Shown: positions 1 to 64,000 of the stretch, piece after piece
How the letters are laid out: every line of letters starts with the position of its first letter
Position numbering within the stretch: the stretch's first letter is position 1
From: Botryllus schlosseri
Taxonomy: Eukaryota
Assembly: GCA_051294905.1 (NCBI GenBank)
Contig: CM119375.1
Span: 3,658,001 to 3,722,000, forward strand
Length of the DNA stretch: 64,000 nt
Reading direction: 5' to 3'
The notes under the pieces: generated by a model
Databases searched by the model: none
The model's input: only the letters and a program-made list of their open reading frames with translations
What the model was told of the DNA's origin: nothing
Translations under genes and position numbers: made by a program

Positions 1-159
1 CTTCTGTTGTTGACAATGTGAACTAGTGTGCAGAAGACAGCAACAATTTGACCAAAGTAAACAGTGGCGATATAGTTGTAACACATGAACCAAAACAACA
101 CCTGAATTTGCTCAAATACATCACTATGATTATATGATACATTCTCAGTAGACTATTAC

Positions 160-3100
160 CTTTTACAAGGCAGCTTGTGTTCTTAATTTTTGAATCCACC
201 GTGAACCAAGCTGTTTTACCAACTTCTCTTCGTTCGAGAACGTAGTTTGTCACGGGACTGCCACCATCGTTTATGACAGGTTTCCAAACCACTGTAACTG
301 ACGTGGCCTCTAGGTCGCCGTATTGCAAAGGTCCTTCGGGCGGATCGCAGCGTCCGATCACGCGCACGGGAATGCAAATCTGGTAAAGAAAGTTATGATA
401 TCCTTGAATCATACGTGGGGGAGGAAATTGATCGAATATGCCGGATTGACTTGCATATTTTAATTCGTCATACAATTGTACAACGGTCTTTTCCATCCTC
501 TACTACTTGCTGACGATTGTTTTAATGAGTTAAATATACGGATTTATTTAAATATAAATATATTATTTAGCTTGATATAGAACTTCTGTACGTCAAGGAG
601 TCTTCAAAAATTTCAATTTCTTCCATCACAGCATCCCTTGCAACAATAAATGTAATATTATACTGTATTCTCTCAAAAGATGTTGTGAAGAAAGTAATAT
701 GAATATCAGTTAATGTTCACTCAATATTTATAGGTACATACTTCTGCGTCTCCGCATTTGTTGACCAGTCTGATTTTATATTCGCCAGCGTCCCTCCTGT
801 CAACATCTCGAATCACAAGCTCCGTGGAATCACTATGGACCGCCACCATGGCTCGGACCGCCAAGTCGACTCCCGCTTTGGACCAGGTCACATGCGGAGG
901 AGGTCTTCCCTTGAAGTTCACAACTAACTTGATCATGTTTCCGCGTTTGACGAGCAATCCGTCTTTCAAAAGCTGCATAAGGAATCACGAGTTAACACAA
1001 ATTTTTTATTGTTAACATATTACTACAGCTGCTGTAATAATAAAAACCAAGTCTGCAAGCCATGCACCCACTTGATCATCCACCAAGAATTCCGGCGGAC
1101 CCGTTTGATCCTTGACAATTACGGCCTTTTCTATCTCAGCCGGCTCACTGACGCCACCTGCGTTGCAAGCTAATATCCGTATAAAATATTCTCCTCCGTC
1201 GGTCATGCCTTTTAGAGTGTATTCGGTGATACGTATCGGGTTTGAGTTACATCTCTCCCACCATGTGTCGTCCTGCAGATGTAAATTTGGAAACAACTGT
1301 AACTGATAAATGACGATTTCTTTTTATCATGATACATCAGGACTAAATGGTTTACAGGTCATTTTTTACGAAGTTTCGCCTTTTGTATCCCATACTACCA
1401 ACATATTTAAACAATAGTCATTACTCATTACTATTTATGCAGCTACAATAATCATACATTTTTGTTTTGATCCAAGCTCGTTTATCCATATTCATTACAA
1501 AATTTGTCTTTTCATTTGCATCAATGTTATATTCCCTATTAACTGTTCACTGTTCTCTGTTACATCGTCAATGTACACAATATATATTACTCCTAATTGC
1601 TGCAGTAAACCCAATGATCACCTTGTCACTTTGATCCAGCTTTCGCAATACATGTATATAAAGCGCTTATATAGCAGTAATTTTCATGTTTTGGTGTCAT
1701 TTTTGCGATGATAAATAAATTCGTTCTTTGTATAACAATATGCAAGTAGACACAAATGAATATGGTAATGACAAAATTAATACAGACCGAGGTAGATTAC
1801 AGTTACCTCAATAACAGAGGCGCTGATGTAATAGCATTTTCATACTCAATTACTAACAAACGACTACAATTTTCTTGTAATCTACGTGCGTCATCAAGTC
1901 ATTTCTGTCGACAAGCTCTGATTAACGCCACCCACCTTTCTCATCTCAACGAAGTAGCCGAGTAGCTTAGCGCCACCCGCATACTCTGGCTTGTCCCAAG
2001 TTAGCGACAATGTCGTTTTGGTGATTTCGGCAACCCGTGGATTCCTTGGAGAGGACGGCACAGTCACTGCTTCTTGGCAGACCACAGCTGGTGATTCGTC
2101 ACTTGGTCTGAAATGGATATTTACCATTGATACGAAAAGAATATATTCCACTGTGGCGGCATTTAAGTGCCATATATCACAATTAGGGCATTATGGTTCC
2201 AAAACGGTAATGCGGAATGTTGAGAATATAATTTTATTACCACCAGGGGATTATAATGCCAGTTCTGACATTACATTAAAGAATATTTTGCGTTTTATCG
2301 CACTTTGTTACAATGCTGCGGTTGGTTAGGAATTCAGAGGCATGACATATCTACTAACGTGCGTAGTTTTGCGATACATGTTTCCAGGGTTGTAATGACT
2401 CGACTCGAGACGCGATTGTTTGGTGACTTGAGTCAGTTTTTGTATGACTCGAATTTTACTCAAGTCATTGTGCCATGACTCGAGACTAGGACGGCAAAGA
2501 CAGACATTTCATTGTAACTACGAAGAACAGTAAAGTTACTGCATTATTGGTATTTCGTCTATCAGTCCTGATACTTGAAAATAAGGCCAGGAACTGTTGA
2601 ACTTCGGTAAATTTCTATAATATAAACGCGAGCCATTCTATATCACTGGAGCAGAGTTGAATAAAGAGGGTTGAACCAGATTGAACTGAAAACCGACTAG
2701 TGAACATATAATATTGATACATCAGTAATAATAATAGTTATTACCTCTCTAATGGCATATTCACCAGGTGCCTAATTCAACATAGCAAATTCACTGGTAA
2801 CATCATTTATACTCACTTTCCATCTCCTTTGATATTGACAGCGTAAACACGGAACACATATTCAACACCTTCGATCAAACCGCTGCAAACGTAGCGTAAC
2901 TGGGTGATCGGATTCCGAGTGACGTTAACCCATCTCGAGCCCTTCGTCTCTTTCTTTTCGACGACATATCCGGTGATTTCAGTGCCGCCATTTTGAACCG
3001 GTTCGTACCAATTCAAGGTGACCGAATTCTGTGCGACTCCGCTTATTTGAGGAGCGCTTGGAGTTCCAGGTAAAGCTGAAAAAAATAACCATATTGAGTT

Positions 3101-6100
3101 ATTGGTAATAAAGCAAAACTAGAAGCAATTCCATAGATATTCTACTCTAGTATAAGTAGCAATTTGAAAGTAAGTATTGTAGCGAGTATTCTTGGCCTAT
3201 TCTAGCCCTAAAAACATAGGTCGTATAGCCAGAGGGGATCAAAGTAGTTTTCTTTGGTACTCAACTAAAAGTGCGAGTGTCATCGTGAATCTTTACTCAA
3301 TCACATAAACTAAAAGTAGCAATTTCCAAGACGGGTCAAAACTACTGGTACTTCATTACTGAAAACATCTAGATATTGTGCTATCAGATTCAGTTTCAGC
3401 ACTCACAATATTTGCTTTCGATCAGAATTTCTTCAGACAGCAACGGCTTGCTAATGCCCAGTCGATTTTGTGCGATAATTCTGAACGTGTATTCGGCGTC
3501 TTCGATCAATTTCGTGATCTTCATCGTGGTCCTTGTCACAGAGAGAGAAAGAGCATTGTCGATGTAGTTCCACAAATATACATATATACAGAAAGCAAAG
3601 TGTAGACTAATGCAGAGAGATGGTAAAGTCAGCTACAGCATGAATCGAGAATTATAACTTTTCATTCAGTCTGCATGTCTCCTATTTACATGTTCCAGAG
3701 GCCAAGGTGGCTGTTTGATTGAAAGACTACGGCAAGGCTCCTATCTTTTCATGTTATCGCAATCTTGTAGTGTTTTGAAATGATAAAAACGATCGTAAAC
3801 AAAAAAGAACCAGATAGAAGGCAACAATTATTAATGTGAAAACACAACGTAGAAAGCTAGGACAAAATCACAGCGATCTTCAAATAACGCAATAGAAACA
3901 AAATATCAATCAATCCAGGAAGCCTTTAACCACACTCACAGAAATACGTTAAATTCTGGAATCAGTACGGAGAAATCACAAAAAATTACATATGCAGTGC
4001 CAGAGCCGTCAAATTTAGCGATAAGACTGTTGATACACAGAGTTTTGTTTTGAAATCTCTACTATCTGCTGACTATTACCACTGACGAGTGTCAGGTGAG
4101 AATATTCGGGTTTATTTCAATATCAATTTACTACTCAATTGTTTATCAGAGTTCTGTATCTCCAAGAGTCTGTATAAAAACACATACCTCGTAACTGTAT
4201 CGCTGACAATAACCCAAGTTGGTCTGTGGGCTTCTCGTTTTTCGACAATGTAATTGCTGATACTGGCACCACCATCGTACAGCGGCGGCTTCCACGATAA
4301 TATCACCGAGTTGGCAGTCACATCATTCATCTCAACTGGTCCTTCCGGGGCTAACGGCGCGTCTAAAATCACACCATCGCCGGCATTGAAATATTTTGTA
4401 CCAAATATGATAATAATCAATAGTCCTTCATACCAAGCACGATAACTTGAATTAGCTGGGTGCACGTTCCAGATGAATTAGTCAAAGTCAGCCTATAGTC
4501 GCCACGGTCAGCCACTGTAGATTCACGGATCTCTAAGGATGCCAGATTGCTTGTTGTCTTCGTCGTGGTTCTGTTGAGATCTTCCTTTACGACATTATGA
4601 TCTTTCGACCATTGTGCTGCAGGCTGAGGGAGTCCAGTAATAGCCAGATTCAGCTTGATAGGTTGTCCTGCTTTGACGTAGACTGTTTTGTCGGTGTTTT
4701 CGGAAAATTCAACAGTCGGAATGGCTGTATCATTTCAATACTTGTTAGTATTATTAAATTTTAGTCAAACTTTCATCGATTCACTTACCTAACTGATCTT
4801 TTACAGTTACGGAAGATAAAATTTCTTTGGGTTCGCTGAATCCGTTCTCGTTTTTGGCTCGCACTCGGAAGAAATAGTCCTGACCCTCTCGCAGGCCTTT
4901 CACGGTGTGACGTAGATCTTTGGTGGTGTGCACAGGGATCCAATTTTCATGTCCTGGTGCGAATAACTCGATTAGCATGATTTGGGATTCGTTTGCGTCA
5001 CTTTATATGTGAAATTGCCATAGGGACTCGTCAAGATAGCCCCTTTATCAAGGTAACTGAATATATTTTCGTAAAGTGCACCTACTTGTAGATTCATGTA
5101 TTATCATATTTGGTTAGTCACAGAGTTACACCCAGCAATGTTAGAAGTTGATATATATATGCATCTTAGGATTATTACTCACCTTTCTCCATCATTTCAA
5201 GCAGATATCCCTGTATTCTAGATCCACCGTCTTGCAATGGCTGTTTCCACTCCAATGAAACCGTGGACTTGGTAATATCGGTGACCTGAGTATGCAATTT
5301 AGCATGTATAAATATAAATAATGATAATAAATAATGGCGAATAATAATTTACACAGTGCTGTATATAGAAATATATCATCTCTACACAAGGGTCCTGTTC
5401 ACTAAGGCAATAAAATATAAACAGAATATTGATATGTATAATAGACGGAGTGCGTAGTTGTTTAGATCACAGAACGGTCGGATATTACTTCTATCGCATC
5501 TGGCGCTGAAGGTTGTTCCGAGACTTTAACAGCATCTTCCGTATCGCGGCCGTCACCGATCCCGTATTCATTCTCAGCCAGCACTCTGAAGTAATAGCTG
5601 CATCCTTCCTGGAGATTGGGGACCTTGTAGCTGGTCTTTGAACATTTTGTCACGACCGTGTTCCAAGCCTGTCTGGTTGCGTCTCGCTTTTGAACTATGT
5701 AGTTACGAACGGAGCTGCCTCCGTCCATTTCGGGCGGTTCCCATGCTACGGTGACACTGTTACGAGTGACCTCGCGTACTTTGATAGCGGCGGGCGCACC
5801 GGGAGAGTCTGAAAATATACATAATCAGTAAGGTGATTTTTTCACCTAACACAGAAGATTTTGACCTATAAATGAAAGTTTTGTCATTTCTTGATGTTAC
5901 ATAACTTAATTTCGACAAAATGTTGCCCTCATGTATGTAAATTAGGCGTTTTCGCACGTTACAATTGTACTACTGATCTTCATTTCTGGTTGAAACTGTC
6001 TGTCCTTACTGAGAAGTTGTGTCTGAAAAAACTCTTTGACTAAAAAACTGACAAAGTTTTACATGAAAAATCTTTATTTTAACGAAATCTGGACCTATGA

Positions 6101-7207
6101 CCCTTATAATCAGTTTTTGTCTTTCGGATGGAAGGCGTAGACGATAATTTAAAATCCAATTCTGTATGAATTTGCGGACATCAGTCCAGTTTCTATACCA
6201 AGTTGGAGCAAGTCATCATTTGAGGTTATAAAGATTTATTAAGTACACTCTTTGGCTGAAAACGATGGGTTAATTGTCACTCGACAGCAAAACAGATTAC
6301 CAGAGATGTTCAGTAACGGAATACTACTTCTACTTCACAATTTTCAGATTTTTAGGTAAGACTAGGCTTAAAATACTTACCCCTTTTACGTACTCGGAAA
6401 TCGCTAATTCTACCTGTGCTTAGTTGAAATTTAGGACACCAACTATAAATACCTTGAAAGCCTCTGTGGATTACATATGAAAGGTAATTCATGTATAAAT
6501 ACAATACAAATACAAATACAAACTTATATAAAAACGATCATGGTTCTAAATTGATCGGGCCTTCTTACCAAAGACCTTGACGTTGATATGAGCTTCCTTC
6601 ACGCCAGACGCGTTTTCGACAGTGATCGTGTATTTTCCAGCGTCGTAACGGTTTGTTTTTTCGATCAAAAGTTTTGACGCGGCTTCGTGTGTGTCTACGA
6701 TTGCCCGCAAAGCCAAATTTTCACCCGACGGAGATTTTGACCAGCTAACAGACGGACTTGGACGCCCTGAATTGGAATAATTGGTATCAGGAATAGTTTC
6801 AGCAACACTTGTGTTGATCATGGTTACAACTGGTCGAAGTTGAGAGCTTATCTAAAACTTAATAGGTTCTTGGCGATACAGAACTTCAATGCGCAATTGA
6901 ATACTATATTCATAGTGAAATAAAACTGATTATTTACTTCAAACTTCTTTCAAAATCTTTACTAGTTGCTGACGATAATTCCTGATGAGTGTCAGCCGCA
7001 GATATTCGAGTTTATTTCAATATCGATATATTATTTTATTATAAAACTGAATATTATGATAGTTACTTGAGCAATGTGGTAAAGCTGTATAAAAATGAAC
7101 AGCAAACTTGAAATTACTTGCCTGATACAAATACCATAAGCCGTAACGGTTTTCCGGCTCGTACTGATACGCTTCTCCCAATGCTTCCGTCTATTGTCAA
7201 AGAAGGC
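160..7207 (-). CDS. TTN: Titin super-repeat g (partial; C11-like, last C-zone repeat)
   Basis: Exons 7122-7245 (part), 6569-6766, 5489-5808, 5183-5285, 4789-4953, 4434-4724, 4188-4362, 3407-3531, 2817-3075, 1936-2107, 1072-1272, 742-972, 160-379. Distinctive motifs [49 protein letters not shown]...NKCG and PEGPLQY...[15 protein letters not shown] resemble the last vertebrate C-zone repeat as I recall it. Confidence 0.8.
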
Positions 7208-10200
7208 TCTTCTTCAACATCTCTAGTGGTTACAGTCTCTGCAATCTGTTGTACATAATACATCTCATTATGCATTCTCAAAGTGGAATTTAACGACCAA
7301 GTGCAGGAATTCAGTTCAAGCAGGTTTGTGTCTTATATATATAAACGTGACAAAGTACAATTTGTTGAGGTATAAAACGATTTTTTTACAGTCTGCGCTA
7401 AACTTCTATGGCTGCATAGGTTTCTTGCAACAAGTTATCGCGACGAGTTACCTTGGCAGGAGTATCACTTCGAGCGGCACAGTTGGCTGAGAATACGCGG
7501 AACGTATATTCGCGACCCTCTTTCAAACCAGTCACAGTAAATTCTTTCGTCTTGATGAGACTGGACTGATGAACTCTGCAAATGATGACGAATTGATACA
7601 ACAACAGAACAATATAGTATTCCACATTAATCATAATAGGTCAAGTCAATTTCTGAGAGATGATTACTGAAGCTATACGATAATTAGCATTAACTCATTT
7701 GCCAACAAGAATTCTAGATTCAATACGATTTTCCACTGTGAAAGCCGTGAAACCTCCATCGGCCGTCTCGCAGTATACGAAAAATGTAACACAAAGCTAT
7801 GCACGTTAGTGACAATGACATAAACGTGAAGTTATGATCAACCTACAGAAATAGGTATGGTCAAAAAATGCCAAGTTTTCTTTATTATGATATAGAACTG
7901 GCATAATATTTCCGCGGTCTCTTCAAAGGTACATATTTCAATTTTCCACATCGTTTGTACCGTCATATATGCGAATATATACACAAATTTATCTGTATCT
8001 GGCATTATTTTCTTTGTGCTCATATAAAAGGTACATATCTGGACTTTGTGCATCATACATACTGTAATGATGTCATACTGAGATTTACTGATATACTACA
8101 AACCTAATACTGAATTTTGAATCAAATCACTCAGGTACTAGTAGCAACATACTTTTTCCAATCTTCATCTTGGTCCGGTAAGCACTCTGCCATTTCCAGC
8201 AAATATCCAACAATAGGACTACCGCCGTCGTACAGCGGCATGTTCCAAGCCAGACTGATCGACGAGCGCGTTGTGTCGGTGATTCTAAAACCTCCTGGTG
8301 CGGCCGGGGGAAATAGCGGATCTTGTACTTTTATCATGGGGCTAGGTTCACTGAAGGGCCCGGCGCCAGCTGCGTTTTCAGCACACACGCGGAACTCCCA
8401 TTCCGAATGGGGACGCAGCTTTGCGGCTTTGTAGCGCAAGTCGGTTATTTCAGTATCCTTATTGCATCTAAAAATGTGTTTAAACATACATAAAGTTGAA
8501 TAAATCATAAAAAACAATGACAAGTATAATGATAAACGATAACAAATCTAGCAAATCCAAAAGATTCAATATGATCCGAAAAATCACTTTATCGGAAACC
8601 GTGAATATTCTTTGGACCTTGAATGCACCACTGGACTAATTTACACTTGAACTCAAAAGTAATGGCATAGCTTCTGTATTTTCGAATCTTTGTTTTCAAT
8701 TATCCCACCTCTAAAACCTTTGCCAATTCTTAATATAACCTAGTTTTATTCATGTATTGAACATATGTTGTTATTTTAAATTCTAAAGAGTTGCTGACAT
8801 TTACCCCTGACGAGTCTCAGTTGGGAATATATAGGTTTATTTCAATATGAATATATTATTCACTATTAATAACAATTTGACATTATAACTGAATTTACTC
8901 CAATCTCGACATTTTACTTAGGGAGCATGCTGCCCCATGATTGTGTGAGTATTCACCACTTTTACTGCGAATAAAGATCATAGCAACAATAATTAATGAA
9001 TAAAAAAATATACTGACACCAAAAATGATAAATTAGAAATTTAAGGTGATCTACCTTGACCATCGGAAGCCTTGTTTTTCTCGCTTTTCAATGATGAAAT
9101 TTGAAATTTCATTACCACCGTCTGTGGTCGGTCTATCCCAAGATATCGTCAGAGAATCCTTAGTGGTAGCGACCATCTCAGGCCTACCAGGAGCAGATGG
9201 CACATCTAAACGTAAGACATACAATCATGATTCATATTTGCTTCTTTACATTACAGTATTGTATATGTACCGAATTGATTTTTCGCAATCAAAGGTGCAG
9301 ATTCCAGAGAAGGACCACGACCGTGTTTATTAACAGCAGCCACACGGAATATGTATTCGTTGTTGGCCACTAGTTTCGGGATCGTGCAACTGGTGTGTTC
9401 GTTACTGTCATGGACAGACACCCAACTAAGTCTTGATGTTTCTCTCTTTTCGATGACGTAATGTGTGATTTGTGCACCACCGTCTTCATCAGGCCTGTCC
9501 CAAGCGATGTTACATTTCTCTGCGGATACTCTGCTGAATTGTATGGGTCCTTTTGGAATACCAGGAGTATCTTAACACAAAATAAGATTTGTAATTTCCT
9601 GAGAACCTAGCTTCACTGTAATATTCATACCGAGGACTTTAACATTGACTGTCACACTTTTTTCTCCACAATCATTTCTCAATGTTATTGCATATTTGGC
9701 GCTGTCCGATCTGTTACAATCGCGAATATGCAAAGATGTTAATCCCGGTAGGGTGGTAATTTGAGCATGGTCTGAAGATTCCAGATCTCTCTCGCCTTTG
9801 TACCAATAAACCTGAATTAAAAAATATCAGTTAATTATGGTTGAGTGTTTCATAAACAATTTCATCCTGAAAAACACAGCAAGATTGCGATACAATGAAA
9901 AGATAGGAAGGTGTCGAAACTACTTGGAGTTTGACTTTGATATCAGACACCCATCTGGGCCTGGGTGATCTAAAGAAGAGGCATCCACACCAAATGGAAA
10001 GTAATAGAAAGAACATAGTAAAGGGCAAGCGATGCATATGTGTCTCATATGTATATATCATATCAGATACATCAGATCATGGTCTGGTGATATCAAGCTC
10101 TGGCTAGTAATAAATGTCATTCAATAGAAGCAGCTTGTATTTCGACTTGAATGCGGACATGCTCGACAACTGTTGGAGCTATTCAAATCTGATATTTTCG

Positions 10201-13200
10201 AAACTTACGTTAGGCTCTGGTTTTCCTTGTATCACTGCGTCCAGTTTGAGCGTAGTACCGGCTTTTACCTCAACCACGTCTGATATAAGCTTACTGTCTA
10301 GCTCAATGCTAGGAGGCTCTGGATTTGTAAAGAATATTTCAATGAGATTTATTAAAGTATTGAAAAACTACATTTGAGAACTTACTGTACGTAGGCTTGC
10401 AAGTGATTGGCCCGAAAATATCAGATGGTTGACCGACTGTGCCTACTGAGTTTTTCGCAGTGATTCTGAACTCGTAAGTATCGTTTGGCGTTAATCCCGT
10501 GACTTCGTAAAAGCAATCTACGACTTTCGCGAAGTTGCATTTCAGCCATCTTCCGTCTGGGACGTGCCTTCTTTCGACGTTATATCTGCAGTGTATGAAT
10601 TATGTGTGGTCACATGTGGTCAAAGTAGTTGTAATACCAATAACGTTGTAAGTTTATTCTCAATTACAAGTAGAAGTAGAAAGTGTAATGTCTATAAAGT
10701 ACTGAATTATGCAGTTTCAAGCCGTAAATTTAGTCGACGGGAAGCATGCTATTACCAGTTATTCGTGGAAGGTTTCATTTCAAATCACAAGATGTATGTT
10801 AGCGCCTAATGCAAAATATCGTATAACACTACAAATAGGAGTAATCTTTGAAAATTTACTCAGTTACCGAGATACAGGGGCTCTTTAACGAATCTATTTG
10901 GACAATTTCACTGAAAAAAGTAGGGAAAAGTTATCGTAAAACTGTTTTACTACTCAATGTCAAAGTAAGTAATATTGACCTAAAACAGTTAGGTAGAAAT
11001 GGAATGACTTTAAAAATATAGTCACCTAGGTAATTATCGAACGCGGGCAAAACCTATTTGAGTACTTCTAAATAGAAATGTCACTTTGGTACTGATCGCA
11101 TTTGGATTTATGTCCATACTGTGCGCTATGTCAAGTATTTCAGAAGCGGGCAATAACTTACGATGCAATCCTGCTGCCACCGTCGGAAATAGGCGGTTTC
11201 CATGCCAAAGAGATAGAATTCCTGGACATGTCCGTGATCTTGATATCGAACGGCGGACCCACAGAGCTGATGGCTTGCACGGGTTTACTGGCGTCGCTGT
11301 AATTACTCAAGCCTACTTCGTTTTCTGCTTGCACTCGGAATTGATACTCCAATCCTTCCAGCAATCCTAACACAAAACACATAACACTGAATCTCACTCT
11401 AATAATAGATCTACAATGTTACATACCTTTCACGACGTAAGTCAGTGATGATATTGATTTTTCAGTGTCTTTCTGCCATAGAATTGAGTTCTTTTCCTTC
11501 TTTTCAACGTAATAACCGGTGATTAGGCTTCCTCCATCATGCACTGGTTCATCCCAGGTTAACGTGGCTGAATCTCGTGTCATTTTGGTTACAGTTGGAG
11601 TACCAGGACATTTAGGTATAGCTGTGAAAATATTATAAACTCTTGTAAAAAACTCAGAATTCCATTAAGAACCACCCTTACTATGTACCAAGGAAACTTA
11701 ACTGGTGGACAGCGGTCTGAATTCAGACCTTTTGAGTGTTGCATCTGGACCTTGTTAGTCTCAGTATTTATATAGTTTTTTTTTATTTAACAAGAGCAAA
11801 TATTTAAAGAACTAGCAAGATATAAAATCATGGCAATTCTCTCACTAGCTGTGACTAACAAAATGACAAATACTATTTTCTTAATGCTTTGCTATCACCA
11901 CCATACTAGATTTGACATATAGTTATCCAATATTACATTTGTGTGACTATAGATTATTTAATGAGAGTTATAACGGACCTAAGCCAATTTCAAACTTTTA
12001 AAACTGGACCTTTGCGAAAAATAGTTGAGTAGCCCTGTTGTACACTATCTGCCACATAAGTTATAGTTGGTAAAATATCTGAAATTCCATGATTTGACAT
12101 CATAATTGTTTTAATAGACAAGATATAACTGAACAATTCAATCTTACTGCTCTGATAGTCAGCTTTGCATACATCCGATACCAATGGTTCACCGAGTCCA
12201 AATCTACTCTCCGCAGTCACTCGGAATTGGTAATCGGTGTCTCTAACAAGTCGTCCAATCTTTGAACAAAAACGACCGCATAAAACCTGGTATTTCAATT
12301 CGTTCAGCGGTCAATTACCTTTAATGTTGTCCTTGTAGTGCACGCTGAGACTGGGGTCCATGTGGATCTCCCGAATTCTCTGTAATCTACGGTGTAATTG
12401 GTAATTTCGCTGCCACCAGTTTCTTCAGGAGGCTGCCAGGAGATAGTGATAGAGTCTGCTGTCACGTCTGAAAACTCTATAGGACCAGATGGTGGTCCAG
12501 GCTTATCTGCAAAAGGAATAGTCTTAAATTCCATGTACTATTTTAGAAAGATTCTGCTACATACCGAGCACTACGACGTTGATTTTATGCGTCTGTTCAC
12601 CAGAGTTGTTGACCAATTTGAGACTGTATTCACCGGCATCATTTTTCTCTGCATTCCTGATCACTAGTGCGGTATTTTCCGCAGTTGTAGTCATGGATGT
12701 TCTTTCAGTTTCTGAAAAAAGCAATGTGCTCTAAGCTAACCTTTCCAAGCTAGAGGATAAGGCATGATTAGGGAACTGTGATATAATTGATTAAATTGTA
12801 TCTGTGCATTTTAGAGAGAGAATCTTTATTTTTTAACCATGCTAATCAATTGCATATATAACACTAAATGAAATTGAGTTCACTATGATATACATATGAG
12901 CAAGGTATAGATGGGCGGCTCGATATAGCAAAGCCATCAAAGCCGAGCCACACATGCCAGGAGCATTTTACTACAGAATTCGTTCACTCAAAACTTTAAA
13001 TTAACGAACAAAGATACATTTGTATTGTATAAAAAAGGAAACAAGAAATAGTATCGCGAAAATTAATGAATACAATTGAGACCAGGGTCATTCGGCCATT
13101 GTAAATACAAGTTAGCGACTAGGAAATCAAGTAAATCATATTACTTCACAGCAATGTATCTCCAAAAACCACTGAAACTATCAAACTGCAACATTCCTGA

Positions 13201-16200
13201 AGGCATATGAGATACCTTTCAATTTGATTCCCTGCACCGTCCATGTAACTTCGGGTGTTGGTTTACCAACTATTGGTATGTCCACATTGATGTTCGAGCC
13301 GGATTTCACTGTGACGGTATTGTGGTAAACACCACGCAGATCGGCTTCAGGCAGTACTGAGGTGCAAAACAAAACATACAACAAATTCAAGCAAAGGACC
13401 ACTATTGGAAGTATGAGACTTCTATATACAATTGAAAAATATATCCATACTGAAATAAACCCATAAAATTAGAATAGTCAATAATCCGCCAACCTATTTT
13501 GTGTATAATTCCAACATAGTAGACTCAGCTTAAGCCATATGTTTTTTCTCAAATTTTCACGTCGAAAGACAAGTTTATTTCCATAATATGAGAAAATAAT
13601 TCAATGAACTGGTAGCCAGCGATACAACCATTTGGTCTCATTATACAGCAAGGCTCATAGATGTTATAAATATGGATATATGTTGTAAACAGTTTAATGC
13701 AGTGATATATAGCACAATATATTTTAATGTAATATGCATCTATATATGCGTGTGATATCATATTTGGTGACACGATTGTTGATATACAAATATCTTTTCA
13801 ATTCTCTTCTATTTGCTGACAATTACAACTGACGTTAGCCGAAAATATTCAGCTTTATTTCGATATGAAAATATTATTTTACATTTCCGAATGATTACCT
13901 TGTTCATCTTTTGTCAGTACAGAACAGAACGCGTCACGCGCTTCACCCACTCCTGCGTCGTTCTTGGCTCTCACTCTCACCTCATATTCGAGGCCTTCTC
14001 TCAAATTACCCACAGTGTGAGCGAACACCGAACCTTTCGTGCGTGCGCACTCTGTAAATTTAGGATTGCCCTTCTCGCACATCTCCAATATGTAAGCGCT
14101 GATCCGGCTTCCGCCGTCGTATTCAGGCCGTCCCCATGATACAGTGATAGAATGCTTAGTTACATTGTCGATATCCAGTTTGGTAGGTATGCCGGGCACT
14201 TCTGTGGCTGTGATAGGAGATTCTGTTTCTCTAGGCACGCCAATTCCGTATTCATTTTCCGGAAGGACTCTAAATAGGTAGGTCTGCCCTTCTTGTAGGC
14301 TTGTGATTTTGAACGATGTTCTCGAGCATTTCGTGGCCACTGTCTGCCAGCTTTTTCTGGACACCTCTCTCTTTTCAACGATGTAATTCTTGACGTGGGC
14401 GCCTCCGTCGATAATGGGCGGCTCCCATGATAACGTCGCAGAGTCGCAGGTGACTTCTTTGCATGTAATCGGCCCCACGGGTCCAGGAGAATCTAAATTC
14501 GTATTATATGTCGTCATCAACATAGATAAAAATCTACGCGCGGCAAAACAAACTTTGAAAGTAAATTCGTAATATGGTGACTAAAAAAGTGAACACTATT
14601 GCTAGTTTAAATGATGGCCTCATCGACGAAATTGTGTCTGCAAGTCAAAAATCAGGACAAATCTGAGAAATAAGCTTTAGAGAACGACAGAGAAACCAGG
14701 TCTGATGAGGATAACGTAGTTTTAATAAACAACATCCTTCAAAATTAGTTATGTCAACCCTGCGTATTTCATAGTACGTTTAAGAGTTAACCATATAAAC
14801 AACAAACTTAGGAATCTAAACCAGGGGACTAGATTTAAGAAGTCAATGAAACACAATTGCTGCGTCTTTTATAACATCTGTCCTTGTTTTGTCTTATTTC
14901 CAAAGCTCGCCACAGGCGACAAGCGAAAATAAAGATTTTTTTGTTTATCACATAGTTTTTTTCAAGCAACAACTAAACCAGATGGTAATACAAGGACATA
15001 ATTAGGGCGAAAGTGAGTAAGGGTAAAGAACCGCGTACTAACCCAAAACTTTCACTGTTAAATTCAACGTCTTCTCTCCTGCACTGCTCTCAAGCCTGAG
15101 AACGTATTTCCCGGAATCCTCTCTCGTGGTGGCATTAATTAACAGTAGAGTGGAGTAATCGGTCGTGGTGATTTCGGCGCGGTCCTGCAGCTCCACGTCT
15201 GACTTGTGCCACGTCACGGAAGGTCTGGGCCTTCCGAAGTAGAGGACGAATAGTCTCAGCGAGCAGCCGGCCCTCACTACGTAATGGGACTTGAAATCGG
15301 CGTCGATTTGGAAATCAGGAGCTTCAAGTCGATCTGTGACTGTCACCTGCGTAAAAGATGTAACAATGCTTGAAAAAGTTACATACAAAAAGATTTTTAA
15401 TATACAGTTGAATAGTATATTCATATTGAAATAAACCTGTCAGGGGTGATCGTCAGCAACTAGTAGAGAACATAAAATACCATTGTACATCAACAATCGT
15501 ATCACCGAATATGACGTCACCAGCATGAAAATTCGAATAGTCAAGGCCAACAGACGGCTTAAGCTCAATGCACTAGTTGGATAGATATTTGATAAATTTT
15601 TGTCATCATCTTACATTGCCTGAGGCTTCGGTTGCGTCACCGGGTCCTGCGGTGTTAACGGCTCTGACCCGGAAGTTATATTCCAATCCAGAAGACAAAT
15701 TTGGAACGACGTATTCGCAGGACTTGACAGTGTCCGGATTCATGCGTACCCATTCCTCGTCAATGCCCGATTCTTTGAAAAGAGAAAATCAAAGGATGAG
15801 GTTATGTAGTAGGCAGACTAAATTACTTTTTTAGAATAAACAAGGACATTTTGTCCATCGGTACTTGCACTAATAACTCATTTGGTTTCATTTTCACACA
15901 ACTTCCAATTCTACCTAATAATTTCTTTGGCAAAACTGCTTACTTTTGCAATTTGGATTTTATGGCGTAGAAAATTGTTTTGGGATATGCCCGCATCACA
16001 GTTATAAGTGGATTTGTCATAACAAATGTTCGAAAGAGCTCCTGTATTTCTCTGTATATGGATAAGTTTTAGAATATCGGACCAATTCGTAGAGTCATCA
16101 ATCGCTTTCTACCATATACCATGCAATTTTGACAGTAGCCACCTTCCATAGACTGACTGACCCCTTGACCAATGGGTTCTCATCCAGGGTGCTATCTGGA

Positions 16201-19200
16201 ATGATGATGTATTGCAAGATTGCGGCTAATTGCTTTGTTTAACTTGGTGACTAGTGCCCTGTCTAGACGGTTGAAGACATTTTGGAAATTAAAACTGCAG
16301 TGGTTTTCAAATAATGCTCGTTTAAAGACATTTTCAGTTCAAGTTTCTTATGTCTGAAGCTCTGAGAAATCAATGCCTTCCTTTCTCCATTGTAGTTTGC
16401 CGTGACTTGATAGAAATGTAAACGGCATACCTGTCGGAGCTTTCCTGGCTTCCACATTGTACCCAGTTATCTTGCTTCCTCCGTCGTAAGCGGGCGGAGT
16501 CCAACTCAAAGACACAGTCAATCTTGTTGTGTCAGACACCCGCACGGTACCAGGGGATCCAGGAGCACCTTCAAATCAATACATATTAGCCTACATACGC
16601 AATAGCGATATACCATATACCGTTAACAAAGTTATAGACAGGATGCTCGATTTAATAGTTTCATTAAAGCTGAGTCACTCATCTTATTATAGCATTACCT
16701 ACACTCAAATATTAAATTAAATACCAAAACCAACAAGAACAGCCTCATGGAATATGATTAGTAAATAAAATAAGGTCTATGGTCATTTTGCCATTGAAAA
16801 ATTATTTTCTATTGACCAGAAATGACTGAAACTTACTAATCGGTTCGCTGCATAACATCAAAGCAGACGGGTCGCTGTATTTCCCGATTCCGGCCGCATT
16901 TTCCGCCGAAACTCGGAATTCGTATTCGCGACCATCGGACAGTCCTGTGATCTTATACCGCAGATCTGTGACGGGCGATTTGTTGGCCTTGACCCAACGA
17001 AGTCCATGTTTGTCTCTTCTCTCGATATTGTAGCCTTCAAAAAATAGTAAAGTGATTAGGACAGAACAGAATGATTCGAATACTCGAATCTGAACCGAGT
17101 ATTATGTTCTTTCCAATTCTCTACTAGTCGCTGACGATTACCCCTGACGAGTGTCAGCCAAAAATATTCGGGTTCATTTCGATATCAATACACTATTCAA
17201 TTGCACTTCATACTGTAATGACGTCACAATGAGTGATACTCGAATACTCCTAGCCCCAGAATCAATTTTATGTAGACTTTTGTACTTACCGACAATCTCA
17301 TTACCGCCATCATTTTGTGGTCGGGCATATGAGATGGTAACACTGTCCGGCGTTGATGTACAGTATTCCGGACGCCCCGGGGCATCGGGTGTGGTGTACG
17401 ACACTTTCGCGATTACCGGGTCCGAGAGTAAGGCTTCGCCTACTCCGTATTTATTTTGTCCGGCGATTCTGAACTGGTACTCGTGGCCCTTGATCAGACG
17501 ATGCACGGTCAAATTGTTGGAAGTACAATTCGACGTGACCTTAAAAGCAAAGAGATCGTAGCGTATTTACGTAGCCAGAATAAAATTTGGACAACTGGAA
17601 TATTTTAACTCTTCCCAATTAGACTAGGATTGAATTCGCAAAAACTTTGAAATTTAACAACATTCTTGATTAGACAGAAATACGACAAAAAACTATTTCA
17701 GTTCATATCAAACCAGAATTTATTTTCATAAGCATGACAATGGCAAATCTATGTACACCAAGCTTGGCTCGTTTCGCACTATACAGTTCTCTCGTCGCAT
17801 TTACAGGAGAACCAGCTATTAAATCAGACTTAATATTGGAGAATAGAACCATTTCAAAAATTAGATTATAAATAGAATACAAGCATTTCGCTTTAATTAG
17901 TCTAATTAGACACCTACAATGGCCTCAATACAACTCAGTTTCTTACCACTGCCCAATTCAATCTTGTAGTTTCCCGTTTTTCGATAACGTAGCTTTCGAC
18001 AGACGCGCCGCCATTCTCTTCACACAATCCCCACCATAACGTCACTTTCTCGTTCGTTAATCCCGAGAATTTGATAGGGCCTGCCGGCGGACCTGGCCTG
18101 TCCAAGACTTGGAGTTTGAAATCCATGGTTTTTGTGGCACACGCGTTTTTGGCGGTTATTTCGTATTTTCCGGTGTTCGAACGGTTGCATTCTTTAATGA
18201 TAGCGATTGCGACGCCTTTGTTGTATTCAATCTCGATCTGAAATTGAATTACTTGGTGTTATGTTTGTTTTAGGTTCAATAAATATTCATATTGAACGTT
18301 ATTCAAGCTTCATTGTATACAATGATCTTTGCAATTCTTTATTATACAATTAAAAAGTATATTCTTGTTGAAACAAACCCAAATATATGAACAATCATAT
18401 CAATATACCATGTTCTTTCCAATTCTCTACTTGTTGCAGACGATTACCCCTGACGAGCGTCCGTCGAAAATATCCAGGTTTATTCAATATATCATTCAAT
18501 TGTAAATTGAATTTCTGTACCTCTAAGAGTCTCTTGAAATTCTCTATTACTGGCAGACGATTATTCTTCGTGAGTATCAGCCGAAAAGATCCGGGTTTAT
18601 ATCAATGTGAATATATTAATCGATCGTATACTGAAGTTCTGTTCCCACGAGAATCTATTCCAAGGTTTGTTTTAATGAAATAAACCAAGTCTTACTTGAG
18701 CGTTAGAGGCAAGTTCTCTGCCGTTATGTTTCCATGAAACTTTAGGTTGAGGTTTGCCTGTGATGTAAGCCTTCAGCTTCAAAGTCGTGCCTGCTTTTGC
18801 GGTGAGCCCATCTGCTATTTCAGTATCCAGTTGTATTGACGGTGGTTCTATGAAAAGCGTGTCACCGTGTTGATTTATAGCATGTGATTTATATGGCAAC
18901 AGATATTTACTGAAATCATCTCTGCACACGATTTCAGCACTGGGTAGTGACGGTTTGCTAACAGTGCCTGCGGCATTCCTCGCAGTAACTCGGAAGTGAT
19001 AGGATTCTCCGTTGGTGAGACCAGTGACTGTGAAATCGCACGCTTGGATGTTGGTGTAATTGCATTTCAGCCAACGATCATCATCACCTGTACGGAGGGA
19101 AATATGCTTAAGAACCACAATTACAAGCATACCACTCGATAAAAATAGGAGAGAAATACATCCAGAAAAGAGAACGCGCCGCGATCTGACACTCACCAGT

Positions 19201-22200
19201 CTTTCTCTCGATATTATACCCCACGATTTTACTGCCACCGTCACTCCTGGGTGGAGTCCATTCCAGAGACACAGAATCTCTGGTGATATCGGTCCAATCC
19301 GGGCATCCTGGAGCAGTGACTATATTCCTGGCTGTGTCAAATCGGCTCGGTTCGCTAGGACTGCTGACGCCCGCTGCATTTTCAGCGATGACGCAGAATT
19401 GATATTCGAGGCCCTTGAGAAACAGATTGCTATTCAAGGCATGCATAGATAGATATGATTTTATTCGTCACACCAAGTAACAAAGACGAAAGATACATAA
19501 AAACATGGCAATGTAGGCTATGACAGGACCGGGGGCCCTCAAGAGTCAGTCGCAACCCGTAAGAGTATCCGGTGGAAGCTATAGGTCATTACATAGACCC
19601 ACACACAGACATATACAGCAATCATTCAGAATATATATGCTAAGAAAACAACACAATATTGCGGCTAAGAGAGGATGTAGAAAAAATTGATATAGAATGT
19701 ATTTCTAAAAGTCAATAGATAATATCAGGAATTACAAGTGGTACAAAGTAACATTATCCAACCAGAAATTTACCATATCACTAGATTACACAGAAAATAC
19801 GGATGAATATACATTGATTATGAAAGATGTATTTACTTCCGTAAGTCCGGTGATTTTGTGATCGCGCTTCTTAGCAGGCACTGACGCAACTTTGGTCCAG
19901 AGTATTGCGTTTCTTTCTCGTTTCTCGATGTGATACGCGGTTATCTCAGAACCACCGTCGGACAACGATGCTTCCCAGTTGATAATCATGGCGTCGGCGT
20001 AGACATCTTCTATTTCCGGCTGTGGTGGTGCTGTCGGTACTCTGTTAAAGGATTAGTGAGTAAGATCTCTGACTATATGCAGTGGCAGAGTTGGACATCT
20101 GCGAGTATTTCAGGGCGTATTATGCATAGCATTGTGCCTTGTGCATCATTTTGTATATCGTATGTGCTGAGCGGATGAATATAAAATTCAAATATTATTA
20201 TAATCAACCTGAATGGATGGTCAGCAGTTATTTCCGCAGACTGCACAAATTCTCCGAGTCCGTATTTATTTTCAGCCGCAACTCTGAAGATATATTCTTT
20301 TCCTTGCATCAGCCGCGTGGCTTTGATGACCGTCCTGCTGCAACTGCCGCTGACCGAAGTCCAGGTTGTCGCGGCTGAATCTTTCTTTTCTATGACGTAG
20401 TTTGTGACGTCTGCTCCTCCTGTGTCTAAGGGCGGGGTCCATTTCAGTGCGGCGCTTTCAGACGTGATGTCGACTATGTCCAAATCGCGAACTTTACCAG
20501 GTACACCTATAAAAGAAGTTGTTACGTATGTAGAACATATGTGGGAAACATCATTTGTGAAGCAATGTGGGCATTGTGTTTCATACATGATGCAGCAAGT
20601 ACAGCAATAATAAATATTATTGAAAAGACGTTAATAACTAAACTAACAGCAACTTGACTCCATGTAAAGCTATATTTTTCAATGCTTTCCTATATTCACA
20701 GCATCAATTTATCATTATAATCGGTCTCTATATATTCTGTGTTTAAACTGTTAAAATGCCAACAAGGAAGTCGACAGCTTTATTTCTGCGATGGTCGCGA
20801 ATATCCAAAACTTACCATAAACGATTATCGTGAATGTCAGTTCCTTTCTGCCTACCGAATTTTCCATAGTCATAAAATACTGTCCAGCGTCGGATTTCGC
20901 AACCCGTCTGATTGTCAGCGTGGAGTTGTCGGAAACTTTTTCGTATGAAATACGCTCATTTTCTAAAGAAGAATACTTCTCTTAAATTTCAGTTTACTGA
21001 CAGACAAAAGTTTATTTCTAACAATTAGGAGAAATATTCAAGTAAAATAGTGATCACGACCGTTAGGTCATCCAGTCAACTGGTCTCATTATACAATGAT
21101 AACTATGCGTATATGCTATAAATATATGTTGTAAAAAGTATAATGATTTATTACATATAGTAACATATGCGAATGTTCTATACATCTTACATACATATAT
21201 CATATATATACAATATACATATATATGATTATATGTATTTACTGCTATCAATCAAATTAGATGAAACAAGTAATTATACAAAGTATGTTCTAAAAAGAAA
21301 GAATGAATGATTACAAGATTGCTCAGTGGTGATTGTCAAAGTGAAAAAACTCACGTTTCAGCGGAATCCTCTCTTTCGTCCAAGAAATGGTAGGTCTCGG
21401 TTTAGCAAATACAGGAATGGACAAGTCAATTTGACTTCCTTCTTTAGCATAGATGATTCCGTTCGTCGGTAACGAGCTTGTGTCTGCCTCCGGCAAACTA
21501 GTAATATCTCGAGCCGTGACAGGTCCGACCACTTCAAACTGCCCTAATCCAACTTCGTTTTGCGCTGCAACGTGAAATTCGTACATAGCTCCGGTTGACA
21601 AGTTATCAACCGTAATGTGCGGTTGTCTCGTCTTCAGAGTGTGCCATTCGTCACTGTCTTTCGCGGCATATTTGACGACGTAGGAGGATATCGGAATGCC
21701 TCCGTCTGTAGTGGGTTTGGACCAATCCAGCGAGATTGAGTGGTTGGTGATTCCGGAAACTTTGAGCCCGTTGACAGCGGCAGGAACTTCTGAAAATTTG
21801 AATATTCGTCTTTAAAAGATTAAATAAATACAGTCATGGAGTTGAAACTATGGTGTTGAATACATAATTTTAGGAAGCACCATCGAATGATGCATGCTAA
21901 TATATAAAGAAGACTTACCTACTTATATTTAAAACTATGTAAGAAAAAATATGTACATATAAATAAATAAAAACGCATCTATACTCTCTGAATATTTCAC
22001 TAATGTTCTGTGTCAATCGTTGATTAGTTATAACTGAATATGTATTAGTTTACATTTGATGTGTACCACGCTGTCTAGTGTCTACTAGATTTTTTGGTAT
22101 TATTACGCCACGCAGACAAAATATTTCTTAAATTTCGAATTTCATGCACCGTATTACGGTTCATTACTGGCGAGAGCTGGTAGAACATCTTTAAATGAAT

Positions 22201-25200
22201 AAATTTACAATATGGACATATGTTATTATGTAATTCTGAAGTTCTGTACCACAAATGGCTTGTTTGATCAAAAGTAAATGGAAACAGATTTAAACAAACC
22301 TGCGGCAATCACTAGTTGCGATTCAGACGGAATACCGTATCCTTGCGAGTTCTGAGCCATTACTCGGAAGCAGTAACTTGCGCCCGCTTGGAGATTATCG
22401 ATCTGCACAAGAGAGTTTCCGGTTGATTCAAGAATCGAAAAGGTAGTAAAAGTGAAGCTAACCTTGCAAGTAGTCTTGCTGACTTCAGCCAACACCACGG
22501 TCCAGGCGCGATGGATCGCTTCCCTCTTCTCAACTCGATAATTGAACACTTCGGAGCCTCCGTCAATCAATGGGGCATCCCATGATATAACGGCATCCTG
22601 CTGAGTCACCTTTTTGACTTTAATTGGACCAGGGGGTCCTGGTGTGTCTGAAATTGAGCATCAAATGATGATGAAGAGAAAATAACACAAACTTTGACGA
22701 GTTGATATGATTGAAGTGGATTCTGTGACTAGTTCAAAATCAGTAGTGTAATGATGGAGGATCCGGCTTCTTGATCAGTAGGTCGTGGGATCAATCCCTG
22801 GCCGGGTCAGACCGAAGACCTGATCAGTAACACTGGTATCCATGGCCTATACGCTTGGCGCTCAGCATTACCGAGATAGCATATGAGGTGGTGCAAGACT
22901 TAGAAAGCCTTACAAGACAGTATCTGCACATGCCTTGTCCAGCGCCATACGCACGTCATGCACTCAAGGTATGCATCTGCACAGATCATGTGTATGTATA
23001 TCATGAGCCAGTGTATATGCCGCAAAAACAACAAAGAAAAAATATTCAACGTCCTCTTTCTATTCCTTACTGATGACATCACATAATACGATTTTCCTAA
23101 GATCAAAGCTGGAATGTTCGAAAATCTCATCACTTGAATGCATACTATTGTCACACATAAAGAATAATGAATACCTAAAACTTTAATGCTGACGAATGTG
23201 TTGGCAGCTCCACTAGCATTTTCAAGCCCCAATGAATATTTCCCACTGTCATCTCTGTTACAATCCTGTATGATAAGGTGGGTCTTGGAGCGTGTGTTTT
23301 CCACTTGAATTCTTGGGTTGACGTTAACATTGACATCACCTGCAAGACAGAAACAAGCTCACTCAAATGACACATAATTCATGAGAAAAATATGATTACC
23401 TTTCGTCCAAGCTACATTGGGAGTCGGTCTTCCTTTGATTGGTACCTCGATGCTTACAGTAGAACCAGCTTTCACAATCATAGTCTTTCTCAGCGATGAA
23501 TCGAGTTCATATTCAGGAGGTTCCAATCTGTCTTCAGGTTTGATTGTTCCTAGCCAGAATCGAATGCGTTAAAGTCAGATTCAAGGATTAACACATTGAG
23601 AACAAACCTTTAATCATAGCTGATTCACCAACACCGCCCTTGTTTATAGCAGAAACTCGGAAAAGATAGAACTTATCCCCTGATAGCTTCTTGGCTTCGA
23701 ATGAAGTGTTGATAACATCGGTAGCAAGAATCTTCCAAGATTCAGAATCTTCAATTTGATCGTCTGCCTTTTCCAGTACAACACTCTCAACGAGGTATCC
23801 AGTAACTGGACTACCGCCGTTATACGCTGGCTTGTTCCACGCTAATGTGACGCTGGTGTTCGTAGAGTCTTTTACTCGGCAATTGCTAGGCGGGCCAGGG
23901 ACATCTACAAAGGTTCATAGTCATGATGAAGTCGAATTAAAAGGTGTGAAAATCTATGTCACCAATTGGGTCTCTCATTATCACCGGAACGGAGGGTATG
24001 CTGAATTGGCCAATGCCAGCCGCATTCACGGCTGCCACTTGGAATTCGTACTCGTTGTTCGGAGCTAATCCTGTGACTTTGTACCTTTAAAATAGGATAA
24101 GTATTATTTATGAGCACTCGCCTGTTGATAAACTTAAATAATATCTTAAATCACATGCATTATCTAGTGGTCATCATTAATCATTACTCCCATTTTGGAG
24201 AACTCAATAGGCTTAGCAAACTTGCGTTACTTACTCAAGTGGTTATGCGTTTGAATACTTCCACTTCTACTTTTTAAGGCAGTGCTACTTACTTTTCAAA
24301 ATTTGGATTTTGAAAAGTAGAGAGCAGTCTTAGGATAAATTTGCATCAATTTTTTAGTAAATTATGATAATGTTAACTGAATATATACCAGAATATCGAA
24401 TTGGTAATTTAATAGTATATTCATATTGAAATGAACCCGAATATTTTCGGCTGACACTCGTCAGGGGTAATCGTCAGCAACTAGTAGAGAATTGGAAAGA
24501 ACATTGTATATCAATGTTCTTTCCAATTCTCTACTAGTTGCTGACGATTACCCCTGACGAGTGTCAGCCGAAAATATTCGGGTTCATTTCAATATGAATA
24601 TACTATTTAATTGTATATTGAAGTTCTGTACCTCCAAGAAGCTCTTCGAATTGGTAATTGTGCATCTTAAAATTAATGTTTAAAGTTTGTCCACCAAAAT
24701 CTTCCAAATACTTTTTGAAATTACTGACTGGAGTAATTTTCATAACTTCTATTTTCAACTTAACTTGCAGTAGATTTAAGATGAGTTGCAAATTCATACT
24801 TTTACTTCTAGTTCGGGACATTCTACTTCTACTTGCAGAGACTAGCTGACTGCTGTGACAACCTCATGCATGATCTGGCCAAGTATATTGCAATCATAGT
24901 TCTGCCCTTGCAGGCAGCCAACAAGCTGTCAGCATTTCAGAAGAAAATTAGCAATATTTCGATATGCATATGGTATATTTACCACTAAAGTATATCAGTA
25001 GTAGTTTGAATAGTTTTATGCAAACAGGTGCGGAAATTTCTCATATCCAATTATACATTCCATACAAATTCTACAATGAAAGCAAAATACTCACCTCAGG
25101 TCTCGAATTTCCTTTTTGCTGCATTTTATCCACCTTGCGCTTTTTCGTTCTCTCCTCTCGAGCACATATCCGTCAATATCAGCTCCGCCATCAGTTTCCG

Positions 25201-28200
25201 GCCTGGTCCACATAACCACGCATCCAGTTGATGTCACGCCTGACAATTCGGGCATTCCAGGAGCGCTAGGCTCGGCTGCAAAAGGGATGTGCTGGCTACC
25301 ACGGCTTTAACACTGTTTACAAAGCAGGTGTTACCGAAGGCATTCTTTGCGACGATAGGTTCTGATATCAGCGGTTCGCCGACACCAAATTTGTTGACGG
25401 CTTGAATTTGGAATTGATACTCGTTGTTCTTTATCAAGCGCGGCACAGTAAAGGAGCAATGTTCCACCATTTTTGTGACAACCGACCTGTAGTTGAATAA
25501 CATCGTAAGATATTTTGAAAAAAGCAACAACATATACACAATTTATTGGTATTATAGCAATCCGGTAATGGTAAGAATGCATTTGGAGCAGTGATTCAAA
25601 ACCACAGTTTTACCATAATTAGGACTATTGTAATGCAGGGTTGTAATGACTCGAGTCACGATTTTCTGATGACTCGACTTGACTCGAGTCATTTTCTCAA
25701 AATATGAAAATGACTCGACTCGATTCAGTCTGTGTATTTACTCGACTTGGACTCGAGTCATTGCGTATGACTCGAACCAAGTCATATGACTCGAGACTCA
25801 GACGGCCAAGACCAACATTTCATTGTGATTTCCAAGAATAGTAAAGTAACAACCCTATTGGGATTTCGTTTATTGGTACTGGTACTTGAAAATGGCGACA
25901 AGAAACTGTTGTAAGTGAGGAAAAATTAGTATATTATAAACGCGAAACATTCGATATCACCAAACAAAGTTATAAAAGTAAGTTTAGTTAAGGACTTCAA
26001 CTGGAAACTGAGCAGTTAACACAATGACTTGGACTCGGACTCGAGTCATAATATCATGAGTCGGACTCGAACCTCTGCTCGAGGACTTGGACTCGGACTT
26101 GACTCGGTGGTGAATTGAAAATGACTCGACTTGACTCGAGTAAAAACTATGAAAGTGAGTTTGACTTGTGACTTGGTTACGACCCTGTTGTAATGTCTGG
26201 TGTAGATATGAGCATGCGACATAATAGCATATGACACTTAAGCAAGTGGGTTAAAGTTAGGGTTAGATTTGGGTTTGGGATTGGGGCGAGGATCAGTTTT
26301 GGGTTTATCAAGTCGCATACTACACTGTCTTTCATCATTGTGTGGCATGCTCAAATATCTGGCAAATATTATACACATTGTGACGAACGAATTTAAATTT
26401 TTAGAAATCTCAGATAAAAATTGAGTTTCGTTATTCGAAAGTCAATAGTACCATGACAATCTGGAAGTCTCTCTCTTCGAGACGACATATCCTTCGATGC
26501 TAGATCCTCCAGTCTGAGTAGGTGGCTCCCATCCGATTGTGACCCTCGACTCTGTAAGCCTTGAGAATTTCACAGGACCAGTAGGAGGACCAGGTTTGTC
26601 TGAATGAGATATGTTTTGATAATATTTTTGTAAGCACATACATAAATTCGTGTACGACTGTACCTTGCACCATGACTTTAATTTGAACAGTTTTTTCACC
26701 GCAAGCGTTTCTCGCCGTGATTTCGTAAGTTCCAGAGTCGGCTTTGGTGCAATCTTTCAAAACCAAACTGCTGTGATCTGGAGTAGTGTCGTATATGTGT
26801 TTCGTATCCGGTTTGATGTTGACACCGTTTCTAGTCCATGCTACTGCAGGCACTGGTTTTCCTTGTATGCCTACGTGAAGCCGCAAGGCAGAACCAGCGG
26901 TGACTTTGACTCCGTCGATCAAATGAGGATCTAAATCTATCCTCGGCGGTTCTGTGAATTAGATTAACATTACTGAGCTGCTGAAAAATAATTCCTGATC
27001 ATAAATACTCACTATAATCATCTTCACACTTGACAGGCCCAGTGCTGAACGATGGCTCGCTGAAGACGCCACCCGCGTTTTTAGCAATTACTCGGAATTC
27101 GTATTCTGATCCACCATTCAATCCTAAAGGTAGTATTCATAGTAAATAGATTTGTTTCCAAATTAGATCCTCTTTGGGATTCATTTTCAAGAATCATTGA
27201 AGATAACTTTGTTTGAAGATATTCTACTGATATTTTACTTCAAAACATTCAAAAAAAGGAAGAAAATATGCTAACTATACAACATTGCAACTTCATGGTC
27301 AGTCCGAAAGGTGGTTCTTTACCAATTTAGATCCACTTTGAGAGTTCTTTTACCGATATTTCTCATCACTTTGCGTGGAGAAATTTCTGATATTTCACTC
27401 AACAAAGATAATTATACCGTGCAAGATAGATATGCAACACTGCGACTCACCAGTGACAGTATATTCATTATCTGTTATAATGCTGAAGCTTCCTTTCGTC
27501 CATCTGCCTTTAGGCAGGTCCTTCCTTTCAACTACATATCCAACAATCTTTTGTCCCCCATCATATTCCGGCTTCTTCCATCTCAGTGATACAGACGATC
27601 GTGTGACATCGATGACTTCAACGTCACGCGGTATGTCGACTGGATCTCTTGCGATTACTGGCTCCGTTGGACGACTGGGCTTACTGACGCCGGCCGCGTT
27701 CTCTGCGTACACACGGAATAGATATTCGAGGCCTTCTTGGAGACCGGTGACTCGGAAATTCGGACTTCTGATGAGAGATCTGGAAAAAAGAGATAATGAG
27801 AAGACTATCGGAGGTATATGTAAAGTTCTTTCAAAATTTCTACTAGTTGCTGACGATTACCCTTGACAGCCGGAGATATTGGGGTTCATTTTTATACAAA
27901 TTAATATTATGCAATTGGACAACGAGAAAACTTTATAAAGGAGCATCAGAGTGAGACAGAGCGAGAGAAAGAAAGAGAGAGAGAGTATATTGCATCAACC
28001 ATGAAATACAGAAGGCAATTTTCATAAACGCGCAAGTCATGAAATGATGTAATCTTTCAATGGACGAACTGACATTACATGGTAGTGACGAAGAGATCCA
28101 ATAAGATTCATGGATTCATATAATTAATGGATTTGTTAATTTGATTCAATAATTAACTCACCGATTCATTTTCTTCCAAGTAATGCTGTTCCTGTCTTTC

Positions 28201-31200
28201 GCCTCCAAATGATAACCAGTTACCGGATTACCTCCATCATTGTCTGGGGCGTCCCATTTGACAGCCATGGACTCCCGATTGCTAGAAACCACGTGGACTG
28301 CAATAGGTGGGTCCGGTACCTGTGATGTGGAAATGGTGTAGAATTAATAAAATTACATCACCGATAAAAAAATATTACTTACTGTGAAGCCTAGTTTTAT
28401 GACGACAGGCTCTGTGACAGTAGCGGGTCCGACACCAAAGCGGTTGATAGCGCGCAATCGGAAACTGTATTCTTTTCCAAGCTCGAGTTTTGTGCACTTG
28501 AACGTATTACGTACGATAGCAGAGGACACCTCTTTCCAGCTTGGATCCTCCGCACTTCGTAAATCGACAACATAAGAGCTGAAATTGATTAAAACAGGTT
28601 GAGTTTGATATCGTATTGTTACCTTGAACATCATTTTATACCTTATAGCTGCGCCTCCGTCATTTGTCGGCGGCTTCCAAGACATGGTAACTGACGAATC
28701 AGTGACATCTGTGATTTGTAAGTCTTCCACGAGTCCGGGTTTGTCAAGAATTACAACCTTTATTTTGGCGGACTTTGAGCCAGCTTGATTTTCAGCACAT
28801 ACTTCATAGATTCCACCATCAGCCTACATTATGCAGTGACGGTAAAACATTTAATCTCGGTGATATGACCAACAATTTTTGCCGTATGAACTCTTAACAA
28901 ATACATCGGATACCTAGAGAACAGCTACTGATATTATGTGAAGTGGCCCTAAAAGTAGATGGACCAACCTGAGACGCATTTCTGATCTTCAAAGCCGCTG
29001 CCTTTGGGGTGGTCTCTTCCAAGCTAATATTTTTGCCTTCCTTGACTCTCTCTTCATCTTTTATCCACTTAATTCTCGGATTCGGTTTTCCACCATACGG
29101 AATCTGCACAAATTTTATAAGGAAACTATTCTACATATCACACATTACTGAGCTAATCACCTCCAGATCCAAATTGGAGCCGGCCTTCACGTGTACGACT
29201 CCATGAGGCAGTTGTTGTAAGTCAAACGACGGAGGAATTACAGTATCCTTCATTAGTATAGGCGAAGTGGCTTCTTTTGGATCGGAAAGTCCGACTTCGT
29301 TGAATGCCGAGACTCTGAAATGGTATTCTCTGCCTTCCTTCAGATTTTGGATTTGACATTCCGGCTCCTTGACCGTGGCTCTTTTAATCCACTTGTTCTG
29401 GTCTTTTTCAAGCGACTGAAAATAACATTGAAGTCCACTGTGTTAAATATACGCGTCTATTTCAATATTCAAGTTCATACTGGTGTGTATATTTGGGTAA
29501 AATGTCCTGGGTTCTTAAAGGTGATATTACTGACTCAACCCTGTAACGTTACACAGATAGCTATATACTAATAATATTGTATGTGTTTCAGTCTGTTAAC
29601 GCTTTTTTCACACACTCAATATGATGAAGCAACAAAATCTCTCTCTCTCTCTTGATATATTCGAAATAAATTGTATTTTTCCAAAGGCCGTACCTCCACA
29701 ACATAGCCCAATATCTTCGAACCGCCGTCGTCTTCGGGCTTGCTCCATTGCCAAATCACTGATGATTTTGTGGCGTCCGAAACTTCCAGATTGTCGGGAG
29801 ACGATGGTACCTCCATGGCTTTTATAGGCACATCCGTTTCTGCGGGTACGCCGATGCCTTTCTCGTTCTCAGCAATCACTCTAAAATGAAAACTTGGTTG
29901 AGATGATCGCATACGATATAGTTCTTGATAGCTTTCATATAATAGTCCCTACTAGTGTCATAACATCACAATCCGTGGTACTTGAATACTAGACTAACCA
30001 TTGAATCACTGAGACTGCAGATTTTGCCCAGGCTTCAGACTTGTACAAACTAAACATTTAGTTAGTTGACGGTCAACTAACTAACAGTTTTTTGAGTAGT
30101 TCTAGTTCTAGTTGTAGTTGCTGATTTCGAAAATTGCGTAGTTCTAGTTCTAGTTGTAGTTGCGGATTTTGAAAATTGCGTAGTTCTAGTTCTAGTTGTA
30201 GTTGCAGATTTTGAAAATTCAGTAGTTCTAGTTGTAGTTTTAGTTGCGCATTTCAAAAAAATATTAGTTGCCGAACAACTAGAAAACACTCGTGTGTCCT
30301 GCGTGATGAGACTCTCCTCGCGTGACAAGTGAGGTTACTGCGGGTTGCTGATGTGATCATGACAAAGGATCAAATGCTCATTGTTGGATCATAGTTAATA
30401 CATTGATTATGCCGAGTTCACTGATAACTCGGCAAATTTACAACAATCGACAGTCCGCAGCGACACGCGATCTCCCGCTGAGGTTGTTTACTAATTGGAA
30501 TGTGAACTAGTGATCTAATGCTGTGCACTAGCGAGTATTATCTCGGAACTAAGCTGTCGCATCTGTTAAACTTACGAGATTTGATTCGTGATGACGATGT
30601 CGACCACGCCTGCCCAGGCACAAGGAGAAGACGATCTGGATTCGCCCAAGGTATATTTACAAAGGAAATTGCATAAATTGCCTGGGTCGTCTCCTACTGG
30701 CTCTCCAACGCACAAGAAACCGAGACTCTCACTCTTCAACTTTCTACCTCAAAGTCAGTGTCGTCCGCTTGAAGTTAAATCAGGCCCGTCTGAGGTGAAA
30801 AAGTATGCCAGAGAACATCGACTACCCCTGGGTCAGAATGTGCTAAACTGTTGGCGGAATATGACCGACTTGCCAGAATTACGAAACTTGGCGAAAGATT
30901 TTCTTGGGATGACTACGACATCTGCGCCCAGTGAAAGGGCTTTCACGCATGCTGGGATTTTGTATTCCCCAAGAGGGCAAAACTCAACGAAAAAACATTT
31001 TCGCGACTCATGTTGATTCGCTGCAATCAGCAACAGTTGCAGAAAATGGTTTAGTTTATCCTGTACTGATGACAGAATAGTTCTGTCTGTCTGATTTTTC
31101 AGTAATTTCGCTGTACCGACGCTCATGTGGAAGGCTGGAACGCCGAATTTGAATAAAATAAAAATGAATGAGTTGATTGAGAATTAAATTTAGTTAGTTG

Positions 31201-34200
31201 TGTTTTAGTTAGTTAGTTGCCGATATTTAAATTTCGTTAGTTCTAGTTATAGTTCTAGTTGCGAGTTTTGAAAATTGAGTAGTTCTAGTTCTAGTTCTAG
31301 TCGCAGGATTTGAAAATTGGGTAGTTCTAGTTCTAGTTCTAGTTGCGAGTCTTAAAACTTGAGTAATTTTAGTTCTAGTTCTAGTTGAGCTTTTTGAAAA
31401 TTCAGTAGTTTGTACAAGTCTGCCAGGCTTAATTAAAGGCATGTCTGATAGTTTGATATTGCAATAAAAATGACCTGAAGAGATAGCTAAGTCCTTCGCT
31501 CAAGGCTATCTTGAGGTGAGTTCTTTGACAACTGGTATTCACGGTAGACCATGCTTTGCGACCAGATTCCTTCTTCTCAACAATATAATTGGAAATGTGG
31601 CATCCACCATCGTTAATGGGCGGTTTCCAAGAGAAGACTGCAGATTCCTTTGTGATATCTTTCACCTGTTCGAAGATACATACATATATAAATACCATAT
31701 GCCATTTGCTTAAACTTCAGTAATATTACTGTGAGATCTTGACAAGGTCCTGGCGTGTCCAAAACTTTGACAGTGCAGCTGACTGCTATGGCTCCAGAAC
31801 TGTTGTCCAGATGTAATGTGTATTTTCCAGAATCGTTACGGTTTGATTCGGGAATGAAGAACATGGTGCCGTGATCTTCGTAAGTGACTTGCACGTGATC
31901 GTCAACGCTGGAGGCGCCTTCTTTGGTCCAGCGCATGGTAGGTGTAGGTCTCCCGCGCACGGGCACGAATATTCTACACGCAACGTTTGGTCAATGTTCA
32001 CATGCAATATTGAGAAGATTACGAATATAAATCATAACTTAATGACATCAGAGTCACCAGTTTCTAGTTATGCATGTGCCAAAGATAATTTTTTCGGCAG
32101 TTTTTTTCAGTACTGTTATACTTGTATTGCTTCTTTGGTGAAATTGCTACATTTTTTGGAAAAATTTAGATCATTCAACAAAATTGGTGTCAAATTAGCA
32201 TCAAATAAATGATTCCATCCTTGATTACAGCCAATTGTCAAGATCAAGATATGTAAAGAAACATTACCTCTCGTTCACAGATACTGATCAACAATTTTTC
32301 GACACTATATAATAGAATTTCCCACCCAAAATACCATTTTTTGAAATCAATAATTTTCTATTAGAATAAGCTCGCTTCTATGGGTAGGAATTGATCCAAA
32401 TTTTCCATGTCATGCATCACAAAGAGTTGAAACGAGCAATAGGGTCGTTCAAACACAACTTTTCTCTCAAGTTTCACACAAATTGCACATCAATTTAAGA
32501 TCAATCCCAACCCGAAAATTGAAACTAAGTCATCAAGTTTTTTGTTTTAAATCCAAAATTTTCTTCTCCAATATCTAGACTTTGGAATATATCCAAATTT
32601 CATGCACAGTTTTATTTTAGGTAATCTAACACTATCATAGGGCACCCAGTAGGATTGGAACAAAATTAGTTATTTTGGAACAACCCTATTACTGATTTAA
32701 ACTTTGTGTGAAAATTGTAACGTTTACATACCTAACAGAATTTCCAGCTTTGACGACGATGTGCTTCCTGAAATCTGCGTCCGGCGCAATTTGCGGAGGC
32801 TCGTATCTTTCGCCAGGCTGTACAGTGGCCGGCATCACAGACGCCTCTCCAACACCAGCAGAATTGAACGCGAGCACTCTGACTTTGTATTGTTCAGATT
32901 CCTGCGCAGATAAGTTCAAGTTTTCAGTCAGTCGTTCAATCATTGATATTTTCATCGATTCAAATCTACGCAAGATTAAGTTACAATGAAAGATTGGACT
33001 GAGTCGAAAAATTGGCAGTAGTCTCTTTGTTAAACATCCCACCTTAGCCTAGAGCAGAGATTTTCAACCTGTAGGCCTTGACATAGCTTTTAGCTGGCAA
33101 CAGAACTTTTCTGATATAAGGCTGTGGCTTTCAACCTGAGGTCACACTAGCGCCATTCTAATTTTAGTGATCAGCTTCATTTTCAAATCGGGAATTGGCC
33201 AGTGACCATTGAAAGGTTGGGAACCCCTGTTATAGAGCATGCAACATAAGATAAACATATTTCAATATGAATATATTATTCAATTGTAGATTGAAGTTCA
33301 GTGCCTAGAAAAGTCTGTCGAAGTAGACATATTTGTTCAGCAGAAACTGTTTGAACTTCCAGCTAAATGTGGATACAATCGACCACTGCCAGATAACTAA
33401 TGTACCAAATGCGTGAATTTGAAATCAAATTACAATACCTGTAGATCAGTTATGGTGTATTCTGTCGTTCGCACACCGGCTGATGGCGTGCATTTAATCC
33501 ATTTCTCCGTATCCAATTCGGCTGGGCAAATCTCCACATGATAACCTGACACATCATCTCCGCCATCGAATGACGGCGCTTTCCAAGATAAAGACACTGA
33601 TCTCTTAGTGGAGTCCACCATTTTTGGTATTCCAGGGGGTCCAGGCGGGTATACTGGCTCCTTGCACAACGCCGGGGCGCTGCTGTCGGAGCAGGGGCCT
33701 GTTCCGGCTGCATTTTCTGCCGAGACTCTGAATTCGTATTCGTAGCCTTCCGTAAGGCCGGACACTTTGTGGTGGAGACTGGAAACAGCCCTGCATGGTA
33801 ATGGTACAGATTGAGAGTAGCCATTGGCAGCCATTTTTAAGAATCTTCTAACAAAATTGAGACTGATCGATTTTTACCATCGGTTGGAGGTGGGCAGTAA
33901 AGAAGTACGTCTAATTTTTCAAGTAATTAGGTAAGTCATGAGTATTTTTATTATTTAGTCAATGGTTCCAATTCTACATTACAGTTTTTCAAGCAAAACT
34001 GCTTGAGCTTGAGAGTAGAAAGTAATTTTAAGGTATGCCTGCATTTCTGCACGAGTGAAATTGTCATGAAAACTGGGCGAAAGGGCCCCTGGATCACAGT
34101 GACCGAATATATGTTCGAATATTATACCTCTTTGTGCTAAGATTTTTCATGAGTCTAGAAATTTTTAAAGTAGCTACGATACTTCCTTTCGATCCAATTT

Positions 34201-37200
34201 CAAATTTTCAACGTCTACTTCTTGAAATAGTTTTTGAAATTTAAAATCACTAATCAAGTAATCAAGTAGAATTTTCTGGCATTTCAACTACCTTGAGTAA
34301 CGATGCCGACAACTTTGGCAATTACTAGTATTGATAAGGCGCTATGATCTAGCTAACAGTATCAAATTGAATATCTTGCATTGTTTCAGAATGCCAAATT
34401 GCTAAATTACCAATATAATTGTCTGTAATTCTTACCTCCTGACAGCCCTCATCCAACGCAATGAATTTCTCTCTTTACGTTCGATATGATATCCTGATAT
34501 TTCATTTCCACCGTCAGACTCGGGGCGTGTCCAGGCGATAACTACAGAATCTTTGCCAGTCGAAGTAATCTGTACAGATAGCTTGTATAATGTATATTGA
34601 AATTAGTAAAAGGATGAAAAAGTATAGGCTATATAATGTATTGACCCATTCGTTCTACAGTACATGCGGCGTGCTAACTGCTAAGGACGTTTCTTATGAT
34701 ATCTGACCTCTGGTTTTCCTGGAGCGCTTGGCACTGTGAATGGGTCCTTTGCAAGAACCGGCTGAGATTCCACAGGCACTCCGAGGCCATATTTATTTTC
34801 ACCCATCACTCTGAATATGTACTCGTTTCCTTTCAGCAAATTGATGACCTTTGCGAAAATGTATATCATAACAAAAAATCAATCACAGTTATTTTCCTTC
34901 AAACAACAAACCTTAACCGTTAAGCCTTCCACATTGGAAGCGACTCTCGTCCAAGTTAACCTTGAAGTTTCTCTTTTCTCGATGACATAATGCGTCACAG
35001 GTGCACCGCCTGTCTTTAGAGGCATTCCCCATGTAAGTCTGCACTTATCGGATGTCACATCCGATACTTCGATGGGGCCGGAGATCGGACCAGGCCTGTC
35101 GAGGACCTTCACATCTATTGTGATTGACCTGAATAATTGAGAACAGAAATGAAAATCTCATTTTTATAGTTTTGACTCGAGTCAAATCGAGTCATTTTCA
35201 ATTCACCCCCGAGTCAAGTTTGAGTCCAAGTCAGCCAGCAGAGGGTCGAGTCCATGTCATTGCGTTGATTGCTAAGTTTAGAGTTGAAGCCTTGCTAAAA
35301 ACCGCCTTTTATAACTCTCTTTGGTAATATCGAATGGTTAGCATTTAAAATAAACTAATTATCCTCACTTTTAACAGTTTCTGGTCTCATTTTCAAGTAC
35401 CAGTACCAATACGCAAAATACCAACAGTAGAGTTACTTTACTATTTTTCGAAACTACAATGAAATGTCGATTTTAGCAGTCCGAGACTCAAGTCATATGA
35501 CTTGGTCCGAGTCATGCGCAATGACTTGAGTCCAAGTCGAGTCAATACACAGATTGAATCAAGCCGAGTCAAGTGATGACTCGAGTCAGTACAACCCGGT
35601 TCTTAACCTTGGTGGCATGGATCCTGTGGGGGCTTGCACATTTGCAGGCTAATGTTGAGACTACAACAATAAAACTAACTACATTGTACCTATTCATAAG
35701 ATATATTTCTGACTTATGCCAATATTTTTTCTTAGTTTCAGTGCTAACCAAAGGTCATAACAGCAATCCTTCTGATACTAACACTAATAATTGCACTCAA
35801 AATCGAAGTGATTTGGAGTAGGAACAGGCTAAATTGATGGCCCTTTTTTCTAGTTTCTTTTAATTTTGTAATCCTCAGCCACTCAAATTATGTTGATTAC
35901 TTAAAATTTAACCGAGGCTGTGTAGTTTAAAAAGTATTATCCTGAGCTAGGTCACAATAGGGGGTCTTCACAACCAAAAAATACACTCAGAGGTCCGGAA
36001 CAAAGAAAAAAAGTAAATTATTTTTCAGATAATGAGTTCAATAATTCGAATTTGCAAATTCTTACCTTGTACCGGCAGCATTTTTGAGCTGCAGCAGATA
36101 TTCGCCAGTGTCATCCCGGGACACGTTATTGAGAACCAAAGTGGTAGACGCATCGTCGTTGAAAATTTCAGTTTTTGGCGAGTGATCCAATTCGACACGG
36201 TTTCTGCTCCAAGTAACAGTAGGAGACGGTTTTCCAAATACAGCGGCTGACATCTTTATATTATCCCCAGCTTTGGCTGTGATGGTGTCTCGTAAACTGG
36301 AATCCAGCTCCAAACGCGGAGGCGTGAATATATCCTGGCATGTAACTGCGTCGGAAGGTTCGCTTGGTATTGACACTGAACCAGCAGCGTTCTTTGCAAT
36401 GACACGGAATTTATAAGTAGTATTTTCCGTTAGACTTTCAGCTGTAAATTTGCAGTCGATCACGTTACTGAAGTTACACTTCAGCCATCGCCCGTCTGGT
36501 TGTTCCTGACGCTCGACTGTATATCCTGTGATTCTAGCACCGCCGTTATCTTCAGGCTTGACCCAAACAATATCTGCTGTAGTGCGGGTGACGCCGGTCA
36601 CTTCAACAAGCCTGGCATGGCTGATTTGGTCGATAGCCATTGCCGGGCTGCAAGGGTAACTCGGTTTCCCGCAACCGGCTGCGTTTTCAGCGTAGACTCG
36701 CAGTTCATACTCCAGACCGCCCTTGAGAAACAAAGACATTATTAGAATGTAAGTTAAAGATTTATTTTGTCAAGTGATAACGTCACAAAATAACATTAAC
36801 ATAGAAATATGATCTTCATAGAATTTGCTGAATATACACTTAATACAGTCAGAATTGAACTACCATAAAATTTTCAGCTTTTCCAGATTTGATTAGAATT
36901 TCATAATTATAGCTGCACAATTTATTCCGAATTTGAGTGAAACTAAAATTACTGAATTCGCAAAAAAACCTAGAAATTGAATTCATTTCGGAATGAGCAA
37001 GAAATTCAACGATATCTAGTCTAGTTAGTATCAAATTGAGAAACTCAGGTATGAATAAAGAGTTTTCCAGGAAAAGAGTGGAATGTATTTGACAACATGT
37101 CTATATTGCTTGCTGCGATATCGTGCACCTCTAGATGGCATTGACTATTAATAGCGTTTATAAATATGAGGAAATAGAATACAAGCACATTGATCAATGC

Positions 37201-40200
37201 ATGTGTGTGCTATACAGGAAATATATATGGAATAATATATACGAGAAGTTAACAGAGTACAAACACTTATCAACATTAGTATGTATGCAATAGAAAGTTT
37301 GCTATGTCTGTATTCAACAAATGGTAATTAGTACTGAATGATTTAAGCACCATCATTGTAATGTGACCGCATACCTGAAGGCCGGCAGCTCTGAACTGCG
37401 TGTCGTGTATGTCAATTTTGTTAGCTTTCTGCCACAATATGCTATTCCTGTCCTTGATTTCAACGTGATACGCCGAGACCGGGTTTCCGCCATCGTTAAC
37501 TGGTTCGTTCCATTTGACAATTATGAAGTCTTTCGTCACTGACACGACTTCAGGAGTGCTCGGAGGGCCCGGCACTTTGAACGGGTATGCGACTAAAATT
37601 TTATCCGTGCATACGAAATCTCCGCATCCAAATCTGTTTTCGGCAGACACTCGGAATTGGTATTCCTTGCCAAGTTGCAGTTTGGATACCTAAATAATAA
37701 TTGAAATTTGGATTATTCTAGCTGAGCAATTCTAGTAGAGGTAAATACAAAAGATTGTCTGTGTGATTACAAATCTCCATTATATAGCTTGGATTTCAAT
37801 GTGAAACCTTGCTATTATATTACTGCATACTTGAAAGTTCGTATGTGACATTGTAACAATGCTAATATCATGATTGCTATGTCCTACGTTGCTGCCATAT
37901 TGGTGTAAATTTTGTTGATAACTCTGATTAAAGACAACCTAAAAGTCTTTCAGTTATCACACAGGTATTATTGCCACGGACGCTGTCATGAAACAATCTT
38001 CAAGTTCTGTAACTTGAATCATCAAACATGTTTTATGCAACACTTACACTACATTAAAAATAACTGGAATTTTAACTCATCCCATTTAACCGTCTCCCGC
38101 CGGCGTGGGTATTTTTACCCATTGCCGTTAGAGGGAAGCGTACTGTATTAGAGCCACTATATATCCCGTTCTAATCGTGCTAGGTCGCTGCTGTTCATGT
38201 CTGCGGATAGATATTGTTTGTGCAAGTTCATTGATACCATATAATTTGATATATATTATAACTAAGACGTCGAAATCGGATATCAAATACCGTAGATCAG
38301 TGCTTTTCAACCTGTGTGACGGTTCGCACTTGTGCGAATGAAAAAAATTGCTGTGCGAATGACGAACATGGTGCGAACGGTGCGAATGAAAATCCCGGTT
38401 GAGTGCGAATGACGAAGGTGGTGCGAACGGTGCGAATGAAAATCCCGGATGAGTGCGAATGAAAATAGTGAATAATAATTGTTAATATTTCTGACCTTGA
38501 ATAATTCAAATAAACCTAATTGGAAATTCGAGGGCAATGTAACTTTTGTTGTTACGACGCAATTGTAAAAACTTGTTCAACTCACGACGCACCACTAGTC
38601 GTAGCTCGCCCAAGCCGTAGTGAATTAATATTTTCGCACTATAATTATTATGTAACCAAAAGCCCGGTTTGGAAGCTGGTGTAGTGGCAGACATACATTA
38701 TATCAGCCCGTCTGAGCTTGCAACAGGCTGGAAAATGACGTTAAATTTACTTTCTGCTTACTTTCGCTAAATAATCATCATACTTCCATAATACCTAATC
38801 GATTAGTGCGAGGCACGAGGATAGTAGTATGTGGCGAGATAGCACAGTGGTGTAATCCGCGGCTGCAACACCGAGGTCGACTTCCGATACCTAAGTGTTG
38901 GAGGTTTACCTAGGCTCCTCCTCGCCACCTCATCCGCATCAGCGGTGTCTTACAAAAAGCCTAGAGGTGGGCCGTGCTATGAGTCGGCAGTTACGGAAAA
39001 TAAGAAGAATATCGGCCTGGTGTAAATGACCATAGTAGTTGACAAACACCATGAATACCCCAAAACAAACAAAGGATAGTACTAAATACCATCATTACAG
39101 ACTCCCATTTGCAAGTTACTGTAACGCAAATTATACCGCATATGGTATAATTTTGGGTCGAAACGCTGCCAGAACTGTCGTGTCTGTTAATATGTATGTA
39201 ATATATGTTCAATTTATGGCAAAATTCTGCGATCGTGTTTACAAATTTAAGGTCACGGTGTTGGGTACTGGAGCGAATGAGCGACACACGCAGAATATAT
39301 GTTTTTATCATGAGAATTCGTGATAAGATTTGTCCGACTGGTTTTTCTGGAAAACATGGTCGAAGACCGTTGGGATGAACTATACTGCAGGGACTAGGGA
39401 TGTGCAACGAGCGACTTCCGGTCTATGATACTCATTCATTTCGAGGCCAACCCCTTCTGTGTCCTACAGTCCAGTCACATGAAGACAGAAAGTTTTGGCC
39501 AACAAACGGCTGATAAAATGCGGTGCCAAAACATAAGCGTCGACAAAACCTTGGCCGAAAATGACCGATACTGGCTGGCCAAACCATTCGATATGGATAT
39601 GCTCCATTGTCGGCACGGCGGCATAGTCCCTACAATTGCGACACGCGAAGGATTTTAATTCACCCCAATTTGAAATCGCGTGTGTCAGACCTGTAGAACT
39701 GTGTTGGATAGAAATGTGGTGCGCGCGTTCTGTATGTCATGCATGTCCATAAAATCATAGCATACTACTGTAATTATAAAAAAATGAATTCGTTTTCCTA
39801 GGTGAGGCTCGGGTAGCGAGATGCCACAAAATCTCAGATTTTGGTGGTAGTCTAAAAAGCTGCTTTAACGTTATTAAACTGTCGTGAATTATCAACTTAG
39901 ATTGAGCTTAAGAGCAGAACACACAGTATCGTGAGTTTATTTGCTCTTCCCACATACTCGCGAGACAGTGAATGGGAAATCGAAAAAAAAGTTGCAGCAA
40001 CGTATCATAAGGTAGCGAGCTCTAATGTGCCTACTCTCCTTGATCGTTTGGACCTTATTTTCCAAGACATAAGGCAAAAGCCTCATCACAAACAGGTGGG
40101 TTTTTCACCCTTCCGACAAACTGGAGCCTTAGACCTTTTCGTCAGTTCTCAAAATCGATTTCTTCCAGCAAGCATGTATTTTTCAGTCGTGAAAAATACG

Positions 40201-43200
40201 CTGTATGATGGATAGGAGTGCAGAAAAGACTTTAGGACAGGGGTCGCCAACTCAAAATGGCTCTCGGGTCACTTTCAAATTTTGTAGAGCCCGCGGGCCG
40301 CACGAATTCAATGTCGAGATTAAAATAGGCCTCGCAGTTTAACACCGCGTCACTACAACGCTGTGCTTTCTGACATGGCGATGGGTATAGTTACCACGAA
40401 AGAAAAATATTTTATAACTAATACAAAAGCAACAAAAATATCATGATCATCACTTTCATTCGATTTTGAACTATATGCTCTGTGCACGATACCTGACCAC
40501 ATTTTTCAACGACTAAAAAATCGATATTGGTGTTAGCTAGACACGGTATTTGCTGGAAAACTATCTGCTCGTGAAGATTGCTCTTGTGGCGAGGCCCTGA
40601 GTCGTTTTCTGATTGTTTCGGTCTTGGCAGTGTCACCGCCATTGTGCGCCAAGGCAATATGCCCATTGCCCATTTATATCAGCTAATTCTTCCTCCATGG
40701 AATGTTATTATACCATCACCGAGACCGTATCAGCTGGTGAGGAATAGTGGTGTTCGTCACAGGAGAATAGCATATTTTGAACAACGTCAAAAATATTTTA
40801 AAACTGAAATAAATTTCAGTACTGGGCGTTCTTCCGAAATATGAAATCAGATCACGGGCCGCAAAATATGACCTCACAGGCCTCATGCGGCCCGCGGCTG
40901 TGTTGGTGATCCCTGCTTTAAGATCTGGCCATCCAAGCACTGGTAAAAGGGTTTTCGTGAAGTAGTTGACATCAAAAGGAGCGAAAATAGTAGCCTTTTT
41001 AATGAGACACTTGATAACTTAAGATACATAGTAGCCAATTTGCTGCACATCTGAGCATATAAATATGGTTTAGTTTCAATATTCGGTTAGATTGCGCGAA
41101 TGAAATTTATTTTACAAAAAAAGTGCGAACGAAGCTCAAAAAGGTTGAAAAGCACTGCCGTAGATAAATATGTTGCAAAATACACTGTCTCGGCAACACG
41201 CGCGACATTGACCACTCTCAGATAACGTACTGTATGTTTTGTTCTAGCCGTCTTAGAGCATAGTTGTTTCTTTCTGTGAAAAGCTAGTGTCCATACAAGT
41301 TCACACATATCTTCGTATCTGATATTAGTTACATATAAGGTGTTATAAATCTATGTGATAGGCCGCGTGAAAAAGATATCCGCCGACCGCATCATTTCGC
41401 GGAAACGCGCGTTCCCGATACCCATCATATACCCTGTCGTATGTTTGGTTTTATTCGTCATAGCCAGTCGTTGTAGTTTGTTTCTATGAATAGTGCTTGT
41501 CAGCTTCTGATTTTCTTCCTAAAACAACTATACTAGTTATGTCTGCATCGCTCAAGGTTGCATTTGAAAACCGGGAAGAGAATTCTCGCAGCCTACCGTA
41601 CCAGCTTCAAGAAGATGGATGAATACTGGTTACAAAACGGGATATGTATCGAGTTGTAATAGTGATATACCTTCATAGATTGTGTCTGTGAATAGTTACT
41701 GCCTATACGATTCTAAATAATGGCTAATAGTCAAGTATAATTCGGAATAAATACAATATTACTCAGCGCATATACCTACGCAAAAGTGTTCATCTGGATA
41801 TACAAAGAGCTGTCGTATAACGATATATATCTTTCGTTGTAGTAATGAAAGACATTTACGGATTGTCTCTTTCAATAGAACTAGCCAATCTCCACCTTCA
41901 AGGACAAAATAAACAACATTACTTATGCCTATGTCACCCCAAGGCCGCTTCTAAAAATCGTGAAGAGAATTCCTGCAGACTACCACACTAGTGTCAAACG
42001 CAGGGACGAATATCTGTAACATAGTGTGTTATATCCTGAATTTTATCGGTAGTAGACATTCTTAGATTGTTTCTGTGGAGAGTACATGCCCATAAGATTA
42101 TATCTACATCAGACTAACAGCTAATAGTGATGTATACAGTGGCGTATCCAGGGGGGGGTTTTAGGGGGTCGGAACCCCCCCTTTTCAAAATCCTAAAAAT
42201 TCATGTCAAGTATAGCCTCTAATATTTGCTAATTTATTAGTTCAACATATTCATTTTTACGTATGAGAAGGCGAATATGGCGTCTTAATGTTATTTAAGG
42301 GGACTAAAACCCCTACAAAATATTGGAATTATGCGCCGAATTAGTCGAAAGGATAAAATAGGTCGTTATATTTCGCTAATTGCGCACGAATTCTGCCCTT
42401 GTTCAGCTACATTTCAGCTGTGGCAGATGCTGACGTTCACAACTTTCTTCCCTCGATTTCTCTCTCGCCTTGCTAAAACGAGAGACGCATTTTAGGAAAA
42501 TCTAATCTAATTGGCCGACACGATACCGCCGATACGTAATTACAAAGACAAAGTTGTCGGCAATGAACATCGCCCGCGAATTCGCTACGCCTGCTCGCCT
42601 TGAAATCCTAATTAAGAATTGCACGGCGTGTTGATTGATCAGCGAGACGCAGACACGGCGGCACCGGTACGACAATGCTGTTCTCAAATCCACATTGTCT
42701 TCGCGATTATCGGCGAGAAATGCCCTACGATTGACATTCACATTTCAAAATACAAGCCTATAGCGATACACGTTCACGTTCCCGATTGTTAGGTGGCTGT
42801 CGTTGAAATACAGGCCTATGTTGCCGCTGAACGGGAGAATTGAGTAGGCCTATTAGTAAAGTTAACGTAATGATATCGGCTGACAAGGTCCTCTGTCGCT
42901 CAAGTTATTATCCCAGTGTGTACTCTGTATTACTAGAGTGACTTGCGTGCCTGCAATTAAGGGCTAATTATCTTCGCGCGTACTATACGCTCAACCGTGC
43001 GGCTAGTAAAGCCATCGAAATGCACACATTCGTGTACAGTACAGCTGTACACTCCACACCTCTCTGTGGCGATCGCGATCGCCCTCGTGTATGCTACCGC
43101 ACTATTCCGCGCTTGTTCGTCCGCTGCGATACTACCGGCTGTGCGCATAATATAGTCAAAACCTAACAAAATCGTGCATCTCTGGTGGGAACTAGGCGCT

Positions 43201-46200
43201 TGGAGACCGGCGGCGTTAGTCGGCTCCTGACTAAATGTGAGCATTTACGAATTTCGTTCAATCATAACGTAAAAACACGAAATTTCAGGCGTTGTCTGTA
43301 TCGAATTCGTACATCTCCCACTCACCGCAAATCTCTTTTAATTATTGAACTATAATATATCGTAAATATTCGCCTTGGCGTGTAGACGAGTGATCGTAAT
43401 TATGACGTCATAATAGGTGATTTCACTCAAAACCCCCCCCTTTTTCGCGCTCTGGATACGCGCCTGGATGTATATATCGCAACAAGACCAATTCTACACG
43501 CTGTGTATTCCCCGCAAACGTGTGTATCATGTCTGTATGAAGTGCTACCAACTAACGTCATAAACATTACGTAGTAGTAAGATATGCGTTTGTGGTTTGT
43601 CCTTATGGTTAGGTCTTGACAATCTCCGTTTATCAATACTAAAGTGACCCATTTACGTGCTCTATAAGCTTTGTAAATGCCCTGGAAGGCTACGCTACCT
43701 AATAAATACACGCGCGTCACTCACTCACTCGCCGATGACTCATTCACTCTGCGGCCTGGCGCGTGTTTATTGTGCAAACCGTCAGTATTGTATCTATTGG
43801 ATAACGGCGATATTAGGGCGTATTAGATCGACTGAGCCATCTCCATAATCATGATTTCCTCGCCGATATGATTCACAAGAAGCCTATGTCACCAGATATC
43901 CATGTTAAGGTTTATAAAGAGTACAGTAAATGTAATACGTTTCTCATCAACGAATTCTCGGCTTGCTCTTGATATAAGTGGCCAGACACAGTGCTCGAAA
44001 TGATTTGAGTGGCGCAATCGGATGCGCGTTGAAGTTCTGAATCGAACGACACCTTGTTTGACGTGTTCCAATCCCATTAAGGTACAGTTTTTCGACTTTG
44101 AAAATTGAAGTAAAATTTTTCGAAAATTGCAGCCGGCGCCAATCGGTTAACTGACAAAATTATTTTTATTGTCTGTACTAGGTATTTTCATATTTAAAAG
44201 ATACAATTGAAGGATCTACCTTAATCCTTGGTCTAACGGCAGTGGCAGCACAGTCAAACCACATATCCGAGTCGGCTTCTCGTAGCTGCACGACATAATT
44301 ACTGATCTGACAACCACTGAGTTCCATCGGTGGAGTCCAAGCCAGAGATACAGAATTCTCTGTCACATTATCCACAATCAAGTCCGACACCGGGCCTGGT
44401 TTATCCAAGACGTTTATCTTGAATTTTCCTACAAAAATCAATAAAATGACAGAATGCATGACATAACGCAGCATTAAACAATCAGTACCTGATTTTTCAC
44501 CAAGCTCGTTTTTGACAATGACTTCGAAATTTGCGGCGTCACTGATATTGCAGTTCTTTATTGTAATTGTGCTGTCAAGATTGCTGTTCGAAACTGACAC
44601 GCGGGACGTTACGTTTAGAGGCTCCCCATTCTTTCTCCATGATATATCTGGCTTTGGTTTGCCTGAGAAATATACAATTGAGTTAGCAATTTTACACATC
44701 ATTAAAATTATCTTATCTGGTCAGTTCTGGTCATTATTTTATATAGTCAGTTCACGACAAACGGCCTCTCTCTATACGATATATTGTATAAGTGTCAGAA
44801 TCGGACTGCATTATTGTGAAAAACTGATAGACTACCTCTGAATGGTATTGTTACAACGATATTGCTGCCAGCACGTTTACTTATCCCACCAACTGGTATG
44901 TCTCGTAGATCCAACCCCACTGGGATGGTAGTCTCTTTTACAACGACAGGTTGCATCGTTGTTGCATCACTCAATCCTGAATTTACATCAAATTTAGCGG
45001 TGTTGAAATGATGGATACCACTATTAGAGGTGATAATATTACCTTTCTCATTTTTGGCCATTATTCGAAAGCAATATTTCTTGCCTTGCTCCAAATCTTT
45101 GACGGTGGTCGTAAGAGCGTTCACGGTGCAGCATTGTTGCCAGTTATCAGTTACTGCAGGTGCCATCTCTAATACATATCTGTGCAAAAAGTGATTGTAT
45201 TGCCATACGTATAACTCTCAGACGTGGTCAGCAATGAATTACTTATATAATTTCAAAGTACAATGGCAGGTTTATGTCTACTTTTACTGCTCGGTGGATT
45301 GGTTATGATTTTAGACGGTTTCTACGTCACAGTTTTCAGCTTTTTAAACCTAGAATACATACCTGTGCTTTTTTACTTATTTGGAAATCAATACTTTTGC
45401 TTTTTAATTGAGTATAAATTATGAATGTAATTCTATTTGAAGAAACCCTTGGAGGTACTGAATTTCAATATATAATTAAATAATATGTGTCGATTGAACT
45501 TGACCCGAATATTTACCAGCTAGTAGAGAATATTCAATAGAACTTTGTTAAATCATTAGTCTTATTACCGTTGACGACTGTTAGCTAAAAACATTCAGGT
45601 TCATTTCGATATGTATATTATATATTATTCAATTACTTTTAACTCATGATTACCGCAAGTTTACATACCCTGTGATTTCGCTGCCACCATTGTGTTGCGG
45701 TTTCGTCCAAGCCAACGATACAGTCGAGTTTGTGGAATCCACAAACTGCAGTCGACCAGGCGCGGACGGTTTCATAGACACCGAGATAGCTTCTGTCTCA
45801 GCCGGGACACCGAGCCCAAACGAATTTTCGGCTAAGACTCGGAATACATACACATCGCCCTCCATTAGTCCAGTTATTTTGAACGAATTTCTAGAACATT
45901 CAGCTGTCACCGTAGTCCAGGCTTTGCGAGACGCTTCCTTCTTTTCGACGACGTAATTTGTGACTACAGATCCGCCATCGTTTTCTGGCTGACCCCATTT
46001 GAGAGTCACTGAGCTGCATGTCACGTCAGACACCTTCAAATCGGAAACAGGCCCGGAAGTATCGAGCACCTGTAATTAGAAGAGGTTGTAGATCAAAATT
46101 ATGTTTATTCCCTGCAACAAAATACACATTTAGGTAAGATGAGTTGTAACACGCTTCATTTGATACAAAATATACAATACGAAATTGTGATTAGTTTGAG

Positions 46201-49200
46201 CATAACAGTTGTTGATGAAACTATCTCTGTTTTGTGAGATAAAATACCCATATGGGCAAGCTGATTGCAATACCCTTGCTTTGATAGAATATACAGATAT
46301 GTGATAAGTGGGGCAAGTTTTTGCAACTTTTGGAACTTATTTTACAGCTTCCTGCAGCTTCCTAAATACTCGAAAGTTATATAGAATGCTGTTTTAAGCT
46401 GCTTGAAGGAATCTTATAGTGCAACTTTTTGTAACATTTGTCCATTTTTTTTCATGCAACTTTTTGCAACATTTTGCAACTTTTTCGATTTTTCATGAAA
46501 GTATTTTTGATTTTGGTGAAATACACTGCCAAATTCGACTGACATGCCGTAAATCAGCACTGAAGTAACGCTCTTACGGGTATTTCGGCAGCTGAGCCGG
46601 AAAGTTGACCTTTTTTTTTAAAAAACTTGCCCTAGTGATAAGATGAAAGATTATAGTTTTTGGTTGTATTATCCATGTCTCATAAGATAAAATACATGGG
46701 TAAGCTGAGTTGTAATAAGCTTTAAAATAAAATATAAAATACAAATTTTATTAAGATGGGGAAGTACAGTTTTTGATCAAACTATCGCTGTTTCACGAGA
46801 TAAAATACCAATAATGGCAAGGATGATTTGTAGTAAGCTTACCTTAATGGAAAGTACAATCTGTGAGATTAGATGGAGCGTAATAGTTTTTGATTAAATT
46901 GTCCTTTTCGTGAGACAAAATACCGATAAGTGGAATTGTAATGAGGTTACTTTCACTAACAATACGAAATTCAGATTGGATGGAGTATACCGTTTTTCGA
47001 TGAAATTATGTCTGATTCTTGAGATAACACACCAATAATACTATATATCTACATGAGTTGTGAAAGTGTACTTTAGTAGATAGTGCAAAGTTATGACTAG
47101 ATGAAGAATATAAATTTTGATAATAATCTTCCAGTTTCATAAAATAAAATACCCATATGGGTAAGCTGAATCGCAACAAGCTTACTTTAACAGAAAATAC
47201 AAAGTCTTTCAATCCTTGGTTGTTTTCCACAGTCACCATATAGTTCCCGGCGTCCGATCGATTGGCTTCACTGATTATCAAGTTGGTTTGATGCTGAGTC
47301 GTATCGATATCTGCTCTTCTCTTTAGCACGTCATCCTGAAATTAAAATCATTACAAGTGTAAAGCTCTGCACATCAATTTAAAGTTTACATATTTTATAT
47401 CATCTTCAATACCTTGGTATCTGCTTTAGACCATGTAACAGTCGGCGCTGGTCGGACTTTGTACATCAAGAACAGATTCAATGTACTGCCGGCTTTGATG
47501 GTGACACGCCTCTTTGTGTCTTCCGTAATGATAAGTTCGGGCGGTTCGTATCTTTCAGCGCATACGACTGGTGATCTGGACAGAAAGTGGATCGCCTCAC
47601 TCATCGGTGGTTTTTGATGAATCACTTGCAATTTTTCAGAGTAGGATTTCTGAGGTTGGTACTGAAGGTGCTAATGTCGTTTATAGACAATCTCTAATTC
47701 GTTAATTCCTGAAGCTAATCCACAAATATGCTGATTTTCAGGTAAAGTTGATTGCTCTTGGACTAATAGCACCATTTTCAATCAGTTTATTACCGCTGAC
47801 CAATATAAGGTCTATGCCACAATCCTAGGATGCTCACAGTATGCGGCTTCAGAAAATTCCCTGTTTTGATTAGCATCCATTATTAACAGTATATCATTGG
47901 GTATTATTTACCCTTTTGTGCTTCACTTGTGCATGAACTAGTTCTTGCTTGTGCTTGATAACGTTACCATTACTTCAGTAGACTCTTACAGCCTAATTTA
48001 TACTGTGACTTGAATAGTATCAATAAATTCTTCAACCATGCAAGCCATAGTTTAACACTAATAAGAAAATAATAATACTAAGCAAATCCATTTCAAAGAA
48101 ACTCTTAGAGCTACGGAATTCAATTTAACATTATATACATATTGTAATAAACCCAAATATTTTCGACTGACACTCGTCAGGGGTAATCGTCAGTAACTAA
48201 TAGATAATTGAAAAGAACATTGTTTATCAACAACTGTACCATCAAATATATTATTTTATTTATTTAAATTATATATAAACATATCGTCTAACCTCAAAAT
48301 AGCATGGATTCCAGTCCCGGCCGAGTTCACAGCTGCAACTCGGAATATATACTTTCCTTTATCCTTAAGTCCAGTCACGATATAGAACGTATCGAGGATG
48401 GCGTGTTTTCCAGAGACTCTGACCCAATCATCGCCGGCCAGTGACGTTATAGACATGTCATCTTGGGCAGACGCAGCAGAGAGAACGCTTCCGTAGTCAT
48501 CTCTCATTTCGCTGCCGCTCACTCGCGACGATATCGAGCCAGTTCTCTTTTGTAAGGGGCACATTTCGACGACGTAACCCAGGATTTTGCTGCCGCCGTC
48601 GAACATTGGAGGATTCCACGATAAGGTAACAGACGACCTTGTCGTGTCTTCCACTGTAATATTAGCGTATCGTGTTAGAATTGGAAAAATTTACACAAAA
48701 ATATGAAATTAATGGGTTCATCGTACTTTTTTATACACATTGAAAGGTGTTTCCAATGAACAAAAAAAAATCAGAGTTCTCAATGAACATGTTGAAATAT
48801 ACAGTGTTTTGCATGATCCTGTATTCTCCACGAAACTTTGTAATTGGTGACCAGTGATATTGGTATAGGTTACAAGAGTAACTTCTTGCCCAGATATATA
48901 TAAATGTAAGCTACAAATAGGTTAGGATTTAGGTTTAGTAAGGACTCGATAACCTCCTTATTTTTAAGATTTGTTGTGATTTGGAAAGTTGATGTCTTCT
49001 AAAACTACGTTGTACTTATTTTGTAAGATTTGTCCATATTTCTGACGTGTGTTCCTATTTTCAGCACTAGGGTATGATTGAAAGTGTTTGCATTTTTAGT
49101 CATCAGACTTTTTAGTTAATAGGCCTTAATAGTTCTTAGTTTTTGATCCAGAGTTACAGGTAAATGTCATCAACTCTCCTATGATACCCTAAACTCCCAA

Positions 49201-52200
49201 GCCTAACCCAATTATGACTTGCATGTATCGACTTTCATGGATAACACAGTTGTCGATCATGTGAAACGCCATGAATTTTGATATTTATAGAATTAACATT
49301 AGTCACTGATGGTCGTAGGGAGCATGACTCGATGTGCATAATGAAGTATACTACATCCAAAATTAGGTACGGTACCTGCAAAGTTTTGTGGTTGTTCAGG
49401 CGGATATTTAGGATCCCTTATCAGGACGTACGGCGAAGTTTCAGACACCGGCCCAACGCCAGCTGCATTCTCCGCACAAACTCTGAATTCATATTCCTGA
49501 TTTTCCACCAACGACGGTACTTTATAGCGGAGATCCATAACACGTTGCTTATTAGCACGGATCCATCTGGTTCCATTCTTTTGCCGTTTTTCCACAATGT
49601 ACTGCTTGATGTCAGCTCCGCCGTCGTTTAGTGGTCTTGACCATGCCAATGTCACTGAGTTTTTGGTAACAGAATTTATTTCAGGCACACCGGGACAGGA
49701 TGGTGTTGTATACGGATTCTTGGCTAGTGCTTCAGGAGATTCCAAAGCATCGCTGACGCCGTATTTGTTTTCAGCGCGTACTCGGAAAATATATTCGTTG
49801 CCTTCCAATAACTTTGAAATTTTGCACGAGTTCCCTTCGATGGTAGAACTGACCAAAACCCAGGCTAAGTGACTTGTCTCTCTTTTGTCCACGATGTAGT
49901 TAGTGATCGGTGCCCCGCCATCACTTTTAGGCGGTGTCCATGATATGGTGCACTTATCTGCGGTCATTCCAGTGATTTGGACTGGTCCTATCGGAGCTCC
50001 AGGTTTGTCAAGAACTTTCACTTGAATAGACAAAGACCTGCGGAAATTGTATAATAAGGTGTTATTTGCAAAACTATATTCGTTGCAGTGTAATCCATTA
50101 AACTGTAAAACTTTTCGTTAGCCCCTCTGCAAGAGGTAATGGCATGATAACAAGGATATGAAGAGAGATTCAAATGCAAATCAATTTGTGAAAGCATATA
50201 GTAACAATGCAATTTAAAAAATACACTACATGAAGTTGTACCGCTAACAATAAGGTAGTCAATCGATCATTTATTGATATTTTCATCAATTCAAAAACAT
50301 CGCAAGATTGTGATGTACCGATAATGAAAAGATAGGAGGGTGTCGAAACGACTGGTAGGAGTCTTTAAAAATACCACCCATCTTGTCCTGTAGAGTGTAG
50401 CATGTTAGAAAAGTCGTCCACACTTAATGGAAAGTCATTGAAGATGACATGGGATGAAAATGTTATGGACAAATGGTGGTCTGGTAATCTGCAGGGCTGA
50501 CTAGTATTTATTCAGTATAATAGTAGTCAGAGTATCCTAGGTGAAAATGTAGTTATATTTTGCAAGGCAGTGCCCGTAATGGAACTGATACATAAATTTG
50601 GCAATGTGTAGCTTCCTAAAGACAAAGAAAACGTGTGAGAAGCAAATCATACAATAATCGGAAAAACTTGTATACACATACAGCAGTATATCAAAATGAA
50701 ATGTTTTAAGATTATATATCAACTCTCAGCGTTGAAAAGCTATAATGAGGTAATACCAGGATAAAGCTGCAATCACAAAAACACACTACCTTGCTCCAGC
50801 AAAATTCTGCACAGATATGGTGTAAGACCCACTGTCTTCGCGTGTGGTATCGTGTACGGCAAGCTTTGACGCTACCGCGGAATTGTTGAGAAGAATTCTC
50901 GAGCTCGGATTGACTTCTTCTTGGTCTTTTTTCCAAGTAATTGTCGGAGTGGGTTTGCCGCGAATGCCGGCTTCCAGTTTCAGCGTTTCACCGGCTTTTA
51001 TCGTAATCAAACCCGAGTATTTGGCGTCCATATCGATATTGGGCGGTTGTGACTCGTCCTTGACCATTATCTGAATAGCGTAAGGAACAATAGTAAAAAA
51101 GTGAGTTTGTGAGTAATGAAGTACCACATTTTGCTAGTACTCTAGTATATGTTGCCTATTTGAAATACTTACTCAAGAGGTTATGTTTTAGACTACGCCC
51201 CTCATTTTATTCTTGAACAACCAACTCACTTTACAGAATTTACATAATAAAAAGTAGAAAAAGTTTGGGGAAGAGTTTGCATCCCTTTTTTGATTAAAAT
51301 TGCTGTAAGAACTGCGGTAAATAGCCCCTGTGCCGCGGTTATTGAATATAATTTCGGAGATGGTACCTATTTCTGATGTCATTCGTTTTTTTGCGTCATT
51401 TGTATTGACGAAATGTTCATAAAATTGGTGAAAAAGCCACTGTTTTATTGTAACTGAATATATTTTTGATACTGAGATCTTTATCTAGTATCATAGTCAT
51501 TTTGTATTGTTCTACTAGTTCTCAGCAATGACCCCTCTAGTTTTTGACGATTCTGCGCACACTCACCAACTCACTGCGCAGACCCTTGAACAACAGTGCG
51601 TAACAACTAAAAAAAAGGTCGTCACTTCTGATTTTTTGTGCGCAACTTAGATTTTCTGTGCGCAGAGACAGTGTCAGCATTGCGCATTTGCGCAAATACG
51701 CATCTTAAAATGGAAGATTGGTTCTCAGCATACCGGCTGTGTTGTTTTAGCCGGCAAGCTGATGGCGCCCGCAGCGTTCCTAGCAAACACTCGAAATTCG
51801 CATTCCGTCCCTTCGTTCAATCCTTCGACATTGTAATCTGTGGCGGCCACGTTTCCAAAGTTGCATTTCAACCATCTATCGCTCGGGACTTCGGATCTCT
51901 CGATGATGTAACCTATCCACAAGAATAAAATATGTTACTTGCTGAAATCGTAAGATGATATATATTAAAAAAGTTTTCTCTCTATAGATATAAAGGAGAA
52001 ACAGACATTTTATTTATCACATTACCGATGAAAAACAGATAATAACATTATTAAAAATGAAATAAGATTGCCAAACTGACATTAGATTGTAATGACGGGG
52101 AAACCTGCTATAACTGAGATCTTGAAGACCGATACATATTTGGATGTAAAAATCGGAAATGAAATGAAGAAAACTATTTCTATACTCCTAGTATTGTAAT

Positions 52201-55200
52201 GATGATAGGAAACTCGTTTACAAATGTGTTTTATATTATATTGTGAATGTAGCATCGTGTGTAAGTTGGGCATCGCTTGTATTGTATTCAAATCCCATTG
52301 TTGGACAGTACGACTATATGCGCACCAGACAACATCAATTTGAACAAAGTACACAGGGATGATATTGTTGCAACATATGGACCAAAAGTACAACTTAAAA
52401 CACACTCAATAAAATCATTATGATGATATGACACATTCTTAGATATGTTACGAAACCTGTTATTCTAGCTCCGCCATCGTATTCTGGCTTTTCCCATTGC
52501 AGATGCACCGATTTCCTGGTGACACCTACGACTTCCAAATTTCTTGGAGCATCAACTGCGTCTCTCGCAGTGGCGGGCTCCGACGGTTTGCTGTATTTAC
52601 TGGCGCCGGCAACGTTTTCGGCGTAAATACGGAACTCGTATTCGAGACCCTCGCTGAGCCCGGTGACCTGCCGAAAAAATATTCAATATCAAATTTCAAG
52701 CGCTCTATTTGCTTCAGGGGTGGTAACCAAGTCACAAGGTTCCGAGTCACAAGTCAATTTTACGATTATAGTTTTGACTCGAGTCAAGTCATTTTCAATC
52801 TACAACCGAGTCATGTCCGAGTCCAATTCAGAGTGCTTAATGTTCAGTATCAAGTTGAAGTCAGGCTCAACCGAATTCTGTGAAACTATTGGGTTATGTC
52901 GAAGGCCTCATATTAATATTATACTTATTTTCAATCTTTATATATGTTTATTTAACCGTATAAAATTCACATTGTACCTTATATTCAGTTCCGGACAGGA
53001 GTGTCTTTGAGGCAAGCTGCCACAAGATCGAGTTCCTATCCTTCTTCTCAACGTGGTATCCGAGTATTTTAGACCCCCCGTCGGAGATCGGTTCTTGCCA
53101 TTTTATACTAACGGTCTCTCTGGTAGTAGCTACCACCTCGGGCATGCCAGGAGCCGCCGGGACCTGCAAGTAAAACATATTTAGTTGACGCTGAACTGGA
53201 ATGTTATGGAAATTAAAAAATGATTAAATTCACTCAGGTGTTCTCAAAATTTATCATCCTTACATCTAATCCATGGAAACAAAAGAAATAAAATTCAGAA
53301 GAACACTAGCCCAACAATCAGCTACATATCAGCATTTACATTAGCTCAATATGAAATAAATTATTATTGAGATATCATCTTCATTGTGTGTTGTATTTAC
53401 ATCATTTTATCATTCCAACTACATAAAAAACTGCATAATTTTAATGACATTTTGTTGTCTTAATATTACGAAAAGGTTGGAAAGATAATGAATAATAAAA
53501 TTAAATGAAAATTTAACTAATTTATACTTACTGTAAAGGGGTATGCCGCAATAACGGGTTCAGATTCCAGCGGTTGACCGATTCCAAATCTGTTTTCCGC
53601 CCGTATTCGGAACTGATACTCCGTATTTGGAGTGAGTCTTGAAATCTTCAGAGTGGTTCTAGCCGTCGAACCAGATTGTAGTTTCCAATCCGTGTTAGAA
53701 CTGTTTGTCTCCCTGATTTCGACAATGTAGTTATTGACGGCACTTCCGCCGTCAATGGCAGGCGGTTTCCAGGATATATTCATAGAATCCGCAGATACGT
53801 TTGTAAATTCGACAGGTCCAGTTGGAGCCGCAGGCTTATCCAAAACCTTTATCACAACGGGAACTTTCAAATTTCCGATGTTATTTTCAAGACACAGATG
53901 ATATTTCCCGGAATCTACATCAAAAATATCAGATCATTAAAATAACATCAATTTAGCAGAATATAATACATTGACATACCGGTGAGGTCGCAGTTTTTAA
54001 TGGTGAGCTTGACCGACTTTTGATCGTTGTCGTAGTTTATTCTGGTCGTTATTTTGATAGGTTCGTTGTCCTTCATCCAGCAAATATCAGGAAACGGTTT
54101 TCCGGAGACAGGAATCTGTATTGAATTTGTAGTATGATACATAGATTATTATCTTTGTATTGTAGATTATCATATATACATCATATATCGTTATCATATA
54201 TATTATATATCATATATCATGTGCCATATATCTTATATACGTTATGAATATTTGTAAAGTGCTTACATCGACAATAATGTTGGTTCCTGCCTTGCCCTCC
54301 ACAATCTTCTGCGTCAATCCGCCGAGATCTATGTCAGGTACGGCCGTTTGATCTTTGACAAGGATATATCCAGATATTTCGCATGGCACGCTATTCCCGC
54401 ATTCATTTCTTGCCGATATGCGGAACGTATACTGCTGGTTCTCAGTTAAATTACTGATCTTGGTCGTAAACACGCCCGGTTTCAATGGAGGGTGTTGAAC
54501 CCATTTATCAGTACCTAGATAGAAAATAGATAACCAATTAGCCGGGTCACTATTCAATTGTATGTTGAAGTTCTGTACCTCTGAGAGTATCGATAATTTA
54601 GGAATATTATCCAATATTTAATCAGCCATACCTCTGACTAAATGCTCGATGACATAGTCCAGGATTTCACTTCCGCCATTATATTCCGGTTTAGACCACT
54701 GTAACGTCACACTGTCCTTGGTAATGTCAGTGCATTTGATTGACCTTGGACATCCTGGTTCTTCCGACACCTTCACAGGCTCTTTCAAAGTTGCAGGAAC
54801 CCCAACGCCGTATTCGTTTTCAGCCATTACTCTGTTATATATTGTATTTTACAATAAGTTTGTGCATGCATGTGAAAAGATGGGAAAATTACCTGAATAG
54901 GTAGCTGCATCCCTCAATGAGATTTGTGAATTTGAACGTAGTCCTCTGACAAGCGGTTTCCACTGTGGACCAGGCTTTTTTAGTAGCTTCTTTGCGTTCC
55001 AGTATGTAATTTTTCACATTGCTACCACCGTCTATATCTGGCGGTTTCCAGGATACCGTAACTGTGGCCTTGGTGACATTCGTGGTGCAGAATTCTGCGG
55101 GCGGTCCGGGGCTGTCCAAAACTTTTACATTCACAGACGACGTGTTGGTACCACTGTCGTTGCTTAGCGTAAGTGTGTATCGACCTTAAAGAATTTAAGT

Positions 55201-58200
55201 GCATGAAAATGATGTCAACATTAGTTTTGAATATTTACACATACTGGCATCATCTCTGTCAGCGTTTTCAATGATGAGAGTGGTCATCGAGTCAGTTGAA
55301 TCAATGATAGCACGGTCCCGTAATCCATTGTCGGTTCTTCCCCAGCTAACAGTAGGAGCGGGTCTTCCAGTGATCGGAGCAGATAGCCTGAAGTACATAA
55401 TCACATGTGTAATAAGCAAGCACAATATACATCTCTGGTAACAACAGTCATCGCGAAAGTATTTCACTACTAATTCAAAAACCTTTGCAATCCTGTTGCA
55501 ATAAAATCACATAAGGCAATAGATCACAGTCAATAATAAATAAGATAAATTCAAAAATTGGTATAGAATAAATCGAGTAAAATTTGTTCCCATTTGTAAT
55601 GTGATAAAACCAGCGAATCGCATTCAAAGATACGTTACCTTATACATCCTCCAGCTCTGACTGTTAAATTCCTCGGTAACTCCGCGTCTGGATGTATTCC
55701 AGGTGCTTCCATCCTATCAACGGGAGATACGACAGACTGACACACAGCAGGTTCGGAAGGACCCACAATATTATGCGCTTTGACACGGAATCGATATTTC
55801 TTCCCGGCAGATAAACCACCGACAGTGTAAGTAGTTGTACGTATATCCGATTTTCCGGCAGCTTGTTTCCATTGAATATCTGAATCGTCTTGAGCAATAG
55901 ATTCATGATTTTCCGCATAATCGATAGAATATCCGAGTATATCAGCTCCTCCGTCATACATCGGTCTGGTCCATGATAAAGTAATTGACGATTTTGTGGT
56001 ATCTGTCACACGAGGCAGTCCCGGCGTTTCTGGCGGGTATATCGGGTCTTTCAACAGCACGTAGCCAGACGTTTCACTGGCTGGGCCGACGCCGGCTTTG
56101 TTTTCGGCGTAAACGCGGAATTCTTGCTCCGAGTTTTCTTTCAAATTCGTTGCTCTCAAGCGATTGTCAGACACCAATTTCTTGGTGACACGGAGCCACC
56201 TGGTTGATGTCTTTTCTCTCCTTTCCACAATGTATCCTGAAGCATAGGAAAATAACCCTTGAAGGAAGGAGAGATTCTTTATTTCAATCTTGCCGAAATA
56301 CATAACAAACATACAGCATCAATGATGATACAGAATAAAAGCGTGTACACAGTGTTTGGTGTCAGATAAGAAAATCGATACTACCTAAGAGGTCAACTAG
56401 TCTAGTAACACATGTATCAAAAAAGTGTACTGACTTCTGCATAACAGTCGAATAAAATAAAAAAAAATAGGCAACAATTGCAAAACTATAAAATACGAAG
56501 CAATATCAGGGCTGAATAGGGTAACACTGTTAATATGACGATAGGAGGAGATCAAGTATATCTCCATCAAATCAATCATATGATAATTCACGGATTTGTT
56601 GTGGTGGGGAATTACAAACGATAGGTCCTGAGTAGTCAATAGATTCTAGTTATGTTACTATTACGTGGGGGTAAGTAGATTGCACTCTTTGTATTACGAG
56701 ACTGAACATAATTAACAGGTATGAAAAAGTTAGATAAGTTTAAAAACAAGGACTTTAAATTTTGTTTGAAAATCATAAACATAAACTACAAAAAAATTTA
56801 ATCAAACCTGATATTTCAGCGCCGCCGTCAGAATCTGGACGTTCCCACGTCAAAGAGCAGCTGGTGCCCATGATATTATCGATGGAAGGAGCCCCGGGTG
56901 CAGTGGGCACGCTGTAAGGATCAACGGCCCTGGTAGGCTCAGATTCAGCAGGATCGCCGAGACCGATGTTATTTTCCGCGCGGACTCGGAAGATATATTC
57001 ATTTCCACGTAGAAGTCCAGTCACCTATTGTACAAGACATACAAAATGCATAGATTTAACGTATTGAGTATCGGGAGCTAATATCACTGAAGTAAAATGG
57101 TTTGTTGTCAGCAATTCCATAGTCACTCGAAACAATATCTATTCACTAATAGCTTTTCGACTGACTATCATCGGTAGCGAACGTCAGAAACATGGTGAAT
57201 CAAATTGAAAATGTAAAAAAATATTTTGAAGAGGTACAGAACTTCAATATAAACTTGAATAGTATATTCATATTGAAATAAACCTAAACATTTCCAGCTC
57301 ATTCTCTTCAGGGGTTATCGTCAGCAACTAATGAAGAAGGGGAAGATAATGTGTTACTGTAGTTAAGGTACACAATAAACTTTACCGATGGCACATTTGG
57401 TTATAAATAGCAATTAACAACAATGCACATTAGTAAATAATATAACACTTTTCGTTATTTCCACATACCACAGACAAAATATTTTGTACAATTTGATACA
57501 TTGTATGACTCACATTCGCAAATGATGAGAACCAGTCGATCAGCTTTACCGGATAATCTCCAATATGAAGATAATCCTTCATCAAATTTTGAGGCACTGT
57601 ACCCCCATTAGGTTATTTAATTCTAAAGTCCGCAAACGTTACATCGGAGAGTCAATTTAGAAAGTCAAACCTTGTGATGGTTTGTTTCCAGTGATTCCGC
57701 ACATTTCGTCCAAGTCAGTCTTGACGTTTCTCTCTTCTCGATTGTGTAACCGTGGATTCTATCACCGCCATCCAGTTTAGGCGGCTGCCAAGATAGCATA
57801 CACTTCTCAGACGTGACGCCCGACACTGCTATTTGTCTGCAAGGGCCTGGGGTGTCCAAGACACGGACTGTGACTGCGATGGATCTTTCTCCGGCTGCGT
57901 TTTTCACGCGTATCGTGTAAATACCGCTGTCCTCTCTTGTGCTGCTCTTTTTAGTGAGTGTAGTTTCCCAGTCACGAATCTGCAAAACATACAATACCTC
58001 ACTAAGTTTTGCAAGTTACTAATTGTAATTAGGTAGAGACATTCATGGATAATGAAACTGAAAATATCACAAAAATTGACACTACAAGCAACATGATTTG
58101 TAATGATCGATTTCTTGTTAACATTTCACAAACTGCTTAAAAATATACATATATATATCAAGTGTGTGTGTGTGTAATTTACGGGTCGTAAAAACTACTT

Positions 58201-61200
58201 CAAGTGAAAGTATTATGGTCTATAGTTAAAGTCCTATAGTAATTAGTCTCAAAAATTAGATTTGAAAGAGCGGCCCGTAAGCATTTAACAGTTGATCGGG
58301 GGTGACTGCTTTTTTATAGCAAGGTGCATCTTCGCGATTACCGCAAAATGGTTAATGTCGCCGCTACATAAGTACAATTTTTCAAATATAATATCTTTTA
58401 CAATGGTACAGCTGCCATTTCGCCATGTTGGTATGACAATTTCTCACGGGGGATACAAACACATGCCAAAACTTATGTCCAAGTACATTGTCACTGACCC
58501 CCTCTCGTCTTAGCTAAGATATCATGCAACATCAAATCACAAACATTCAAATCATCACATACACCAATGCTAAGATCGGCTCTCGATGTCAATTCTTTAT
58601 TATCCTTCAACCAAGTGACGGAAGGCGTCGGTTTTCCGCTCGTGTATCCTTTGATGCTGAAAGCTTCTCCGGCTTTCACGGTCACCGTGTCTCTGTACTG
58701 TGCGTCGACATCGACCTTTGCGGGTTCGATTTCGTCGCGCGCGAGCACGGGACCTAAGGTCGCGGAGGGTTCGCTGGTAGAGCCGGCCGCATTCACGGCG
58801 GACACTCGGAATTCGTATTTTTCCCCTTCGACTATTCCGTCGATTTCGAAATGAGTATCGATGACCTGTGAATATACATGAGCTTTGTCGATTTTTGTAT
58901 TGACTTGTCTTTGTGCATGACTCAAACGAAGTCATATGACTCAAGACCAGGACGGCTAAGACCGACATTTCTTCGTAATTTCAAAGAAGAATAAAGTCAC
59001 CACATTAATATTGGTATTTCGTCCATCAGTCTTGATACTTGGAAAATACTAGCAGACTTGAACTCGCAATTGACGTGGTGGTGAATTGAAAATTACTCAA
59101 CTTGACTCGAATCAAATCGATAAAAGTGAGATTGACTTGTGACTAAGATCCTTGCGACTTGGTTACAACCCTGGTTCCTTGTTCAAAATAGTAAAAAATT
59201 TGAAATTTTCAAAGGAAATTCAAATATAATGCTAAACAATAAATCAAAATTGGCTTTCTAGATCAGTGGTTGCGTGATTTTATAAATTTTTCCTGGTGGA
59301 CATTTTGCAAATTATATGACACACTGCCGCCCTATAAAAATCGACGAATGATAGAGGAAGCACGCAAAAATCAAAAAAACAACATGGAATATCACGGCAC
59401 TAAAGCAGGAATTTTCTGCCTTGCATAGTCAGATTGACGAAGTTTACAGATTCAAAAATGTTATCCGAGATTGCAAGAAGCATCAAAATACTATTGCAGT
59501 TTATCGCAATAGTGCAGCTATAATGTGTAAACCATTTGCCAACAAGGCTAATAATGAAGAAAGCACTATGGTATCCAACAAAGCTTTATTATCGTTTCAC
59601 AATCATTGGAAAAATTCTTATTGCGGACCCTATTAAACCGTTGTTTGGAACCAAGTTTGGGTATCGTTATTCTGGATCACCCTGCACCTCGAGGTTCCTC
59701 ATATTTTGTAGAGCACACCTGCTCTAGCTCATTCGCAACTACTCAATTCCTTGCATACCTTGCTAAAATTACATTTCATCCATCTTCCATCGGGGTAATC
59801 ACGTTTTTCGATGATATATCCAGTGATACGGCTACCACCATCATATTCAGGCTTCAACCACTGTATTTCTACACTGGTTCGGTTAACCCGCAATGTCTCA
59901 ACATTACGCGGTGGATCGATAGCGTCTCTCGCAAAGACAACGTCAGATATACGGCTGTATTTTCCAATCCCTAGAGTAAACGTGTCGTTAAATATCAAAG
60001 TGAACTGTGAGCATTAAGGTCATCAACAGCACCTGCTAGGTTCTCAGCTGACACGCGGAATTCGTAGGAAAGCCCTTGAGAGATTCCGGTGTATTTGAAC
60101 GTTGTGTCTCGGATGGGATAACTGTTGACTTTCGACCATAAGATAGAGTTTTTGTCTTTGCTCTCGACGTGATATCTAAATATTATCAATTCAAGACTTT
60201 AAACTGGGTCAGACTGAAAAGAATTGCAAAGTCTATCAAGTAAAAAGAATGCACTATGTTATCTTATCAAAACGAGCAGGAAATTGAAAAGTCTCTGGAA
60301 GATGCAGAACTTCAATATATGGAAAAGCATGGATTATGCTAATCTAATCAAAACAAGAAAGAAATTAAAATATAGCGAACCAAGATGCCTATTTAGATTC
60401 TATTCAAATCGTGCATTTTTCTGCACCGAAAATGGTTTATCATTTATATTTTCGACCCCATTCTGTTAATAAATTTTACCAATTTGCTACAACGAATATC
60501 TTTTTCATTTTGAGTTACAATCGGTATATTTAATTAGTTCAACTAGTTGCTGACGATTACCCCTGATGAGTATCGGCCGAAAATATTCATTTTTATTTCA
60601 ATATCATTATACTATTCAATTGTATATTGAAGTTCTGTGACTTCAAGTGTCTCTTACAAGTTATGTAACAAAAGGAATAAACTCACCCAATAATCGGTGA
60701 TCCACCGTCTTTGACTGGCTCTTGCCATTTTATAGTAATCGCGTCTTTCGATACACTGATAGCTGTCGGCGTCCCAGGTTCGCTGGGTACTCCGAAAGGA
60801 TGGTCAGCGATGACGGGTACCGATTCCAAGGCGTCGGAAACACCAAATTTATTAACGGCACGGACTCGGAATATATATTCCTGCCCAGTTGTGAGCCTTG
60901 TTATTTTTTGAGAAAGTCTCACGACAAAGCTAGACACTTCGATCCATCCTAGATTAGCGTCGAGTTTGTCTACGATGTAATGCGTGATTGAGCTTCCTCC
61001 GTCTTGCTCTGGTGGCGACCATGATATCGTAATGGATTCGGCGTTTATTTCGTTGAATTTGAAAGGACCAACAGGTGGTGACGGTTTATCCAAGGTCACT
61101 ATTTTTAGAGTGGCGTTTTTAGAGCCTGCCGCGTTGGTTACGTTGAGTTCGTAACTTCCGCTGTCTTCTTTCGTGAGATTTGTGATGTGTAATTTAGCAT

Positions 61201-63667
61201 TTGAGCCTGCAGATAACAAAAGAAATACATTGAATTTGTTCATTCATTTATAATGTTATCGATTCAAAACACCATAAGAATGCGATAAAATGAAAGATAG
61301 GAATATGTCGACATAAGTTAGATTATGACAATCGAACAATCGCCTTAGCCTAGAACAGGGAACTCAGAACGGGTCACGGGTCAAATTTTGTAGATGATGC
61401 GGGCCGCAAGAATGCAATATCGAGATAAAAAAGGCTACACAGTTGAGCAACCACGTTTTAAACATTACGCGCTCTCTAACATGGGCGATACGCATAGTTA
61501 CCACCAAAGAAGTAATATTTTATTGAAGAAGTGCATATACAACAAGGAATAGGATGCTATACACAAGAGGCAATAAAATATGAAAGTAAACGATATGTAT
61601 ACAAGACAGCGTACTCAATGGTAGAGCAGAAGGAACACTACAGAAGTTGCAAAACCCGTTTGAATAAAACGCGTTTGAAACATATCTTGAGTCTGATAGA
61701 AACTGGAAGATTGTTCCACAGAATGGTAGCCGAAGAAGAAAAATCATTCTCGCCGTTGGTTGCTGTTTTAACTCTTAGAACTGACAAGAGTTTCTGAGAC
61801 TAAGAATGTGACGTCCTTCTGGGATTGTAAATTGTCACTAGCTGAACAAGATACGCTGGTGCACAGCCCTCCTTGCATTTAAAAATATGCAGAAAAAGCA
61901 AGATTCAGACCTATAGTTTATGGGAAGTCAATGAAGGGATCTAAGAATCGGTTTTACGTGATCCCATTTCCTTGACCGAGTTACCATATAAACATATAAA
62001 AAGGTCATAAAAAGGTATCTATGGTGTGCTGTGCATGTTCAAAATATTGTCGGTATGCAACATGCCTCCGTACAAATCGAGATACTACATGACATAACAT
62101 ACACTAAGAAAGAAAGGTTGAATGCTACACGAGTATAATCCCACTGGGACTTCAGAGATACTCACACCGTGGAACAAACATGAGAAAACGAAATCACACA
62201 CCTGATATCACCGAGTTGATCCTAGTTGTCTGCTTCAGCGTCTCTCCTTTCCTGTAGAACATCGCCGTAGGCTGTGGTTTCCCAGTGAAAGGGATAACAA
62301 CATCCACATTGGTGCCGACCTAAATTAACAGAGGAAGTTGCAGTTAAGTTATTGAGTCAGGACTAAAAATAGACGCTGCAGATGACAGCTGGCAGGAGGC
62401 CTCCTGATCGCAAGCAGGATTATACACTCGCCTTTTGAGAGATGGTATCATTGAAAAACTGGCTCATGTCAATGGAGGGAGAGATAAGCACTTCACGGAT
62501 TGTGACAGCTCCGGATTCTCGAGCGTCTGATATTCCTGACTCATTCTGCAAAGGAAAATGAAATTTGTTCATAAAGCAATTTCCAAATAGGTTTCGAAAT
62601 CACTAGCAAAATAAGAGGAGATAGATAGATTCATTTCCACAAGCCACAAGTTCAGGCAAGTGCCGAAATTTGTGATGCAAAACAATGTTTGATTGGTATT
62701 GACTGGTACTGGTGATGTAATTATAACCATCTTTGTGTCAACAGAACCCAAAGTTCTTCATTTTTCGAACATTATAATATAGTCATAAAGTGATATATGA
62801 TAGTCATAGAATTAAATTTTTGTATGAAGAGAGAAGTAAAATATTTTATAGCAAGATAATATACAATTGAACAGCATATTCATAATGAAATGAACCCGAA
62901 TATTTTCGGCTGGCCCTCGTCATGGGTAATCGTGAGCAACTAGTAGAGAATTGGAAAGGTCATTGCATATCAACTATCGTATCCCGAGATATGATGAATT
63001 TTCATGCCGGTGACGTCATATTTTGTGATACGATTGTTGATATACAATGTTCTTTCAAATTCTTTACTAGTTGCTGACGATTACCCCTGACAAGTGTCCG
63101 CTGGATATATTCGCGTACATTTCAATATGAATATACTATTCAATTGCATATTGAAGTTCTTTACCTCCAAGAAGGTCTTCAAGAAAGATAATAATAAAAC
63201 CGATCTAAATTAGATTATTAGATTATTAGAGATAATGTATCATATGAATTTGCAAAAATACAAATCTTAGAACAGCAATGGTAAATATAATGACAAAGGA
63301 TACACATTTACAAATACTTTCTTGTCTTTATGAACGCTTGAGAAATGGGAAGACATATCGAACCTGTGCTCTGACACGGAAAAGATATTCTTTATTCGTA
63401 ATAAGTCCGTCTATCACTTGTCGTAGGTTCTTTGTCGTTGCGGCCACAGTCCACGATGATCTATTTTCTTTCAATGCATATTCGATGACATATCCGGTTA
63501 TTGGAGTGCCTCCGTCATGCTCTGGTCGTGACCATTCCACTGCGCACGACGTGTCCAGGATGTCGGTAATTTCAAGTTGTCCTGGAGTACTGGGCGCTTC
63601 CGATATTTTAACGGCTTGCTTCGTTTCGCAAGGTACACCCATGCCATGTTCGTTTTCCGCTGTCACT
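160..63667 (-). CDS. TTN: Titin (connectin), A-band C-zone; 96 exons in window, gene extends beyond both ends
   Basis: Continuous spliced frame of titin-type Fn3 (PGPP...W.PP..DGG..I..Y.VEKRE...W...Y.FRV.AEN..G) and I-set Ig (PP....D....VKAG....G.P.P.V.W.K...DSG.Y) domains in 11-domain order, unlike the Fn-Fn-Ig pattern of twitchin/projectin. 93 GT-AG and 2 GC-AG introns, with phases consistent at all junctions. Confidence 0.95.
2385..2700. mobile_element. GACTC-family MITE, partial copy
   Basis: Starts CAGGGTTGTAATGACTCG and follows the 25636 copy for about 300 bp; other end missing. Confidence 0.8.
6767..7121 (-). other. GC-AG intron
   Basis: Donor TCAG|GCAAGT. It is the only nearby donor giving the in-frame join LMVFVSG-RPSP; the alternative GT donors give a stop or wrong phase. 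Confidence 0.85.
7208..15322 (-). CDS. TTN: Titin super-repeat f (complete; putative C10)
   Basis: Exons 15043-15346 (part), 13899-14492, 13216-13356, 12565-12711, 12319-12506, 12147-12259, 11427-11621, 11162-11366, 10386-10585, 10209-10318, 9631-9811, 9271-9570, 9055-9205, 8153-8467, 7452-7575, part of 7122-7245. Confidence 0.85.
9850..10100. repeat. Dispersed repeat family B (unclassified)
   Basis: GCAAGATTG(C/T)GAT...AATGAAAAGATAGGA.GGTGTCGAAAC shared with 50300-50520 and 61270-61320, and inverted at about 3740-3775. Confidence 0.6.
13610..13760. repeat. Dispersed AT-rich repeat family C (unclassified)
   Basis: TGGTCTCATTATACA...TATAAATAT..ATATGTTGTAAA shared with about 21070-21250. Confidence 0.5.
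15323..23520 (-). CDS. TTN: Titin super-repeat e (complete; putative C9)
   Basis: Exons 23400-23549 (part), 23175-23339, 22463-22647, 22300-22402, 21355-21789, 20816-20962, 20209-20506, 19837-20041, 19197-19413, 18911-19087, 18696-18847, 17947-18237, 17290-17539, 16837-17034, 16431-16568, 15615-15772, part of 15043-15346. Confidence 0.85.
22735..23042 (+). mobile_element. Probable tRNA-derived SINE
   Basis: B-box-like GGGATCAATCCC, then CCGGGTCAGACCGAAGAC...GCTTGGCGCTCAGCATTA, and A-rich tail AAAAACAACAAAGAAAAAA at about 23022-23042. Confidence 0.6.
23521..32799 (-). CDS. TTN: Titin super-repeat d (complete; putative C8)
   Basis: Exons 32732-32901 (part), 31730-31973, 31475-31665, 29694-29880, 29161-29415, 28969-29103, 28642-28823, 28383-28578, 28162-28319, 27451-27779, 27013-27123, 26664-26951, 26452-26599, 25335-25486, 25095-25275, 23963-24084, 23608-23904, part of 23400-23549. 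Confidence 0.85.
24411..24607. repeat. Perfect inverted repeat (96-bp arms, 5-nt loop), foldback family A
   Basis: Arm 24411-24506 is the exact reverse complement of 24512-24607. Confidence 0.95.
25636..26187. mobile_element. hAT-type MITE, GACTC-repeat family, full-length copy (552 bp)
   Basis: TIR CAGGGTTGTAA / TTACGACCCTG (1 mismatch), perfect 8-bp TSD TTGTAATG (25628-25635, 26188-26195), dense GACTCGA/TCGAGTC subterminal motifs. Confidence 0.9.
30036..31422 (+). mobile_element. Non-autonomous hAT transposon (1387 bp) with transposase C-terminal remnant
   Basis: Perfect 17-bp TIR CAGACTTGTACAAACTA, perfect 8-bp TSD CCAGGCTT (30028-30035, 31423-31430), subterminal (TAGTTC)n arrays. Lies in titin intron 29881-31474. 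Confidence 0.93.
30588..31051 (+). pseudogene. hAT transposase C-terminal dimerisation domain (hATC) fragment, frameshifted
   Basis: ORF ...[43 protein letters not shown] matches the hATC W...P.L..LA...L....TS...ER.FS motif. After a one-base shift at the C run 30967-30970 the frame continues [19 protein letters not shown]. No catalytic core present. Confidence 0.85.
32800..47545 (-). CDS. TTN: Titin super-repeat c (complete; putative C7), includes the 6.5-kb intron
   Basis: Exons 47413-47575 (part), 47186-47335, 45669-46069, 45043-45179, 44836-44976, 44489-44662, 44220-44428, 37375-37689, 36066-36721, 34912-35128, 34708-34848, 34436-34569, 33439-33790, part of 32732-32901. Confidence 0.85.
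33055..33229. mobile_element. Short Charlie-like MITE (175 bp)
   Basis: Ends CAGAGATTTTCAACCT ... AGGTTGGGAACCCCTG, flanked by degenerate nnnTAGAG 8-mers. Confidence 0.6.
35165..35600. mobile_element. GACTC-family MITE, inverted degraded copy
   Basis: Reverse complement of the 25636 copy, ending TACAACCCGG. Confidence 0.8.
38298..38470. repeat. Charlie-like terminus followed by GTGCGAA(T/C)-rich tandem repeat (about 50-bp unit, 2-3 copies)
   Basis: CAGTGCTTTTCAACCT start; repeated GTGCGAATGACGAAGGTGGTGCGAACGGTGCGAATGAAAATCCCGG. Confidence 0.6.
38833..39010 (+). mobile_element. Possible tRNA-derived SINE (different family)
   Basis: A-box TAGCACAGTGG, CTGCAAC anticodon-like loop without a proper stem, weak B-box, A-rich end GGAAAATAAGAAGAAT. 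Confidence 0.4.
40238..40915. mobile_element. hAT/Charlie-like MITE (678 bp)
   Basis: Ends CAGGGGTCGCCAAC ... GTTGGTGATCCCTG, TSD CTTTAGGA/CTTTAAGA (1 mismatch), GCGGGCCGC subterminal motifs. A related 5' fragment lies at about 61356-61540. Confidence 0.8.
41530..43620. repeat. Diverged tandem duplication of about 390 bp, second copy split by the 42137-43466 element
   Basis: 41530-41900 aligns loosely with 41915-42136 joined to 43467-43620 (e.g. GAAGAGAATTC...GCAG.CTACC; TAGATTGT.TCTGTG). Confidence 0.6.
42137..43466. mobile_element. Non-autonomous hAT-like element (1330 bp)
   Basis: TIR CAGTGGCGTATCCAG vs CAGGCGCGTATCCAG (13/15), perfect 8-bp TSD GATGTATA (42129-42136, 43467-43474), CpG-rich interior, no recognisable ORF. 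Confidence 0.85.
46075..47205. repeat. Diverged tandem array of about 110-bp units filling intron 46070-47185
   Basis: Recurrent ATAAAATACCCATATGGG(T/C)AAG(C)TGA at about 46110, 46240, 46690, 46800, 46915 and 47145, interrupted by unrelated sequence at about 46320-46620. Confidence 0.75.
47546..55706 (-). CDS. TTN: Titin super-repeat b (complete; putative C6)
   Basis: Exons 55639-56236 (part), 55245-55387, 54893-55184, 54632-54831, 54267-54514, 53980-54115, 53532-53914, 52978-53163, 52457-52667, 51734-51912, 50790-51070, 49376-50037, 48293-48653, part of 47413-47575. Confidence 0.85.
52715..52900. mobile_element. GACTC-family MITE fragment (inverted)
   Basis: CAGGGGTGGTAACCAAGTCACAAG end plus GACTCGAGTCAAGTCATTTTCAAT motifs. 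Confidence 0.7.
55707..63667 (-). CDS. TTN: Titin super-repeat a (partial; putative C5): Fn tail-Fn-Ig-Fn3x-Ig-Fn3x
   Basis: Exons 63364-63667, 62432-62545, 62202-62319, 60687-61206, 60033-60175, 59759-59970, 58563-58865, 57671-57979, 56808-57024, part of 55639-56236. The C-number is counted back from the C11-like end and is an inference. Confidence 0.85.
58915..59173. mobile_element. GACTC-family MITE fragment
   Basis: Matches the 3' part of the 25636 copy and ends CTTGGTTACAACCCTG. Confidence 0.75.
62320..62431 (-). other. GC-AG intron (112 nt)
   Basis: Donor AAG|GCGAGT, phase-0 join TISQK-VGTNVDV. Read-through hits TAA, and the nearby GT is out of phase. Confidence 0.8.
62860..63180. mobile_element. 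Foldback/MITE family A, most complete copy
   Basis: About 135-bp imperfect arms (core CTACTAGTTGCTGACGATTACCCCTGACGAGTGTCAGCCGAAAATATTCGGGTTCATTTCAATATG) around a short core. Solo or partial arms at about 4040-4170, 6870-7030, 8782-8870, 13765-13880, 15405-15540, 17105-17210, 18410-18660 (two), 27830-27910, 33255-33320, 45450-45630, 48135-48235, 54553-54585, 57230-57345, 60300-60320, 60535-60655. No TSD determined. Confidence 0.8.
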
Positions 63668-64000
63668 CTAAATAACAAAGGTGGGTGAATTTCAAATGCA
63701 GCTTACACATTTGAATCATGTGCTAGTGCATATCGTACATAGACCATACTAATAAATATATATCATCTATCATATATCATGCGGTAGTGCAGACCGTGTC
63801 TCGTACATTTGGTACATGACTTTAATAATATATAAAATGCAGAATATAACATTATATCATCCCTACACTAGGGTGCTGTACACAAGGGTTATACAAAGGG
63901 CTGTACAAGGGTAATAGTATATCGTACATATAACATATATATCATATATCATGCGTTAATCGATATCGCGTCTCATACATATCGCACATGATTTTAATAT

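Follow-up and report, generated by a model that had tools for sequence, protein, structure and literature searches.

Introduction

The vertebrate titin gene (TTN) contains a 17-kb exon that is, to our knowledge, the largest exon known in vertebrates. In the general model of intron loss, recombination with reverse-transcribed mRNA removes introns block-wise. Tunicates are known for high intron turnover and for intron gain at proto-splice sites, as described in genome studies of Oikopleura and Ciona. In humans, the giant exon has a length of 17,106 bp (PMC12198301), and the variants c.72146 to c.85302 fall within it (PMC13007378). Here, we describe the intron architecture of titin in the sea squirt Botryllus schlosseri, using as a starting point a window of 64,000 nucleotides (assembly GCA_051294905.1, contig CM119375.1, positions 3,658,001 to 3,722,000) together with its flanking DNA.

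Results and discussion

Gene model and domain layout of Botryllus schlosseri titin

The gene lies on the minus strand, and its model was built from Fn3 and Ig profile hits, a 13-domain super-repeat profile and the scoring of GT/GC-AG junctions. The translated model of the window and flanks was free of stops and comprised 15,945 aa, and Pfam I-set and fn3 matched the exons of the window. The model also includes a 38-aa insert at 48436-48549. The profile hits and the spliced model revealed the 11-domain super-repeat order of the titin C-zone, Ig-Fn-Fn-Ig-Fn-Fn-Fn-Ig-Fn-Fn-Fn, which was present in exactly 11 copies (C1 to C11) in the window and flanking DNA. D-zone-type 7-domain repeats were found upstream of the C-zone, and the domains Ig-Ig-Fn-Fn-Ig-Ig-Fn were found downstream of it; in a second tunicate, the same downstream domains were followed by a Pkinase ORF. 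In tunicates, the 11 x 11 layout of the C-zone and the P-zone are preserved domain by domain. An earlier reading of the window, made from the letters alone and referred to here as the sequence-only reading, had supposed that the repeat it labelled g is C11, and the count of 11 super-repeats followed by this domain series agreed with that assignment.

Upstream of position 27123, the window contained 44 modelled introns and one in-frame 66-nt intron, giving 45, and downstream it contained 50; both counts of the sequence-only reading were thus reproduced by an independent gene model. All 20 phase-1 boundary donors that it had listed were also recovered at fixed linker columns, and the sole difference was a start at 12148 in place of 12147. 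Spliced contigs from two RNA-like runs, which we guess to be RNA, covered about a dozen of the approximately 215 modelled junctions, around 27 kb, and every junction covered agreed with the model. The matched junctions were both ends of the exon 26664-26951, 25275/25335, 27451, 28162, 28316-19/28380-83, 28578/28642, 28823 and 29415/29694. The reads of a raw bulk RNA-seq run (X23) fell on intronic repeats only, with no exon coverage, and run X15 was rejected as RNA evidence, as it proved to be genomic DNA.

A block of the C-zone without canonical boundary introns

Across the whole C-zone, canonical phase-1 linker introns were present at none of the 62 domain boundaries in a block extending from C2 Fn11 to C8 Fn7, compared with 35 of the 59 boundaries outside it (Fisher 7e-15). 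The block comprised 63 domains, 6,298 aa and 55.6 kb. In 100,000 shuffles, the longest run of empty boundaries was 38, and none equalled the observed run of 62. Within the window, a canonical phase-1 intron was found at 0/37 boundaries upstream of 27 kb and at 20/35 downstream, with a hypergeometric term of approximately 1e-8 by hand arithmetic; for Ig-to-Fn junctions, the split was 0/10 versus 8/10, exactly as the sequence-only reading had stated. The interior of the block was divided by 70 introns into 71 exons with a median of 230 nt, the largest being 831 nt. In the super-repeat alignment, no linker insertions of at least 8 aa, which could hide an in-frame intron, were present inside the block.

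At the 5' edge, the last canonical intron was located at C2 Fn10/Fn11 (phase 1, column 1083), with an exon end at 82657 and the next exon start at 82601. At the 3' edge, the first canonical intron after the block was located at column 786 of C8 (Fn7/Ig8; window coordinate 27013), and column 291 of C8 (Fn2/Fn3) contained no intron in the sea squirt. The contrast between the block and its flanks was therefore confirmed as real, and the block edges were observed in the gene model. The features around the 3' edge are listed in Table 1.

Table 1. Features of the Botryllus schlosseri titin gene in and next to the window (slashes in sequence motifs mark splice sites).
Feature	Position in window	Strand	Basis
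C11, P-zone domains and probable kinase region, continuing below the window start	<1	minus	
C8 Fn9 to C11 Fn9, with a mixture of mid-domain introns and 18 more canonical phase-1 boundary introns	1..26599	minus	Model
Second canonical phase-1 boundary intron, 64 nt, Ig8/Fn9 of C8, column 882	26600..26663	minus	Model and RNA contig
Single-Ig exon (Ig8 of C8), 288 nt, phase 1 at both ends, classical titin module exon	26664..26951	minus	Pfam I-set E 7e-19; matched over its exact length by a spliced contig
First canonical phase-1 boundary intron past the block, 61 nt, Fn7/Ig8 of C8, column 786	26952..27012	minus	Model; RNA contig X1 record 1 match ends exactly at 26951
Last block exon, 111 nt, C-terminal third of Fn7 of C8	27013..27123	minus	Model and sequence reading
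Mid-domain phase-1 intron upstream of exon 27013..27123	27124-27450	minus	Model
Window share of the block (C5 Fn2 to C8 Fn7), 45 introns, all mid-domain or off-phase; 0/37 boundaries canonical	27124..64000	minus	Model; block extends to window coordinate 82,601 (G000:C5:3740601)
Phase-0 intron 2 nt from the canonical Fn5/Fn6 site of C8, near-boundary, non-canonical	28320..28382	minus	Model; RNA contigs, 3-nt alignment ambiguity
Intron of 66 nt within Fn3 of C7, in frame and without stops (aag/GTAATA...TTCAG/gat)	44977..45042	minus	Super-repeat alignment; raises the upstream count to 45

Two classes of introns

The 122 non-canonical introns had a median length of 376 nt, compared with 67 nt for the canonical introns. 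AG/G exon flanks were found at 34% of the non-canonical introns and at 0% of the canonical ones, and the exon ended in AG at 57% and 17%, respectively (Fisher 4e-5). The mid-domain introns were of mixed phases, and the exon following them started with G in 56% of cases. In the vertebrate giant exon, a single open frame, the mid-domain introns of the sea squirt are absent. These observations support the view that the introns inside the block form a distinct, younger-looking class compared with the canonical boundary introns. The upstream introns had earlier been described as new, and they do belong to this different class; however, they are not special to the block, as the non-canonical introns are about equally dense outside it (0.91 per domain, versus 1.10 inside).

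Additionally, introns of different repeat copies coincided in column and phase, with 23 identical pairs observed versus 2.3 expected. Recent duplication of repeat copies (e.g., C6/C8) was rejected as the source of these shared positions, because all copies were only 34-49% identical. One tentative reading, on which we would not rely, is that approximately 70 introns entered a formerly intron-free stretch of approximately 19 kb in stem tunicates, until they were as dense there as elsewhere in the gene, at about one per domain of 100 residues. Under this reading, insertion would have been non-random, directed to a small number of hot spots of sequence or structure and with a spacing that prevents long exons from persisting. 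If such targeted gain did occur, the gene would be a dated natural experiment on the origin of new spliceosomal introns.

Introns in a second, distant tunicate

In the comparable regions, all 45 of 45 introns were common to the sea squirt and the second tunicate; the proposal that the upstream introns are lineage-specific was therefore not supported. The last canonical intron before the block was C2 Fn10/Fn11 in both tunicates. The second tunicate also contained three giant exons of 10.7, 17.3 and 7.5 kb (3,571, 5,762 and 2,504 aa), over which every intron was absent. The frame was exactly kept across these intron-free stretches, and their edges lay at introns shared with the sea squirt. In particular, one of the giant exons erased canonical introns that the sea squirt retained, including two that in humans lie on either side of the single-domain exon A150. 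The second tunicate thus erased introns secondarily, in blocks. An ORF of 5,756 aa (P0003) was considered as a vertebrate giant exon and rejected; it was 56% identical to the sea-squirt protein and collinear with it at C4-C10, and it represents another tunicate. P0205 and P0113 are candidates for additional ORFs of tunicate origin.

Comparison with the vertebrate giant exon

The vertebrate giant exon was represented by an ORF of 5,743 aa (P0001), which had 13 cluster members of near-identical length and was 75% identical to teleost titins. This ORF starts at "DVPGPP", which is the Fn10/Fn11 phase-1 site, and ends at the Fn2/Fn3 site, and both ends match sea-squirt canonical columns (1083 and 291). 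In salmon, the giant exon ended at column 291 (C8 Fn2/Fn3) and was followed by phase-1 introns at Fn3/Ig4, Fn5/Fn6 and Fn6/Fn7 (columns 390, 586 and 687); the salmon titin model (P0007) showed an apparent assembly duplication of approximately 10 domains, and its exon ends alone were used. Columns 291, 390, 586 and 687 were canonical sites of identical position and phase (all phase 1) in the sea squirt, the second tunicate and salmon.

For the human register, we used a C-zone that we take to be A43-A163. Human TTN exon 344 is A150, the 119th Fn3 domain (p.Cys31712; PMC5123623), and a published deletion of exons 305-325 corresponds to 2,177 aa. The sole fit to the published coordinates, obtained partly by arithmetic from the variant coordinates and from the assumed C-zone limits, placed the human giant exon at C2 Fn11 to C8 Fn2. 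Copy-by-copy orthology of the super-repeats between the sea squirt and vertebrates could not be established by sequence, as the offset scores differed by 1-2% and no diagonal was present after double centring (permutation p 0.45); the register therefore rests on counting, with 11 repeats and the same P-zone in both. A word-index search with a piece of amphioxus titin returned fish and other distant proteins only and no usable amphioxus fragment.

In this register, the 5' edge of the block was the exact start site of the vertebrate giant exon (C2 Fn10/Fn11, phase 1). The switch in intron architecture had been suggested to fall near the 3' end of that exon; it did fall in the same super-repeat (C8), but the 3' edge of the block (Fn7/Ig8) was located five domains past the vertebrate exon end, which lies at C8 Fn2/Fn3 in salmon.

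Origin of the block

We consider that the block is probably the broken-up relic of the giant exon, namely one ancient intron-free block that is shared with vertebrates and was colonised anew by introns in the tunicate stem. The coincidence of the 5' edges suggests that the block and the vertebrate exon go back to the same event, which would predate the tunicate-vertebrate split. Before this split, the centre of the C-zone would have been contained in one intron-free exon, the forerunner of TTN exon 326/327 (C2 Fn11 to C8 Fn2), which may have arisen by recombination with reverse-transcribed mRNA or by multiplication of the central repeats inside one exon. As the 3' edges differ by five domains, a shared origin needs one more loss event; the tunicate stem would also have lost the C8 introns at Fn2/Fn3, Fn3/Ig4, Fn5/Fn6 and Fn6/Fn7, which would have moved the edge to Fn7/Ig8. 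A wave of intron gain, with about one intron per domain and mostly at AG/G proto-splice-like sites, would then have passed across the whole A-band, block and flanks included, prior to the divergence of the two tunicate lineages studied, and the other lineage would later have removed introns in three large blocks.

Alternatively, the tunicate stem could have lost the boundary introns from C2 Fn11 to C8 Fn7 in an event of its own, either cDNA-mediated or by genomic deletion, independently of vertebrates, and the shared 5' edge would be due to chance or local bias. Block-wise loss recurs in tunicate titin, as three further giant exons arose independently in the second tunicate, so such an event is not far-fetched; additionally, the block and the vertebrate exon end at different 3' sites. 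However, the 5' edge is exactly identical among approximately 120-170 possible boundaries and the 3' edge is in the same super-repeat, for which we roughly estimate a joint chance of <1 in 1,000. The giant exons of the second tunicate end at quite different places, which indicates that exon ends are not forced to particular sites and that no site preference would explain the coincidence of the 5' edges; this coincidence is therefore informative, and we regard independent loss as the main competing explanation, though a less likely one.

A further possibility, which is a variant of shared ancestry and not an alternative to it, is that the boundary introns were never present, C3-C7 having arisen by unequal crossing-over inside one intron-free exon. 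The central repeats are more similar to each other (45-49% in Fn6-Fn11) than to C1, C2 and C8-C11 (31-45%), and a published remark equates the most conserved central C-zone with the single long exon (PMC10665226). This higher similarity may, however, reflect stronger constraint, and the block edges are not at super-repeat borders (Fn11; Fn2 or Fn7), which makes this variant unlikely. Because the copy number is 11 in tunicates and vertebrates alike, an expansion of this kind would have to precede the tunicate-vertebrate split.

Some introns upstream of 27 kb were located near a boundary, with phase 0 or 2 (53532, 51734, 47186, 48293 and 28383) or at a distance of 7-12 residues from the canonical position (60033, 49376 and 44489), and the ACA/GTAAGT arrangement of the C8 intron near Fn5/Fn6 (Table 1) recurred in C6 at 53532. 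Intron sliding would explain these if the boundary introns of the block persisted and were moved by a few bases or codons, the candidates being the phase-0 introns of C6 and C8 that lie 2 nt from Fn5/Fn6, together with those phase-1 introns that are 7-12 residues away from a boundary. C6 and C8 show ...T(0)VP where the canonical arrangement is ...F(1)DVP (phase in parentheses), C9 has phase 2 at the same linker, and a phase-1 intron of the second tunicate lies three codons past the Fn10/Fn11 site of C3. Nevertheless, any nearby intron was found at only about 8 of the 62 boundaries, the canonical sites of every other copy and species in the comparison agreed to the exact nucleotide, and the near-boundary introns also fall within the region that is intron-free in vertebrates and have strong proto-splice-like or GTAAGT contexts, which are typical of the younger class; sliding is thus highly improbable. 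Finally, mis-called junctions could in principle have created the contrast, as the model was profile-guided, RNA checked a minority of junctions and one in-frame intron (44977..45042) was first missed, but the chance of this is negligible given the stop-free protein, the lack of long linker insertions, the contiguous open frames that span most block boundaries, the agreement of every junction covered by the RNA-like contigs and the identical positions in the independently modelled second tunicate.

If the tunicate block is a relic of the giant exon, this exon is older than the ancestor that tunicates and vertebrates have in common. The block would then provide a rare dated series in one gene, in which old introns are wholesale absent, a burst of approximately 70 new introns follows that can be recognised by their proto-splice flanks, their greater length and their recurrent positions, and block-wise loss is renewed in a sister lineage. 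Such a series makes intron gain, target preference and any pressure against very long exons testable across tunicate genomes.

Comparison with known systems

The closest described system is the vertebrate TTN giant exon (human exon 326, or 327 in the 364-exon numbering). Like the tunicate block, it begins at the phase-1 site that precedes the final Fn3 domain of C2, contains the central repeats C3-C7 and has no boundary introns. In contrast, the vertebrate exon has 58 domains and ends at Fn2/Fn3 of C8, while the tunicate block has 63 and ends at Fn7/Ig8, and the vertebrate exon is uninterrupted, while the tunicate block is cut by 70 mid-domain introns. Outside the block, the 35 canonical introns of the sea squirt are similar to the module introns of the vertebrate A-band, which delimit symmetric 1-1 Ig/Fn3 exons; they are of phase 1 and lie at the same linker columns as those of salmon, although they are very short (median above) and interleaved with a second class that is absent from the vertebrate giant exon. 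The complete absence of introns over the three giant exons of the second tunicate, with the frame intact, resembles block-wise loss by recombination with reverse-transcribed mRNA, although these losses are internal to a very long gene and show no 3' bias, and this mechanism is only presumed. The mixed-phase mid-domain introns with AG and G exon flanks resemble those gained at proto-splice sites in Oikopleura and Ciona; in the present gene, by contrast, a defined 19-kb stretch that was formerly intron-free allows the gains to be placed in relative time, and they recur at the same column and phase across repeat copies.

Gene model of the titin locus

The window contained a single long series of Ig and Fn3 exons on the minus strand, and their I-set and fn3 domains were confirmed by Pfam. 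Fn3 and Ig profiles were trained on the window's own open frames, 124 partial-domain hits were placed, and junctions were solved by scoring every frame-compatible GT/GC-AG pair, with the domain profiles first and then with a 13-domain super-repeat profile made from uninterrupted proteins. With 120 kb of flanks added, the final model comprised 15,945 stop-free residues, ordered along the gene as 7-domain repeats of the D-zone type, exactly eleven repeats of 11 domains each (C1-C11), Ig-Ig-Fn-Fn-Ig-Ig-Fn and a putative kinase region. Counting the eleven super-repeats over the window and flanks identified the repeats that the sequence-only reading had labelled a-g as C5-C11. Its counts of 45 introns upstream of 27123 and 50 downstream were reproduced, the former as 44 modelled introns plus one in-frame intron. 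Around the switch in intron architecture near 27 kb, contigs of two RNA-like runs agreed with the model at every junction they covered, including the two that flank the single-domain Ig exon 26664-26951; most modelled junctions were without RNA support.

Several intronic stretches showed very high depth in every run and many aberrant joints, and these are high-copy repeats. We also found an intronic repeat of ~182 bp that recurs at least 45 times elsewhere in the genome, on many contigs and at 84-94% identity; it is probably a SINE or MITE.

Features of the titin loci (window coordinates unless otherwise indicated)
Feature	Position	Strand	Remark
Exon, 120 nt	62426-62545	minus	gene model
In-frame intron, 66 nt	45042-44977	minus	completes the 45 upstream introns
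Empty block	82,601 (start of C2 Fn11) to 27,013 (end of C8 Fn7)	minus	gene model
Fn2:72 phase-2 introns	64319, 54893, 31475, and 88902 beyond the window		
~182-bp repeat	63001-63183		
High-depth stretches	24600-24796, 25585-26175, 27752-27948, 29919-30500		
hAT open frame	30588-31016	plus	inside 1.6-kb intron 29881-31474
C6 Fn11 insert	48436-48549	minus	
C7 Fn5 intron	37690-44219		
Open frame in C7 Fn5 intron	38991-39407		
Second-tunicate loci L015-L019	ENA ERZ25067576 ctg9578, ERZ22157276 ctg13658l		
Second-tunicate giant exon, first	D-zone to C2 Fn2:72		
Second-tunicate giant exon, middle	C4 Fn11:31 to C10 Fn3:11		
Second-tunicate giant exon, last	C10 Fn6:63 to kinase		

A block of 63 domains without canonical introns

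Canonical introns are phase-1 introns at set linker positions in the super-repeat profile (columns 194, 291, 390, 486, 586, 687, 786, 882, 982, 1083 and 1185). All 20 donors listed in the sequence-only reading were of this type, and the sharp switch that it had described was borne out, with canonical introns at 0 of 37 domain boundaries upstream and 20 of 35 downstream in the window. The upstream introns near boundaries were in phase 0 or 2, or lay 7-12 residues off. When canonical introns were scored as present (1) or absent (0) over the 11 boundaries of each super-repeat, the strings were 11111100111 for C1, 00001111110 for C2, 00000011110 for C8, 11010010010 for C9, 10111011100 for C10 and 10111000000 for C11, and C3-C7 had none. 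The resulting empty block spanned 55.6 kb, encoded 63 domains (6,298 aa) and was interrupted by 70 introns. Canonical introns occupied none of its 62 boundaries versus 35 of 59 outside (Fisher 7e-15), and none of 100,000 shuffles produced 62 consecutive empty boundaries.

The longest intron in the window by far (6.5 kb) splits Fn5 of C7, and an open frame within it had no Pfam match. Another open frame encodes a C-terminal dimerisation domain of the hAT family (Pfam PF05699, E 5e-6) and is a transposon remnant. Additionally, a loop of C6 Fn11 carries an acidic, Ser-rich 38-residue insert (coding or an in-frame intron) at column Fn11:43, which is also the site of 8-residue inserts in C5 and C8 and of an intron in C9.

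Two classes of introns

Comparison of the 35 canonical with the 122 non-canonical introns (mid-domain or off-phase) revealed differences in median length (67 vs 376 nt), exons ending in AG (17% vs 57%), next exons starting with G (6% vs 56%), AG/G flanks (0% vs 34%) and phase (all phase 1 vs all three phases). Over the whole C-zone, 23 pairs of non-canonical introns matched in column and phase between repeat copies, versus 2.3 expected. In particular, C2, C5, C6 and C8 share the phase-2 intron at Fn2:72, and C6 and C8 have four identical positions (columns 123, 268, 416 and 587) and a fifth that is off in phase only (461 phase 1 vs 460 phase 0). Recent duplication was ruled out as the cause, as the repeat copies are only 34-49% identical.

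Per domain, there were 1.10 non-canonical introns within the block and 0.91 outside it. Because any process that cleared the block would have taken with it the mid-domain introns existing then, this equal density implies that most non-canonical introns are gains that postdate the formation of the block and predate the split between the two tunicates described below.

Titin of a second tunicate

Three library proteins that are single open frames on metagenome-assembly contigs, P0008 (3,571 aa), P0003 (5,756 aa) and P0013 (2,504 aa), were collinear with the sea-squirt protein at 53-58% identity, compared with 41-47% for vertebrates; this identity and the shared introns point to a second tunicate as their source. 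Its contig was walked, merged to 59.9 kb and modelled by the same procedure; three introns required GC-AG ends (donors at 6690, 22050 and 49771 of the merged sequence). In its small-exon regions (C2 Fn2-C4 Fn11 and C10 Fn3-Fn6), all 45 sea-squirt introns, including the canonical introns of C2 and C10, recurred at identical column and phase, which indicates that the common ancestor of both already possessed the intron set of the sea squirt; nine additional introns were present. Between the C2 Fn10/Fn11 site and C4, none of these nine was canonical, and C3 had one phase-1 intron three codons beyond the canonical site.

The second tunicate also has uninterrupted exons of ~10.7, 17.3 and 7.5 kb (3,571, 5,762 and 2,504 aa). 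Four of the five resolved edges coincide with introns that the sea squirt also has, and the fifth, C10 Fn3:11, with an intron present there in the second tunicate only. The middle exon lacks canonical introns of C8-C10 that are present in the sea squirt, two of which also flank the human exon encoding domain A150, and the giant exons of the second tunicate are therefore secondary block-wise losses. Giant titin exons can thus arise repeatedly.

Two further long open frames, P0205 (2,261 aa, 10-kb ENA contig; C4 Fn9 to C6 Fn10) and P0113 (952 aa, JGI contig; C7 Ig4 to C8 Fn2), were 46-47% identical to sea-squirt titin and possibly come from a third tunicate lineage that has lost introns on its own. 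P0205 starts at about the position of the C4 Fn9:73 intron common to the sea squirt and the second tunicate.

Comparison with the vertebrate giant exon

Titin contains 132 Fn3 domains and its C-zone spans A43-A163, so that A150 is Fn9 of C10. Human exon 344 corresponds to A150, the 119th Fn3 domain, with p.Cys31712 (PMC5123623), and the giant TTN exon is 17,106 bp long (PMC12198301) and includes variants c.72146 to c.85302 (PMC13007378). The only exon span that fits its size, the variants, A150 and the domain numbers is C2 Fn11 to C8 Fn2, since a shift of one repeat either way puts a reported variant outside the exon. A mouse deletion of exons 305-325, covering 2,177 aa and 'super-repeats 1 and 2' (PMC5648799), is consistent with this register.

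A library search revealed the vertebrate giant-exon frame P0001 (5,743 aa; ~75% identity to teleost titins) and twelve relatives of near-equal length on 18-36-kb contigs. Its 58 domains comprise Fn, five super-repeats and Ig-Fn; it starts with 'DVPGPP' directly after a pyrimidine-rich read-through, at the Fn10/Fn11 phase-1 site, and ends with '...KIT' then G-K/T/M, at the Fn2/Fn3 phase-1 site. In the salmon locus, a phase-1 site at column 291 likewise closes the large exon, and phase-1 introns come next at columns 390, 586 and 687. An annotated salmon 'titin' model of 3,192 aa (L014, GCA_002021735.2 MPKV02004448.1) repeats a ~ten-domain stretch nearly exactly and departs from the repeat order (Ig-Fn running straight into Ig-Fn-Fn-Fn), which is probably an assembly duplication within the giant exon.

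Together, the human register and these exon ends put the 5' starts of the tunicate block and the vertebrate exon at the same site. The sequence-only reading had put the switch around repeat 8, near the vertebrate exon's 3' end; the block's 3' edge lies five domains beyond that end, and the exact correspondence holds at the 5' edge. The explanation we favour, with some reserve, is that the block and the vertebrate exon share an origin, that four further boundary introns in C8 would then have been lost, and that new introns would have re-invaded the block; the pattern suggests cDNA recombination for loss and proto-splice insertion for gain. We regard independent loss of the boundary introns in stem tunicates as less likely: block-wise loss demonstrably recurs in titin and the 3' edges are offset, but the 5' edges coincide exactly and the exon ends in the second tunicate show no preferred sites.

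The salmon phase-1 introns at columns 291, 390, 586 and 687 lie on the same columns as canonical introns of the sea squirt. In the second tunicate, the 17.3-kb exon closely matches the vertebrate giant exon in size and in super-repeat phase, but its position (C4-C10) is shifted 3' by two repeats.
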